DNA of 63,919 nt, counting the filler, from Craspedostauros australis (taxonomy: Eukaryota): assembly GCA_030167865.1 (NCBI GenBank). It is 15 parts of 15 records of this genome, joined end to end, with 100 filler letters (N's around TTAATTAATTAA, not from the genome) between each part and the next. Parts side by side here need not be neighbours in the genome. Positions count along the whole stretch, not along the records: positions 13,434 to 18,758 come from JALAGF010005454.1; 14 more parts are not named here. The stretch is one strand, 5' to 3'. Made by a program: the position numbers and the translations under genes. Shown here piece after piece: positions 1 to 63,919 of the stretch. Within the stretch, counting starts at the first letter, position 1, and every line of letters begins with the position of its first letter. The notes below the pieces were generated by a model. That model did not search any database. It was not told the origin of the DNA and was given only the letters and a program-made list of their open reading frames with translations.

Positions 1-84
1 TCCAAGTGCGTATGAGAGAATGGCGGGTGAACGATGCACATATACTCGTACATCTCGACATATACTCACATGTACATCTCGACA
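1..84 (-). mobile_element. Fragment of copia LTR family A (5' terminus of the LTR)
   Basis: Near-identical to the terminal ~85 nt of the copies at 22743-22823 and 45009-45092; ends ...CATCTCGACA, i.e. TGTCGAGATG on the minus strand. Confidence 0.9.
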
Positions 85-2062
85 GATGAGAATTTGCATG
101 TTGGTAGGTGTTTAAGTATGAATCCGTGATTGACAGTGATTGACAGCCTGCAGCGATATCAACCATGACCATGTTGGTGGCAGTTTCTTGCAAAGGCAAC
201 CAAGGTTGCTGCTTGTGTCAGAGCAGAAATGCACACTGAGAAGACAAGGGCATGCCTCCCAAACTCCATACTCTTTTGTTTCGGACATCAGCCACATCGA
301 TCCTGTTTCCTTCTCCTCTTCCACACATCATCCATGCTTGTGCTCATGACCGCACGAGTCCTTGTACGACCTATTCATGATCGCTGTACATATCTGTACA
401 AGCATCATGTAGAGTTGAGGAAGATTCGGACACCATGTGGACTCTTATGCCATCAATGCATGGAGTAATGGAGTAGCACTAGGTGAGGAGGTGTGAGTAT
501 GAATATTTGCAGGAGCATCTGCATGATTTGAAGGTCCTTGCCATTCGTCTGCCAATCCACACCTTTGCCATTCCACAACCTCAGCAACAAACATGAGAGA
601 TGAAGAAGAAGAGGATTGTTCTTGAGATGTTCTTCGTTCATTGATAAAACGATAATGAAAACGAGGTGAACTTACTGAACGCCGAAGGGTGATCAATCCG
701 TGGTAGTGCAGTAGGTGAACGAGGTTGTTGTTGATTGTGTGTCTTAGTCTTTAAAGCTGTACGAATCCAAATGAGACTTTCAAAAGGATTGTGAGCATGT
801 GATGTGCAGCATCCATTATATTTGGATCTGCAACATCTCTATTAGTAGTAACATAGTGGAGCGTTGAGTCTCCGTACGTGCACTCATCGTGGTGCCGATG
901 TTGCCATTTCCGAGAGGAGACATCAATTTCGTGACGGTCGGAGAGAGAGTTTGTTGTTCACTCTCTTCCGATCAATTTGGGGGAACAAGGTTCATCCAAC
1001 GGTTTGANNNNNNNNNNNNNNNNNNNNNNNNNNNNNNNNNNNNNNNNNNNNNNNNNNNNNNNNNNNNNNNNNNNNNNNNNNNNNNNNNNNNNNNNNNNNN
1101 NNNNNNNNNNNNNNNNNNNNNNNNNNNNNNNNNNNNNNNNNNNNNNNNNNGAGTCACGCTTCAATCCCGCTCAAACTCTGAGCAGTCGGTCATTTGACTA
1201 ACTAGACTAAATCTTAACACGACTAATAGGAATACTAGTTTGAGCTAATATTCATTGAAAGAGCACTATTGCAAAATCACAAGGGGACAGCAAAAGCAAA
1301 GTACCATGCCAAGATTTGAACCTGGAACCTCAGCAAGAATTACTGGTACTCTACCATNNNNNNNNNNNNNNNNNNNNNNNNNNNNNNNNNNNNNNNNNNN
1401 NNNNNNNAAACGATAATGAAAACGAGGTGAACTTACTGAACGCCGAAGGGTGATCAATCCGTGGTAGTGCAGTAGGTGAACGAGGTTGTTGTTGATTGTG
1501 TGTCTTAGTCTTTAAAGCTGTACGAATCCAAATGAGACTTTCAAAAGGATTGTGAGCATGTGATGTGCAGCATCCATTATANNNNNNNNNNNNNNNNNNN
1601 NNNNNNNNNNNNNNNNNNNNNNNNNNNNNNNNNNNNNNNNNNNNNNNNNNNNNNNNNNNNNNNNNNNNNNNNNNNNNNNNNNNNNNNNNNNNNNNNNNNN
1701 NNNNNNNNNNNNTGTTGTTCACTCTCTTCCGATCAATTTGGGGGAACAAGGTTCATCCAACGGTTTGACCCGATTGTCCGTTCAGGACACGTCATGTCAC
1801 GCCCAAAAGTGGCGTGGGATGGCACGATCGATCAAACCCAAATTCGGCGGACACGCGATATCGTCTTAAGTAGAGCACGATTCGAGGGTGGGACCCCATC
1901 CCACCGACATTGAGTCACGCTTCAATCCCGCTCAAACTCTGAGCAGTCGGTCATTTGACTAACTAGACTAAATCTTAACACGACTAATAGGAATACTAGT
2001 TTGAGCTAATATTCATTGAAAGAGCACTATTGCAAAATCACAAGGGGACAGCAAAAGCAAAG

Positions 2063-2131
2063 TACCATGCCAAGATTTGAACCTGGAACCTCAGCAAGAA
2101 TTACTGGTACTCTACCATTGAGCTACAGGCA
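2063..2131 (-). pseudogene. tRNA-like pseudogene / SINE-head-like sequence
   Basis: Minus strand reads TGCCTG-TAGCTCAATGGTAGAGT-ACCAGTAATTCTTGCTG-AGGTT-CCAGGTTCAAATCTTGG-CATGGTA. A-box, B-box and T-arm are present, but the acceptor stem is imperfect and the anticodon loop is non-canonical. A partial duplicate at 1303-1356 is an assembly overlap. Confidence 0.6.
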
Positions 2132-2357
2132 TTGTGATTGCTGAAACGAACACAAGTGAAATTTATAGATAATGGGGGCTATGGAAGTAACATACTTAGC
2201 ACAATGCAGATTTGTGCTGATATTCACAGCATGCCCTTTTGGAAACACGGAACTCGACTTCATGGGAGGGTTGGTTGCCGAGCATGTTGGTCAAAGCACT
2301 GATCAAGTCTGTGGGTGTCATCAAAGCCATGCCAGCACATGCGCGAAAATACACACA

Positions 2358-2456
2358 CAGTTGAGATTCAATGAGAGACAGACTATTACTGAACATGGTA
2401 TCAACCCCGATGGGAGAAATTCTTGTTTTGGCACAAAATCTTCCAACTTGATCGAC
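2358..2456 (+). repeat. Dispersed repeat C, probable DNA-transposon terminus (CAGTTGAGATTCAATGAG...)
   Basis: Reverse-complement copy at 26039-26136. Homology starts abruptly at CAGTTG in both copies. Confidence 0.65.
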
Positions 2457-2570
2457 CACCAAATCTGTTCTCCTCCTTTCTCTCCTCCATAGTTGGGACA
2501 GACTAGCTCCGGGACTGACTCGGGACNNNNNNNNNNNNNNNNNNNNNNNNNNNNNNNNNNNNNNNNNNNN

Positions 2571-2582
2571 TTAATTAATTAA
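2571..2582. other. Artificial scaffold linker TTAATTAATTAA (14 copies)
   Basis: Always embedded in N runs, at 2571, 3981, 8979, 13378, 18803, 21711, 24126, 29369, 31563, 35237, 49836, 52722, 55648 and 62529. It puts stops in all six frames, and unrelated sequence lies on either side. Confidence 0.97.
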
Positions 2583-2626
2583 NNNNNNNNNNNNNNNNNN
2601 NNNNNNNNNNNNNNNNNNNNNNNNNN

Positions 2627-3666
2627 GAGCAAGTTCAAGGTCACCATCGAGAAGGGTTTGGGTGACTACCTCAGCTGCAACATCCAGCTCAACGCAGACA
2701 AGACGAAAGCTGTCCTACGCCAGCCACATCTGATCCGAAACCTAATCACCGAGTTTGGTGCAGAGGTGGAGAAGATGCAGCGCTACGCGACGCCAGGGAC
2801 GCCAAGCCAGAGCATNNNNNNNNNNNNNNNNNNNNNNNNNNNNNNNNNNNNNNNNNNNNNNNNNNNNNNNNNNNNNNNNNNNNNNNNNNNNNNNNNNNNN
2901 NNNNNNNNNNNNNNNNNNNNNNNNNNNNNNNNNNNNCCTGTCAGAGAGCTGACGAAGGTACTGGATGGACCGACCAAGGCTGCAACCAAGGAGATGCGGC
3001 GTATCATCAAATACGTCATCGACACGAAGCACAACGGTCTGAAGATCCATCCTGTCATGACAGATAACAGCGCATGGAACATGGAGATGTTCTGCAACAG
3101 CGAATACGCCGGAGACAAGGACACTCGCATCAGTGTCGGCGGATTCATTCTCTACCTCTGTCAAGTCCCTATCCTCTGGCNNNNNNNNNNNNNNNNNNNN
3201 NNNNNNNNNNNNNNNNNNNNNNNNNNNNNNCACTCGCATCAGTGTCGGCGGATTCATTCTCTACCTCTGTCAAGTCCCTATCCTCTGGCGATCCAAGGCG
3301 CAGAAGGCAGTGACACTCAGTTCATCAGAGGCAGAGTACATCGCGCTATCCGAGGCAGCGAAGGAGATCTTCTTTGTGATGCAACTCCTGGAGAGTGTGG
3401 GAGTGCCAGTGAAGACTCCAATCACTGTGAGAGTCGACAANNNNNNNNNNNNNNNNNNNNNNNNNNNNNNNNNNNNNNNNNNNNNNNNNNNNNNNNNNNN
3501 NNNNNNNNNNNNNTACGTCCGCAACATGGTGAATGACAAGCTGATCGAAATCATCTTCGTCAAATCAGAGAACAACCGAAGCGACGGCTTCACGAAGAAC
3601 ATCAAGTCGGAGCTACAGCGCGAGCACGAGAAGTCCTACCTACACACTGGGGACAGCAGCGAATGA
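2627..3666 (+). mobile_element. Ty1/copia pol 3' part (RT C-terminus + RNase H)
   Basis: Motifs 'SEYAGDKDTRISVGG', 'WRSKAQKAVTLSSSEAEYIALSEA' and 'FVKSENNRSDGFTKN'. Closely similar to the pol protein at 61977-62484. Confidence 0.95.
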
Positions 3667-3677
3667 CTGACGCCTAC

Positions 3678-3936
3678 AGGAAGGGTGTCGAAATGTGTGT
3701 ACTCGGATGTGTATGCATCAGTCACACTTGCTTGCCGCCATCTAGACTATTTGGTGGCGGAATCACGATACAAAACTATGACGTCACAGCGATACCATCG
3801 CTATACCACGAAGACACCGCGATACTACGATGCCAGGATACCGCGATACCAAGGGATACCACAGTATCCATCACACATGACGTCACATGAAGATCTTAAC
3901 TACCAGGTCTACAGGAATGAAATATGTTGTGAATAT
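3678..3936 (+). mobile_element. Polypurine tract and start of 3' LTR of the copia fragment
   Basis: AGGAAGGG (3678-3685) is immediately followed by TGTCGAAATG at 3686, just after the RNase H stop. Truncated by the scaffold end. Confidence 0.8.
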
Positions 3937-5613
3937 NNNNNNNNNNNNNNNNNNNNNNNNNNNNNNNNNNNNNNNNNNNNTTAATTAATTAANNNNNNNN
4001 NNNNNNNNNNNNNNNNNNNNNNNNNNNNNNNNNNNNTTTACGACCAGGTAGTTTGCATTGTTTTCTGTCAATAGTCATAGGTCTGCAGTGGTGGGCGATC
4101 ACGATTTGCGCATGTCATTTTTGCGCGGAACGGGGGCAGCCCAGGAAGGGCTGAACTGCGCACGTGTCAACGAACTGGGCGCTATCATACCGATACCAGA
4201 AAGGGGGATGCGCGCAAGATCTATCATCCGCAACATCACACAAGCAACATCGATTACCAGACAGATGTATCACCAGGCAACTACATGTACAGCACGACTG
4301 CGAGCGAAACCGCGAGCAACACCCTCTCTAACAACGCTGTACTCTAGACATGATCATTCGTATTCTGGCGAAACAGTAGGACGACAGTCATCTTACGAGA
4401 CACCGCGATGAACACGACAGCAGGCTGGTTCCGTCGCAATCACTGTTGTGTGCTTTGCGGTCCTCAGTCACACTGTATGTTCTGTCCGCAGGTGTCGTTG
4501 CCACCTGTTTACGTGGACAACTCCGCTTCCGCAGGTGATGGCGCCGTGGCGGTCACAGTGACATTCCCCCTACCGCTGATGCAATGGCTGTTGTGCGGTT
4601 CACTCAAACATCATACAAGCATTGTGCAGGTACGGTTTGACTTGACATTTCCTCTGTGTTGTGTCAAGACATTTTTGGTCCGGCAAAACCACGGTCCGAT
4701 TGTATGACGTTTTGTGTTTCANNNNNNNNNNNNNNNNNNNNNNNNNNNNNNNNNNNNNNNNNNNNNNNNNNNNNNNNNNNNNNNCTCGATGGATTGTGGC
4801 ACAGCATCATTCTACGCAATCATTGGTGCGGTGGCAATGTGCGTTCCGTCAGACATAGTACAGTTGGCTACACAAAGAACTCCTATCAATCAACACATCG
4901 GATGATGATGGTGCTGTTGATGTTGTGGTGGAAATCATGAAACACATCCTACTTTGGTCAGCAGTTCGAAACCAGGAATCTGGGCTAAAACTGATTTTCA
5001 TTGAACGGACAAACGAACATGATGTAGGACCAACGTTGGATAACGTGCTGTTTCACAATGTCCGATATGCGCACAACTGTTAACTAAAGTACGATCAATG
5101 TGTATTCAAAATCGGACAATACGGCATAATGTCCGAAATACGGTGCGATATCCCAACAATACCGCAACCTCCTGGACGCTCTGTCTGGACCCAATTCGGT
5201 TCTCTCGACGGGGTAGCATCAGCCAGGACTTCGTAAATGCTGGCATGGTTGCTGACGCCTCCAAAACACATCCTGGTTCGTCGTTTCTGATACCTTCCGC
5301 ATCTTTCTCGCGGATGGCTGGGAATGGTGGGAGATGAAACAAGTGCAGTTGTCAGCATCTCGGCAACAGATTCGCAGTAGGACACCTACTGCAATGGCTG
5401 TAGAAACATATCCAAAATCAATCCAACCCAACTTCCGACCCTCCAGCATCGTTGGCATGTTGCGCCGCCTGTGCGCTCGCATCGTTTGTGCGCTCACATC
5501 GCCCGTATCTCCGACAATGAATTGAAGCACACGTCTCCACATCCTCACAAAAAGCAAAATCTGCATTGATTCACCCATCAAACGCCAAAAGCCAACAACA
5601 AACAAACAACACC

Positions 5614-6228
5614 ATGAAGTTCTCCGTTTCCTCCGCCATCGCTGCCACCCTCATGGGCATGTTCTCCGCCGCCAACGCCGACGTCCTCTTGCAGGACTTC
5701 GCCGGCGACAGCGGCTGGGAGGTGAAGACTGACGATATGGTCCCTGGTGGAGAATCCCAGGGCAAACTCCAGGCGGCAGGCGATCGTACCTACTTCGATG
5801 GGATGATCTTCTATCAGCCATTCCTTGGCGGACCAGGATTCGTCAAGACCGTTGGCACCAAGCCCTTCCCCGACATCTCTGGCTGCGTTGCCATCGAGGT
5901 CACCATGTACGCAATCTCCGGCTACAATTCATACTTCATCGGCTTCGGAGATGCTATTCCGGATATCCAGAATCCAATTCCATTTCAGTGGCGCTCCGCC
6001 ATCCCCGTCTCTGGACCAGGCAAGAACGGATACACCATCCCACTCTTCGAGTTCAGCAGCGCCTGGAATCCTTACACCGGCAAGACCGACGTCCCATGCT
6101 CTGCTGACCCAAGTTACTGCCCAACCCCAGCTGTGCTGTCCAACATCCAGTTCATGGAGATCTGGGCCCAAGGAGTCGAGGGACAGTTCGTCACTGATCT
6201 CTTCACCATCAAGGCAGTCGGTTGCTAA
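5614..6228 (+). CDS. Secreted CIA30-like (galactose-binding-fold) protein, 204 aa
   Basis: Intact ORF with strong codon bias. Signal peptide MKFSVSSAIAATLMGMFSAANA. CIA30-like pattern W..TDD.V.GG.S.G...F.G...GF...DISG...IPL.EFS. Confidence 0.75.
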   Translation: MKFSVSSAIAATLMGMFSAANADVLLQDFAGDSGWEVKTDDMVPGGESQGKLQAAGDRTYFDGMIFYQPFLGGPGFVKTVGTKPFPDISGCVAIEVTMYAISGYNSYFIGFGDAIPDIQNPIPFQWRSAIPVSGPGKNGYTIPLFEFSSAWNPYTGKTDVPCSADPSYCPTPAVLSNIQFMEIWAQGVEGQFVTDLFTIKAVGC

Positions 6229-7625
6229 CTTGGCAGTCGCGGCTTGCGCCCTCTTCGAGTAGGGTTGTGGACATGCGAAGGGTGTGTGGATTCAAGCACA
6301 TCCTACCACCGCCAACTGGATGATGATTGCAAACCTATCACATCATCACACAGAATCGGTTGCTTTCATGCCGACTCATAAACAACAGCAGCAATACTCA
6401 TACCCTTCGCGTGTCTACACTCCCCTATCAATATCCATGTAAAGATCTAGTCTTTCACCACACAAATAGCGTAGAGTCGAGTACAGGCATTGGTAGAATA
6501 GAGTAGGTATGGAAGCTAGGCTGGAGCAAACACGCGCTCAAATCTTGCATTGCCACCCGAGAAATCAGCTTCGCTGATCAGAGGCACAAATTAGAGGGAT
6601 ATCGCATTTCACATTCACACCCCTCCATTCATGTCACATGTGGCACTCACGTTCGGATTTCACATTGGTACTCGTGACTCGTTCGTGACTTACACAGAAA
6701 GACGACCAACATGACTGAATCAGCTTCTCTTCTGTAGAATATAGTTCGAGTTTAGACTGGTATGATCTGAATGCTTCGTTGCATGTTATCGCATCACTTG
6801 TTGAGACCAAAGGATGGTAGGATCGTTAATGGGTGTGCTCTGAGTTGTACGCAACACACATCCCTCTTTCTCCTCTTAGGAGTTTCATGTTGTGAGAGGT
6901 TCGTTGCCATCTCTTCTGTCTCGACTTTGTCACCAACAGAGGTCCGGCAACAGATGCGCAAGCACTTTGTCCCTGCTAATTCACGGCTTGTTCAAGGCTC
7001 TGTTGCCAATGTCGATGGCAGAGACCTCTTGATCACCGTATCATGGAGATAGATCAGCAGTTTGTTGTCCAATAGAAGCTCTTCACGCAGCCTACACAGA
7101 ACTATTGCGATTGCATGTTGGGGTGATTGGAGACCACCAACGACTTCTGATATGGCAGTCAGGATCTCCAAAGGATGCAAAATGTCCGTTGGTCGAAGTC
7201 CCTGGTCGTATCTGACTACACTAATCCTCAGAGCATCAGGAACACGCAGCGGATGTTGCATCAGGTGAAATAGGATATGAGCAAAGATTCCTCAGCTGGA
7301 TCATGAAGGAGGCCTTTGATACTTGCGCGCAGATATCATATGTGAAGCTTAAAAGCATATTCGACATCGCAATCACTCTCTATCGCTCCATGCACCCCTC
7401 ATTCGGAATGCTAGTTTCATCATCATTAGCATCTCATAAAAACTATCATCAGCACGACAAGGACGACTCAACATTGCTGCAAATGAAGAGAAATGATTGG
7501 TCGTTGGTTTCGTTCCAACACGTGGAAGGTTGGATTGCCGGGACTGCAATGTGAAACTCAATTGTGTTTTTGGCTCCTCTAAAACGCAATCGAGTTTCAC
7601 TTTCCGAGGGGGAAGTTCGCATGTT

Positions 7626-7856
7626 GCCCCTCAAAAAATGTCATTATCAGGTTATTTTGTACCGTGGGACTCGCAATAGAGAAGTTCTGCATTCCACTCA
7701 CCCAGTCACGAACAGTCCCACGAGGGAGTCATAACCTGATAGAGACATTTTCCCGGGGGGCGACGAGAAATCACCCCCTCGCTGAGTGGAAATGATTTCC
7801 ATTTCTGGCGCAGAAATGGAAATCATTTCCACTCAGAGAGTCCCGGAAAAAGTGTC
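7626..7856. repeat. Two adjacent long inverted repeats
   Basis: Imperfect arms 7626-7671 / 7714-7761 (TATCAGGTTAT/ATAACCTGATA, CGTGGGACT/AGTCCCACG), then a perfect 26-bp stem 7782-7807 / 7811-7836 with a GCG loop. Confidence 0.9.
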
Positions 7857-9034
7857 ACTTCCACGCGGAGATTTATGTTTATCCAATCAGGGAACTTTTA
7901 TCGATGTCTACAATAAATTGTATTTCTAGTTTAGTTCTTGCTTCGAAACCATGCTAGTACTAGAATTATCGTTGCTCACAAAAGACTCAATAAACAGATC
8001 CATAATGTACTCCAATTAGAGTATAGCCTTCAACATTGTAATATTATGTTGTCAAAATCTCCATTGATCTCCACTGATCGTCCGCCAAAGGCTTCCAGGT
8101 CTAAAAGATCTAGATTCTAAGACCCCACTTAGTGAGTCGACCTGCACTTTGTTACGGGACTCCAGAACTTTTGTCTCAGATATCCAAACAACGTACATAT
8201 TCGTATTCTCCTANNNNNNNNNNNNNNNNNNNNNNNNNNNNNNNNNNNNNNNNNNNNNNNNNNNNNNNNNNNNNNNNNNNNNNNNNNNNNNNNNNNNNNN
8301 NNNNNNNNNNNNNNNNNNNNNNNNNNNNCGACTACATCGATCCAATTTAACCCTTTGCTGTTCTTCGTTTCAGCAAGGTTGTTCCGATTTTGAATTGTTT
8401 AGTCTCTTTTTCAGGTGTTCGGATGAGACCATCCAACAGTCCATCCACGATAGCACTAGTTGTAGAATGTTGGGGGCAGCGGTGAACACGCGTTTACGTT
8501 ACTTATACCATGTGCTTGTCCAATCCGTCATCGACGTCACGAAACTGGATACTTCGTCATCAAACACCAATGATATCACGATGCTCAACATCATCAGGTC
8601 TGCTTCGTCGTGGCGAAGTGGTTGAGTGGGGTTGGTACTCCTCGAGTGTTTTGTGTTGTGTGTTTTGTTGGACCGTTGGTACCATTGGAGGTAAATCTCC
8701 ACTTCCCCCAACATGTGAGGCTGGTTGAGAGTGGCAAACTCGACACACCGACATGGAAGTGGAGCAACACCAAAAAAAAATACCACAATGGCCGTCGAAC
8801 GGTATGCTTGGTGCCGCAACAACCAGCCGGCCAATTCAAGATCCAAGCATATCGCCGTCACCTCCACGCAACGTTTGGTGGGTGGACGAACGGAGGCGGG
8901 AAGAGGGGTTGATTTGGGGCCGTCGTAGGCCCCANNNNNNNNNNNNNNNNNNNNNNNNNNNNNNNNNNNNNNNNNNNNTTAATTAATTAANNNNNNNNNN
9001 NNNNNNNNNNNNNNNNNNNNNNNNNNNNNNNNNN

Positions 9035-12000
9035 TTGGCGATGTCGGGTTGCGAGTGCTTCATTTGATATAGTAGCATACCTACTCCACTTCGGTATCTG
9101 CTGTGTTGGTCTCTGTCCACCTTGGGCAAATCACTATCCCTTTTGGATGCCTTGCCCTGGTGTTCCTGGTGTACCATACTGTTGCAGCTTCATCATGTTG
9201 TCCTTGAATGTGATGATGACATTCTTGATGATGTGCGGTTGGCTCATCCAGCAGTTCGTCTTGTCGCGGTTGGATACGATCTTGCAGCTGATGTAGTCTT
9301 CCAGATCATCCTCCACCTTGGTACCAAACCGCTCTGCTTTGATGTCTCTCTTGAGTTTCTTCAACTCCTGTTCGTCCTCGATGCATAGGCAGTCGTCGAT
9401 GTAGGTTCCAATCAACAGCAGTCTCCCTTCCTGATTCCGAATCAGAAGGCATGGATCAACTTGGCTTGGTCCGAATCCCAATTTGAGTAGGATGGCGACC
9501 AGCTTCTTCTTGCGTTGTCTTGCCCTTTTCATGAGCCTGTTGATCATCTTCTTGAGCAACAGTCATTCGCTCTCACCATGCTCCACGCCCTTCTGGCAAA
9601 GCATGTAGGCCTCCTCTTTGAGATCTCCATGTAGAAATGCTGTCTCAAGGTTGATAGTGATGCTGTCCAATGTTCAGTAGCATCTTCATTGTGAGCATTC
9701 CGCGGTCGGTTGCGTCATGCATCACGGGTTAGTCCACTCCTGCGATCTGCAAGTATCCGCATGCCACAAGTCTGGTGCAGAACATGCCATTCCTCTTCTC
9801 CTTGAAGACCCACTTGGTCTTCACGCATTGCTGATCCTTCGGCATCTGGTCCTTCTTGACCTTCTGCCAGACTCCTTGTCTGACCATGTCGTAGAATTCC
9901 TTTTTGATGGCATCTCGCCATTTCTTTCGTTTCGCTGGATCCGCATGATCCCAGCATTCTTCGATTGTATTGGGTCCAGCATCATAGTAGTATATGCATG
10001 CTCGGACGTCTTATCCTCTCTCTCACGGTTGCTGAGGCCTGCTCTGTTTCCTCAGCTGATTCACCACCTCCGCTGTTTGAATCTGAGTCGGAGTGGTGTT
10101 CTGGCACGTTGTGGTGTGGTGCCAAGCCACATAGCATCTGTGGCATCCTCGCCACTGGTCTCATGGGAGAGTACTCAAGGCCCTTGCCTTCAGCAGCTTG
10201 CCTCCAAGTCACTTGTGCTTTGTCACTTCCGCTCGTCAGGATCCACATGATCCTATCATTCCTTAGGCGCATATACACTCGGCATCATTCCAGTGTTGAT
10301 GTGCACGAATCTCTCTCGCCGTCGCGTTCGCTCTCAACATCCTGACTCGCAGCGATGAAGTCGATCACTCTCATCCTTCATTGGATAGCACTGATCTTCA
10401 TGCCTGCAATGTGGTTGTTGATGATTGACCTGTTTGTTTCGAAGTTGGGTCCGTCTGTTGCCACTGGAGCAGTCTTCGTCTCCTGTGCAGTTGCGTAGTC
10501 ATCGTCATCTCCTGATTCTGATNNNNNNNNNNNNNNNNNNNNNNNNNNNNNNNNNNNNNNNNNNNNNNNNNNCTGCTCTGTTTCCTCAGCTGATTCACCA
10601 CCTCCGCTGTTTGAATCTGAGTCGGAGTGGTGTTCTGGCACGTTGTGGTGTGGTGCCAAGCCACATAGCATCTGTGGCATCCTCGCCACTGGTCTCATGG
10701 GAGAGTACTCAAGGCCCTTGCCTTCAGCAGCTTGCCTCCAAGTCACTTGTGCTTTGTCACTTCCGCTCGTCAGGATCCACATGATCCTATCATTCCTTAG
10801 GCGCATATACACTCGGCATCATTCCAGTGTTGATGTGCACGAATCTCTCTCGCCGTCGCGTTCGCTCTCAACATCCTGACTCGCAGCGATGAAGTCGATC
10901 ACTCTCATCCNNNNNNNNNNNNNNNNNNNNNNNNNNNNNNNNNNNNNNNNNNNNNNNNNNNNNNNNNNNNNNTCGAAGTTGGGTCCGTCTGTTGCCACTG
11001 GAGCAGTCTTCGTCTCCTGTGCAGTTGCGTAGTCATCGTCATCTCCTGATTCTGATGCTTCGTTCGTCACCCTCATTGGGTGTTGGCATATTGTGATAAG
11101 CTGCCAGCTCTGTCGTCATGTTGCCTTGCAACCATGTTGTCGATCGCCTTCATCCTCTTCTGGATAGCATCGATTCTGTATGCTGCAGCTTCTTCGTCCT
11201 GGGAGTTATTGGCGGCATCCTGCCACTCCTCCTCTATTCATTTGAGGTTCCTCCCTTCCGGCTTTGTCATTGGATTCTTCATCCAACATGCCCGCGTTTC
11301 TCATTGCTCTTGTATTGACGTATCTTGGCTCACTGTATCTGGAATCTGCCCTTCATGGTTCTTGCTCTCATAGCTGTGTCATATCCAGATTTGAAGCTTT
11401 CTCTCTCGTCGATTTCATTCTCATCGCACATCGATCTCAAATCTGTGCTTGTGGTATCTCGCCGATCATTTGGCGTCCGGTTCCTCTTGATCTTCTGCCA
11501 TGCTCATAGTGTGGCCTTTTCACTGAACCGTTCCATCATGGCCTCCCGCCATTCATTGCTCTTCTTGGGATCCATATAACCCCGTCATTCGTCAATTGTG
11601 GTTGGATCCAGCATCATTGCGTCATTTGCTTGCTCAGATCCTTCTTTGTTCTGTATGTAGTTCAATGCTTGGTTCGCAGTGATGAAGTCACCCAGGCTCA
11701 TCCTCTCATGAGTGGTGTCATTCATCATACCTGCGATATCTCTGTTGAATGTTGACCCTTCTGTGTGAAAGTTGGGTCCTCCTGTCGCCGGTAGTGTGGT
11801 AGTCATCTCTTGAGTGGTCTCATACCCAGCATCATCCTTCTGATTCGGATTTTCCACTTGATCCAAGTTCTCGTTCCTCCTTCGGATGGGTGTATTATTG
11901 TACCCCACGAGAGCACTCAGCATCCTCGGCATGCGCGCAACAGGTTCTGCGATTGGGACCGTGTTTGGTTCACCTTCGACCATATCGTATCGTCCCATCT

Positions 12001-13333
12001 CATCGTCCCTTCCGGATTCATCGTCGTCGTCATCGTACAATTCATTGTCCCCTTGGGTAGGGAGCAAGCCATCTTGCCCGCGAGCAGTGTCTTCTGTATC
12101 TATATCGTCTCCGGCTCTTCTGCTCTGATCAGTTCCGTCGGTCTCCATGCTTCAGATGGTATCCGATCGTCGCTCCCAAGTCACTCTTCTATCTGGGGAA
12201 ACCGTCCCCGATGTAGAGTCATCATTTCCCAGGTCTATCAGTACTGACCTGTTGGCGTTCTTAATACTCTCGAATCGCCCATTGACTGATCCATCCATGT
12301 CATGTCTCTCATGATTAGGATTCTGGTCGTTGCCAGATTCATCATGCGGTGCATACCGCTTGCGTGCGACCTATGTATCCAATCAGCATCTGTTGGATCA
12401 GGGTGGCGCTATTGTTTTCCAGCATATTGTTGATTGCGTACGCGATGCGAGCCACATCGAGTGTGCTCCGCACGCCAATCTCATGCATCATCTAGTGCAA
12501 TGCGCGTGAGTGCACGCACCTGCATGGTCAACTTTCGAAGTCATCGATCGCATCATAGTAGATCGTCGAAGACTCGAAGTGCACATCGTTGGCAAACATC
12601 ATGTTGCTCAACGGATATCGAACCGAGAGGTAGATCGGATCTGCGTCCATGAGCAGTCCTCTGCACTCCTCCCTTTCCGCTTTGGTCCATGGGATCGCTC
12701 CTCTTGGACCGTCCGGAATCTGAATAGAGAATGGGATCCCTGGGTAGTCCATGCACTATGCATTCAATGGTCCGTGCTTAAAGCGTAACAGACATCGCGC
12801 AGTGTTCATGTTGCAAGGCGACGCCTCATCGATCTTCCTGTCGAGGAAGCTCCGAATTAGAGTGAGATAACATACCGGCTCTTGGGTGGCTCGGTCAGTC
12901 TCCTCGTCCACGTCCATTCCATTCATTTCCGTTTCGTTCTCGTCTGCGCCAACTTTACTTGATACGCCTTCATAGTACTTGGCATCCTCTTTGTTGTCGT
13001 TGCTGTTGCCGTCTTCCTCTTCATCCTCAGATGGAAAGAGTTCTTGGTCGATCAACTCCTCGTGGTCGTTTGCAGACCCGTAGTAGCCATGCACTCCCGA
13101 AGTGTACTCGGCTGTCTCCTCCCTGGTCCACTCGTAGTTGTTGACTGGTGTTCTGCTGTTGAACTCGGAGATGCCGTCGTTGTCGAATGTTGCGAGAGCA
13201 ACGTTGATCAAGATCGCGTGGTCGTCGCGCATCATCGCGTGGTTTCCTGTGGTCACATTGTTGTTTTGTTGTTCGCGATTTCGGTGATGGCCACTAATTT
13301 CGCGTTGGTCATCGCGCATCATCGCGTGGTTTC
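9035..13333 (-). mobile_element. Degenerate, internally rearranged Ty1/copia element (acidic linker + RT; no PR/INT seen)
   Basis: RT motifs across frames (KWVFK, RLVACGY, AFLHGDL, GTYIDD, 'RYRSGVGMLLY...HSQPDIA') at 9035-9960. Upstream are repeated pre-RT linker copies ('PVARMP...', 'GPNF') and many stops. Confidence 0.9.
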
Positions 13334-13433
13334 NNNNNNNNNNNNNNNNNNNNNNNNNNNNNNNNNNNNNNNNNNNNTTAATTAATTAANNNNNNNNNNN
13401 NNNNNNNNNNNNNNNNNNNNNNNNNNNNNNNNN

Positions 13434-13776
13434 CGTTCAGGTCCACGATGACCAGTACTGCCATAATTCTGAAGCTGTGCAATTGAGGACCTCTTATTCA
13501 GATCTATTGGATGAACCAATATATCTGAATTGCAAGGTGTCAACAAGATGGTGTGGAATTGAGGAATCAATATATCTGAATTGCGAGTCAGTCTGTGAGA
13601 CGAGAAAGCGATCCCGCATGGGAGTTGCGGCAATTGCGGATATCAAGACATTACGATTCATCACACACGAAGAGTCTCGTGACTGCATCAGTATTCGTCC
13701 TGTGGTACACGAATACCACACGACTCATTCGAATGCTACCAAGACGAGTGTAGTTGGAGTGCTCGATGTGTTATTA
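13434..13776 (+). repeat. Dispersed repeat E, copy 1
   Basis: Near-identical to 19324-19666 on a different scaffold. Confidence 0.9.
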
Positions 13777-13929
13777 CGTTTTGGCTGATGTGTCATGAAT
13801 GCACGAGTAAGAGTAGGGGTCGAAAACGGTTAATTACAGGTAGACGGATCTCGTCTGCTCGAGGGTTCCCTTCCTCTTGGCTGGTGCTGCTGGCGTGGCA
13901 TCATGGAATAGAATATCGTATAGTATCGT

Positions 13930-15108
13930 TTACACTCTGGCCGCGAGGAATTCCTGGACTGCACCAGCATCGCAGCGGTAAAAGAAGCTGAAGTCCATCA
14001 AGTAGGTGGACAGCAACTGGAGCAGTCCATGGCACATGTAGATTGTGAAAGAGATCTGGACGCTGCGGACCTTGTTATCACCGACTCTCATCTCCTTTGG
14101 AAGTGTTGCGTAGATGAATCCGCAAGCTGGAATGTAGATTAGGGCGTTATAGTTGCCGGCCAGGTGTTGGGCATACACCGACAAGATATCATCTTTGTAC
14201 ATCGGGCATCCTGTCAACTTGAAGCAGAGGCGAAAAAGCCAGCGGATCAACCCCGTGCTGAAAACAGTCGTGTTCAACATGGTCATGTACAGCACATGAA
14301 GGCGGTGCCGGATGTCTGCCTTGGGGAAGCGCTTCTTGTCGTAGATGCATCGGCCGAACCACCAGAACATGCCGATGATAGCAGGTGTGGAGAGCGCAGC
14401 AATCATTGGCAAGGCCATCGCAGACCATTGTAAGATTGTGGGATCCGCCGCTGTATCCGGCCAATGCCCTTGAGCGAGGGCGATGAGCTTGCTTGGGACG
14501 AAAGCACGGCCTGCGTTGACAGACAGCTCGACGATGATGAAGGGCAAATGGATGTTCATGGCAAGCCAACCGAGCGCCTTGTGGAGGCGAATGGATCTGA
14601 AGCAAATCGAGAGGATCATGGCGAAGGAGCAAAGCACCCAGGCGAACATCGACACGAGGTGGACGTTCTCGATGATAAAGCGGTGCGCTTCGTCGGGTGC
14701 AGATCCGGCCCAGCTCAGTTTGTACATCATGAACGCCGCGAAGGGCACCGTGGCGATGGTGCTCGCAAGGAGGTTCGCGTACGCGATGGTTCGGGAGGAT
14801 ACCTGGAATGTGACGTTGTGGTATGTGTATAGCGACACCGCAGTCGCCAATATGGTGCCAACTAGCCACCATGAGGACGACAGGACGGGCACGAACATGC
14901 GCGCGGCAGCCTCTGCCGCTATTGGAGACATAGCGGTTGCCGCGGTCTTCGATGCGTTGGCGAAGGTCCCAGTGTAGTTCATGGTGGCATAGGTGGAGTA
15001 GGTGGAATTCATCCCCTTCTCGATCTCCGAGAAGTACCGCAGGTGGGTTGCATTGAGCATGCCCGATCCGGCATCGTGATAAGTGAATGTGTTTTTGAGT
15101 TGCTCCAT
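13930..15108 (-). CDS. Multi-pass membrane protein of unknown function (possibly DUF2306-like), ~392 aa
   Basis: Intact ORF with about 8 hydrophobic segments and His motifs 'IRLHKALGW' and 'DIRHRLHV'. Likely start is MEQLKN at 15108. Confidence 0.7.
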   Translation of the reverse strand: MEQLKNTFTYHDAGSGMLNATHLRYFSEIEKGMNSTYSTYATMNYTGTFANASKTAATAMSPIAAEAAARMFVPVLSSSWWLVGTILATAVSLYTYHNVTFQVSSRTIAYANLLASTIATVPFAAFMMYKLSWAGSAPDEAHRFIIENVHLVSMFAWVLCSFAMILSICFRSIRLHKALGWLAMNIHLPFIIVELSVNAGRAFVPSKLIALAQGHWPDTAADPTILQWSAMALPMIAALSTPAIIGMFWWFGRCIYDKKRFPKADIRHRLHVLYMTMLNTTVFSTGLIRWLFRLCFKLTGCPMYKDDILSVYAQHLAGNYNALIYIPACGFIYATLPKEMRVGDNKVRSVQISFTIYMCHGLLQLLSTYLMDFSFFYRCDAGAVQEFLAARV

Positions 15109-16887
15109 CGTGGCGTATTCTGTGGAGATGAGAAAGAGAGTGAAGACAGCGAGGAGACGTGAAGTGCGGGCATCAAATGGAAGGTGAGGATTATGACAGC
15201 ATTGTTTTGTAGCAATATTAGCAGTAACATAATAGTAGAATCGCATTATATTATACCAAAGTTGAAGCAATATCAGGAACGAGAATAGATGCCAGGGATC
15301 TTTCGTACTGTCACTTCAATTTTCACTCACATATGTGCTTGCGTTTGGCTATGCCTGTGTCTGCTATGTGTATTAGTATGGTTCGAGATCTTGTTGATGT
15401 AACGTGGTCTAGGTACGAGTCGGTTGACGTTGGGATTGGCTCGAGATTTGCAAATTGTGAGCAATTCATCTCGCTCTTTCTTGCGATGTGGCAAATCGAT
15501 CGGCACCGCCACATTCGCTGGTGCTTTTGACATCGATGCTCTTGGACAACGCACTTTTCCCACGATGGCACCCTGTTTGCAACTATTCGAATCATCAAGT
15601 TTGCGCAGAATTTATCGGATGTCACGAGACAGGAAGAGAGAGAAAGCGGAAGAAGGAGATAGAGAAGGAAGAGTGTAATCAAGAGGCCGGATCTTGATGC
15701 AAAAAGGAAGAGAGTGCGATTATAAATAACTCAATGATATCCATAGGCTGCGATGGAGAATATCGAGGTAGCACTCGTATGAGCGACAAGGAATAGGCGG
15801 CACACGCATGAGTGCGATGTGGAATCAAGCTTTTCGAATGTTGTGCGATGACTGTTTTTCAATTTTCTCCGATTTGGAATTTGCGATCCTGGCATCGCAC
15901 ATCGCACATCGCCAGGACTGCTTTCGGAACAATCTCTCTGTCCCGAACTTTGGGAAATCTGCATACTAGTAGGAATGATCGCTAACATCTATGTCGAAGT
16001 GGGATGATTGTATACGAAACAGGGACAAGTTCGAACTCACAAAGGGGTTTCGACAAAGGGTTTCGACAAAGAGGCGTGCTGTTTGATCCGCACAAGACCA
16101 AAGAGAAGTCGACGGCGATCCCAGTAGTCGCAAGTGTTAGAGGATCGCCGCAGTTGCTAGCGCGATCCATCCAACTACATATATGGAAGTAAGAATGGAG
16201 ACGACCCGACAAGTTGCCCTCGAAGGTGCCTATTCCAAGCGCATTTCACTCTCAATATCGTTCCCCATCGCACGTGCACAACCCGAACCTCGGAATGATC
16301 GCCCCACTCGAAACTTGTGATTCGAAGGTCATTTGATTCTACCTTCAGCGCTCGTCAGGATCGCCTCGCCGATTGGGACGATCGGCGATGATTCGACTGC
16401 CAAGGGATCGTTGAATTTCATGACAGCGGGCGATGAACGCAACGACATCGTTCACTAGCACCATCCTATCATACCACCACCATAGGTAGGTACCATAGGG
16501 GACTGCTCCGAACAATGCAGTTGAACGCACAGCGCGCGTCTGGGAAGGACTGCAAGCGCGATGCTGTGTGGCACCAGCGTCCTCTGATTGGTGCTTTCGG
16601 TTTCGCAGACAATGGGGCGGTAGGCTCGACCCGGTTACGCAAGGACGAAGAGAGCGGTAGGTCTACAGATGGAACGGTACTGTCAATTGTTGCGCAATAT
16701 AGCTCTCCAATACTCTACTATCGCACATTGCATCACTACCGACGAGGTCACACAAATATGTCGACGTGCGTCGCCGTCACTTCGTGCGACGTGTGTGGTC
16801 TGCGCTGATGATCACGACCGGGAAGCGAAGCGGTGCGAAATCGAACAAGAACACAAGAATTATGTTTTGTTTTGCCGTATTTCAAAG

Positions 16888-16895
16888 TATAAAAA
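16888..16895 (+). promoter_or_regulatory. TATA box upstream of the permuted tRNA
   Basis: TATAAAAA lies 30 nt upstream of A16918, the first base of the leader helix of the predicted precursor. Confidence 0.7.
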
Positions 16896-16927
16896 TTCTA
16901 TTTGGAGGCAGCTTTGTAGGAATGGTT

Positions 16928-17005
16928 ATCAGAAGATTCCGGGTTCGAATCCCGGGCAGGTTTGCGGAAGACCTGTTGGCCCAACGGCAAGGCGTCTGAC
17001 TACGA
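16928..17005 (+). tRNA. Circularly permuted tRNA-Arg(ACG): 3' half 16928-16963, 6-nt spacer, 5' half 16970-17005
   Basis: Rejoined halves: GACCTGT TG GCCC AACGGCA AGGC G TCTGA CTACGA|A TCAGA AGATT CCGGG TTCGAAT CCCGG GCAGGTT T. The acceptor stem pairs 7/7 (two G-U), the anticodon and T stems pair 5/5, the anticodon is ACG and the split is at 37/38. Confidence 0.9.
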
Positions 17006-17008
17006 CTC

Positions 17009-17015
17009 TTTTTTT
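17009..17015 (+). terminator. RNA polymerase III oligo-T terminator
   Basis: T7 run starting 4 nt after the end of the tRNA 5' half. Confidence 0.8.
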
Positions 17016-17822
17016 GCTCCAGCAGTGCTCAGTTTCGTTTTTGGTATTGGTGTGCCACGGGAGCTGTGCTGTTGCCTGTTTGCATGTTGCGAAGGCGCAC
17101 AATCATTGACATGGTCCTATACGAACTTATACACTTCAGAGAGTAGGTATGAAACCATTCCGACCATCCGAGGAATTCGTTCCATGCAATTGTTGCATCG
17201 GTCCCCACAAATCATTTCGTTACATCAGCGCGCATAAGGCAACAATGAAAGATGACACTTTCGCTATGACATGAACCCATCTTGGCGTCCCTTGGAAATC
17301 TAGTGTTTTCTGGCACACGAAGAGTACTGCATCCTCCACCCCCACTCTCCCCGATGTAGCTGTGTATCGTCGTCCTACGTATCATACTAGTACTAGTACT
17401 CGTACCGTTGTCTCGTTGATGTGGGCATATCCATGAGGACAGATTCTGTCTGGGGAGACCAAAAATGGCCATTTTGGGCTCAGGAGACAAAGTTACCCGG
17501 AGGTTCGCCAAAATCCGGTCTGAGGAGACAATTTTCAGTTCCACGTGATAAATCTCCACNATAGGATTTTNCGGTCGAATACTTCGACTAAAAGAAACTC
17601 TNCCAGCTCTTCGTTCTGACATCTTCTCCTCCAAGATTTTCTTCATCGTCATTGTTTCTTCGCTTTCCTCCAGATGGCAACAACCCTCTCTCTCCAACCT
17701 CCTTGCCTGCTGTGGTTCATTTCATTCCATCACCAACCTCGCACCTCCTTGCTTGTCATTCGCAGCATCTCCCATACTGCCTTCTCCTTCCAGCTTGCCT
17801 TCTTCGATACGTCACCTTCATC

Positions 17823-18758
17823 ATGGCATCTTCTCTTCCACCTGATTCTCCCAATGCCAATGACAACTTGCCCACAGCTTCCACTCCAGTTGCAACAACC
17901 GGCCATCGCAATGTCTCTCCATCCAAGCAGCTTCATCCCTTTGGACAAGTTTTGGATGATGGAATGGGTGATGCAGGCAAGCACACCCATGAAGAAGAAG
18001 GAGATGGCATCTGTGTCAACAGTGATGACAAGGGTGTGGTGCCAACATTGGTGCTTCGAAATCCGGTTGGTGATTTTGGAGTCCAACCGTGCTCACTTCC
18101 TGGTTACAGCTATCGCAGCGTCCTCCCTCCCAAGAAGGGGAGTAGGGAGATCTCTGTGGAGTGGAAGGTGCTCTCGGCCTACGAGCATGCAACAAAAGTG
18201 ACTGTTGGAGAAGCCCACAAGCTTGCTCTCCTCCATGCAAAGGAAGAGACTCGTTCACTGTGAGCAGCTGTCTTGCAACGCTTCCCCAAGACTCCTCCTG
18301 GGTCTCCACCATACGTGCCAACACCCCACGACTTGATCCAAGATGTGCTGGGCCCCACATCTCCCATTTTCATCTGTGCATTTGGCCCAAATGGGCTGGT
18401 TTTCTCATATGCTGAGTACATGGAGTTCCTCTATGCCATCACATCACAGATGGTGGAAGGCTGCACCATTCGTCGGCTCTATGATGGCGGCAACGCTGCC
18501 ACGCTTCCCAGCTTTCCCACCAGACAGCAGTACGTCAATCTCTGGGATCGTATTCGACGCAATGGAAACTCTGTCTCTCGGAATGGCCATCGCTTTGTTT
18601 GGACCGAATTCGAAAGGGCTTTCAACATGACGCTTGAGATTCTTTGTCTTCGTCATCGTTGCCCGAATCGGATCGTCACATTGGATGATGACAAGGTTCA
18701 TTTCAGCAGCCGTGCAGAGACCAGCTATCTGCTTGGCATGAGACATACTCATGCAAAT
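17823..18758 (+). pseudogene. Possible piggyBac-like transposase N-terminal fragment
   Basis: One reading frame with a single TGA at 18261. Ends in 'WTEFERAFN...IVTLDDDKVHF', resembling the first catalytic-Asp region of piggyBac-type DDD enzymes. Truncated by the scaffold end. Confidence 0.4.
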
Positions 18759-19323
18759 NNNNNNNNNNNNNNNNNNNNNNNNNNNNNNNNNNNNNNNNNN
18801 NNTTAATTAATTAANNNNNNNNNNNNNNNNNNNNNNNNNNNNNNNNNNNNNNNNNNNNTCAACGAGTTTCTGAATGGTTGTGTTCAGAGTAGAGCATGGA
18901 TTGCCACACACAAGAAACCAACGCTCTTCCTCGTTGCCAACAACGCGAGTACGCCACGTATCAAAGTGCTCAATTTTTGGCATTATCGTCCGTATTTGAT
19001 AGAACAGAATACAATAATAGGGTACTTACTCCAAATAAAGATTGATCAGATCCGACAATGAAGTATGTAGATTGTATTGTAATTTGTTGTGCTCAAGTAA
19101 TTTGATTGTAATGTTATCGAAGAAAGCTGGCCCAATTCTGATCTGTTGAAGTCAGAATTGTGAGCATGAAGAGTGCAATGCAAGATGATGATGATGATGA
19201 AATGAGATTGCACAAGTTGCACACAGCAATACTGCTGTAAAATGATGCCTTGCACTGTTGTATTCACATGTGGGAGGACATGTATGTTTGCAAGCACAGA
19301 GGTGAAGACAAGATCAGATGGCA

Positions 19324-19666
19324 CGTTCAGGTCCACGATGACCAGTACTGCCATAATTCTGAAGCTGTGCAATTGAGGACCTCTTATTCAGATCTATTGG
19401 ATGAACCAATATATCTGAATTGCAAGGTGTCAACAAGATGGTGTGGAATTGAGGAATCAATATATCTGAATTGCGAGTCAGTCTGTGAGACGAGAAAGCG
19501 ATCCCACATGGGGGTTGCGGCAATTTTGGATATTAAGGCATTACGATTCATCACACACGAAGAGTCTCGTGACTGCATCAGTATCCGTCCTGTGGTACAC
19601 GAATACTACACGACTCATTTGAATACTATCAAGACGAGTGTAGTTGGAGTGTTCGATGTGTTATTG
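19324..19666 (+). repeat. Dispersed repeat E, copy 2
   Basis: Near-identical to 13434-13776. Confidence 0.9.
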
Positions 19667-21767
19667 CAACAGCATGAGCGCTGTGTTTGTGTCGAGATCG
19701 GCAGCAACAGTTCAACGGTCGCTCATTGGTGCATACGTGGTTGTGGCCAGAGAATGTATGTGGAACCAACTGCAATTTTTATTCTGGCGAAAGAGTGAGT
19801 GTGACGCGGCGCCAACACAACGAGAGAGCAAGCGCAAGCGCAAGAGAGAGAGCGAGAGAGAGAGCAACGAGTGCTAGACCAATCCGTCTATCCATTCATT
19901 CTCTATTGAATGTTACTTTTTATTCTCATCGATTGTCACCTCGATTTCTCATCATTTGCATTGGCATCGTGAGAGACGATCGAGTGTGTATCATGATTGC
20001 TTCCCTGGTGGCCGAACGCAAAACGGTAGAATATACTCGATCTGTTCTTCGTTGGCTGCCGTTTGGAGTTGTGTTGGCTGTCGGCGCCGATCGTCTCAGA
20101 TGCGACGATTGAAGCATCCGCAGTGAATGGGCAAGAGTACAGTTGTTGGGTGTGTCGTGTGTGATGTGTGATGTGAGTTCGCTGGGGGCGGACATTCTGT
20201 TCTGCCTGTTGCTTTTGATTGGTGCGTCGGAGATTGGGTGGCTGGTCCATGAATCTGTCATTTGTGATCNCNTCGTGTNGTTTTCTTGATTTTCGGANAT
20301 ACTTTGGTTCTTCGTTGTTCGTTTGTTAAATGTAGTTTGTCCTTGTGAGCAACAAACGACATTTACACTGAACCATTGATGATTCCCATCCAATCAGATT
20401 CGACCGAGGTGCGCCAATTTCACACCCACATTTTCGATCAAGACAACAAAACTGGATCGGGCATCGACCATGGCATGCAGTCTATTGTCGAGTATGAGAC
20501 AAGTAGACGACGCCAAGTCGATCTTCGAACCATGATGGAACCGCAAAAGCGCAGCGCTCACAATGGTGCAGGANCGCGTCNGTGGTTCCACATATTTCNG
20601 GAGCCGCTGCAATTTGTCCACTGCCGTCGCTGATCGTCAATTCTGTTGGTTGAGTCGTTGGCCTCGTGATGCCAAGCGGTAGGAAATCATGCCCCGCACC
20701 ATCTCCAGCATCCGGGCCATCCGCAAACCTGCGTAACCATCTGTATCAATTCCATGTGCATCTCCTTCCATTCGTGGAATTCGAAAAGGCCAACACCATA
20801 CGGATCCGCGAGCAATTGAAAGTCAACACACAGTCTGCCAGAGTCCGGAGCCCTCGCAAGAGGATTGCGAGCAACATCAATTCGGAGCGTGTAGATCGCT
20901 CAGTCACAACCTCCCCTTTCCCATCAGCCGGACACCATACAGTATTGAGGAATATGAATGGTTGATGCAACTGGAATGGCATAGACTCACCCGAATTGCG
21001 GCATTCGTGCATGACACTGACGATGCCCTCCAGAAGGTGCATGTTGACGGAGAGGAATTTGCATGGGTATGGATTTGGTCGGATAGAAATAGCACCAGAC
21101 GGAATTGTGAAATAAAAATTGGACGACTACAAAGTAAACAATGAGGTGGAGGGGACGAGAGTGGTCCGTCCCTCCAGACGTCGACACTGATAGAATGCGT
21201 GATGGAAACGTTCAGGTGAGGGTGCAAAAATGTGAGTGCGAAGAATAACACGGGGTCCCGACATAGGTATGCTTTTGTTGGCATAGGAATAGCACCAGGC
21301 AGAATTGCGAAATGAAATTGGACGACTACAAAGTAGACGACAAGGCGAAGAAGACGATGGCAGTCCGGGCATGTGGCTGTCGAAACNGATGGAGTCCGTG
21401 AACGCAGCGGAAAGGGGAAGATATTGCAACTTTATCGTGAGAAATAACACGAGAGAAAACGAGAATCCGGCAACACATCGCGCCGAACTAAAAATAGCAC
21501 AGGGTGAATCGCATGCATCGTATTGGTGGGTGGGTATGTCCGCAGCGTTGAAATCAAGGTATGGAGTTCATCCAACGGAGAGGATCGTGCAAAGGATGAA
21601 TGCAGTAATGTTTGCAAATGTGCTACCCACGCAACAACATCGTATACCACTATTGAAAAATTCAGTNNNNNNNNNNNNNNNNNNNNNNNNNNNNNNNNNN
21701 NNNNNNNNNNTTAATTAATTAANNNNNNNNNNNNNNNNNNNNNNNNNNNNNNNNNNNNNNNNNNNNG

Positions 21768-22823
21768 GAGTCTCACTCGCACCTTCTTCTCTCTTGATAG
21801 TTGGATTGGACAGAGGGATGTCTTTCAATTCCTCTTCCTCGCTCATTCAGTCTGCTGCTCCTGAATGATGTTTGTCTTCCTCGCACGATCCGATTCGCGG
21901 GCTCGCCCTGATCTATCGTTTATAAACGTGTTGGCAAGTTCCGCTCACGGTAACCTACGATCGTGGAAGATGGTNNNNNNNNNNNNNNNNNNNNNNNNNN
22001 NNNNNNNNNNNNNNNNNNNNNNNNNNNNNNNNNNNNNNNNNNNNNNNNNNNNNNNNNNNNNNNNNNNTCAATCTGTTTCGTAGATTCGGTCTCCGACTAT
22101 GAGTCGGTACGCGAGATCCTCTCTCGCTCCTCTCTGTATTCTCTCTCTCTCTTTCTCAACATCGTGTGCTCGTGCTACACGATACTCCGTGTTCGATGCG
22201 TACTCCGCATTCAACACTCCGTTCATTCACTGCTGGCTCCTACTCCATGAGTACTTACCATTTGAAGTTCACCTTCAGTATCCATGATCTTCATGGGTCA
22301 TCGGATCTTCACCTCCTGTTCTGACTTGGAGACAAATGTTGACGTGGTGACATGTTGACATCCTGTCGACGTCAGGAAGCGTCCTTCTGCTCTCCAGATG
22401 TCACGTTCCATTGGTGATGCAGNNNNNNNNNNNNNNNNNNNNNNNNNNNNNNNNNNNNNNNNNNNNNNNNNNNNNNNNNNNNNNNNNNNNNNNNNNATGG
22501 ACGGACGATCTTCTGATTCTCCCAGAAATCGTTATTTGCAAATTTCCTCCAGAAATCTTGCCCCTTTTTGTGTGTTCCATTTCTCCTGTAATTCTGACGA
22601 ATCACAGTATACTATCGAAACGAGTGTAGTTATACCGTCCAAGTGCGTATGAGAGAATAGCGGGTGAACGATGCACATATACACGTACATCTNNNNNNNN
22701 NNNNNNNNNNNNNNNNNNNNNNNNNNNNNNNNNNNNNNNNNNAAGTGCGTATGAGAGAATAGCGGGTGAACGATGCACATATACACGTACATCTTGACAT
22801 ATACTCACATGTACATCTCGACA
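21768..22823 (-). mobile_element. Copia family A: 5' LTR (21929-22823) plus start of internal region (21768-21928)
   Basis: TG...CA termini. 21768-21928 is the reverse complement of 56597-56755, which leads into gag. Confidence 0.92.
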
Positions 22824-23166
22824 CATATTCTGAATCCTCTTGAGCTCCTCTTTCCAATAATGTTATTGCATTTATATGTATTCTACTGTTATTAGGTTGA
22901 TATCGTCGCCTAAAGTACTCGTGAGTCAATTTCGATCTGCGGGACTGTCGCTCAATCCATTGGCGAGAGGGGAATCGCCAACACCTGAGCGTCATACCTT
23001 TGCTGTTGCGAATCGGCATGCCTCTTCCTCCCAATGCAATGCTTGCGGGTTGCGGTGCCTGCTTCTCTTACCATGCAACCAGCATCACAGCATGTGAGCA
23101 TGGCATCATGTGAGCATCGCAGCATGGCAACATCACAGGATGGCAACATCACAGGATGGAAACATC

Positions 23167-23785
23167 TGTCGAGATGTACATGTGAGTATATGTCAAGATG
23201 TACGTGTATATGTGCATCGATCACCCGTTATTCTCTCATACGCACTTGGACGGTATAACTACACTCGTGTCGATAGTATGCTGTGATTCGTCAGAATTAC
23301 AGCGGAAATGAAACACACGAAAATGAGCAAGATTTCTGGAGGAAATTTGCAAATAACGATTTCTGAGAGAATTAGAAGATCGTCCGTCCATCCATCAATG
23401 GTACCAAGAGAATCTCNAGGTACTTCCCAACTAAACCTCAGATGACGATATCATCTGACAGNCTNCTGCATCACCAATGGAACGTGACATCTGGAGAGCA
23501 GAAGGACGCTTCCTGACGTCGACAGGATGTCAACATGTCACCACGTCAACATTTGTCTCCAAGTCAGAACAGGAGGTGAAGATCCGATGACCGAAGGGCA
23601 TCAGGATCATGGATACAGAGGGTGAACTTCAAATGGCAAGTACTCATGGAGTAGGAGCCAGTACCAAATGAATGGAGTGTCGAATGCAGAGTACACATCA
23701 AACATGGAGTATCGTGTAGCACAAAGCACACGATACTGAGACAGAGAGAGAGAGAATACAGAGAGGAGTGAGAGAGCATCTCGCG
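23167..23785 (+). mobile_element. LTR-A, interrupted at 23786
   Basis: Starts TGTCGAGATGTAC and is colinear with 48058 onward until the LTR-B junction. Confidence 0.9.
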
Positions 23786-24081
23786 TGTCAGGAATCGAGG
23801 GTACGACGCTGTCGGAAAGATACCCATGATTGCCGCAACTCCCAACATTATTTGTCACACCTTTGGATATTATTCGTCACACCTTTGAATATTATCCATT
23901 CCACCCACGACACGAATCACACGGGAATGACCTCAGTCTTACCAAGAAAACAAGCCTGTCCTATGTGAACGAAGAAAAAGCCACGACATCTAAGACAATG
24001 TGAAGGAAGATGATGACCGACACATTGATGATCACCCCATCTGGAGATCATGGCACGTGTCAGCCAGGGACTAGAACAACT
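23786..24081 (+). mobile_element. LTR family B, partial, nested in LTR-A
   Basis: TGTCAGGAATCGAGGG... matches the minus-strand LTR starting at 43627. Confidence 0.85.
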
Positions 24082-24181
24082 NNNNNNNNNNNNNNNNNNN
24101 NNNNNNNNNNNNNNNNNNNNNNNNNTTAATTAATTAANNNNNNNNNNNNNNNNNNNNNNNNNNNNNNNNNNNNNNNNNNNN

Positions 24182-27100
24182 TGTGTGCATCTTTCTAGAC
24201 GATTCTGACCCAGTGAGTGCACCCGAACGCAGCAGGAACTTCACTCGACTGAAGGATAAGTGTCCTAGACGATAGTGCCATCGAAGAAGTTCCTTTTGCG
24301 GTTGGGTGAGATTCACATTGTGGTCCGATACGGTAGAGACGATGGACGTTAGTGCAGCTGGCACATCATGAATGTTGTCGGCGCTGTAGCCAACGGATGT
24401 TGGCAACCTTGTGGATTTCTTGTAGTTCGCTACGATTGCATTGCGATCGTTGCTTCCCAGGATTCCGCTGAGTTTGCAGGAGGACTTGTCGAATACGATC
24501 GTTTCTCCCTGATACTCTTCGAGAAGACTGGAAGTGCTGATTAGCTTGACCTTCGATTCGGGAACATGGAAAGCAGGAAGTCGCAATTTGCGAGGACTTC
24601 CAGTCACATCAAGAACATACCACTCGACAGTTCCCAACGCATTCACTTGGATTTTCTTGAGGAACCCGTTGAGAAAGGTCGGTCTTGGTGGAGGACTTGG
24701 AGTAGAACAGAAATCGTTGAGGTCATTTGTCACAGAGATTGACGCTCCGCTGTCCCATACAAGTTCGAATGGAGCATCGGGCGAGAGATAACTCTCAGCT
24801 TTAGCTGGAGATGCAAAAGCATTGCGATTGGTGAAATAAGATGCTAGACCTTGCAGAGTGAGTAGTGCGGGCATGTCATTGTCNNNNNNNNNNNNNNNNN
24901 NNNNNNNNNNNNNNNNNNNNNNNNNNNNNNNNNCCCGTTGAGAAAGGTCGGTCTTGGTGGAGGACTTGGAGTAGAACAGAAATCGTTGAGGTCATTTGTC
25001 ACAGAGATTGACGCTCCACTGTCCCATACAAGTTCGAATGGAGCATCGGGCGAGAGATAACTCTCAGCTTTAGCTGGAGATGCAAAAGCATTGCGATTGG
25101 TGAAATAAGATGCTAGACCTTGCAGAGTGAGTAGTGCGGGCATGTCATTGTCNNNNNNNNNNNNNNNNNTTCGATCATACATCAAGTCGATTCCGCGAGT
25201 TGGGTACAGGCTCCAGAGGTTTCGTGAGATGGATGAGGTGCGACCTTCCTGGCGGGGCAATTTTGCAGTCGTGAGTGGTTGTTTTTTACCATAAGTGGAA
25301 GTTTTCGACTGGTTCCGGTAACGACGTTTTGATCTGTGATTGCGAGTTTTGGTCCGGGCCTGGGGGTGCCACACACGTTTTGTTCGTGGGGATTTTCCTT
25401 TCGACACGTTTACGGGTTTGGGTCCATCTGGGTCGAGACTTTCCATCAGAAGGTCGTAGAGACTGCGTTTCACAGCCCCATTGAAGTGTGTTGGACGTTT
25501 GTGTACTTGCTTGAACCGTTCTTTGACTCGTGCCTTGTTGTAGACTAGGTCAGNAGGGTTGATTGCGTCGGGTCTTCGTGGGACGTTCGTGTGGAGGAGT
25601 AGTAGAGTCACGGCNATNAGCATCCAGGCGTTAGCTGCCGCGATGTACCACCCATACTCTACTCCGATGGTGATGACTTGGAGTGAAGCGAAGAGGAGAA
25701 CCAGTCCGATGATGCTACCGGAGTAGTTGAAGGAGGTGAAGAGGTTCCAAATGAGGGACCACCAGGTGTCTTCGTCTTGGCTGGAGGCGGCTGTGAAGCA
25801 CGTCCACGCAGCCATGTCGATGGAGAGGTTGTCCTGCTTGGGAACGTTCTTGCCCTTTGCCTTCGCCTTGAACTTGAAGTTGTCCTGGTGGCTCTCGGTG
25901 TTGTGNNNNNNNNNNNNNNNNNNNNNNNNNNNNNNNNNNNNNNNNNNNNNNNNNNCCAAGTGCGTATGAGAGAATAGCGGGTGAACGATGCACATATACA
26001 CGTACATCTTGACGTATACTCACATGTACATCTCGACAGTCGATCAAGTCGGAAGATTTCGCGCCAAAACGAGAATTTCTCCCATCTGGTTGACACCGTG
26101 TCCGGTGGTAGTCTGTCCCTCATTGAATCTCAACTGGGAGTTTCCTTTTGACACGTTCACGGGTTTGGGTCCATCTGGGTCAAGGCTTTCCATCACGAGG
26201 TCGTAGAGACTGCGTTTCACAGCTCCATTGAAGTGTGTGGGACGTTTGTGTACTTGCTTGAACCGTTCTTTGACTCGTGCCTTGTTGTAGACTAGGTCAG
26301 TAGGGTTGATTGAGTCGGGTCTTCGTGGAACATTCGTGTGGAGGAGTAGTAGAGTCACGGCAATAAGCATCCAGGCGTTAGCTGCCGCGATGTACCACCC
26401 ATACTCTACTCCGATGGTGATGACTTGGAGTGAAGCGAAGAGGAGAACCACTCCAACGATGCTACCAAAGTAGTTGAAGGAGGTGAAGAGGTTCCAAATG
26501 AGGGACCACCAGGTGTCTTCGTCTTGACTGGAGGCGGCTGTGAAGCACGTCCACGCAGCCATGTCGATGGAGAGGTTGTCCTGCTTGGGGACATTCTTGC
26601 CCTTAGCCTTCGCCTTGAACTTGAAGTTGTCCTGGTGGCTCTCGGTGTTGTGCGAGAGACGCCAGCGGTGGCACTTGGCGCACCACATGAACGTCTTGTC
26701 GTTGACAAGCTTGCGCTGTGGTTCACTGGGCTTGGGGGCTTTGGACAACCAGCTCTGGCCGGCGTTGCGTTTGGCGTCGCGTTCCTTGGGCTTCTTGGAG
26801 TTGTTTCTCCTTCCGTCGTTCCTGGAAAAACCCTTGTGTTGCTCGAGGACGTTGGCGCTTGGGTTCTGGACGGCGTTGTTGGCGTACGAGTACCTGGGCA
26901 CGTTGCTATCTTTGGTACGCCTGATGGCGTGCCAGCGATTTCCGCGCACTTTGTTCTCGTACGACGACTCGGCCTTGCTGCAGATAGCCATCCATGTGAG
27001 CTCTTTTGCGGCAAGCTTGGGAAGAGCGTGCTTGTATGTGAAGACAGGGAGACGCATGAGGATTTCCTCAAGGTCATCCTTCATCACATAGAGAGGACGT

Positions 27101-28203
27101 CGGTACTGTTCACCAGACTGGATCTGTCCTCCCACCTGGAGGAAGGCATCGAGGATCGTTCGGAGGAGACGGAGGTCGAAGCGACCGGCGTCGTCGAGAC
27201 GCTTGCAGAGGGCACGAAGGTGGACCGCCATGAGACCAACATTTTCGTTTGGGAAGGTTCCGCAGTTGACCCCGCGGATCTTTGCAGCGAGGGCATCTGG
27301 TTCATCCAAGGAGTTAGCCGAGTTGCTGTTCATGAACTCAACGAAGAGAGTGATGAAGTTATCGTGGAACTTTGGCTTGATTCGGTTCATGAGTTGGTCT
27401 TCGAGGACTGGATCAAGACTTTCACGGAAGAACGCTGAGGCTGTCTCGTTGTTCTGGACGTTGTAGTGATCCCACTTCAGGTGGTACTCGTTGAAGTGTT
27501 TGGTGGCATCTTCAAGAGCGAAGGCAGCTGGTGAGTCCAGGACGCAGGTCATTTCTGACTCTGCGTTAGCGTCAGCGATGTACGCCATGGTGAGGAGTCC
27601 GGTTCTTGCCATGTGATTTCGCACCAGGCGGATGAACTGCTGGATGTTCCCTCCCTTCTTGAACTTGTTGGCGAGTCCTTACTCTCGCTTGGACTGGTTG
27701 GTGGAGTCAGCACCGTTATGGAGGATTCTCTGTTGTTGAGAGTTGGTCCACCTGGTGTGTGACTCATCTTGGAGGCCGGTCCACTGCGCGTTTGGTGCGC
27801 CTGTGGTCCAGGGTACCCAGTTGCGTCCTTGCTTGAGGAGACCTCCCATGATGGGAACGGTTGGTTTCCCAGAGAGGTCATCGTCGTCGTCGTCACTGTC
27901 CTTGCCTGACTTTCTGCTCTTCTTGGGCATGGGTGTTCCCATGTCGAAGATGCTGTCATCGAGGAAGGACTGGTCCGTCCGGGTTCGTGCGGCGCCAGCC
28001 GATCGGCTGCGCCCAAGACCGGAGCGGCTTGGGGTCGTGGTGGCTGTTGCTGCTGCTTGGGCAGTGGCTACAGCCGCGTTCGCCGCTTGTGCGGCGGCTT
28101 TGGCCGTCAACGTCGCCTGTGTGAGGCGGGCGTTTTCGACCGTGATCGCTTCGAGCTGTGCTTGTAGCTCTTCCAGCGTGGCAGGGGTTGTCTCTTCCGC
28201 CAT
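24182..28203 (-). mobile_element. Ty1/copia gag-protease-preintegrase region (two collapsed or partial copies, disrupted)
   Basis: Gag frame runs from 28203 with one in-frame TAA at 27679. Zinc knuckle WCAKCHRWRLSHNTESH, protease LVWDSGAS, GAG-pre-integrase ELLRWHYRLGHLS. Segment 26137-26650 is repeated with substitutions at about 25390-25905. Confidence 0.9.
25956..26136 (-). mobile_element. Nested insertions in the copia ORF: LTR-A end (25956-26038) abutting repeat C terminus (26039-26136)
   Basis: Matches to LTR-A and to 2358-2456. The copia ORF diverges from its sister copy exactly at 26136. Confidence 0.85.
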
Positions 28204-28619
28204 GATTGATAGTGGGGACTTATCGAGTAGTCTTGGGACGTCGAGGGGATCGATCTGTTTGCCTTCTCTTGCTCTTGCTCGGCTTCACTTCGTTTGGAAG
28301 GTGTGCACTGCGGTTCGATGCAGACTTGGAGAGGCTCGTACTTGGTCAGCAAGTGCGGTTACAGCTTGCTTTGGCAGAGGCTACTGAAGTTCGACCTTGG
28401 GTCGCTTATCTTCAGCTGGGACCTTTGTCCTCTTGAGTGGCTCGGTTTTCGAGCGTTGGTGGTCTGATTTCAAATCAGATGCTTGCGATGAGGACGTGGT
28501 CCTTTGTTGGAAGCTCGGTCTGTGAGCTGTGCCTTTTGGCTTGGTCTCAGAGAGACTCTTGCGATCGGTTGGCAGAGGAAGATGCTCGGTGGAGTTGATT
28601 TGAATTGAGAGTATTTGGC

Positions 28620-28637
28620 AACCACTCGCAGCTACCA
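28620..28637 (-). promoter_or_regulatory. Primer-binding site complementary to a tRNA 3' end (probably initiator Met)
   Basis: Minus strand TGGTAGCTGCGAGTGGTT lies ~420 nt upstream of gag. It implies a tRNA end AACCACUCGCAGCU-A-CCA with U72/A73, as in initiator tRNA. Confidence 0.75.
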
Positions 28638-29029
28638 GTTAGGATTCGGGCGTAGTCGGCGCGAATCGGTGGAGGATGTCTCTTGGATCTGCCGGCTTCG
28701 GGATAGCCGTGTGATGCAGTTCAAGAGAGGTGTACTGATTGAAGAGTTGTTACTGTAACAATGAGTAGATGAGTGCTTTGTAGCTAATCCTTGTCTGTTT
28801 ATTATGAGTTAGCTTTGCAGTGTTAGTAGGGTGAAGAAACGATGCCACACAACTTGGTGAGACCCTGCACTGATGTACTTGGTTCAGTGCTACAGGGTAG
28901 GCGATCATTACAGTGCCTTGCTCTCCATACATGTAGACACACTGCAGTGTAGGTCATGACACCTGGTAGTGACGGTCATGAAGCAGTGGCTGTGGCTGGA
29001 GCTGACCCTCGGATTCCATTGCTTAAGTT

Positions 29030-29324
29030 TGTTGGCAAGTTCCGCTCACGGTAACCTACGATCGTGGAAGATGGTATTGGTTGATAGTCGTTCGTTTGCT
29101 ATTTCATTACGTTGGCACTCCGATACTCTCGGTGTCNNNNNNNNNNNNNNNNNNNNNNNNNNNNNNNNNNNNNNNNNNNNNNNNNNNNNNNNNNNNNNNN
29201 NNNNNNNNNNNNNNAGATCCTCTCTCGCTCCTCTCTGTATTCTCTCTCTCTCTCTCAACATCGTGTGCTCGTGCTACACGATGCTTCGTGTTCGATGCGT
29301 ACTCCGCATTCGACACTCTGTTCA
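29030..29324 (-). mobile_element. LTR-A, partial (3' end)
   Basis: Plus strand begins TGTTGGCAAGTTCCGCTCACGG, as at 21929 and 44296. Confidence 0.9.
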
Positions 29325-29424
29325 NNNNNNNNNNNNNNNNNNNNNNNNNNNNNNNNNNNNNNNNNNNNTTAATTAATTAANNNNNNNNNNNNNNNNNNNN
29401 NNNNNNNNNNNNNNNNNNNNNNNN

Positions 29425-31518
29425 ACAAGTCAGCCATTTCATGGGACTTGTGCCATCCTCCTGTAGTTGGAATGATATTAACAATAGTTCATTTGATGTT
29501 GACAGATACTTCATTGTGTGTTGACTGTTGCATCACGGTCTCCCGTGTTGTTGTGTGTTGTGGCTGGTTGTACCGTGTGGTGTTGTGTGTGTGTGTGAGC
29601 ACGTGGATGTGTGAGTATCACAGTTGATGGTGTTGACTTCCCCCTCCTCCCCCACAAGTCAGCCATTTCATGGGACTTGTGCCATCCTCCTGTAGTTGGA
29701 ATGTGTTAACAATAGTTCATTTGATGTTGACTTGTTGTTCATTGTGGGTTGACTGTTGCATCACGGTCTCACGTGTTGGTGTGTGTTGTGGCTGGTTGTA
29801 CTGTGTGGCAGTGTGTGTGTGTGTGAGCACGTGGATGTGTGAGTATCACAGTTGATGGTGTTGTTCCCCCTCCTCCCCCACAAGTCAGCCATTTNNNNNN
29901 NNNNNNNNNNNNNNNNNNNNNNNNNNNNNNNNNNNNNNNNNNNNNNNNNNNNNNNNNNNNNNNNNNNNNNNNNNNNNNNNNNNNNNNNNNCCCCACAAGT
30001 CAGCCATTTCATGGGACTTGTGCCATCCTCCAGTAGTTGGAATGATATTAACAATAGTTCATTTGATGTTGACAATAGTTCATTTGCCATTGACAATGTT
30101 CATCTGCCATTGACGATGTTCATCTGCCATTGACCATGTTCATCTCACATTAACGTGGTTGCACGTGTTATCACATGTTGTTTGTGTTGTACTCATGCAT
30201 CACTATCTCCATCACCAAGTCGATTCAGAGTGTGGTTCTTGTTGTCACACGTGTGTATGGTCACGGTGAACATGTGTGTGCTTACATGTACATGACACTG
30301 TGTATTGCAAGTACTGGTTGATGTTGAGTACTTTGATCATCGATATCTCACGCTGTAGATGTCCGTTGAAGGTGGTAGAAGTGTTGATGTGTGTGTATGG
30401 ACGTGGTGCGTGTGTCTGTACACATAGATGCACGTGAACATGTGTACATCATGGTGTAGCGTGCTGTACATGTTTAACACGGTGTATCGCGTGGCTCGTA
30501 GTATCTCGTGTTGTTTGGGAGCTGCGGATGATGAACATTCGTCCGCACTTTCGGGGAGTTGCGGATCATCGACATTTTCCATACAAAAACGTCCGTCCTT
30601 CGACCGTGTTTATTGCGTGCCCATTCAAACGTCTGTACGTCGTCCGTCAATCGACCCAAAGTTCGGTCTGGCCGTCGTACGTCACCGTGTTAAATCTTAG
30701 GGTTTAACAAAACTGGAAGCTATCCCCTATAGTGGTATATCTAGACTCCACCACCGTAGACTTATCTGTCTGCAAACCGTGTTGAAGCATGATTGCTGCA
30801 CTCCTGTGTGTGTCTTGTAGTTGTTGGTTCATCTACCATTAAGGATCTTCATCTAACATTCGTGTGTTGAACGTGTTATCACGTGTTGTTTGGGTGGTAC
30901 TCATGCATCACTATCTCCATCACCAAGTCGATTCAGAGTGTGGTTCTTGTTGTCACATGTGCGCGTGGTCATGGTGAACATGTGTGTATGCTTACATGTA
31001 CATGACACTGTGTATTGCAAGTACTGGTTGATGTTGAGTACTTTGATCATCCATATCTCACCTTGTAGTGGTCCGTTGAAGATGGTACAAGTGTTGACGT
31101 GTACGTATGGACACGCTGCGTGTGTGTGTACACATAGATGGCCGTGAACATGTGCTCATCATGGTGTAGCGTGGTGTACATGTTAGGGTTAGGGTTTACA
31201 GTAACCTGTAACCTTAGGGTAACAACCGTGTTATTTCAGAAAGTGACATTTCAACGCAATCAAAGACTAATGTTCACAGCAGCTCATCTGCATCCATGCA
31301 CTGTCATGTTGAGACTGTTGAGCGTGTTGTATCTCATATTCTTGTGTGATATTAGGTGTCATGGTGTGCAGTGTCATAGTCACATGTGGCATACTGTGAT
31401 ATCGTGTGTGTTGTGGCTGGTTGTACCATGTGGCACTGTGTGTGTGTGTGAGCACGTGGATGTGTGAGTATCACAGTTGATGGTGTTGACTTCCCCCTCC
31501 TCCCCCACAAGTCAGCCA
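29425..31518. repeat. TG-rich complex satellite (~228-bp tandem unit plus a ~330-bp duplication)
   Basis: ACAAGTCAGCCA recurs at 29425, 29654, 29880, 29995 and 31507. About 30150-30475 is repeated at 30865-31185. Short TTAGGG motifs at 30698 and 31183-31194. Confidence 0.85.
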
Positions 31519-32776
31519 NNNNNNNNNNNNNNNNNNNNNNNNNNNNNNNNNNNNNNNNNNNNTTAATTAATTAANNNNNNNNNNNNNNNNNNNNNNNNNN
31601 NNNNNNNNNNNNNNNNNNTAATTGACTGGTTGATACAGCCGACCCATACGACTCCAGGGCATCATCCGCAGGAAGAAGACGGGACACACAGCGGGAATGC
31701 AAGCCATGTGCATCACCCCGCAATGGAGACCCAAACTTAACGGTTATAACGGCCACACTAGGGCCACATCCCTAAGTAAGGACAATTCGAACCATGTGCG
31801 ACAACGGCCATTTGATGGCAATGCGGAGCTCACAAAATGATCGCCCGCGGCGACAAAATCGACACACAAACAAAAACTCAAAAACACGGAATGCGCTATC
31901 GATGACACCAATTGCAAACCCATCAGAGAAGATGCAATCGGATAGTGAAGCCGGACCAAGACCCGCTTCGAGCAAATGAGAAACGAAGGAGGTCGAACAC
32001 GAGGAGATTGAGGAGCCTGCAAGAGAAAGGAGAAAGAGAGAAGAGAAACAACAAGCAGAGAAGCGATGCGACAAGCAACAACCGAAACGCGCACAATTTG
32101 GAAAATACGAAAGAATTGTCACACTCCTCGCTTCGGATAACGCTTCCTGCAACGCTTGCTCAGGGGTAACCTAGCAACAACACAACGCCTTCTACACCAC
32201 TTCACGCCTTTCACCTTCTTCTTGAGTCCTCACCATGACCGACCCACCCAATCTCTCCTCGCTTCNNNNNNNNNNNNNNNNNNNNNNNNNNNNNNNNNNN
32301 NNNNNNNNNNNNNNNAAGTAAGGACAATTCGAACCATGTGCGACAACGGCCATTTGATGGCAATGCGGAGCTCACAAAATGATCGCCCGCGGCGACAAAA
32401 TCGACACACAAACAAAAACTCAAAAACACGGAATGCGCTATCGATGACACCAATTGCAAACCCATCAGAGAAGATGCAATCGGATAGTGAAGCCGGACCA
32501 AGACCCGCTTCGAGCAAATGAGAAACGAAGGAGGTCGAACACGAGGAGATTGAGGAGCCTGCAAGAGAAAGGAGAAAGAGAGAAGAGAAACAACAAGCAG
32601 AGAAGCGATGCGACAAGCAACAACCGAAACGCGCACAATTTGGAAAANACGANAGAATTGTCACACTCCTCGCTTCGGATAACGCTTCCNGCAACGCTTG
32701 CTCAGGGGTAACCTAGCAACAANACAACGCCTTCTACACCACTTCACGCCTTTCACCTTCTTCTTGAGTCCTCACC

Positions 32777-35050
32777 ATGACCGACCCACCCAATCTCTCC
32801 TCGCTTCTTGCGTCCGAGGCCTCCGCTTTCGCCAGTATGCCTCCGGCTGTGTCCGGGCCCGGGATCGCAGTCGAGACTGTATCCCCGGTAGCCAGCGGAT
32901 CCGCCCACTCTGGTGATATGGGCAGCGACACTCTCCTCGACCAAGTCGGGATCGGGATGGCCATCGGACATGTCGTGGCTGACGACCGCATCTGCCTGGT
33001 CCGCCTCTCCTCCAAGTCGGAGGACGGCCACACTCTACTCTGTGCTAACTTGGCCAGCGAGTGCCGCCGCAGCAACCACCATGCCCTTCGTCGCGACCCT
33101 GACCGCCGTGGACTCTCGGGAGTGTACCAATGCCTCGACACAACCACGCTTGGCGGAGCACCCCGACGCGATCTCATCGAGAGCAGCCACCAGAGCCGCG
33201 CCGCATACGACTCTACTCGTGCCGCCGCGCTCCGCGATCTCGAGGCTGTCGGCAAGATGGATATCACGGATGCCGCTGCCCGCAACGACAGCGACTCCAA
33301 AAGCGTCGGGGTGGTCGGATTCGACCTCGACACCAAGCCAGCAGGACGACCCGGCATCGATGTACAGCCGACGCCACCTGTCCGCATCAAGACCAACCCC
33401 GCTGGCCCACCACCGACCACCCAGCCAGTGGCATCCGGTCGCACACCCCCGGCCCCATTGATGCGCCCCGTCCCGGTCGTCTCCCGTCCGGTCCTCTCCT
33501 CCCAGCACGGAACACACTACTCTCCTCCTGCTCTGGCCACCACCGCAGCCGACGAACTCATGCATGTGGTGCGTCATCAGGCATCCCTCAACCGTGAAGC
33601 GATGGAGCTCCACCAACGCAAGTCAGAGGAGACCACACAAGCAATGTTGCGTGCACTGACGAATCAGCAGGCGCAAATCACGCAACTGCTCCAACAGGGC
33701 CGTCCCTCCCCGAGTCTCGCTCCCGCACCTGCCCCAACCACGGACACTGAATGGTATGTGGCGATCGATGGACGACGCCCCGGGGTATACACCTCGGCGG
33801 CCGAGGCCATCGCTCAAGCAGGCACCGGAAGCACCGCCCGAGTTCTTCGGTGTGCTTCCTTCGCCGAAGCCGATGCCTACCTCCGTGCTTCAGCGACAAC
33901 CGCGCCCACCTACAGCCAGCCGACGTCACACGACCGTCCACACCCGGCAGGAGCGACACGCCCGGGAAACACACCCGCCGAGTCCCAAGCGGCGACGGCC
34001 TCTCTTCCAGATCGGGCCCCATCTGGCTCCACCAGTATGGGCATCGAACAGTTCCTGGGCGAAGACTCGTCCAAGGGCGACAAGAAACAGATCTTCGGCG
34101 AAGCCATCGACAACGAACAACGCATGCTCAAACACCTTGCCCCGCCACACGCAAGCCAAGAGATCCAGACTGAACTCGCTAAAGCCGCCATCGACGTCAC
34201 CAGCCAACCAGGTAAGGTCACTGATGAACGCACATCCATCGAAGAACTCGCCTCCGCCTTCGGAGACATCCGCAACCAAACCGCTCGATCTGCCGGTCTC
34301 ATCGCCGCCGACTCCAACTGGCGCACCAAGACTCGCCACGCTCTCGGCCGCATCAAGACCTCCAAAGACCTCAGCGAACTCGCGGGTGACTTCAACAGCA
34401 TCCGCGACGACGTGATGACCCGCTATCTCAATGATGTGGGTCACATTCTCCGCCACGGCTGCTACACCGATGAGCAAATCATTCTCTACCAGCAAGGCAG
34501 AGGATGGGTCGCCGTCCTCAAGCTGTTCTTGACCTACTACCATGAACTCCTCCTCAAACTCCAAGAGGAAGCCTTCAAGACAGCCAACGGATGGGAGGAC
34601 TCAGCCGAGGTGTACCTCGAACACTACGCCAAGGCTCTCTTCGACGCACGCAACTTCGCGTCCTCCCGCAATCTCATGATCTTTCGCACATACATCATCG
34701 TACGCGAAGGAGCACGAGGCGGATGGTGCAACCTGAAGGTCCTGGAGAAATTCCAGCAGCGCGCAATCGGCACCCTCGGCCAATCCTCGGCAACGAAGGA
34801 TGACACTGACACCGCTCCAACCAAAACAGGTCGGAAGAAGTGCAAGCACTGCGGAGGATCCAGCAAGGTCCATGAGATCCGCGACAGCGGATGCCCGTTC
34901 GGGTATCTCTTCAAGAAGAAGGTGGCGATGGCGAAAGCCAAACAGGTCGCGAAATGTGTGAACCAAGGCGAGAAAGCCGCCGACGTTATCACCCGCATCC
35001 TGCAGGAAGCAATTGCGAAGCGCGGAGGCGGAGAAGAGGATGATGCCTAA
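32777..35050 (+). CDS. 757-aa protein with RNase H1 N-terminal/caulimovirus viroplasmin-like domain and two Cys/His clusters; probable retroelement ORF1/Gag-like
   Basis: Intact ORF. 'WYVAIDGRRPGVYTSAAEA...CASFAEADAYL' at 33752-33886. N-terminal C..C..C..H cluster and C-terminal CKHC...H...C. Confidence 0.7.
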   Translation: MTDPPNLSSLLASEASAFASMPPAVSGPGIAVETVSPVASGSAHSGDMGSDTLLDQVGIGMAIGHVVADDRICLVRLSSKSEDGHTLLCANLASECRRSNHHALRRDPDRRGLSGVYQCLDTTTLGGAPRRDLIESSHQSRAAYDSTRAAALRDLEAVGKMDITDAAARNDSDSKSVGVVGFDLDTKPAGRPGIDVQPTPPVRIKTNPAGPPPTTQPVASGRTPPAPLMRPVPVVSRPVLSSQHGTHYSPPALATTAADELMHVVRHQASLNREAMELHQRKSEETTQAMLRALTNQQAQITQLLQQGRPSPSLAPAPAPTTDTEWYVAIDGRRPGVYTSAAEAIAQAGTGSTARVLRCASFAEADAYLRASATTAPTYSQPTSHDRPHPAGATRPGNTPAESQAATASLPDRAPSGSTSMGIEQFLGEDSSKGDKKQIFGEAIDNEQRMLKHLAPPHASQEIQTELAKAAIDVTSQPGKVTDERTSIEELASAFGDIRNQTARSAGLIAADSNWRTKTRHALGRIKTSKDLSELAGDFNSIRDDVMTRYLNDVGHILRHGCYTDEQIILYQQGRGWVAVLKLFLTYYHELLLKLQEEAFKTANGWEDSAEVYLEHYAKALFDARNFASSRNLMIFRTYIIVREGARGGWCNLKVLEKFQQRAIGTLGQSSATKDDTDTAPTKTGRKKCKHCGGSSKVHEIRDSGCPFGYLFKKKVAMAKAKQVAKCVNQGEKAADVITRILQEAIAKRGGGEEDDA

Positions 35051-35152
35051 CCTTGTGTTTTCTTTGTCTCTCTCTCTTCTCTGTGCTGCCTACAACTCGT
35101 GCCCACCTCAACGCCAACCAACAAACACCGACACCACCGACCATCCCAGACA

Positions 35153-35153
<1 letters not shown>

Positions 35154-35192
<39 letters not shown>
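35154..35192. repeat. (CA)n microsatellite
   Basis: Direct reading; runs into the gap. Confidence 0.98.
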
Positions 35193-35292
35193 NNNNNNNN
35201 NNNNNNNNNNNNNNNNNNNNNNNNNNNNNNNNNNNNTTAATTAATTAANNNNNNNNNNNNNNNNNNNNNNNNNNNNNNNNNNNNNNNNNNNN

Positions 35293-38200
35293 TGTCAGTC
35301 GAAGGTACCAGGATCTTGTCGGAGGCACACAACGGAATACGGGCGTCCATCATACCAAGATGATGGGCGAAGCAACTGCAGAGATTACCAAGTGGTTGGT
35401 GGAAGGAGTGGCAACAGTGGTGCAGATTGATATGGTACCAAGGTATAACGCTACACCGACCATTGGGCAAGTGGCACTGCGACAACAGGTTGTGGCGATG
35501 GTGGAAGGAGCCATATCAAGATGACATCTTGGACCTGGCTGCCTCTCCGATTCTATGGTATCGACTGTATCAATGAAGCCAGACCCAAAGGAAGCAGTAC
35601 ACCCAAATTGTGACAGTGGCTGAAGCTCCAGCGAACGCCAAGAGAGTCTCTGTGGTTTCCACAGAACACAGAATTGAATGGGACAGGCATGTTGGGCTCG
35701 CAAAGCCTCCTGACGAGCCCACCGCCGCATATGATCCGATTGAAAACCTTGTGGNNNNNNNNNNNNNNNNNNNNNNNNNNNNNNNNNNNNNNNNNNNNNN
35801 NNNNGCAGAGATTACCAAGTGGTTGGTGGAAGGAGTGGCAACAGTGGTGCAGATTGATATGGTACCAAGGTATAACGCTACACCGACCATTGGGCAAGTG
35901 GCACTGCGACAACAGGTTGTGGCGATGGTGGAAGGAGCCATATCAAGATGACATCTTGGACCTGGCTGCCTCTCCGATTCTATGGTATCGACTGTATCNN
36001 NNNNNNNNNNNNNNNNNNNNNNNNNNNNNNNNNNNNNNNNNNNNNNNNNNNNNNNNNNNNNNNNNNNNNNNNNNNNNNNNNNNNNNNNNNNNNNNNNNNN
36101 NNNNNNNNNNNNNNNNNNNNNNNNTCGCAAAGCCTCCTGACGAGCCCACCGCCGCATATGATCCGATTGAAAACCTTGTGGGGGATATGGTGCTCCACCA
36201 GGCGACGAGGGCAGCAAACTGCAACAGACTTTTGATGGTGAGCGACAGGTCGTCCAAAGACAGGCAAGCGACATCAGTATTGATTGTGTTTGACGTCAAA
36301 TCCCAGCAGTACATGTACTGCCAAACGTTCGTTCTGAGGGCCCCAGAAGTTCACAGTGCCTATGGAAGCGANNNNNNNNNNNNNNNNNNNNNNNNNNNNN
36401 NNNNNNNNNNNNNNNNNNNNNGTCCATCATACCAAGATGATGGGCGAAGCAACCACAGAGATTACCAAGTGGTTGGTGGAAGGAGTGGCAACAGTGGTGC
36501 AGATCAATGTGGTACCAAGGTATAACACTACACCGACCATTGGGCAAGTGGCACTGCAATGACAGGTTGTGGTGATGGTGGAAGGAGCCATATCAAGATG
36601 ACATCTGGGACCTGGCTGCCTCTCCAATTCTATGGTATCGACTGTATCGACAAAGCTGGACCCAAAGGAAGCAGTACACCCAAATCGCGACAGTGGCTGA
36701 AGCTCCAGCGAACGCCAAGAGAGTCTCTGTGGTTTCCACAGAACGCGGAATTGAATGGGACGGGCATGTTGGGCTCACAAAGCCTCCTGACGAGCCCACT
36801 GCTGCATATGATCTGATTGAAAACCTAGTGGGGGACATGGTGCTCCACAAGGCAATGAGGGCAGCAAACCGCAACAGACTTTTGATGGTGAGCGACGGGT
36901 CACCCAAAGACGGGCAAGGGACATCAGTATCGATTGCGTTTGACGTCGAATCCCAGCAGCACATGTACTGCCAAACGTTCGTTCTGGGGCCCCAGAAGTT
37001 CACAGTGCCTATGGAAGTGAGTTAGCTGGGNTATGGGCGTCCCTTGCAATCGTCTCGGAGATTCCAGGCATTCACAAGGACAGTGTGATCACCATTGCCC
37101 TGGACGGCAAGCAGGCGCTCTTGCAAGCACAGGAGGACGACTTGCTACCAAGCCAAAAGGACTGGGATGTTCTCACGGAAATCAGGAGGATCCAATGGCA
37201 GATCCTGGCTTCGCTGAAGTGGGAATGGGTGAAGGGGCACCAAGAAGCCACTGGCAAACAGCTGACAGTGATGGAGCAGCTCAACATGGAGGCCAACGAG
37301 AAATTCAAGCAATTCTGGGAAGAAACCTGTCAGAGACCCTACATGCGAACCTGGTCCACTGACACCAACAGGCAGCGACTCCAGCTTTGCAAAGACAACC
37401 ACTCACGCGTGGACCCAGGTGCGATGAATGAGCTCCTTCAGTCTGCCTTGGCGATGAAGTATTGATCCTCAAAGTTCCAGTGGGACAGCAACCAGCTGGA
37501 CCAGGTCGATTGGCGCACGGACAAGGCAGCGCGCCAGTCCAAGCAAAACTGCAGCTTAACCATGTTCATTTCGAAGTGGGCCTCTGGATTCATTGGGGTC
37601 AACAAGAAGTTGCTCCAGACCAGACAGATGTCATTGGCCAAATGCAAGTTCTGCAGGTGCGACGAAACCAACCAGCATGTGTTGCAATGCTCAGAACATC
37701 ACAAGGCATGGACGAGCGCCACCTCGAACCTAGTGGATCGCATAGCGGAGATTGGAACATCCCCACGATTGGTAAGGAACATGAGAGTGGGTTTGGTTTG
37801 GCGAAATGGAGGAGGAACGTAGGCTCGAATGACACACAAAGTGCCATTGGATGGTACCCACTACTGGTAGGGCTTCTGCACAAAGACTGGGTAAGCCAGC
37901 AGGAACAATGGATGATGATACACGAGTGCTGATATCCAGACACAAACGCATGGGCTCGGGAAAGGGTGCGATGGATACGGAAAGTGCCCTGGGAGGTGTG
38001 GATGGCCAGGAACGCCAAAGTGCATGATGAAGAACAACACCCGGCCACGAGGGACTTGCGTAGGCAGGTACGAAGACTGATACAGGGTGCGAGCCAGGAC
38101 ATGAACAAATCGGAGCTACACCTACTCCAAGAAGCCTGCAGTATCAAGTACAGTACAGAGAAACAGATGAAACAGTGGGTGAACTCTATGCTAGCCATCC

Positions 38201-38337
38201 AAGCGGTGGTGAAAGCGTGGCGACGATCGCGAACGATACAAGCCAAGAGGCGAGCATGGCGTCGTGGCTGGGGATGGCTTGAGAAGGGACACTTGACAGA
38301 TTGCTCAACACATTGCCCCACGGGGCCGGGGAGGTGA
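35293..38337 (+). mobile_element. Decayed non-LTR retrotransposon ORF2 C-terminus with RNase H and CCHC knuckle
   Basis: RNase H motifs 'MVSDGS', 'IALDGKQAL' and 'WEWVKGHQ...LNMEAN'; knuckle 'CKFCRCDETNQHVLQC'; L1-like tail 'QSAIGW', 'WEVWMARNAKVH'. Many stops and frameshifts. Confidence 0.85.
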
Positions 38338-38419
38338 GGGTAAAGCCTTATGGCACATCTACGATGTAATCACTGAGTCATTTATGTATATATTTGCTTT
38401 GCATACCAAAGAAAATGTA

Positions 38420-38835
38420 GTGTGCTCCATGACATTATATAATATAATTCTGTGTTGTGTGGTATTCGCAAATGTTGCTGTTGCAGCTGACGCGCAGGGG
38501 TGCCACCACCAACGCTGTGCTGCTTTGCGCAACACGCGCGAAGGAGGAAACACACAACCGAGCCAAATCATCGACAACGTGAGGAATCAACGCGACACCG
38601 AAACTGTCACAACATCACCATCCACACCATTGAATACAATCGTGGTCTGACATCGACCGTCGTTGACGTCAGCATTTTCGTCCACGTTGAAGACAAGTCA
38701 GCCAGGTATTTGTGTCGTAGAAGCTAGCTAAATATATCCAACCCTATCGGACAATACGGTACATCGTTTGCCAAAAAAGTCATGTTGTCCGATAAAACAT
38801 CGGCAGGATACTACCTTCTTGTCCTGAATGGGGTC
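38420..38835 (+). repeat. Dispersed repeat D, copy 1
   Basis: Diverged reverse-complement copy at 52778-53195 (shared AGCCAGGTATTTGTGTCGTAGAAGCTAGCTA). Confidence 0.8.
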
Positions 38836-39142
38836 ATAGGCGCAGGCCAATTCACCTATCATAGCATGACAAGTCGCAAGGAAGAAGTGATACTCTACTC
38901 CGGCGTACAAATTTCAGGACTAGACCACTCTCGTACTCACGCACGCCCAATCAAAATTCGAAAAGATGGTTGATCCTGCAAAGCGCATTCAGCTCTCGTT
39001 CCCTACCAGTTTCAATGACCTGATTGTGTTCCAACCACAAGCCCAGGTACCGATTCATCGTTTGTGTTCTTCCGTTGACGTGATCAAGATTCCCGTGCAT
39101 TTTCCAGCGCTCTACTCCAAGAGTGTTCTGTTACCGAATGAG

Positions 39143-39262
39143 TTGTGGTGGTTGTGTGTTGTGTGTTGTGTGTTGTGTGTTGTGTGTTGTGTGTTGTGTG
39201 TTGCCTGTTATGAGTTGTGGTGGTTGGGTGTTGCGTGTTGTGTGTTGTGTGTTGCGAGTTGT
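39143..39262. repeat. (TGTGTTG)n heptamer minisatellite
   Basis: Direct reading. Confidence 0.9.
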
Positions 39263-39797
39263 GTGCCAAACCACGCGAAGCGCATCGTTGTGGAAATCAG
39301 ACCACGACAAAGTCCTCTCCTGGCACAGACGAGAATTACAGATCAACAAGAACGACAGATGATGACATGTGGAGATGAGCAAGGGTGGCATGTTCCGTGT
39401 CTGCTTGTCCCACCATGCTCGCAGGCGCTTTGCTCGTACGAATTATAGTTCAGGCCCAATGGATGATGTACATCAGGGAGGGTCATCCTGCACCATAAAT
39501 GCTGGGCATCAGCATCGATCCACAGAGTCTTTCTATCCAACGGTGATGTCACCAGTTGTGGAGGTCCCAGTTTGCGAAGGCTCCAGCTGCGGAGGGGCTT
39601 TGGCCTCCTGGGCATCATGCTGTCCTCGTACCATGTTGCCTCACGCACAACATCGAACATGCAAGCAAAATGGTCCGAACAACCAACAAATCAATCTCTT
39701 CATCTCACAAATTCATCCAAGTTATCAACCAATAACACCAAACAAACAACGATCAACCCTGAAAGATCAATCACCAACCACCAAGTATCGAGCAACC

Positions 39798-42657
39798 ATG
39801 ATCCACGCCAAGGCAGCCTTCTTTGCCTTTCTCGCTCTCGCCAACACGGCAACGGTCCACGCCGTGCTCCGCGGCAACCGGACCCCCGTGGATCCAAGTA
39901 AGGAACTCCGCACGGCGATGAACAAGATCCGCGCCCTCAAGGTCGGCGTTGATGGCAACGCGAAGGCGGCAAAACAAAACAAGGCCGAGCGAGAGCCTGC
40001 CACAGACAACCCGAGTACTCCCGAGACCTCTGCGCCAACCGCGTTGCCGACTGGATCGCCGACTGCTGGACCCACGGGCCCTCCGACTGCCTCGCCGACG
40101 CATGAACCGACCAGCCCGCCGACGGGCCCTCCAGCTGAGATGCCCTCAATGCCGCCTACCACTCAACCAACATCTGACCCAGCTCCCTTCGATGCCGCCA
40201 TCGAAGTCGCTTGCAACCCAGACGGTGCCACCGCCCTCACCCTTGCCGAAGCCAGCGCCAAGACCATCATCTGCGATGCCACCAAGCCATCGTGCCGCGA
40301 GGCCGTGACTGCCGTGAAGGAATCCGCAGAGCTGCAGAACTTCTTCGCTTGTGCTGGAGACCTCAGCGAAGGAGCCGCGCGCAAGCTCTTCAACAAGTAC
40401 GCAACAGACACTGTGCTCGCTGAGCAACTCACGATGATCGCCTCCACTAGCGCGACCCTCGTCACTGAACGTCCGGATGCCATGAACGAAGCATGCGCGG
40501 CCATCGCTGCGATGCAATCGCCTGCCGTCGCAGACCCATGCTGCCAAGGATCGTCTGGGTGCACTTCGGTCACCGGTTCCGCCTCCAACTCTCCTCCATT
40601 CATGACTGTTGCGATCACGGCATGCACCGGTGATAGCGCATGCAAGGATATGGGCCCTAATCCCCTCATCCTCGAGTTCTCCTGCACTGGCGAGAGTGCA
40701 TGCGAGTTGATGAACGAAAATGAAATCAACCCGTCCATCGCTGGAGTCACCTTCGTCGGCGAGATGGCATGCACCACCTCTCAATCTTGTGAGGGAGTAG
40801 GACGCCGCTCACATGGCGATGTGACCATCCAGACCGGTGCATGCGTTGGGTCAGAGGCATGCAATGCAGCTGGACGCCGCGTCGTGCAGAAGGCACCATC
40901 CTTTCGCTTCCGCAGCCACATCGACATTGGCCCGAGTGCGTGCATTGGCAGCAATGCCTGCAAGGATGCCCATTCAACCGCCAATCATGGTACTGCTGGC
41001 AAGCCGGCAGGCAGCCTGACCATTGGTGCTGGTGGCTGCGCCGCCGATGGGTCATGCGAGAAGATGGGCTTCAATGACAGGATGCGGACCGATCTCGTCG
41101 TTCCTCCTGGTGGATGCGGCAGTGTTGAAGGCTGCAGGGGATGCATGACGAAGATGGAGTGCGACTCCGACGAAGTCTACTTCATCAGCAACGTGGACGG
41201 AGCCTGCCCTAAGGGAGGCAGAAGCTCTGGGGGCAATCCTACTGGTGACAAGGTGGATGAGTACTGTATTGGCAAGGACACCTTGCCCACAGACTGTCCA
41301 ACCTTTTCTCCAACTCCTNNNNNNNNNNNNNNNNNNNNNNNNNNNNNNNNNNNNNNNNNNNNNNNNNNACCTTGCCCACAGACTGTCCAACCTTTTCTCC
41401 AACTCCTTTCCCAACACCTGTCACATCACCTCCCACATCAGCCCCGACATCATCTCCCACATCAGCCCCGACATCACCTCCCACATCAGCCCCGACATCA
41501 CCTCCCACATCACCTCCCACATCACCTCCCACATCAGCCCCGACATCACCTCCCACATCAGCCCCAACATCACCTCCCACATCAGCCCCGACATCACCTC
41601 CCACATCAGCTCCAACTCTCCCCCCGGCATCCCTCACTGTCGGATGTCTTGAGATACCGGGTGGCGACGCATCATCGTTCAATTCCGTCACTGGCGATGT
41701 ATTGTGCGATGGTGCAACAGGCACATGCGCGGACTTCGTCTCCAAGGTTGATGCTCTGGCTGATGAGAAGCACAACATGATCAAGAGCATCTTTGGATGC
41801 AATGATGCAGACTCTCCACAGCCTGTGACGTTGGAGGTGGCACAGGAACGCTTTGATAAGATCAAGAACGACGAAAGTGTGACCAAGGCATTGCTGGATA
41901 CGGTGGCAACCCTGAAACTATTCACTGGTAGCCCGTCTGCTGTGACGAGTGCGTGCGGTGGCTCATGCTGCAGTGGTGATGCTTGCACCGTTCACCCTGT
42001 CGATGGCGGTGTCATGACGGTGAGCTCATGGTCATGTACCGGGGATTTCGCTTGCAATAAGGTACGTCCCAACATAATCATACTTGACAGTTGCAAGGGA
42101 ATCGGTGCTTGCTTTTTTTGGGCAGTTTCGATCCAGATGAGCCAGCTGCTGGTGTCGAAGTCGGATTCAGGGTAATCGGGCCAAGAGCTTGTGGTGAACC
42201 AAGCAGTTGCGGTAATGTGGGAAGAAATATCTTTGGCGATATACGAGTGGAAGAAGGAGCATGCAATGCACAGGATGCATGCGGTGACGTTGCGTTGCGC
42301 AAAAACCAAGGGTCTGCACCCATGACACCGATCGTGGCAAGTGTCTTCATTGGAAAGAATGCGTGCCAAGGGAAGTCCGCTTGCAAGTTTGTGCATCGCT
42401 CTGGAGCGGGCAAATCTGCAGGAAGCGTGAGGATCGAAGACGGTGCGTGCTCGGGCACATTCACGTGCGACTCTCTTGGCTTCGTCGACAGTGCAACCAA
42501 TGATGTCATCATCAGAGCAAACGTGTGCACGTCAGCTGCCACCTGTACAAGCTGCGCCCAAGGACCATTGTGTGAGTCAGAGAGAGAAACGTACGTCATC
42601 GACGACGCAACCGCGGATTGCCGTGGGCCATTCCAAACTGCCTGTGAAGTCGTCTAA
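39798..42657 (+). CDS. Secreted Cys-rich protein with PT(S)APT mucin-like linkers, two tandem modules; apparent frameshift near 42115
   Basis: Signal peptide MIHAKAAFFAFLALANTATVHA; PTxxPT repeats at 40030-40180 and 41390-41620; periodic (A/S)CxGxxAC repeats. Frame changes at the N gap (41319-41368) and at a T7 homopolymer (42113-42119). Confidence 0.8.
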
Positions 42658-42964
42658 GAGCCACCCGGGCGAGTCGACCTGCGCTTTGAAATGAACCTCC
42701 TCACTTTGTTCCTGAGATTTCCAAACTAAGAACATATTCGTAATCCTCGTAGATCTAAAACATATGCTGATCCATTACAGTTCTGCGGTTGGTCCTATTT
42801 TAAGTTTTATGGGCCGATGGATGTGCATATCTTTGGATCTCTTTCGGGTTTCAGCGGTTCGCGTCCGATTACATCGATTCAGTTTAACGCGCTACTGTTC
42901 TTTGTTTCAGCGAGTTTGTTCCCATTTTGAATTGCTTAGTCTCTTGTTGGAAATCCGGGGTTAA

Positions 42965-43627
42965 TGTTAGTAGGAACTATTTGGTTGTTAGATCGTACTG
43001 TTTTAGAACTGTGAGCTCATTCTCTTCAGCTCTTTCACCTTTCATTTCGCACGTAGCATCTTCTGCAGCAGCATCATGTTGTACTGTTACATTCATGCAT
43101 CTCATCATCATGTATCTTCAGTTGCATCCATGAGATCATATCTGCAGGCATCCTTGTCATTCATCTCGTCATGCATATCAACATCTACATTCACTGTGGT
43201 ACGATTCCACAGTCATGCATTTCTCTCTTGATCTCCTGACACCAAACTTTACAATTGGTGTCATGATTGATGCCCTTTCTGAATTGTTCTAGTCCGTGGG
43301 TGACACGTGTCTTGATCTCCAGATGGGGTGATCACCAATCTGTCGGTCACCATCTTCCTTCATCGTGACGTCGATATTTGGTTTGATCATGATTCCGTGT
43401 TTGGTGCTGGGACATCCTGTTTTCCGATGTCGTGGCCTTTCTTGATTCATTGAGGACAGGCTTGTTTGCTTGGTAAGACTGAGGTCATTCCCGTGTGATT
43501 CGTGTCGTGGTTGGAATGCATAATATTCAATGGTGTGATGAATAATATCCAAAGGTGTGACGAATAATGTTGGGAGTTGCGGCAATCATGGGTATCTCTG
43601 ATAGAGTCATACCCTCGATTCCTAACA
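42965..43627 (-). mobile_element. Complete 3' LTR of copia family B (663 bp)
   Basis: TGTTAG...CTAACA inverted termini, preceded on the minus strand by the PPT GGAAGGG. Confidence 0.85.
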
Positions 43628-43702
43628 CCCTTCCACTGTCGCATCGACAACACATCACTCACACTCTCACAATTTTCATAATTTCGCGTCCTCTCCTCTC
43701 CG

Positions 43703-44295
43703 TCACTGATCCATTGTGGAACGCAGTTGGATGTAGTGATCCCTGTGTTTCTCATAGGTCTCCTTTTTGGTATTCTTCGTAAAGCTGTCTGCGATGTTGT
43801 CTTCAGAACGCACAAATTTGGTTCTGGCCTCTCCGTTTGTGATCAGTTCTCGGATGAAATGATGTCGGATGTCGATGTGCCGTGTCCTGGCGGATGTTGA
43901 TGGGTTGGACGCGATGAAGATCGCTCCAACATTGTCAACCATCACATCTGCCGGCTTGTGCATCCTCAGTCCGATGTCGCTCATCAATTGCGTTACGAAG
44001 CGAATTTCTTTTCCTTCCTCCGACAGGGCGACGTACTCTGCTTCCGTTGAGCTGAGTGTTACGCTCCGTTGTGCCTTTGATCTCCATATGATCGGCACTC
44101 NNNNNNNNNNNNNNNNNNNNCTTGTAGTAGGACGATGTGCCCTCCTACGCTGATGCGATTGTCTTTGTCACCTGCGAATTCGCTGTCGGTGTATATTGCA
44201 ATCTTCCATGCATCTTGGGTCAGTGGACTTGGTTTCATCTTCAGTCCATACTCTCTTGTGTCCCACACAAACTTCATGACTCGTAGCATTTCCTT
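43703..44295 (-). mobile_element. Copia family B RT end / RNase H
   Basis: 'YTDSEFAGDKDNRISVGG', 'WRSKAQRSVTLSSTEAEYVAL', 'RTRHIDIRHHFIRE', 'NIADSFTKN'. Confidence 0.95.
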
Positions 44296-45092
44296 TGTTG
44301 GCAAGTTCCGCTCACGGAAGCCTACGATCATGGAAGATGGTATTGGTTGATAGTTGTTCGTTTGCTATTTCATTAGTTGGTTACTCCGATCCTCTTGGTG
44401 TACACCAGCTCTCTTGCCCGATGCTCTTGGCGCTTCAATCTGTTTCGTAGATTCAGTCTCCGACTATGAGTCGGTACGCGAGATCCTCTCTCGCTCCTCT
44501 CTGTATTCTCTCTCTCTCTCTCTCTCTCAATATCGTGTACTCGTGTTATGCGATACTCTGTGCTCGATGCGTACTCCACATTCGACACTCCGTTTGTTCA
44601 GTGCTGGTTCCTACTCCATGAGTACTTACCATTTGAAGTTCACCTTCAGTATCCATGGTCTTCATGGGTCATCGGATCTTCGCCTCCTGCTCTGACTTGG
44701 AGACAGATGTCGACGTGGTGACATGATGACATCCTGTCAACGTCAGTAGGCGTCCTTCTGCTCTCCAGATGTCACGTTCCATTGGTGATGCAGTAGCCTG
44801 TCAGATGATATTGTCATCTGAGGTATAGTTGGGAAGTACCTCGAGATTCTCTTGGTACCATTGATGGATGGACGGACGATGTTCTAATTCTCTCAGAAAT
44901 CGTCGATTGCAAATTTCCTCCAGAAATCTTGCTCATTTGCGTGTGTTCCATTTCCGCTGTAATTCTGACAAATCACAGCATACTATTGACACGAATGTAG
45001 TTGTACCGTCCAAGTGCGTATGAGAGAATAACGGGTGAACGATGCACATATACTTGTACATCTCGACATATACTCACATGTACATCTCAACA
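44296..45092 (-). mobile_element. Complete LTR-A (797 bp) truncating copia B
   Basis: TGTTG...CAACA termini. Flanks TCCTT / CGCAT do not form a TSD. Confidence 0.92.
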
Positions 45093-46899
45093 CGCATGTA
45101 GCTCACATTTTCTGTCACACAGATCCAAATGTGAGAGTTGCGGTAATGTATCATTTCATGACATTAGACTCCTCACTCTTGGGAGGTGCAGTAATTTGTC
45201 GTTTCAGAACACCCGATTCCTGATACATACTATCGACACGAATGTAGTTGTACCGTCTGTACAGGAGTATAAGAGAATAACGGGTGAAGCACGCACATAT
45301 ACGCGTAAATCTTGACATATACGACCCACGTCAGCCAATGACCGTACGGTCGCTACAGGATCCTGAAAAAATGGGCTCCTATAGAGACTAAAATTTAACC
45401 ATATATACTTCAACGCATTGTCAATAAGGCAGGAGTGTGAGACAGTGAGTCCAGGCCTTGGTTATAAACTTATGATGCCGTCAGCCTAGCGTTTTAGAGG
45501 CAAAACGTGATGCAAGCGGCCAGAATTCTCTTTTTGAGGGGCTCTTGTCACGACACGTGGCACCCATTTCTATCTGGTTTTCGATTTCTTTGTGTTTTGC
45601 TTGGTGGGACCCTCGATTTGGAACAATATGACGTGCTCATTTCGACGTTACGGACGTTACTTCGAGGCCAAACTGTGATGACGCGTTACTTCTTGTCGTT
45701 AAGTGCGATGTGATGTCGCATGTTCCATGTGGAGTGACATCGTCAAGTCCACGAGTGGTTGGACAGACTTTTTATTGGATGTTTTCATCCCATCTGGTCC
45801 AGATCGATACTGATTCTCACGTTTGTTTTGGGTCGCAGAAGCAGGTTTGCCAATCCGTTTCGAATGTGCATTTGGGACGCTCGTCGTGCGATGGAAATGA
45901 AATCAACTGCATTTGCGTTTTGCATCGCGTGTCGCCACACAACACGGCGGAGAGTCTGGCGTTGCTCATGTGATGCTTTTGCGCCAGTTCGATGCTCGCT
46001 TTCATTCCCGTTTTGCAACGCGCGGTTTTGCTGAGTGACCTTGCGTCATACTCCTCTACATTCATCACAACATCATGTGCACTGCATGCTCTACTCACAC
46101 TCTACTATTCTACTCTGCATGATGTTGCTTTTCTGTGTATACTCGATCTGGATTGTTTGCCAACTGCTATCCTTTGTCGTACAAATATGACGCGCACAAT
46201 CACCTGCATCACTGAATGGGAACGAGTAGTATTTTGCATCTTTGTTTTTGTGTTGTTTGTGCATCACCAAGCGACGGTCGACGAGTCCGACTGAATCATG
46301 TTGTGAACGTTCATGTTAACAATTGATGATTAACACACACATCACCGCATCCAACAACACACACTCGCAAGCACAACATCAACATCAACACAATCACCCA
46401 AATATGCTCAGGAGCACACACCAAATGCCCAAGTGCAAGGAAACCCAAGACAACCCAAGAGAACCAACTGAAGGAAATGATGAAGTCTTTGACTACTCTA
46501 CTCCCCCACCCAATATCTGAATGACCTCTGCATGCATTCTCTTATTGGCACTTACACTTGGAGTTGCCCATGGTCATCCAGGTGTCTGGAGACTGGAAAA
46601 AGCAACATTCCCTTCCCTCCCAGCAGAAACAAATTAATTGCAGCTCTGTCGCATCTCCAACAGCAATCTCTTCAGGACAATACCTGTCATACACACACAT
46701 CCATCCATCAAACAGAGAGAAAGTCTGCCTATCAACACCAACAAACACATTTGAGAGCCAATCATGATCAGCCAACAAAGAGCAAATGTCCAGACTACAG
46801 AAGCCAGCAAGACAATGATCCAAAATGCAATGTGGAACGAGGCAGCCAGAACTTCATCTATGCCTGCCTTTGCCTCCACCTTGATCAGGATGACTTGTC

Positions 46900-47710
46900 T
46901 GTAGGCAAGTTCCGCTCACGGATACTCTTGTGATTTCATACAACAGTGTTGGTGGTGGTGCTAGTTGCTATGGTTTCTTCTGCCATTTCATTACGTTGCT
47001 AGTCTGATTCTATCTTGGAGTCTCTGCTGTTAGTCCGATGCTCTTGGTGTCTTCCGTTGGTCTACCTCACTATGAGTCGGCACACAAGATCCTCTCTTGC
47101 TGTTACTTGTATTCTCTCTCACTCTCTCAATATTGTGTGTTCGTACCATGCAATATTACGGACTCGACATGTACTCCATATTCGATACACACTCCGTCAT
47201 CTCATCCTCTATTGGCCCACTACTCCACGAGTAATCGCCAATATCTCGTCCGAACTCCTCCTTGCATATCCACAATCTTGATGTCACTCGGTCATCAAAT
47301 CTTCGCCTTCTTGGTCTGATGTGGAGACAGCTGTCCATGTGGTGACATGATGACATCCTGTCAACATCAGCTGTCATGTTCCATACTTCTTCAGATTCCA
47401 AATTCCATTGATGATGCAATGGTCTGGTGAGGATATTGTCACTAGAGGTTTAGTTGGGAATTACATCGATTCTTCTTCGATGTCAACTGTTTTCTGTTGG
47501 TTGATGGAAAGGCAGGATTCCTGATGTTCTCAGAAATGTTTGTTCACGAATTTCCTTCCAAGATTCTGATTGCTTTCGTGTGTCCGAATTCGTGATGTGA
47601 TTTCGACAATCACAGATCACTATTGACATGAATGTAGTTGCGCCATTTGTGCAAAGAGTATACGAGAATGACGGGTGAGCGATGCACATACCCATACGCA
47701 CATTCTGACA
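46900..47710 (-). mobile_element. Older, diverged LTR-A-related solo LTR
   Basis: Plus strand TGTAGGCAAGTTCCGCTCACGG ... TCTGACA, colinear with 44296-45092 but diverged. Another related remnant at about 45225-45316. Confidence 0.85.
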
Positions 47711-48057
47711 GGCAATGGCGATGTCGAGAACAGGATTCTCGAAGCTCTGGCCGATCTTGGTAAATGCAGTAATGACATCGATGCCACAGTAGCGCCATAC
47801 AAGAATGAAGAGATGGTTATCATGGACATCGACTTGGTGCATGTACTTGCCCAAATGAGATGCAACAAGAATTCCAAAGCAGACCACTTCGCCTCAGCAT
47901 TCGGAACTGTGTCCAAAGGCAAATAAAATCTGGCAGACGGAAGCATGTCCTTCATTGGTACAAGGTAGAATGCAGACAAGCCAGAGATGAAGGATCAAAC
48001 ACTACAAACTATCTTTATTCATGCCACAGACTACTTGAAGGGATCCAACACCACCAT

Positions 48058-48861
48058 TGTCGAGATGTACATGTGAGTATAGGTCGAGATGTACAAGTAA
48101 ATGTGCATCGTTCACCCGCTATTCTCTCATACATGTACGGACGGTAAAACTACACTCGTGTAGATAGTATGCTGTGATTCGTCAGAATCACAGTGGAAAT
48201 GGAACACACGAAAATGAGCAGAATTTCTGGAGGAAATTTGCAATCGACGATTTCTGAGAGAATTAGAAACATCGTCCGTCCATCCATCAATGGGAAATGT
48301 ATGGTACCAAGAGAATCCCAAGGTACTTCCCAACTAAACCTCAGATGACGATATCATCGGACAGACTACTGCATCACCAATGGAATGTGACATCTGGAGA
48401 GCAGAAGGACGCCTACTGACGTTGACAGGATGTCATCGTGTCACCAAGTCGACATCTGTCTCCAAGTCAGAGCAGGAGGTGAAGATCCGATGACCGAAGG
48501 GCATCAAGATCATGGATACAGAAGGTGAAGTTCAAATGGTAAGTACTCATGGAGTAGGAACCAGTAAGGAACGAACGGAGTGTCAAATGCGAAGTATGCA
48601 TCGAACACGGAGTATTGTGTAGCACAAGCACACAATATTATGAGAGAGAGAGAGAATACAGAGAGTAGCGAGAGAGCATCTCGCATACCAACTCATCGTC
48701 GGAGACTGAATCTACAAAACAGATTGAAGCGCCAAGAGCATTGGGCAAGAGAGAGGACACCAAGAGGATTGAAGTAGCCAAGTAATGAAATAGCAAACGA
48801 ACGACTATCAACAATACTGTCTTCCACGATCGTAGGCTTCCAATCACGGAACTTGCCAACA
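48058..48861 (+). mobile_element. Solo LTR-A (804 bp)
   Basis: TGTCGAG...GCCAACA with flanks ACCAT / CCCAT, a 4/5 match to a 5-bp TSD. Confidence 0.92.
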
Positions 48862-49791
48862 CCCATACGCTCACGAACGATAACGGTGTTGGGGACAGCG
48901 ACAAAATCAGAAGGAGGACAGCTAGAAGAACAAAGACACAGAGGCGCCAACCACTATTGCAACCACTACCCCTGGCATGTCAATGTTGGCACCAACCAGC
49001 GCCCTGACTTCAGCTCCATCATCAGCGCTGTCGTTGGCTTCAACTCCTACCCAACAAGCCCCAATTTCGGCTCCGTTCAGCAACCCGACTGCCGCATCTT
49101 GGATACCAACAGCAACACCAACCTCAGCCCCAATTGCACCAACAGCTGGCCCGACCTTGGCAGCAACTAGTCCACCGATGTCTGCTCTGACCAGGGCTGC
49201 AACTTCCACACCAACTTTTGCACTGCCATCTGCACCGGCCTTGGTGCCATCTCCAGCCCAGACATTCGCTCCAAATCCAGCACCCACTGCATCTCCAACA
49301 GTGGCTCCAACTGTGTTCAATGCCTCCATCGTCGCCATCTATGATTAACATGATACAGCCACAGATGACACTCTGGGAGATATCAAGACTTTGTTTTGCA
49401 ACAGGGATGAGGCGTCGTGTCGCAAGGCCATTCTTGATGTCCGCAGTCTTCCAGACCTCCAGATGTTCTTTGCATGCACTGGGGATGATTCAAGTGAGGG
49501 AGAGCCCCATGCTGTGTTCAACAACTCCGCTTCCAACTCAGAGCTTTCTCAACAGCTCAAGGTGGACTTGAGCACAGAAGCTCAATTCGTCACTGCCTTC
49601 AAAGGAACCCCGATGACAATGAAATGCACAAGAAATGCTGGCATAACCTTCTGCACCACCAATGGTGACTGCTTCTCTACTTCCAATGGCAGTTGCATGT
49701 TCCAGATCAGGGCCTCTACAGAGATCTCAACTCAGTACTCCAATTCCGGTGCCTCATGCTGCAGCGTGATGCAGTGCATGACGCTTGTGGC
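48862..49791 (+). pseudogene. Pseudogenised paralog of the Cys-rich/PT-repeat secreted protein
   Basis: PT-rich linker followed by 'FCNRDEASCRKAILDVRSLPDLQMFFACTGD', matching 'ICDATKPSCREAVTAVKESAELQNFFACAGD' of 39798-42657. Stops and frameshifts. Confidence 0.75.
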
Positions 49792-51316
49792 NNNNNNNNN
49801 NNNNNNNNNNNNNNNNNNNNNNNNNNNNNNNNNNNTTAATTAATTAANNNNNNNNNNNNNNNNNNNNNNNNNNNNNNNNNNNNNNNNNNNNCATAACTAT
49901 GGCATTGCATGAACTGACCATCATGATTGGCCGGTTGGGTCGTGGCGTTATGTCAAAGTTCTTATTTGGTGGGAATGCAATGATGTCTGCGACAGGTCAC
50001 GAAGACACCGATGTCCACAACACGAGGGGAGTTCTCACGTTTCCTGTTAAACAAATATCGATTGCGTACTTGTGAGCACAAATATAATGTCAAATAGAAA
50101 ATCGATGTTTCGTGATTTTGTCATTGCGTCGTTCTTCGCATGTTGCACAGTGTTCTATTTCGTCTGTGGAACTGAAGGACGGTTTGGACTTACGGAACAG
50201 AGCGTGACGTCACGTTAAGAATTAACCTTCCGACCATTCGGACAAGTGAAAGCACACGAACCAACTCTTGCACAGTGTTTCAACGACAGAAACGCGGAGG
50301 CATGGCGCCAGACAAGCAGTCTAAATGTGGAGATGCTGTCCTCTGTTTGTATGGTACGTTTCATAATGTATCTACACACATTAGTATACCAATTCTTGAT
50401 GGTACTCCGATGGGTACCGAAGGTCAACAAGGATGCGTCAGACCAGGGTGGGAGGCGACTGGGTAAATGGTCTCCCGCAGCTCCCAAAGTTGGGCACTAC
50501 GACACGGCGTCGAACCGATGACAAAAACGATAAGTTGCAATCATTTCGGAACGGAGGAATACGTAACAATAGAGAATTCTCGCAGCCCGATTTCGGAGTC
50601 CCGCGGAGGAATCATAACCAGATAGAGACATTTTGTGTGGGGTCGCCCCAAAAAACGAAATCGGAATCCGGTTTCAAATGGGCTCTCGGAACCGGGATAA
50701 TCAATTCTTCCCGATTTCGTCGAGTCCCGCGAAAAGGTCTTTCAAGTTTAGATCTTTCGTAACTGACCAATCACATGCTTCTTTCGTTGCAGAGTGTGTT
50801 CTTCTGTCCAGAAGTAAGTTTCCTTGTGACAACCTCCTCGTTTCTCTTCTGTTGGCGGAGAGATCTGGAACGTGTGTTTTTTCTCTATCGTGTGAAGCTG
50901 TGTTCGTTGCCTGCTAAACACATGCTCCCTGCGAATCTCCACGCAACACAGGAATACTCCTTTTCTCAACGCATCGTGGCCATGTGCACGGTGTTGCGCC
51001 ATACTTCCGGTTCTTCGCCTCTTCCGCCACCCACTGCGTTGGTCACTGAATCGCATGCCATGTNNNNNNNNNNNNNNNNNNNNNNNNNNNNNNNNNNNNN
51101 NNNNNNNNNNNNNGCCATGTTCCAACGCATCCGTTGCATCGTCCTTTGTTTCCAACACGACTACTCCTTCTCAGTCGCATCAAATGCAACTATCCAACGT
51201 ATCCGTTTCATCGTCTTTCCCTGACAGCACGACGACTCCTTCTCCATTGAATCAAATGCAATCATTCACTGCATTGCTCCATGCCAACCCGATTGTTTCT
51301 ATGATTCAAGTCACAC

Positions 51317-52603
51317 ATGCTCCAACTCATCCCGTCGCGTAACTTCACCATGGTCAAGATTCCAACCTCTTCTTCATCGATTCCAACGTCCACCTCTTCT
51401 GACAAAGATGAGAATGCGGAAATCGTAAACCAGCCTCCATCGCCCCCTCCCATTCGATGCGGCAATGGTGTTGCTGCTGTGCAAGATGTATCCAACATCA
51501 CCGCTACGGCCTTCCTCAAACCTGCCCCAACCAACTCTCATGAAGCAACCGTTGCACCATCATCTCCAGAGGCCATCTCTACTCCTTGCCGCATTGTCAC
51601 TCCCAGCAACAACACCAGGACTGTCAAAGTTCAACGCAATCCTCGTCTCATCTACATCACCAAACATGGTCGCTACCCCTGGTTCCAAGACCCCAAGGTG
51701 GCCGATGTCATCTTCATCGACCACATCATGTCATTGGAGCCAAAGCCATGGGAGAAGCGTGTCAGTGAATCCTGGGAGGCTGTTGCTAAGCACCTGGAGA
51801 AGACTTACCCAGATTTGTTCAAGCCCTTTCCNGTGGAAGCAAGCAACTCCAAGCCCAAGATGAACAGATACCAGTACCGCTTCGANTCTCTGATGCAGAT
51901 GGTGGTCAAGTTCAACAAGTTNGCCCCACATCGCAGTGGGCAAGACAATGAGCCATGCACTCCTCATTTGAAGAAGCTTTCAGTGTTGCAGGAGCACCAC
52001 AGCTCCTTGAAGCTCAACAAGAAGAAGGCAGCGGCTCGTGCCAAGCTGGGAGAAGAAGCAGCTGAGGAAATGCAGCTTGCTATGCTCAACCGCCGAAAGA
52101 AAGCAACACCGCGCCAGCCTCCAGCTGACAACGACCAGAAGCAGGCTGCTGTGGGACAGCCTACGAAGAAGCAGAAGCAACAAGATGTGTGGGATGCAAC
52201 AAAGCAAACCACAGCATTGGTTGAGAAGCTGATGGAGTCGCGTGCAGCCCTCCTTGCACGCATGGACAATCCTTCACCCACGGCCGCAACTACCAATGGT
52301 GCAGCCCCAGATATCAGCAGCAGCATTTCCGAACTCATTCGTTTGCAGCGAGCTGCAGAGGAGCGCCAGGAGGCAAGAGCAGCCGTGGAGGCAGAGGAAA
52401 GGCGGCAGCTTCGTCTTCATCAACAGTATCAGATGGCGGAATCGCGTCGCCTCGAGGATCATCGGTTGGCCGAGTCTCGCCTCTTCGAACAGGAGCGCTC
52501 CCATCGACAGGCCGCGCTCAACACAAGCATCGAATCCATGATGCAAATGCTGGCGAGATTCCTCCAGGACAAGACTGAACGTCGTGACCACTCCACAGAA
52601 TGA
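51317..52603 (+). CDS. Myb/SANT(trihelix)-like protein with C-terminal coiled coil, probable Harbinger/PIF accessory protein
   Basis: 428-aa ORF with 'SESWEAVAKHL...YQYRF.SL...RSGQDNE' and an E/R/Q-rich coiled-coil tail. Confidence 0.55.
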   Translation: MLQLIPSRNFTMVKIPTSSSSIPTSTSSDKDENAEIVNQPPSPPPIRCGNGVAAVQDVSNITATAFLKPAPTNSHEATVAPSSPEAISTPCRIVTPSNNTRTVKVQRNPRLIYITKHGRYPWFQDPKVADVIFIDHIMSLEPKPWEKRVSESWEAVAKHLEKTYPDLFKPFXVEASNSKPKMNRYQYRFXSLMQMVVKFNKXAPHRSGQDNEPCTPHLKKLSVLQEHHSSLKLNKKKAAARAKLGEEAAEEMQLAMLNRRKKATPRQPPADNDQKQAAVGQPTKKQKQQDVWDATKQTTALVEKLMESRAALLARMDNPSPTAATTNGAAPDISSSISELIRLQRAAEERQEARAAVEAEERRQLRLHQQYQMAESRRLEDHRLAESRLFEQERSHRQAALNTSIESMMQMLARFLQDKTERRDHSTE

Positions 52604-52777
52604 TGGAATCAGAATGCATCAGTTGATCCAAGAACACAAGGTAAGTACATACATGTCAAGCGATGTGGAATATCGGTNNNNNNNNNNNNNNNNNNNNNNN
52701 NNNNNNNNNNNNNNNNNNNNNTTAATTAATTAANNNNNNNNNNNNNNNNNNNNNNNNNNNNNNNNNNNNNNNNNNNN

Positions 52778-53195
52778 GGCCCCATTCAGCGAAGTACAGT
52801 ATTTTTCTGCGGATTTGAGATACTGAAACGTGATATTATTAGAACATGATTTTTCGTGTTGTACATTAGGGTTAGATAAATCTAGCTAGCTTCTACGACA
52901 CAAATACCTGGCTGGATTGTCTTCACCGCGGACGAAAATGATGACGTTGTTGACGGTCGATATCAGACGGCGATGACACCCAACAGGGTGGATGGTGACG
53001 TTGTGGCAGATTCGATGTTGCGTTGATTTCTCGCGTTGTTGGTGATTTGGCTCGGTTTGGTGTTTCCTCCTTTGGGCGTGTCGTGTCAAACAGCACAGCG
53101 TCGGCGGCATCCCTGCGCATCAGCTGCAACAGCAACACTTGCGAATACCACACAGCACAGTATTATAGAATATAATGTAATGGAGCACAATGACT
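52778..53195 (-). repeat. Dispersed repeat D, copy 2
   Basis: Homologous to 38420-38835. Confidence 0.8.
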
Positions 53196-55787
53196 TATTC
53201 TGTGGTGTGCAAAACATTGTACTATTTAATGCGATGCTTAGTTTGTCAATACAAAGTCCTGCGCAACCTGCGTTGCTCCCCTTGAACATGGGACGTCATG
53301 TTCATCTGCTGAGCTGATGGCACGATGCGGAAAGAGACTGGTGGCAGCAGCGTCGTTTCCTTTGTTGTTTCTCGTGTTGTGTTTTGTGTCGTTGTCGGTT
53401 GATTTTGACCTTTCCTGTTGTGGCAGCCATCATTGTGCAAATCACAACACGATTTGGGCAGGAAGAAGGAACCAAATGACCACATTTTTCCCAATTCCAT
53501 GGTTCCGTTTGCATGATCTGGCGTCAGAGCACGTTTTAGAGATTCCGATCCTGGTGGTGAGACAGACGTTGAATTTGTCATTTTGAGGGATCGAGCAGAG
53601 ACAAACAACACGAGAATGGGCTCCACTGCCNNNNNNNNNNNNNNNNNNNNNNNNNNNNNNNNNNNNNNNNNNNNNNNNNNNNNNNNNNNNNNNNNNNNNN
53701 NNNNNNNNNNNNNNNNNNNNNNNNNNNNNNNNNNNNNNNNNNNNNNNNNNNNNNNNNNNNNNNNNNNNNNNNNNNNNNNNNNNNNNNNNNNNNNNNNNNN
53801 NNNNNNNNNNNNNNNNNNNNNNGTTGAATGTGACAGTTTTGCTCGAGTGTTGCAATCCTTGCCTTCCACACGGAATACAATCAGTGAGAGGGATAGGCTG
53901 AGGATCGTCGCGAGCTGCCAGCTTGAGAATGGATCCAAAATAGTAGAGTGAAGTACAGTGGAGCCGAGGCGATTAGCACCGTACAATAGTGCAGTAATAA
54001 GAATACAATAGCTGCAAGCAATTTGTGTGCGATAGCGAATACTGTCATCGTCCCTGCGTTCCATGCCTGATTGTCTGCGTCGTGGTTGATCGGCAGAGAA
54101 GATGGGCAATGGTTGCGGCGTGTGTCGCGGTGTGTGTTGTGTCCACCACTTCGGAAAAATCTCTGTATTCGTGGTCACGTGAAGGAAGTACAACTGTCAT
54201 TCTTGCATCACGCATGTCACAGCGACCGCTTGTGAACAACGCAACAGCAACCATGGACACTTATCACATATCAGAAACAACTTCGGTTCGCCTGCATACA
54301 TGATCCAACATTGTCGTCGTTGCCTCTGTCGTTGTGGTGTGCTTGTTCTGTTCCTCACTTTGTGATCGCATTCATGAATGAGCCATGTCGTATCGATGGC
54401 GTCGGGTCTGTCTATTGGCAACAAACGACATTCATCACTAAATGGTGGGCATGCAAAGCGCAGCCATCAGACAAGGCACAAGAACACAAACGTGCACGGC
54501 GGAGGGAGGAACGGGCTGCGCAAATCAACATAAACGCACGCACCACAACAAACAACGAAGATCACAACAACAACGATNNNNNNNNNNNNNNNNNNNNNNN
54601 NNNNNNNNNNNNNNNNNNNNNNNNNNNGAAGATCACAACAACAACGATGCTGAAAAGGTAGTCGACATGCCTCCACGAATATCTCAGCTGCACATCAGGC
54701 AACACATCGGCCGCCACCATCATGGAATCCTCCACTGAGGAAGCAGCACGCGAAGGTGGCCGAGCCCAGGATCTTCTTCTCGTTTGTTTGGAGGCATGGA
54801 TCCAAGCTTTGCGTATTGCGAAGGTCGCNNNNNNNNNNNNNNNNNNNNNNNNNNNNNNNNNNNNNNNNNNNNNNNNNNNNNNNNNNNNNNNNNNNNNNNN
54901 NNNNNNNNNNNNNNNNNNNNNNNNNNNNNNNNNNNNNNNNNNNNNNNNNNNNNNNNNNNNNNNNNNNNNNNNNNNNNNNNCTTGAATGCTATGGGCGGCG
55001 CCACCGCAATATCTGTTATGCGCAGAAGTGATCTAGATATGGATGTGAATGTGGATACAACCGACTGTCTTTGCGATGGCGGAGGTGACGTGGTATGCCA
55101 TGAAGACGCTCGTGATTCGTGCCTGTTTCCTGTTCCCTGTTCCAGCAGTGCGCACATGAAGAATGGAGTGTTGTAGAGAGATCTGACGACGACCATGTCG
55201 CACGACGAGTTCACGAGTATGGAGCTGCGAGTATAGTGCGAAGATAGTATGGTGCGATTATAGTATGGATATGATACGAGAAGGGAGCAACTACGATGCG
55301 AGTAGAGCACACCACCAGAGTACATCGGGAGTACGTTTAGAAGCAGAATGCGATAGTCGAATGGTACATTCCTTGTTTCGGGACATTATTCTATTCTGTG
55401 GAGGACTCGGCGTTCTTCTCGCCACTTCTCAGAAACGATTTGAAGAAGGAGGCTTGGATCGACACTCTCTGCTCCCAATCATATTTCATTACCCTTTCCA
55501 TCAACCATTCAAACACAGCATACGACGTGATCCTGTCGGTCCTGTCTTTGCTTTCTTGGATTACCTCGCACGCAGCTTTTCGGACCTTTTCAGATAGCTG
55601 TGGNNNNNNNNNNNNNNNNNNNNNNNNNNNNNNNNNNNNNNNNNNNNTTAATTAATTAANNNNNNNNNNNNNNNNNNNNNNNNNNNNNNNNNNNNNNNNN
55701 NNNCTCATGGACACTCTTGCGATTGCGTTCGACGGTGTTGGTAGTGGTGGTGGTTTTGATTCTGTTTTGGAGTCTCCCAATGCTCTC

Positions 55788-56596
55788 TATCGAGATGTAC
55801 ATACGTGTATGTGTCAAGATGTACGTGTAAATGTGCATCGTTCACCTGCTATTCTCTCATACGCACTTGGACGGTACAACTACATTCGTGTCAATAATAT
55901 GCTATGATTTTGCCAAATCACAGCACAAATGGAACACACGAAAATGAGCAGTTTCGAGAGGAAATTTGCAATCAACGATTTTTGAGAGTATTAAGAACAT
56001 TGTCCATCCATCCATCCATCAATAGAAATGTATGGTACCAAGCAAATCTTGAGGTACCTCCCAACTAAACCTGAGATGATGACATCATGTGACAGACCAT
56101 CGCATCACCAATGGAACATGACATCTGGAGAGCAGAAGGATGCCTACTGATGTCGACAGGATGTCATCATGTCACCACGTCAACATCTGTCTCCAAGTCA
56201 GAGCAGGAGGCGAAGATCCGAATGACCGATGGGCATCAGGATCATGGATACGGGAGATGAACTTCAAATGGTAAGTACTCATGGAGTAGGAACCAGTACT
56301 GAATGAACAGAGTGTCGAATGCGGAGTACACTTTGAACACAGAGTATCGTGTAGCATGAACACACAATATTGAGAGAGAGAGAATACGAATAGCAGCAAG
56401 AGAGCATCTCATGTACCAACTCGTAGTCGGAGACCCAATCTACAAAACAGACAGATGTGCCAAGAGCATCGGGCAAGAGAACGAGCATACACCGAGAGGA
56501 TTGGAGTGCTCAAGTAATGAAATAGCAAACAGAATGACTATCAACCAACACTGTCTTCCACGATTGTAGGCTTCCGAGGTCCGGAACTTGCCAACA
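55788..56596 (+). mobile_element. 5' LTR-A of a near full-length copia element
   Basis: TATCGAGATG (TG>TA) ... GGAACTTGCCAACA, followed by the internal region and gag. Confidence 0.92.
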
Positions 56597-56677
56597 TGTT
56601 TATAAACAATAGATCAGGGAGAGCCCGCGGATCGGATCGTGCGAGGAAGACAACATCATTCAAAAGCAGCAGGCTGA

Positions 56678-59600
56678 ATGAGCGAGGAAGAGGAATTGAA
56701 AGACATCCCTCTGTCCAATCTGGCTATCAAGCAAGAAGAAGGTGCGAGTGAGACTTGATCACGACAAGAGAAGGAAGTAGCTGAGGCTACTGTCCTATCA
56801 GGCACAGAGGCAAGCACAATCAACGAGACCGAAGAGGAACAGTCTACAAGACTACACCGCGAGGAGAAGAGCATTCTCAAGGCGATCAAGCAAGAGGAGA
56901 CTGGTGTGACGAAGAGCATTCGCACAGCCAAACAGGGTGTGAAAAGTGAGACACCATCTGGAGGAGAATTTGTGACGAAAAATGTCTCCGCGCAACAACA
57001 GGCGAAAATCGAGGAATCGGCAACACAGAAACAGACGGAAATCAAGGGCACGAGCGCACCAACGACGAAACGACAAGACAAAATGGCGACATCAGCCAAC
57101 ACGAACAAGTGGCGCATCAAAGCGCCGATGTTCAGCGGTGAACAAGAGGATTATAGCGCATGGGAGTCCCAAGCAAAAGCATACGCTCGTACACAGAAGA
57201 CGAGAGACGTGATGTTGGGCAAGACAAAGATTCCAACAGTGAGTGAGATCGCAGCAGCCACCGACGAAATCAAGGAGGCAATGGAGGAAACCTACGAGCT
57301 GGCAGGCAACTGCTTCAGCGATCTGATCCTCATGATGGACACAGAGAAGGGAAAGGGCAAGCAGGCCATCCAATACATCAATCAATGCATCTCCGACGAT
57401 TACCCTGATGGGAATCCACACGCAGCGTGGAACGTTCTCGCGGAGAAGTTCCGGCCATCCGATGCGGTGACGAAGATCAAACTCAAGCGTCAATTCAACA
57501 ACGAAAAGATGAAGAAAGACTCAGACCCCGACGTATACATCACGCGACTCGAGATACTGTGCTCCCGTCTCCACGATGTCGGATACACGATCACGGACGA
57601 GGAAATGATCATGCAAATCCTCAGTACGGTGAGCGTGGAATACAGAACACACGTCGTGAGTTGCAACCACCAACTCACGTTCAATCCGACAGTGGTCACC
57701 ATCAACACAATCAGAGGAGTACTCCGTGAAGCACATACCACGCATCAAGGCGGAAAGGTATACATCGACGATTTCCAAGACAGCAATACGAAGAGCAATG
57801 ACGCCGGCTTCACAAGCACTGGTAACTTCAAGGGCACCTGCCACAACTGTGGTGTGTATGGTCACAGATCCACCGATTGCCCAGAACGCAAGAAATCGAA
57901 CAACAAGAAAAACAACAACAACAACAACAAGATGAACGGAAAGCGTAACAACAACCGCAACAAGGGAAGCAGCTTCAACGGGAAGTGCAACTACTGTGGC
58001 ATCTTCGGACATCGCGAGGCGGAGTGCCGAAAGAAGAAGCTCAACAAGAACAAGAAGACCAACGAACAAGCCAACACGGCAACGGAAGGACACGACAAGA
58101 GCGGGCACGAGATGGTACTCTTAGCAAAGGACATGCCGCTCTGCATGTTGGTGTCCGACGACTACATCGAAGACTCCTTCTTCGATAACTTCGAGTGCGT
58201 CGGGAGTGACAACGAAGTGGTGGACGATGAAATTGTCCCGGAGTGGCTCAGTAAAGAGCCCATCATCCGCGAGGTGGATCCAAGACGCGAAGTGAGCTAC
58301 GAATGCTGCTTCAACGCAAACGACCTGATCGGTCCATACAGCGACAGAGCTGAGATGGGCAACGAGGCCATCGATAGCGACATCGAGGAGGCCATGAGTG
58401 AAGAAGATGACGACGAACCCAACAAGAATGACAGAGGCCGAGACGAAACGAACAGCGGCGCGGCGCCGGCTCCTCCGGCGGCGGGGAACAACAGATCGGG
58501 TATCTTCGACGAAGACGACAGTGATGAAACAGAAGATCATCCAGACGACAGCTTCAACCCAAACGAGCGTGTCGTCTACCCAGGGAACATCGACTTCCCA
58601 CCAATCGAGGATCACAACGACTCCAACTACCTCCATCGTCATGATACCGTCCCATATGCAACAGAGACAGCATTGATAATCCAAAAGCAACTCATCTTCG
58701 ATACCGTAATGGAAGCAGGAGTGAAGATGTACCCAGGAGTCGCACAAGGAGTGCTCAGACCAATATGGGTGAACATGATGGGATCCATCCTATCGGAGAA
58801 CTTCAGATCCATCGAAGAGATTCTCGCCAATTCGGTCGTCATCAACCGCATATTGGAAGCGGATGACACAGAGACGATTCCAGAGACGGATCTCCATTAC
58901 ATCCTTGGAGGGTGCATGCGTGTACTCCTGCGCGAGCGACCACGCGTCAACCCATACGATCCAGCCACAGGATCACATCGGAACAATACGATTCCATCGG
59001 ACGACGCACAACTACCTGACAACATGGACGACGAGGAACATCATAATCCATACAACGAAGATGGAGTTCACGAAGACGACGATGACGGCAGCTTCGACGA
59101 CGAGATAGCTGCGGCAGCCGTGGAGCAGCTCCACGAGCTGAGTACCAAACACAAAGACAAGGTCAACAAGGACACCTGGCTCGCCAACAGTGGAGCTTCG
59201 TGTCACATCGTCAATTCGGACGCTGCTCTCTTCAACGTGCGGCACATCAAGTCCTTCGTCCAAGTGGGAGACAGCACGAAGCTGGATTCTCCCAAAATGG
59301 GATCCATTCGCTTGAAGGTCAAGCAACGAGACAACACTGGCCACATCATCCGGCTCGATGACGTGAAGTACACACCNAANATGGCGGTGAACCTTTTCTC
59401 NNCNAACAAGGCTCTGTACAACGGTTACCAGCTTGGTAACAACGGCATTCTGATGGACATCATCAACGGATCCGGAATGAAGATCGTGTTCGATCGAGTC
59501 TTCCCCACATCGAACGGATTCATCACGGGAGTGCAAATGCATCCCATCATGCCAACAGACGACGATAAGGCTTGCACAGCCATCATCAAGAATCCATCCA

Positions 59601-62484
59601 AGGAGATCAGCGCAGTGAACTTGCATCGAATGCTCGGCCACGCGCCACTCNNNNNNNNNNNNNNNNNNNNNNNNNNNNNNNNNNNNNNNNNNNNNNNNNN
59701 CACTCGAAACCATGAAGCGGACAGCCGCCCAATACGGATGGAAGATTATCGGCGAGATGCCGGTATGTCGCGACTGCGCGGTCGCGAATGCAAGAGTAAA
59801 GAACATTCCAAAGGCAACAATTCCAAGAGCAACTCGCCGCGGCGAACGGCTTTTCATTGACATTAGTTACACTAAACACATAAGCTTCGGAGATAAACGC
59901 TACTGGACCCTGATCGTGGACAACTGCACGGATCACTGCTGGAGTTTCTTTCTCAAGAACAAGAGTGATCAACCAGGGTACATCAAACGATTCGTCCAAA
60001 CGATCAAATCACAGACTGGTGATCAACAAATCATCTTCCGAGGTGACAACAGCGGAGAGAACAAGTCCACGGAGGATATTCTCATCGATGCAGGACTCAA
60101 CGTGAAAATCGAATTCACGGCATTGAACACGCCGCAACAGAACGGCAGAGTGGAACGCAAGTTCGCGTACCTCTATACCAAGATCCGCTCCATGCTCAAC
60201 GGAGCACAACTCGACGAAGAGTATAGACATGGCCTGTGGGCAGCAGCTGCGAGCACTGACACCGCCATCGCCAACATCACCGTAGCGAAGAACCAGAAGG
60301 AGTCACCATACCGCCAATTCTTCGGAAGCGATCCACCATACGCGGATGCACTCCGCACTTTCGGAGAGGTGGGTGTTGTGAAGACCACCTATGGCGGGAT
60401 CACCGCCAAGCTCAAGAATAGAGGAGAAGAGATGGTGTTCATCGGATATGCACGCCAACATGCATCAGGGGTCTACAACATGTACAGACCATCGATCAAA
60501 TCACTGATCTGCTCTCGCGATATCAAGTGGCTCAACCAATCATACGGACAGTTCCGTGGCTGGGCACCAGCACCGAACACATCCAATGAAACAGGAACAA
60601 CGGACGCAGACGGCTTCACAACCATTGGACGGAAGGGAGCAATGCCGAAGACGGCAATGCGTCGAATATCAGAAGCAAAGAGAGTATCTTTCGCTGACAG
60701 CAACAGGTATCACATCCTATCAGACAGCAATGATGAGCATGATGAGGACGATGGAGTAGTAACTCAACTAATCAATGACGACAAGGAAGATCGGAGTGAA
60801 TCCAATCATGAGGATGACAAGATCGTACCATCCGGCAACGAAGCCGACGATGACACAGGCGTTACTCCTCCGAACACACCAGCGAGGTCTACACATGACA
60901 CACCATCCAGACCTCCACCAACCAAGCCAAGCAAGCATGACATAGATAGAAAGGAGAGAATCCGACGTCATGAAGCACGAGGCAGGAAGGGAGAAGCTAA
61001 TCCTAAGTCAACTACAGGGAAGTGTATTCCTAGAGCTCTGCGTGAGCTCGCAGACTTCAACGAACGAGGTCGAAAGGAGGAAGGCTATGAGAGCAAGTCA
61101 TCATCTAATGACGATAGTGACAAACTGAGCGATGAGATAACCGACGAGTCCAACAACGAAACTACAGATGACGAAGAAATCGTGGATGAAGGAGAAATCG
61201 AGATCACTCACCATAGCACAACAGGACTATACGGAATGAACGCAATCATCACCGACGCACCAGCGATCGACATCGGGCTGTCGATGCAGGACGAGAACAA
61301 GGAACCAGAGAAGCATATCGAACCAACGACATTCGATGGAGCTTTCAATCACCCAGATCCCATCCATCAAAAGGGATATCGAGCAGCCATCAACAAGGAG
61401 TTCGACTCCATGGATACACGCAAGGTATACAGCAAGATCAAACGAGACGCCATTCCACGCGGCTGCAGATGCTGCAAATGCAAATGGGTCTTCAAGCTGA
61501 AGCGTGACGGCACACATCGAGCGCGGCTCGTTGCATGTGGCTATTCACAANNNNNNNNNNNNNNNNNNNNNNNNNNNNNNNNNNNNNNNNNNNNNNNNNN
61601 NNNNNNNNNNNNNNNNNNNNNNNNNNNNNNNNNNNNNNNNNNNNNNNNNNNNNNNNNNNATGTCGTAACGGCATTCCTACATGGAGACCTCGACGAGGAG
61701 ATCTACATGAACTGTCCCAACGGGATGGATCATCAACCAGACGAAACCCTGACCCTACACAAGCCAATCTACGGACTTGTGCAGAGCGCCAGGCAGTGGT
61801 TCAAGATATTGGTGTCGACTCTCAAGAACATCAACTTCGAACAGAGCGCAGCAGACCCGTGCCTGTTCTACAGGAAGACGAACGAAGGAAGCATGATCGT
61901 GGCCATCTACGTGGACGATTGCTTCTGCTGCGGAGACTCCAAGGCATTGGAGACCTTCCTGAAGGACATCCAAGGCAGCAAGTTCAAGGTAACAATCGAG
62001 CGTGGACTCGGAGATTACCTCAGCTGCAACATCGAACTGAACCATGACAAGACCAGAGCAACGTTGCGTCAACCACATCTCATCCGACATCTCATCGAAG
62101 AGTTCGGAACCAAGGTTGAGAAGATGCAACGCTACGCGACACCGGGAACCCCGGGTCAAATCATCGTACAACCATCCGAAGATAACGGACTACAGAAGGT
62201 TGGACCGAAAGAACATGCCGAATACCGCCGAGGCGTCGGTATGCTACTCTTCCTCAAGCACTCGCGACCAGATATCGCGAACCCTGTGAGGGAACTCTCC
62301 AAGGTATTGATCGGGCCCACCAAGGCCGCAATGAAGGAGATGTATTGGATCATCAAGTATGTGATCGATACAAAGGACTATGGATTGAAGATCCATCCAA
62401 CGCGTCCAGATGACGACGGCTGGGACATGGAGCTCTTCTGCGATAGCGAATATGCAGGAGACAAGAACACGAGAATCAGCGTAG
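56678..62484 (+). mobile_element. Ty1/copia gag-pol (Gag, 2 CCHC knuckles, PR, INT, RT, start of RNase H); inactivated, 3'-truncated
   Basis: CHNCGVYGHRSTDC and CNYCGIFGHREAEC; PR 'WLANSGAS' (catalytic D>N); HHCC zinc finger; INT 'FIDI/GDNSGE/NGRVERK'; RT 'YVDD'. Order INT-RT defines copia. Premature TGA at 56756. Confidence 0.97.
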
Positions 62485-62660
62485 NNNNNNNNNNNNNNNN
62501 NNNNNNNNNNNNNNNNNNNNNNNNNNNNTTAATTAATTAANNNNNNNNNNNNNNNNNNNNNNNNNNNNNNNNNNNNNNNNNNNNGTTGACATTGTTGGTT
62601 TTCGCTTCATTTTGATAATTCAAGGAGGCGCAAGAGCTCACAATTCGCAACAATACAAAC

Positions 62661-63909
62661 ATGTTACTCCCTCATGGAACGTTCGCGACTGTTGGTTTCG
62701 GGCTGATTGGGTCTCGCCCAAGAGGCATGCTTACAAACAATCTTTCCATGGAGTCATTGCGACAGTTCGCGTCTGTGTTTGGGACGCATCCTGACATCGT
62801 GCACATCTTGTGGAACGAGCTCGCAGACGCTCGAGCTCTGCCACGCGCGGCCGAACCAAAACATCTCCTTTGGACGTGCGCGTTTCTTCGTCTGTACGTG
62901 TCTGAGACTGCGTTAGCCGCTGTGTGCAAGTGTTCGGCAAAAACACTTCGCAAATGGATGTGGCTTATGATGGCAGCCGTTGAAACCGTTAAAGATCGAA
63001 TCGTAAGTACTAAATAAATCTCAAAACCGAACTGCGACACAAAATTATTTTCACTCCATTCACTCACACAAGCTTCTAATTTTTTCTTCCTCGTGGTACC
63101 GCTCCAATTGACAGATTGTCTGGAACCGTCGTTTCGTTGGCGCAAGTCACGATGCAAAAGCTCTTGTCACTGTTGACGGGACCGACATGCGAATCACCGA
63201 ACCGAAACCGTTTAGCCAGAAGTGGTACTCGTTCAAGTTTCGCGCTGCTGGTGTGCGCTATGAGTTGGCTGTTGCGATCTCTACTGGCGAGATTGTTTGG
63301 GCGAATGGGCCTTTCCCGTGTGGCCTGTTGAACGATCTTTCGATCTTCCGTCTGGGACTAAAACCGAAATTAGTGCAGCACGAAGTCGTCGTTGCAGATG
63401 CCGGATACCGTGGGGACCCGTGTGTCTTTCCCCCAACATTTCGTGCAGATNNNNNNNNNNNNNNNNNNNNNNNNNNNNNNNNNNNNNNNNNNNNNNNNNN
63501 TACTGGCGAGATTGTTTGGGCGAATGGGCCTTTCCCGTGTGGCCTGTTGAACGATCTTTCGATCTTCCGTCTGGGACTAAAACCAAAATTAGTGCAGCAC
63601 GAAGTCGTCGTTGCAGATGCCGGATACCGTGGGGACCCGTGTGTCTTTCCCCCAACATTTCGTGCAGATGGGATCATGCGGTGCCGCCACGAAACGGTCA
63701 ACAGGCGAATCAAGCACTGGCAATGCATGCACCTGAAGTGACGGCACCACGTGGACAAGCATCGCCTTGCATTCAACACGGTTGCCATCCTCACCCAAAT
63801 TGAACTGAGCAACGGCTTCCCCTCGTTTGACGTTTTTGTCGCCATGCAAGAAGCACGCGAACGTGCCATCGCCCAAGCAGATGCACAACACACAAACACT
63901 ACTAATTAG
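62661..63909 (+). mobile_element. PIF/Harbinger DDE transposase gene with one intron (63003-63114) and one in-frame stop
   Basis: Exon 1 HTH-like 'KHLLWTCAFLRLY...TLRKW'; GTAAGT...CTAAT...ACAG phase-0 intron; exon 2 'VDGTD', 'ADAGYRG', 'RHETVNRRIK'. TGA at 63739 interrupts a frame that continues to 63909. Confidence 0.88.
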
Positions 63910-63919
63910 GCCGTCCCAC

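Follow-up and report, generated by a model that had tools for sequence, protein, structure and literature searches.

The question raised by the plus-strand interval 16888-17015 is whether a tRNA gene whose 3' half lies ahead of its 5' half can be a working gene and, if so, in which kind of organism it operates. The interval belongs to a window of 63.9 kb, by which the whole stretch of DNA analysed is meant. Judged by its comparison with related environmental sequences, it is highly probable that the interval represents a nuclear gene, circularly permuted and functional, that encodes cytosolic tRNA-Arg(ACG) and has its junction between positions 37 and 38 (type II of Soma), and the genome harbouring it is very probably that of a diatom.

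Anatomy and detection of the gene

A coordinate check placed the 36-nt 3' half (tRNA positions 38-73) at 16928-16963, upstream of the 36-nt 5' half (positions 1-37) at 16970-17005, with the 6-nt intervening sequence GCGGAA (16964-16969) between them, all on the plus strand. The 3' half runs from A38 and the 3' strand of the anticodon stem through the variable loop and the T arm to the 3' strand of the acceptor stem and U73, the discriminator base; the 5' half runs from the 5' strand of the acceptor stem through U8 and the D arm, in which C20 lies, to the 5' strand of the anticodon stem and the bases C32 U33 A34 C35 G36 A37. When the halves were rejoined by script in the order 5' + 3', ARAGORN recognized a 72-nt tRNA-Arg(acg) with an acceptor stem of 7 bp (two G.U pairs included), a D stem of 3 bp, and anticodon and T stems of 5 bp each. 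No position of the rejoined molecule is missing or doubled, position 17 being absent as it is in many tRNAs, and the eukaryotic consensus bases U8, A14, G18 G19, A21, U33, U54 U55 C56, A58 and the A15:U48 pair are all present. The coordinates and the ARAGORN result agree with the earlier note on this DNA, which had described exchanged halves with GCGGAA between them and nothing lost or duplicated. The terminal CCA is not encoded, U73 being followed by GCG, and the intervening sequence forms the loop that closes the acceptor stem.

Signals are present on both sides of the halves, again on the plus strand. The TATA box TATAAAAA (16888-16895) starts 40 nt before A38 and is presumed to act as a TFIIIB-dependent RNA polymerase III promoter. 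The precursor leader, with a putative 5' end, is placed at 16916-16927 and is supported by the pair list, the C32-G pair of the family and the covariation of the outer helix. It consists of one strand of the outer helix (16918-16921), the bases that face C35-C32 (16922-16925) and the leader bases of the 3'-site bulge (16926-16927). The trailer (17006-17015) begins with C17006, the third bulge base at the presumed 5' cut site, and continues with the other strand of the outer helix (17007-17010). The T7 run (17009-17015), a putative RNA polymerase III terminator, starts 4 nt after A37; it had been said to follow the outer helix, but instead overlaps the last two helix bases (17009-17010). The order of the halves, the short linker, the motif at the 37/38 junction, the TATA box with the T-stretch, and the consensus bases without CCA are the features by which type II genes of Soma are recognized, and all of them occur at the locus.

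Read in genomic order, the locus yields no gene with ARAGORN, with or without introns, and Rfam gives no match at gathering thresholds in the whole window, just as the earlier note had expected of standard scans. In a permissive Rfam search the best match was YrlA (RF02553; 16915-17021), with 23 bits and an E-value of 0.009 against a gathering score of 69. A covariance model built exclusively from 28 environmental copies of the gene, the window being excluded, was searched against the 63.9-kb window and returned a single match (16914-17016, plus strand) over its full length, with 109 bits and an E-value of 3e-35; chance is excluded. No second copy of either half is present in the window, exact matches occurring at the locus only, and a contiguous Arg(ACG) anticodon arm is absent from both the window and the 29 environmental loci. 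A scan for a T arm with an acceptor hairpin revealed no other permuted tRNA in these 29 loci. In the window, the same scan picked up, besides the locus, only two copies of a tRNA-like repeat; with 6 of 7 pairs and a gap of 77 nt, these were judged to be due to chance.

The environmental family and its conservation

A metagenome scan for the permuted order retrieved 32 copies on 29 contigs, of which 28 copies are distinct and derive from 17 data-set prefixes; with the window added there are 33 copies, 29 distinct, and the family counts refer to these 29. Conservation of the permuted order in relatives, which had been set as a test of the gene, was found in the 28 distinct environmental copies, and an acceptor hairpin lies between the halves in all copies found by the scan. 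The linkers measure 4-20 nt and are unrelated to one another in sequence. The anticodon ACG and both halves of a precise 7-nt anticodon loop are present in all 29 copies; because the scan anchors (12 nt and 11 nt) are invariant by construction, the anticodon stem is uninformative on selection. Position 37 is G in 23 copies and A in six, namely the window and five copies from three contigs. A GURG block stands 3 nt before A38 in 11 relatives and not in the window, which has GUAG 8 nt before A38.

Pairing is complete in the acceptor, T and D stems of all 29 copies. Pairs 50:64 (CG in 23 copies, UA in 4, GC in 2) and 2:71 (UA in 23, AU in 4, GC in 2) change on both sides, as does 5:68, which occurs as four pair types, and pair 12:23 is CG in 27 copies and GC in two. 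The covariation score of the family was reached by none of 500 shuffles, and 87.7% of the cells are paired in the true structure, compared with 47% when the partners were slid by one column. As indicated by the stem pairing and the covariation, the tRNA fold of the family is under purifying selection.

A TATA element starts at -44 to -35 in 17 of the 29 copies, compared with 4.8% at random positions of the same DNA, and the TATA box of the window, at -40, has the spacing preferred by the family. A T-run of at least four residues is found within 25 nt downstream in 27 copies (18.3% at random), and none of the 29 has T4 between the leader and position 37. Sixteen copies end in TTT at positions 71-73; the next base is T in none of these 16, though T makes up 21% of the linker bases.

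The earlier note had also described a bulge-helix-bulge (BHB)-like motif at the junction, and for the window copy its pairs, bulges and outer helix are all borne out by the pair list: C32-G16925, U33.G16924 and A34-U16923 with a C35.A16922 mismatch, bulges of 3 nt each at 16926-16928 (UU/A) and 17004-17006 (GA/C), and a 4-bp outer helix (16918-16921/17007-17010) that includes one G.U pair. The strict, archaeal-type hBHBh' motif consists of two 3-nt bulges with a 4-bp helix between them and flanking helices of at least 2 bp. The window copy reproduces the geometry exactly, but its central helix contains the C.A mismatch and one G.U pair; with three of the four central pairs and an outer helix of 4 bp it is the best strict junction fit of the 29.

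Throughout the family, the leader offers a G at -3 or -4 as a possible partner of C32 (29 of 29 copies versus 36% of random leaders), the composite junction motif occurs in 23 of the 29 copies (2.3% at random), and leader position -7 pairs with trailer position +2 in 25 copies by means of six pair types. The central helix in the strict register is weak, A34 being paired in 5 and C35 in 8 of the 29. In 11 copies the C32 pair lies one base further out, which results in a 4-nt bulge; a register shifted by one base is perfect for 11 copies, but overall the outer helix is less well paired in it (42.6% versus 65.2% of cells). Of the BHB pairing expected in relatives, the C32-leader pair and the covarying outer helix are kept, and the central helix in the strict register is poorly conserved. 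The C32-leader pair together with the outer-helix covariation suggests that a junction structure such as the eukaryotic endonuclease reads is under selection, and the two tolerated registers (3-nt and 4-nt bulges) may hint at a splicing endonuclease with looser rules than those of the yeast enzyme.

The precursor is not unusually stable: its minimum free energy (MFE) of -31.8 kcal/mol corresponds to a z of -1.04, and 35 of 200 shuffles are at least as stable. The cloverleaf combined with the strict BHB amounts to -24.7 kcal/mol, 7.1 above the MFE; the MFE fold retains the outer helix and three of the stems (acceptor, T and anticodon), but its leader pairs differently with A34-A37. For the window copy the strict BHB fits well without being the thermodynamic optimum, and relatives have a looser form.

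Host, alternative explanations and proposed maturation

The diatom host guessed in the earlier note fits three indirect lines, namely the base at position 20, the genes adjoining copies on two contig groups, and the relatives of the Copia polyprotein of the window. Position 20 could be read in all 29 copies and is C in five, the window included, and U in 24. In the survey of PMC8975779, nuclear tRNA-Arg has C20 or U20 in diatoms and A20 in the remaining algal groups; fungi share C20/U20 with diatoms, so that the trait is not exclusive. The CRAL/TRIO gene adjoining one copy (L018) shows 80% identity to a Chaetoceros transcript, and its first eight organism-named matches are all diatoms, with oomycetes next at 54%. 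For the TLC gene adjoining another copy (L002), the best representative clusters with a Chaetoceros tenuissimus protein. Taken with C20/U20, the neighbour genes on these two contig groups point to a diatom as the host of the permuted family. The Copia polyprotein of the window has a Skeletonema relative and Bacillariophyta-labelled Atlas clusters among its kin.

The surroundings of the locus are rich in repeats, Copia elements among them, and devoid of conserved genes. Among eight long ORFs of the window Pfam matched nothing but Copia, and it matched only two RVT_2 fragments in 150 of the 178 ORFs of at least 90 aa, the 28 ORFs outside that count lying mostly in the Copia region beyond 50 kb. 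No homologue of a 461-aa membrane-like ORF of the window was found, and a 760-aa ORF has no Atlas neighbour above 0.75.

It seems improbable that, within a real family, the window copy is a paralogue that has fallen silent or is decaying, with one or more working genes elsewhere in the genome. A paralogue of this kind would suit the A37 found where most copies have G37, the C.A mismatch of the central helix, the different leader and the position in Copia-rich DNA devoid of conserved genes; however, all 20 body base pairs are intact, the model of the other copies is matched over its full length, the TATA box keeps the preferred spacing, the T7 terminator is in place, the strict junction is the best of the family, and A37 is shared with several other copies. 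Still less probable is a tandem array of intron-containing tRNA-Arg genes, in which splicing across a long intron would connect the 5' half at 16970-17005 with another 3' half farther downstream, the 3' half ahead of it being a remnant. Two permuted units do occur in tandem on three contigs, 128 to 521 nt apart, and there ARAGORN with introns reads the 5' half, the spacer and the next 3' half as an intron gene (in L017, for example, as tRNA-Arg(acg) with a 100-nt intron); an origin of permuted genes by tandem duplication is also proposed in excerpts from a review (PMC3978253). Against such an array, 26 of the 29 contigs hold a single unit within about 600 nt on each side, the tandem units each have their own T-run, the 64-kb window lacks a second copy of either half, ARAGORN with introns is blank at the locus, and a T7 run 4 nt after A37 would stop polymerase III.

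There is a similarly slight chance that the halves are used but not joined via a circle by splicing enzymes, for instance as a nicked two-piece tRNA cut in the linker or through another joining route. The strict BHB, which is not the lowest-energy fold and whose central helix is poorly conserved, leaves some room for this, but the C32-leader G pair of every copy, the covarying outer helix and a junction exactly at 37/38, the only site that eukaryotic enzymes normally cut (PMC3978253), argue against it, as do the circular intermediates shown for red and green algal permuted genes according to excerpts from the same source. A non-decoding tRNA-like RNA, such as the Y-RNA-type module YrlA, is hardly conceivable. 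YrlA, the best permissive Rfam match, has a T arm, an acceptor-like stem and a D arm inside a closing stem in the same order as the locus; it scores well short of its gathering threshold, however, is bacterial and has no anticodon loop, whereas the precise ACG loop occurs in every copy, along with a full 7-bp acceptor stem and a discriminator base. Just as implausible is a normal gene whose halves were exchanged by an assembly error. The window is pieced together with 14 artificial spacers and has many gaps, yet a single uninterrupted piece (13434-18758) contains the locus, the nearest spacer is 3.5 kb away, distinct copies from many data sets show the same order, and the flanks bear matching promoter, junction and terminator signals.

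The functional permuted type II gene proposed in the earlier note is strongly supported by the comparison of the 29 distinct copies, i.e. by their order, compensatory stems, TATA box, T-run and C32-leader pair. The RNA steps of such a gene, which we infer from the anatomy, conservation and covariation described above, would begin with the TATA box at -40 placing RNA polymerase III, with a start about 10-12 nt before A38, and one RNA spanning the 3' half, GCGGAA and the 5' half would be terminated in the T7 run. The halves would fold into a normal tRNA body with the 6-nt loop closing the acceptor stem, and leader and trailer would pair with C32-C35 and with each other, forming a BHB-like motif beside the anticodon stem and thereby placing the bonds between position 37 and the trailer and between the leader and position 38 in the two bulges. 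The tRNA-splicing endonuclease may cut both bonds, and tRNA ligase may join A37 to A38 to give a 78-nt circle; RNase P and tRNase Z would remove GCGGAA, CCA would be added and A34 would be deaminated to inosine. Trl1-type ligase homologues are reported in diatoms in a passage of PMC4090602. As far as sequences allow one to judge, diatoms very probably make this essential tRNA-Arg by cutting and rejoining a transcript through a ring-shaped intermediate.

Relation to known permuted tRNA genes

The hosts known to carry permuted tRNA genes are a few very small algae, red and green, together with a single nucleomorph and a single archaeon, with 34 genes in a 2014 review (PMC3978253), and Auxenochlorella was added to them in 2025 (PMC12636532). 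No report of permuted tRNAs in stramenopiles was found in the literature searched, a scope outside which Maruyama et al. 2010 and Soma et al. 2007 lay; within it, the view of the earlier note that no stramenopile case is established holds.

Type II genes with the 37/38 junction occur in prasinophytes (Ostreococcus, Micromonas) and in the Bigelowiella natans nucleomorph (Maruyama et al. 2010 in PMC3978253, Table 1). The present gene resembles them in its upstream 3' half, in the 37/38 junction with a relaxed eukaryote-type motif beside the anticodon stem, in the AT-rich or TATA element upstream and in the T-stretch downstream. The intervening sequence measures 6 bp in the window and 4-20 bp in the diatom-like family, compared with 5-64 bp in the prasinophyte and B. 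natans genes and 1-74 bp in known permuted tRNA genes (PMC3978253). The isoacceptor is different: Arg(ACG) does not occur among the 34 genes of the table, in which arginine is represented by O. tauri Arg(TCT) and C. merolae Arg(CCT) only (PMC3978253). The TATA element of the present family is, unlike theirs, sharply phased at about -40, and C20/U20 and the neighbour genes point to diatoms instead of green algae such as the prasinophytes.

The permuted genes of C. merolae likewise have a TATA-like element within 50 bp upstream, a T-stretch downstream and no signals in the intervening sequence (PMC3978253), and their circular-intermediate pathway was shown experimentally, according to excerpts from that review. 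Their junctions lie at 20/21, 37/38, 50/51 and 59/60, some with introns, whereas the present family has 37/38 only and no intron; the endonuclease requirements of C. merolae are unusual, and for the present gene an ordinary 37/38 cut would suffice. In Auxenochlorella (Trebouxiophyceae) the halves also stand in reverse order, and the permuted genes came to light through an incomplete tRNAscan-SE set (Plant Cell 2025, PMC12636532); the host is a green alga, unlike the diatom-like host here.

With ordinary tRNA genes that carry an intron at 37/38 the locus shares the cut sites and the pair between position 32 and the base three nt before the 3' cut, and the same endonuclease and ligase are presumed to act. 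In those genes, however, the exons follow each other in the normal order and the loop that is thrown away is the intron, whereas in a permuted gene the exon ends are the transcript ends; ligation would therefore close a circle, which then has to be opened at the acceptor end.

It is possible, although we are slightly more inclined to doubt than to accept it, that in diatoms as a group permuted genes are the sole source of cytosolic tRNA-Arg(ICG), which reads CGU, CGC and CGA; the permutation would have arisen once before the sampled lineages diverged and have been obligatory since. If so, stramenopiles would have their first permuted tRNA system, which would also be the first in the host nucleus of a red-plastid lineage, and it would explain why standard annotation misses tRNA-Arg(ICG) in diatom genomes. 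With a conserved and widespread permuted gene for a major arginine tRNA, diatoms would add one of the main primary producers of the ocean to the organisms known for such genes. Current diatom tRNA annotations would then probably lack part of the Arg(ACG) genes, since every single copy escapes ARAGORN and Rfam; tRNAscan-type tools probably miss the permuted copies too. The gene would also provide a natural and apparently ancient substrate on which eukaryotic splicing endonuclease, ligase, RNase P and tRNase Z act by way of a circular precursor, open to study in genetically tractable diatoms provided that the permuted gene is present there, and the 29 natural junction variants would show what the splicing endonuclease tolerates.

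Organization of the permuted tRNA-Arg(ACG) gene

The locus opens with the TATA element TATAAAAA (16888-16895, plus strand, as are all its parts), followed by a 36-nt 3' half comprising tRNA positions 38-73 (16928-16963), the intervening GCGGAA (16964-16969) and a 36-nt 5' half comprising positions 1-37 (16970-17005), after which come C U C and a run of seven T residues (T7, 17009-17015). These coordinates and this order of parts, as given in an earlier note on this DNA, were confirmed in the sequence. The two halves were cut from the window by script and rejoined with the second segment placed before the first; ARAGORN called the product a 72-nt tRNA-Arg(acg) with a regular cloverleaf, in agreement with the claim that the halves complement each other as one tRNA. 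The gene carries the consensus bases U8, A14, G18 G19, A21, U33, U54 U55 C56 and A58 and does not encode CCA.

The note had also predicted that standard searches would miss this gene, and they do: in the genomic order ARAGORN called no tRNA in the whole window, with introns allowed or not, Rfam gave no match at the locus at gathering thresholds, and a permissive Rfam search of 301 nt at the locus returned no tRNA match. The top permissive match (23 bits) was YrlA, a bacterial RNA in which the tRNA-like module has, by coincidence, the T-acceptor-D order of the locus. No second copy of either half was found elsewhere in the window, and the locus lies inside one unbroken assembly piece (13434-18758) flanked by two artificial spacers. 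By every feature tested, the locus is predicted from its sequence to be a type II permuted tRNA gene.

Environmental relatives and conservation of the fold

A collection of metagenome contigs was scanned once with a pattern that only the permuted order can satisfy, namely the opening 12 bases of the 3' half, 40-70 bases of any kind, and the closing 11 bases of the 5' half, ending at G36. Both anchors are invariant by construction and hence uninformative; all other positions were free to vary. The scan yielded 32 copies on 29 contigs (17 record prefixes). Since a T arm and a 7-bp acceptor hairpin lie between the anchors in every copy, all of them are permuted units. With the window copy the set numbers 33, and removal of four exact duplicates (L009, L016, L028, L025) leaves 29 distinct copies.

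In this family the acceptor stem forms 7/7 pairs in 29/29 copies through seven different stem versions, and in the family alignment pairing is complete (100%) throughout the acceptor, T and D stems, with both-sided changes at four of their pairs. The observed covariation was reached by 0 of 500 shuffles, and pairing dropped from 87.7% in the true structure to 47% when partners were slid by one column. The linkers, 4-20 nt long, show no sequence relationship among copies. When a covariance model was trained on the 28 environmental copies alone, its single match in the window was the locus itself, at 109 bits and full length. This independent match, together with the conservation of the stems, indicates that the window gene belongs to a family in which selection maintains a working tRNA fold. 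The more divergent copies are L017, L027, L029, L006 and L022.

Two related permuted units (L003:601-691 and L026:601-691) have 20-nt intervening sequences, each holding a 12-nt perfect palindrome; as the palindromes differ only at the centre, the acceptor loop appears to retain a small hairpin. Tandem pairs of permuted units occur on L015 (521 nt apart), L017 (178 nt) and L027 (128 nt), and ARAGORN with introns allowed reads such a pair as one intron-containing gene (on L017, a tRNA-Arg(acg) interrupted by a 100-nt intron). Such an arrangement is what the tandem-duplication model of permuted-gene origin predicts.

The 37/38 junction, transcription signals and proposed processing

The junction was evaluated in a strict register, in which C32-C35 pair with leader positions -3 to -6 (counted back from A38), the bulges comprise 36, 37, +1 and -2, -1, 38 (trailer positions being counted onward from 37), and the outer helix starts at leader -7 : trailer +2. 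All junction pairs named in the earlier note are present in the window sequence, and with 3/4 central pairs and a 4-bp outer helix the window copy is the best strict fit in the family; the T7, however, which had been placed after the outer helix, actually overlaps its last two bases. C32 is paired with G at -3 in 18 copies and with G at -4 in the other 11, where this G heads a perfect 4-bp GURG block, so that a C32-G pair at one of the two positions exists in 29/29 copies compared with 36% for random leaders. U33 is paired in 25/29 copies, leader -7 : trailer +2 likewise in 25/29 (six pair types), and the composite junction criterion held in 23/29 copies compared with 2.3%.

In the strict register A34 is paired in only five and C35 in only eight of the 29 copies, the 11 shifted copies imply a 4-nt bulge, the cloverleaf-plus-BHB (bulge-helix-bulge) fold of the window precursor lies 7.1 kcal/mol above the MFE, and precursor stability is no better than that of shuffles (z -1.04; 35/200 shuffles at least as stable), all of which speaks against a strict archaeal-type motif. 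The pairing pattern instead identifies the junction as a putative relaxed, eukaryote-type one, in which position 32 is paired and the 3' site beside the anticodon stem is bulged, matching that described for green-algal type II genes (PMC3978253).

The GURG block (leader columns 8-11 of alignment A1 of the family copies; 11/29 copies) is a perfect complement of C32-C35 placed one base too far from A38 for the strict motif. The window's own GUAG is further out (16916-16919, 8 nt before A38). The block may also mark the transcription start.

A TATA starts 35-44 nt before A38 in 17/29 copies (40 nt in the window) compared with 4.8% at random positions in the same DNA, and a run of at least four T starting within 25 nt after G36 was found in 27/29 copies compared with 18.3% at random; L011, one of the two copies lacking it, is truncated by the contig end. 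No copy (0/29) has T4 between the leader and position 37, and where the 3' half terminates in TTT, as it does in 16 copies, a fourth T never follows (0/16), though about one fifth of linker bases are T. Such a pattern is expected if Pol III must traverse the linker, and would fit selection for reading through it and stopping only after the 5' half.

In the proposed pathway, a splicing endonuclease would cut the precursor at the junction, a tRNA ligase would close the circle, RNase P and tRNase Z would open the acceptor loop, and CCA would then be added; deamination of A34 would fall to ADAT2/3, in line with other eukaryotes (PMC8007984). The same pathway is established for Cyanidioschyzon and supported for prasinophytes (PMC3978253), and Trl1-type ligases are reported to have homologues in diatoms (PMC4090602). 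Cutting at a 37/38 junction should demand no more than an ordinary eukaryotic endonuclease.

Host lineage, precedents and other features of the window

The window holds no conserved cellular gene, its Pfam matches being Copia-type retroelement domains only. The closest relatives of its Copia polyprotein, at 45-50% identity, are unnamed environmental proteins; Skeletonema dohrnii supplies the only one with a protist name, and among the nearest Atlas clusters three are Bacillariophyta, the others fungal, oomycete or plant. Stronger evidence comes from neighbour genes on the relatives' contigs. A CRAL/TRIO gene adjoining the L018 unit shares 80% identity with a Chaetoceros transcript; its first eight organism-named matches are all diatoms (including Attheya, Trieres, Eucampia, Grammatophora, Nitzschia, Cylindrotheca and Nitzschia sp.), with oomycetes next at 54%. 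For a TLC-domain gene adjoining L002/L016/L028, the best representative (52% identity) falls into one 90% cluster together with a protein of Chaetoceros tenuissimus, and another is from Nitzschia inconspicua; of ten clusters looked up, only these two named an organism.

Position 20 is C in five copies, the window included, and U in 24 of the 29. According to Igloi 2022 (PMC8975779), nuclear tRNA-Arg of diatoms has C20 and/or U20, "without exception" in the text, with Table 2 also giving A for two species; A20 is kept in green, red, haptophyte, pelagophyte, brown and other algal groups surveyed, and the non-A20 state is common to fungi too. Together, the C20/U20 state in 29/29 copies, the two neighbour genes and the Copia clues support the earlier guess of a diatom or stramenopile: the window is likely to be a diatom scaffold, and it is very likely, judging from these sequences, that the permuted tRNA-Arg family is at home in diatoms.

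The 34 permuted genes tabulated in 2014 (PMC3978253) include neither an Arg(ACG) gene nor a stramenopile. Later additions noted in the sources available are further chlorarachniophyte nucleomorphs and Auxenochlorella (PMC12636532), and the accessible passages of a 2026 review on the tRNA genes of photosynthetic eukaryotes bring up diatoms solely for their low gene number and list no carriers of permuted genes other than red algae, green algae and the B. natans nucleomorph. As the earlier note had supposed, no report of a permuted tRNA in a stramenopile or diatom was found in the literature searched (subscription papers and supplements being outside its reach); among the matches listed, the only co-mention of 'permuted tRNA' and a stramenopile name was in a paper on organellar 5S rRNA. 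The gene is of more than routine interest because of its host group, the importance of tRNA-Arg(ACG) and the breadth of conservation.

Elsewhere in the window, contigs are joined at 14 places (e.g. 13334-13433, 18759-18858) by a 100-base artificial spacer, N44-TTAATTAATTAA-N44, that places a stop in each of the six frames; 50-N gaps, odd-length gaps and single Ns occur as well, so long-range order is only as good as the scaffolding. A tRNA-like repeat has two copies on the minus strand (1979-2135 and 1218-1357). It starts with a tRNA-like sequence (Rfam tRNA, 28.5 bits at 2068-2127, minus strand; gathering score 29) whose anticodon loop has 9 nt and which lacks a matching acceptor stem, and ARAGORN gives no call on either copy. 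About 110 nt downstream of this part are identical in both copies, the second of which enters an assembly gap. The element may be a tRNA-derived repeat or a pseudogene.

A Copia-type LTR retroelement (56906-62540, plus strand), broken by assembly gaps, has two overlapping long ORFs with gag, zinc knuckle and Pol beta-barrel domains, then SH3-like and RVT_2, and degenerate RVT_2 fragments of a second element lie at 9137-10010 (minus strand). Open frames of 760 aa (32768-35047, plus strand), 432 aa (51305-52600, plus strand) and 461 aa (13933-15315, minus strand) match no Pfam family. For the last of these, a word-based search found no homologue among 5.8 billion proteins; its product looks like a multi-pass membrane protein.
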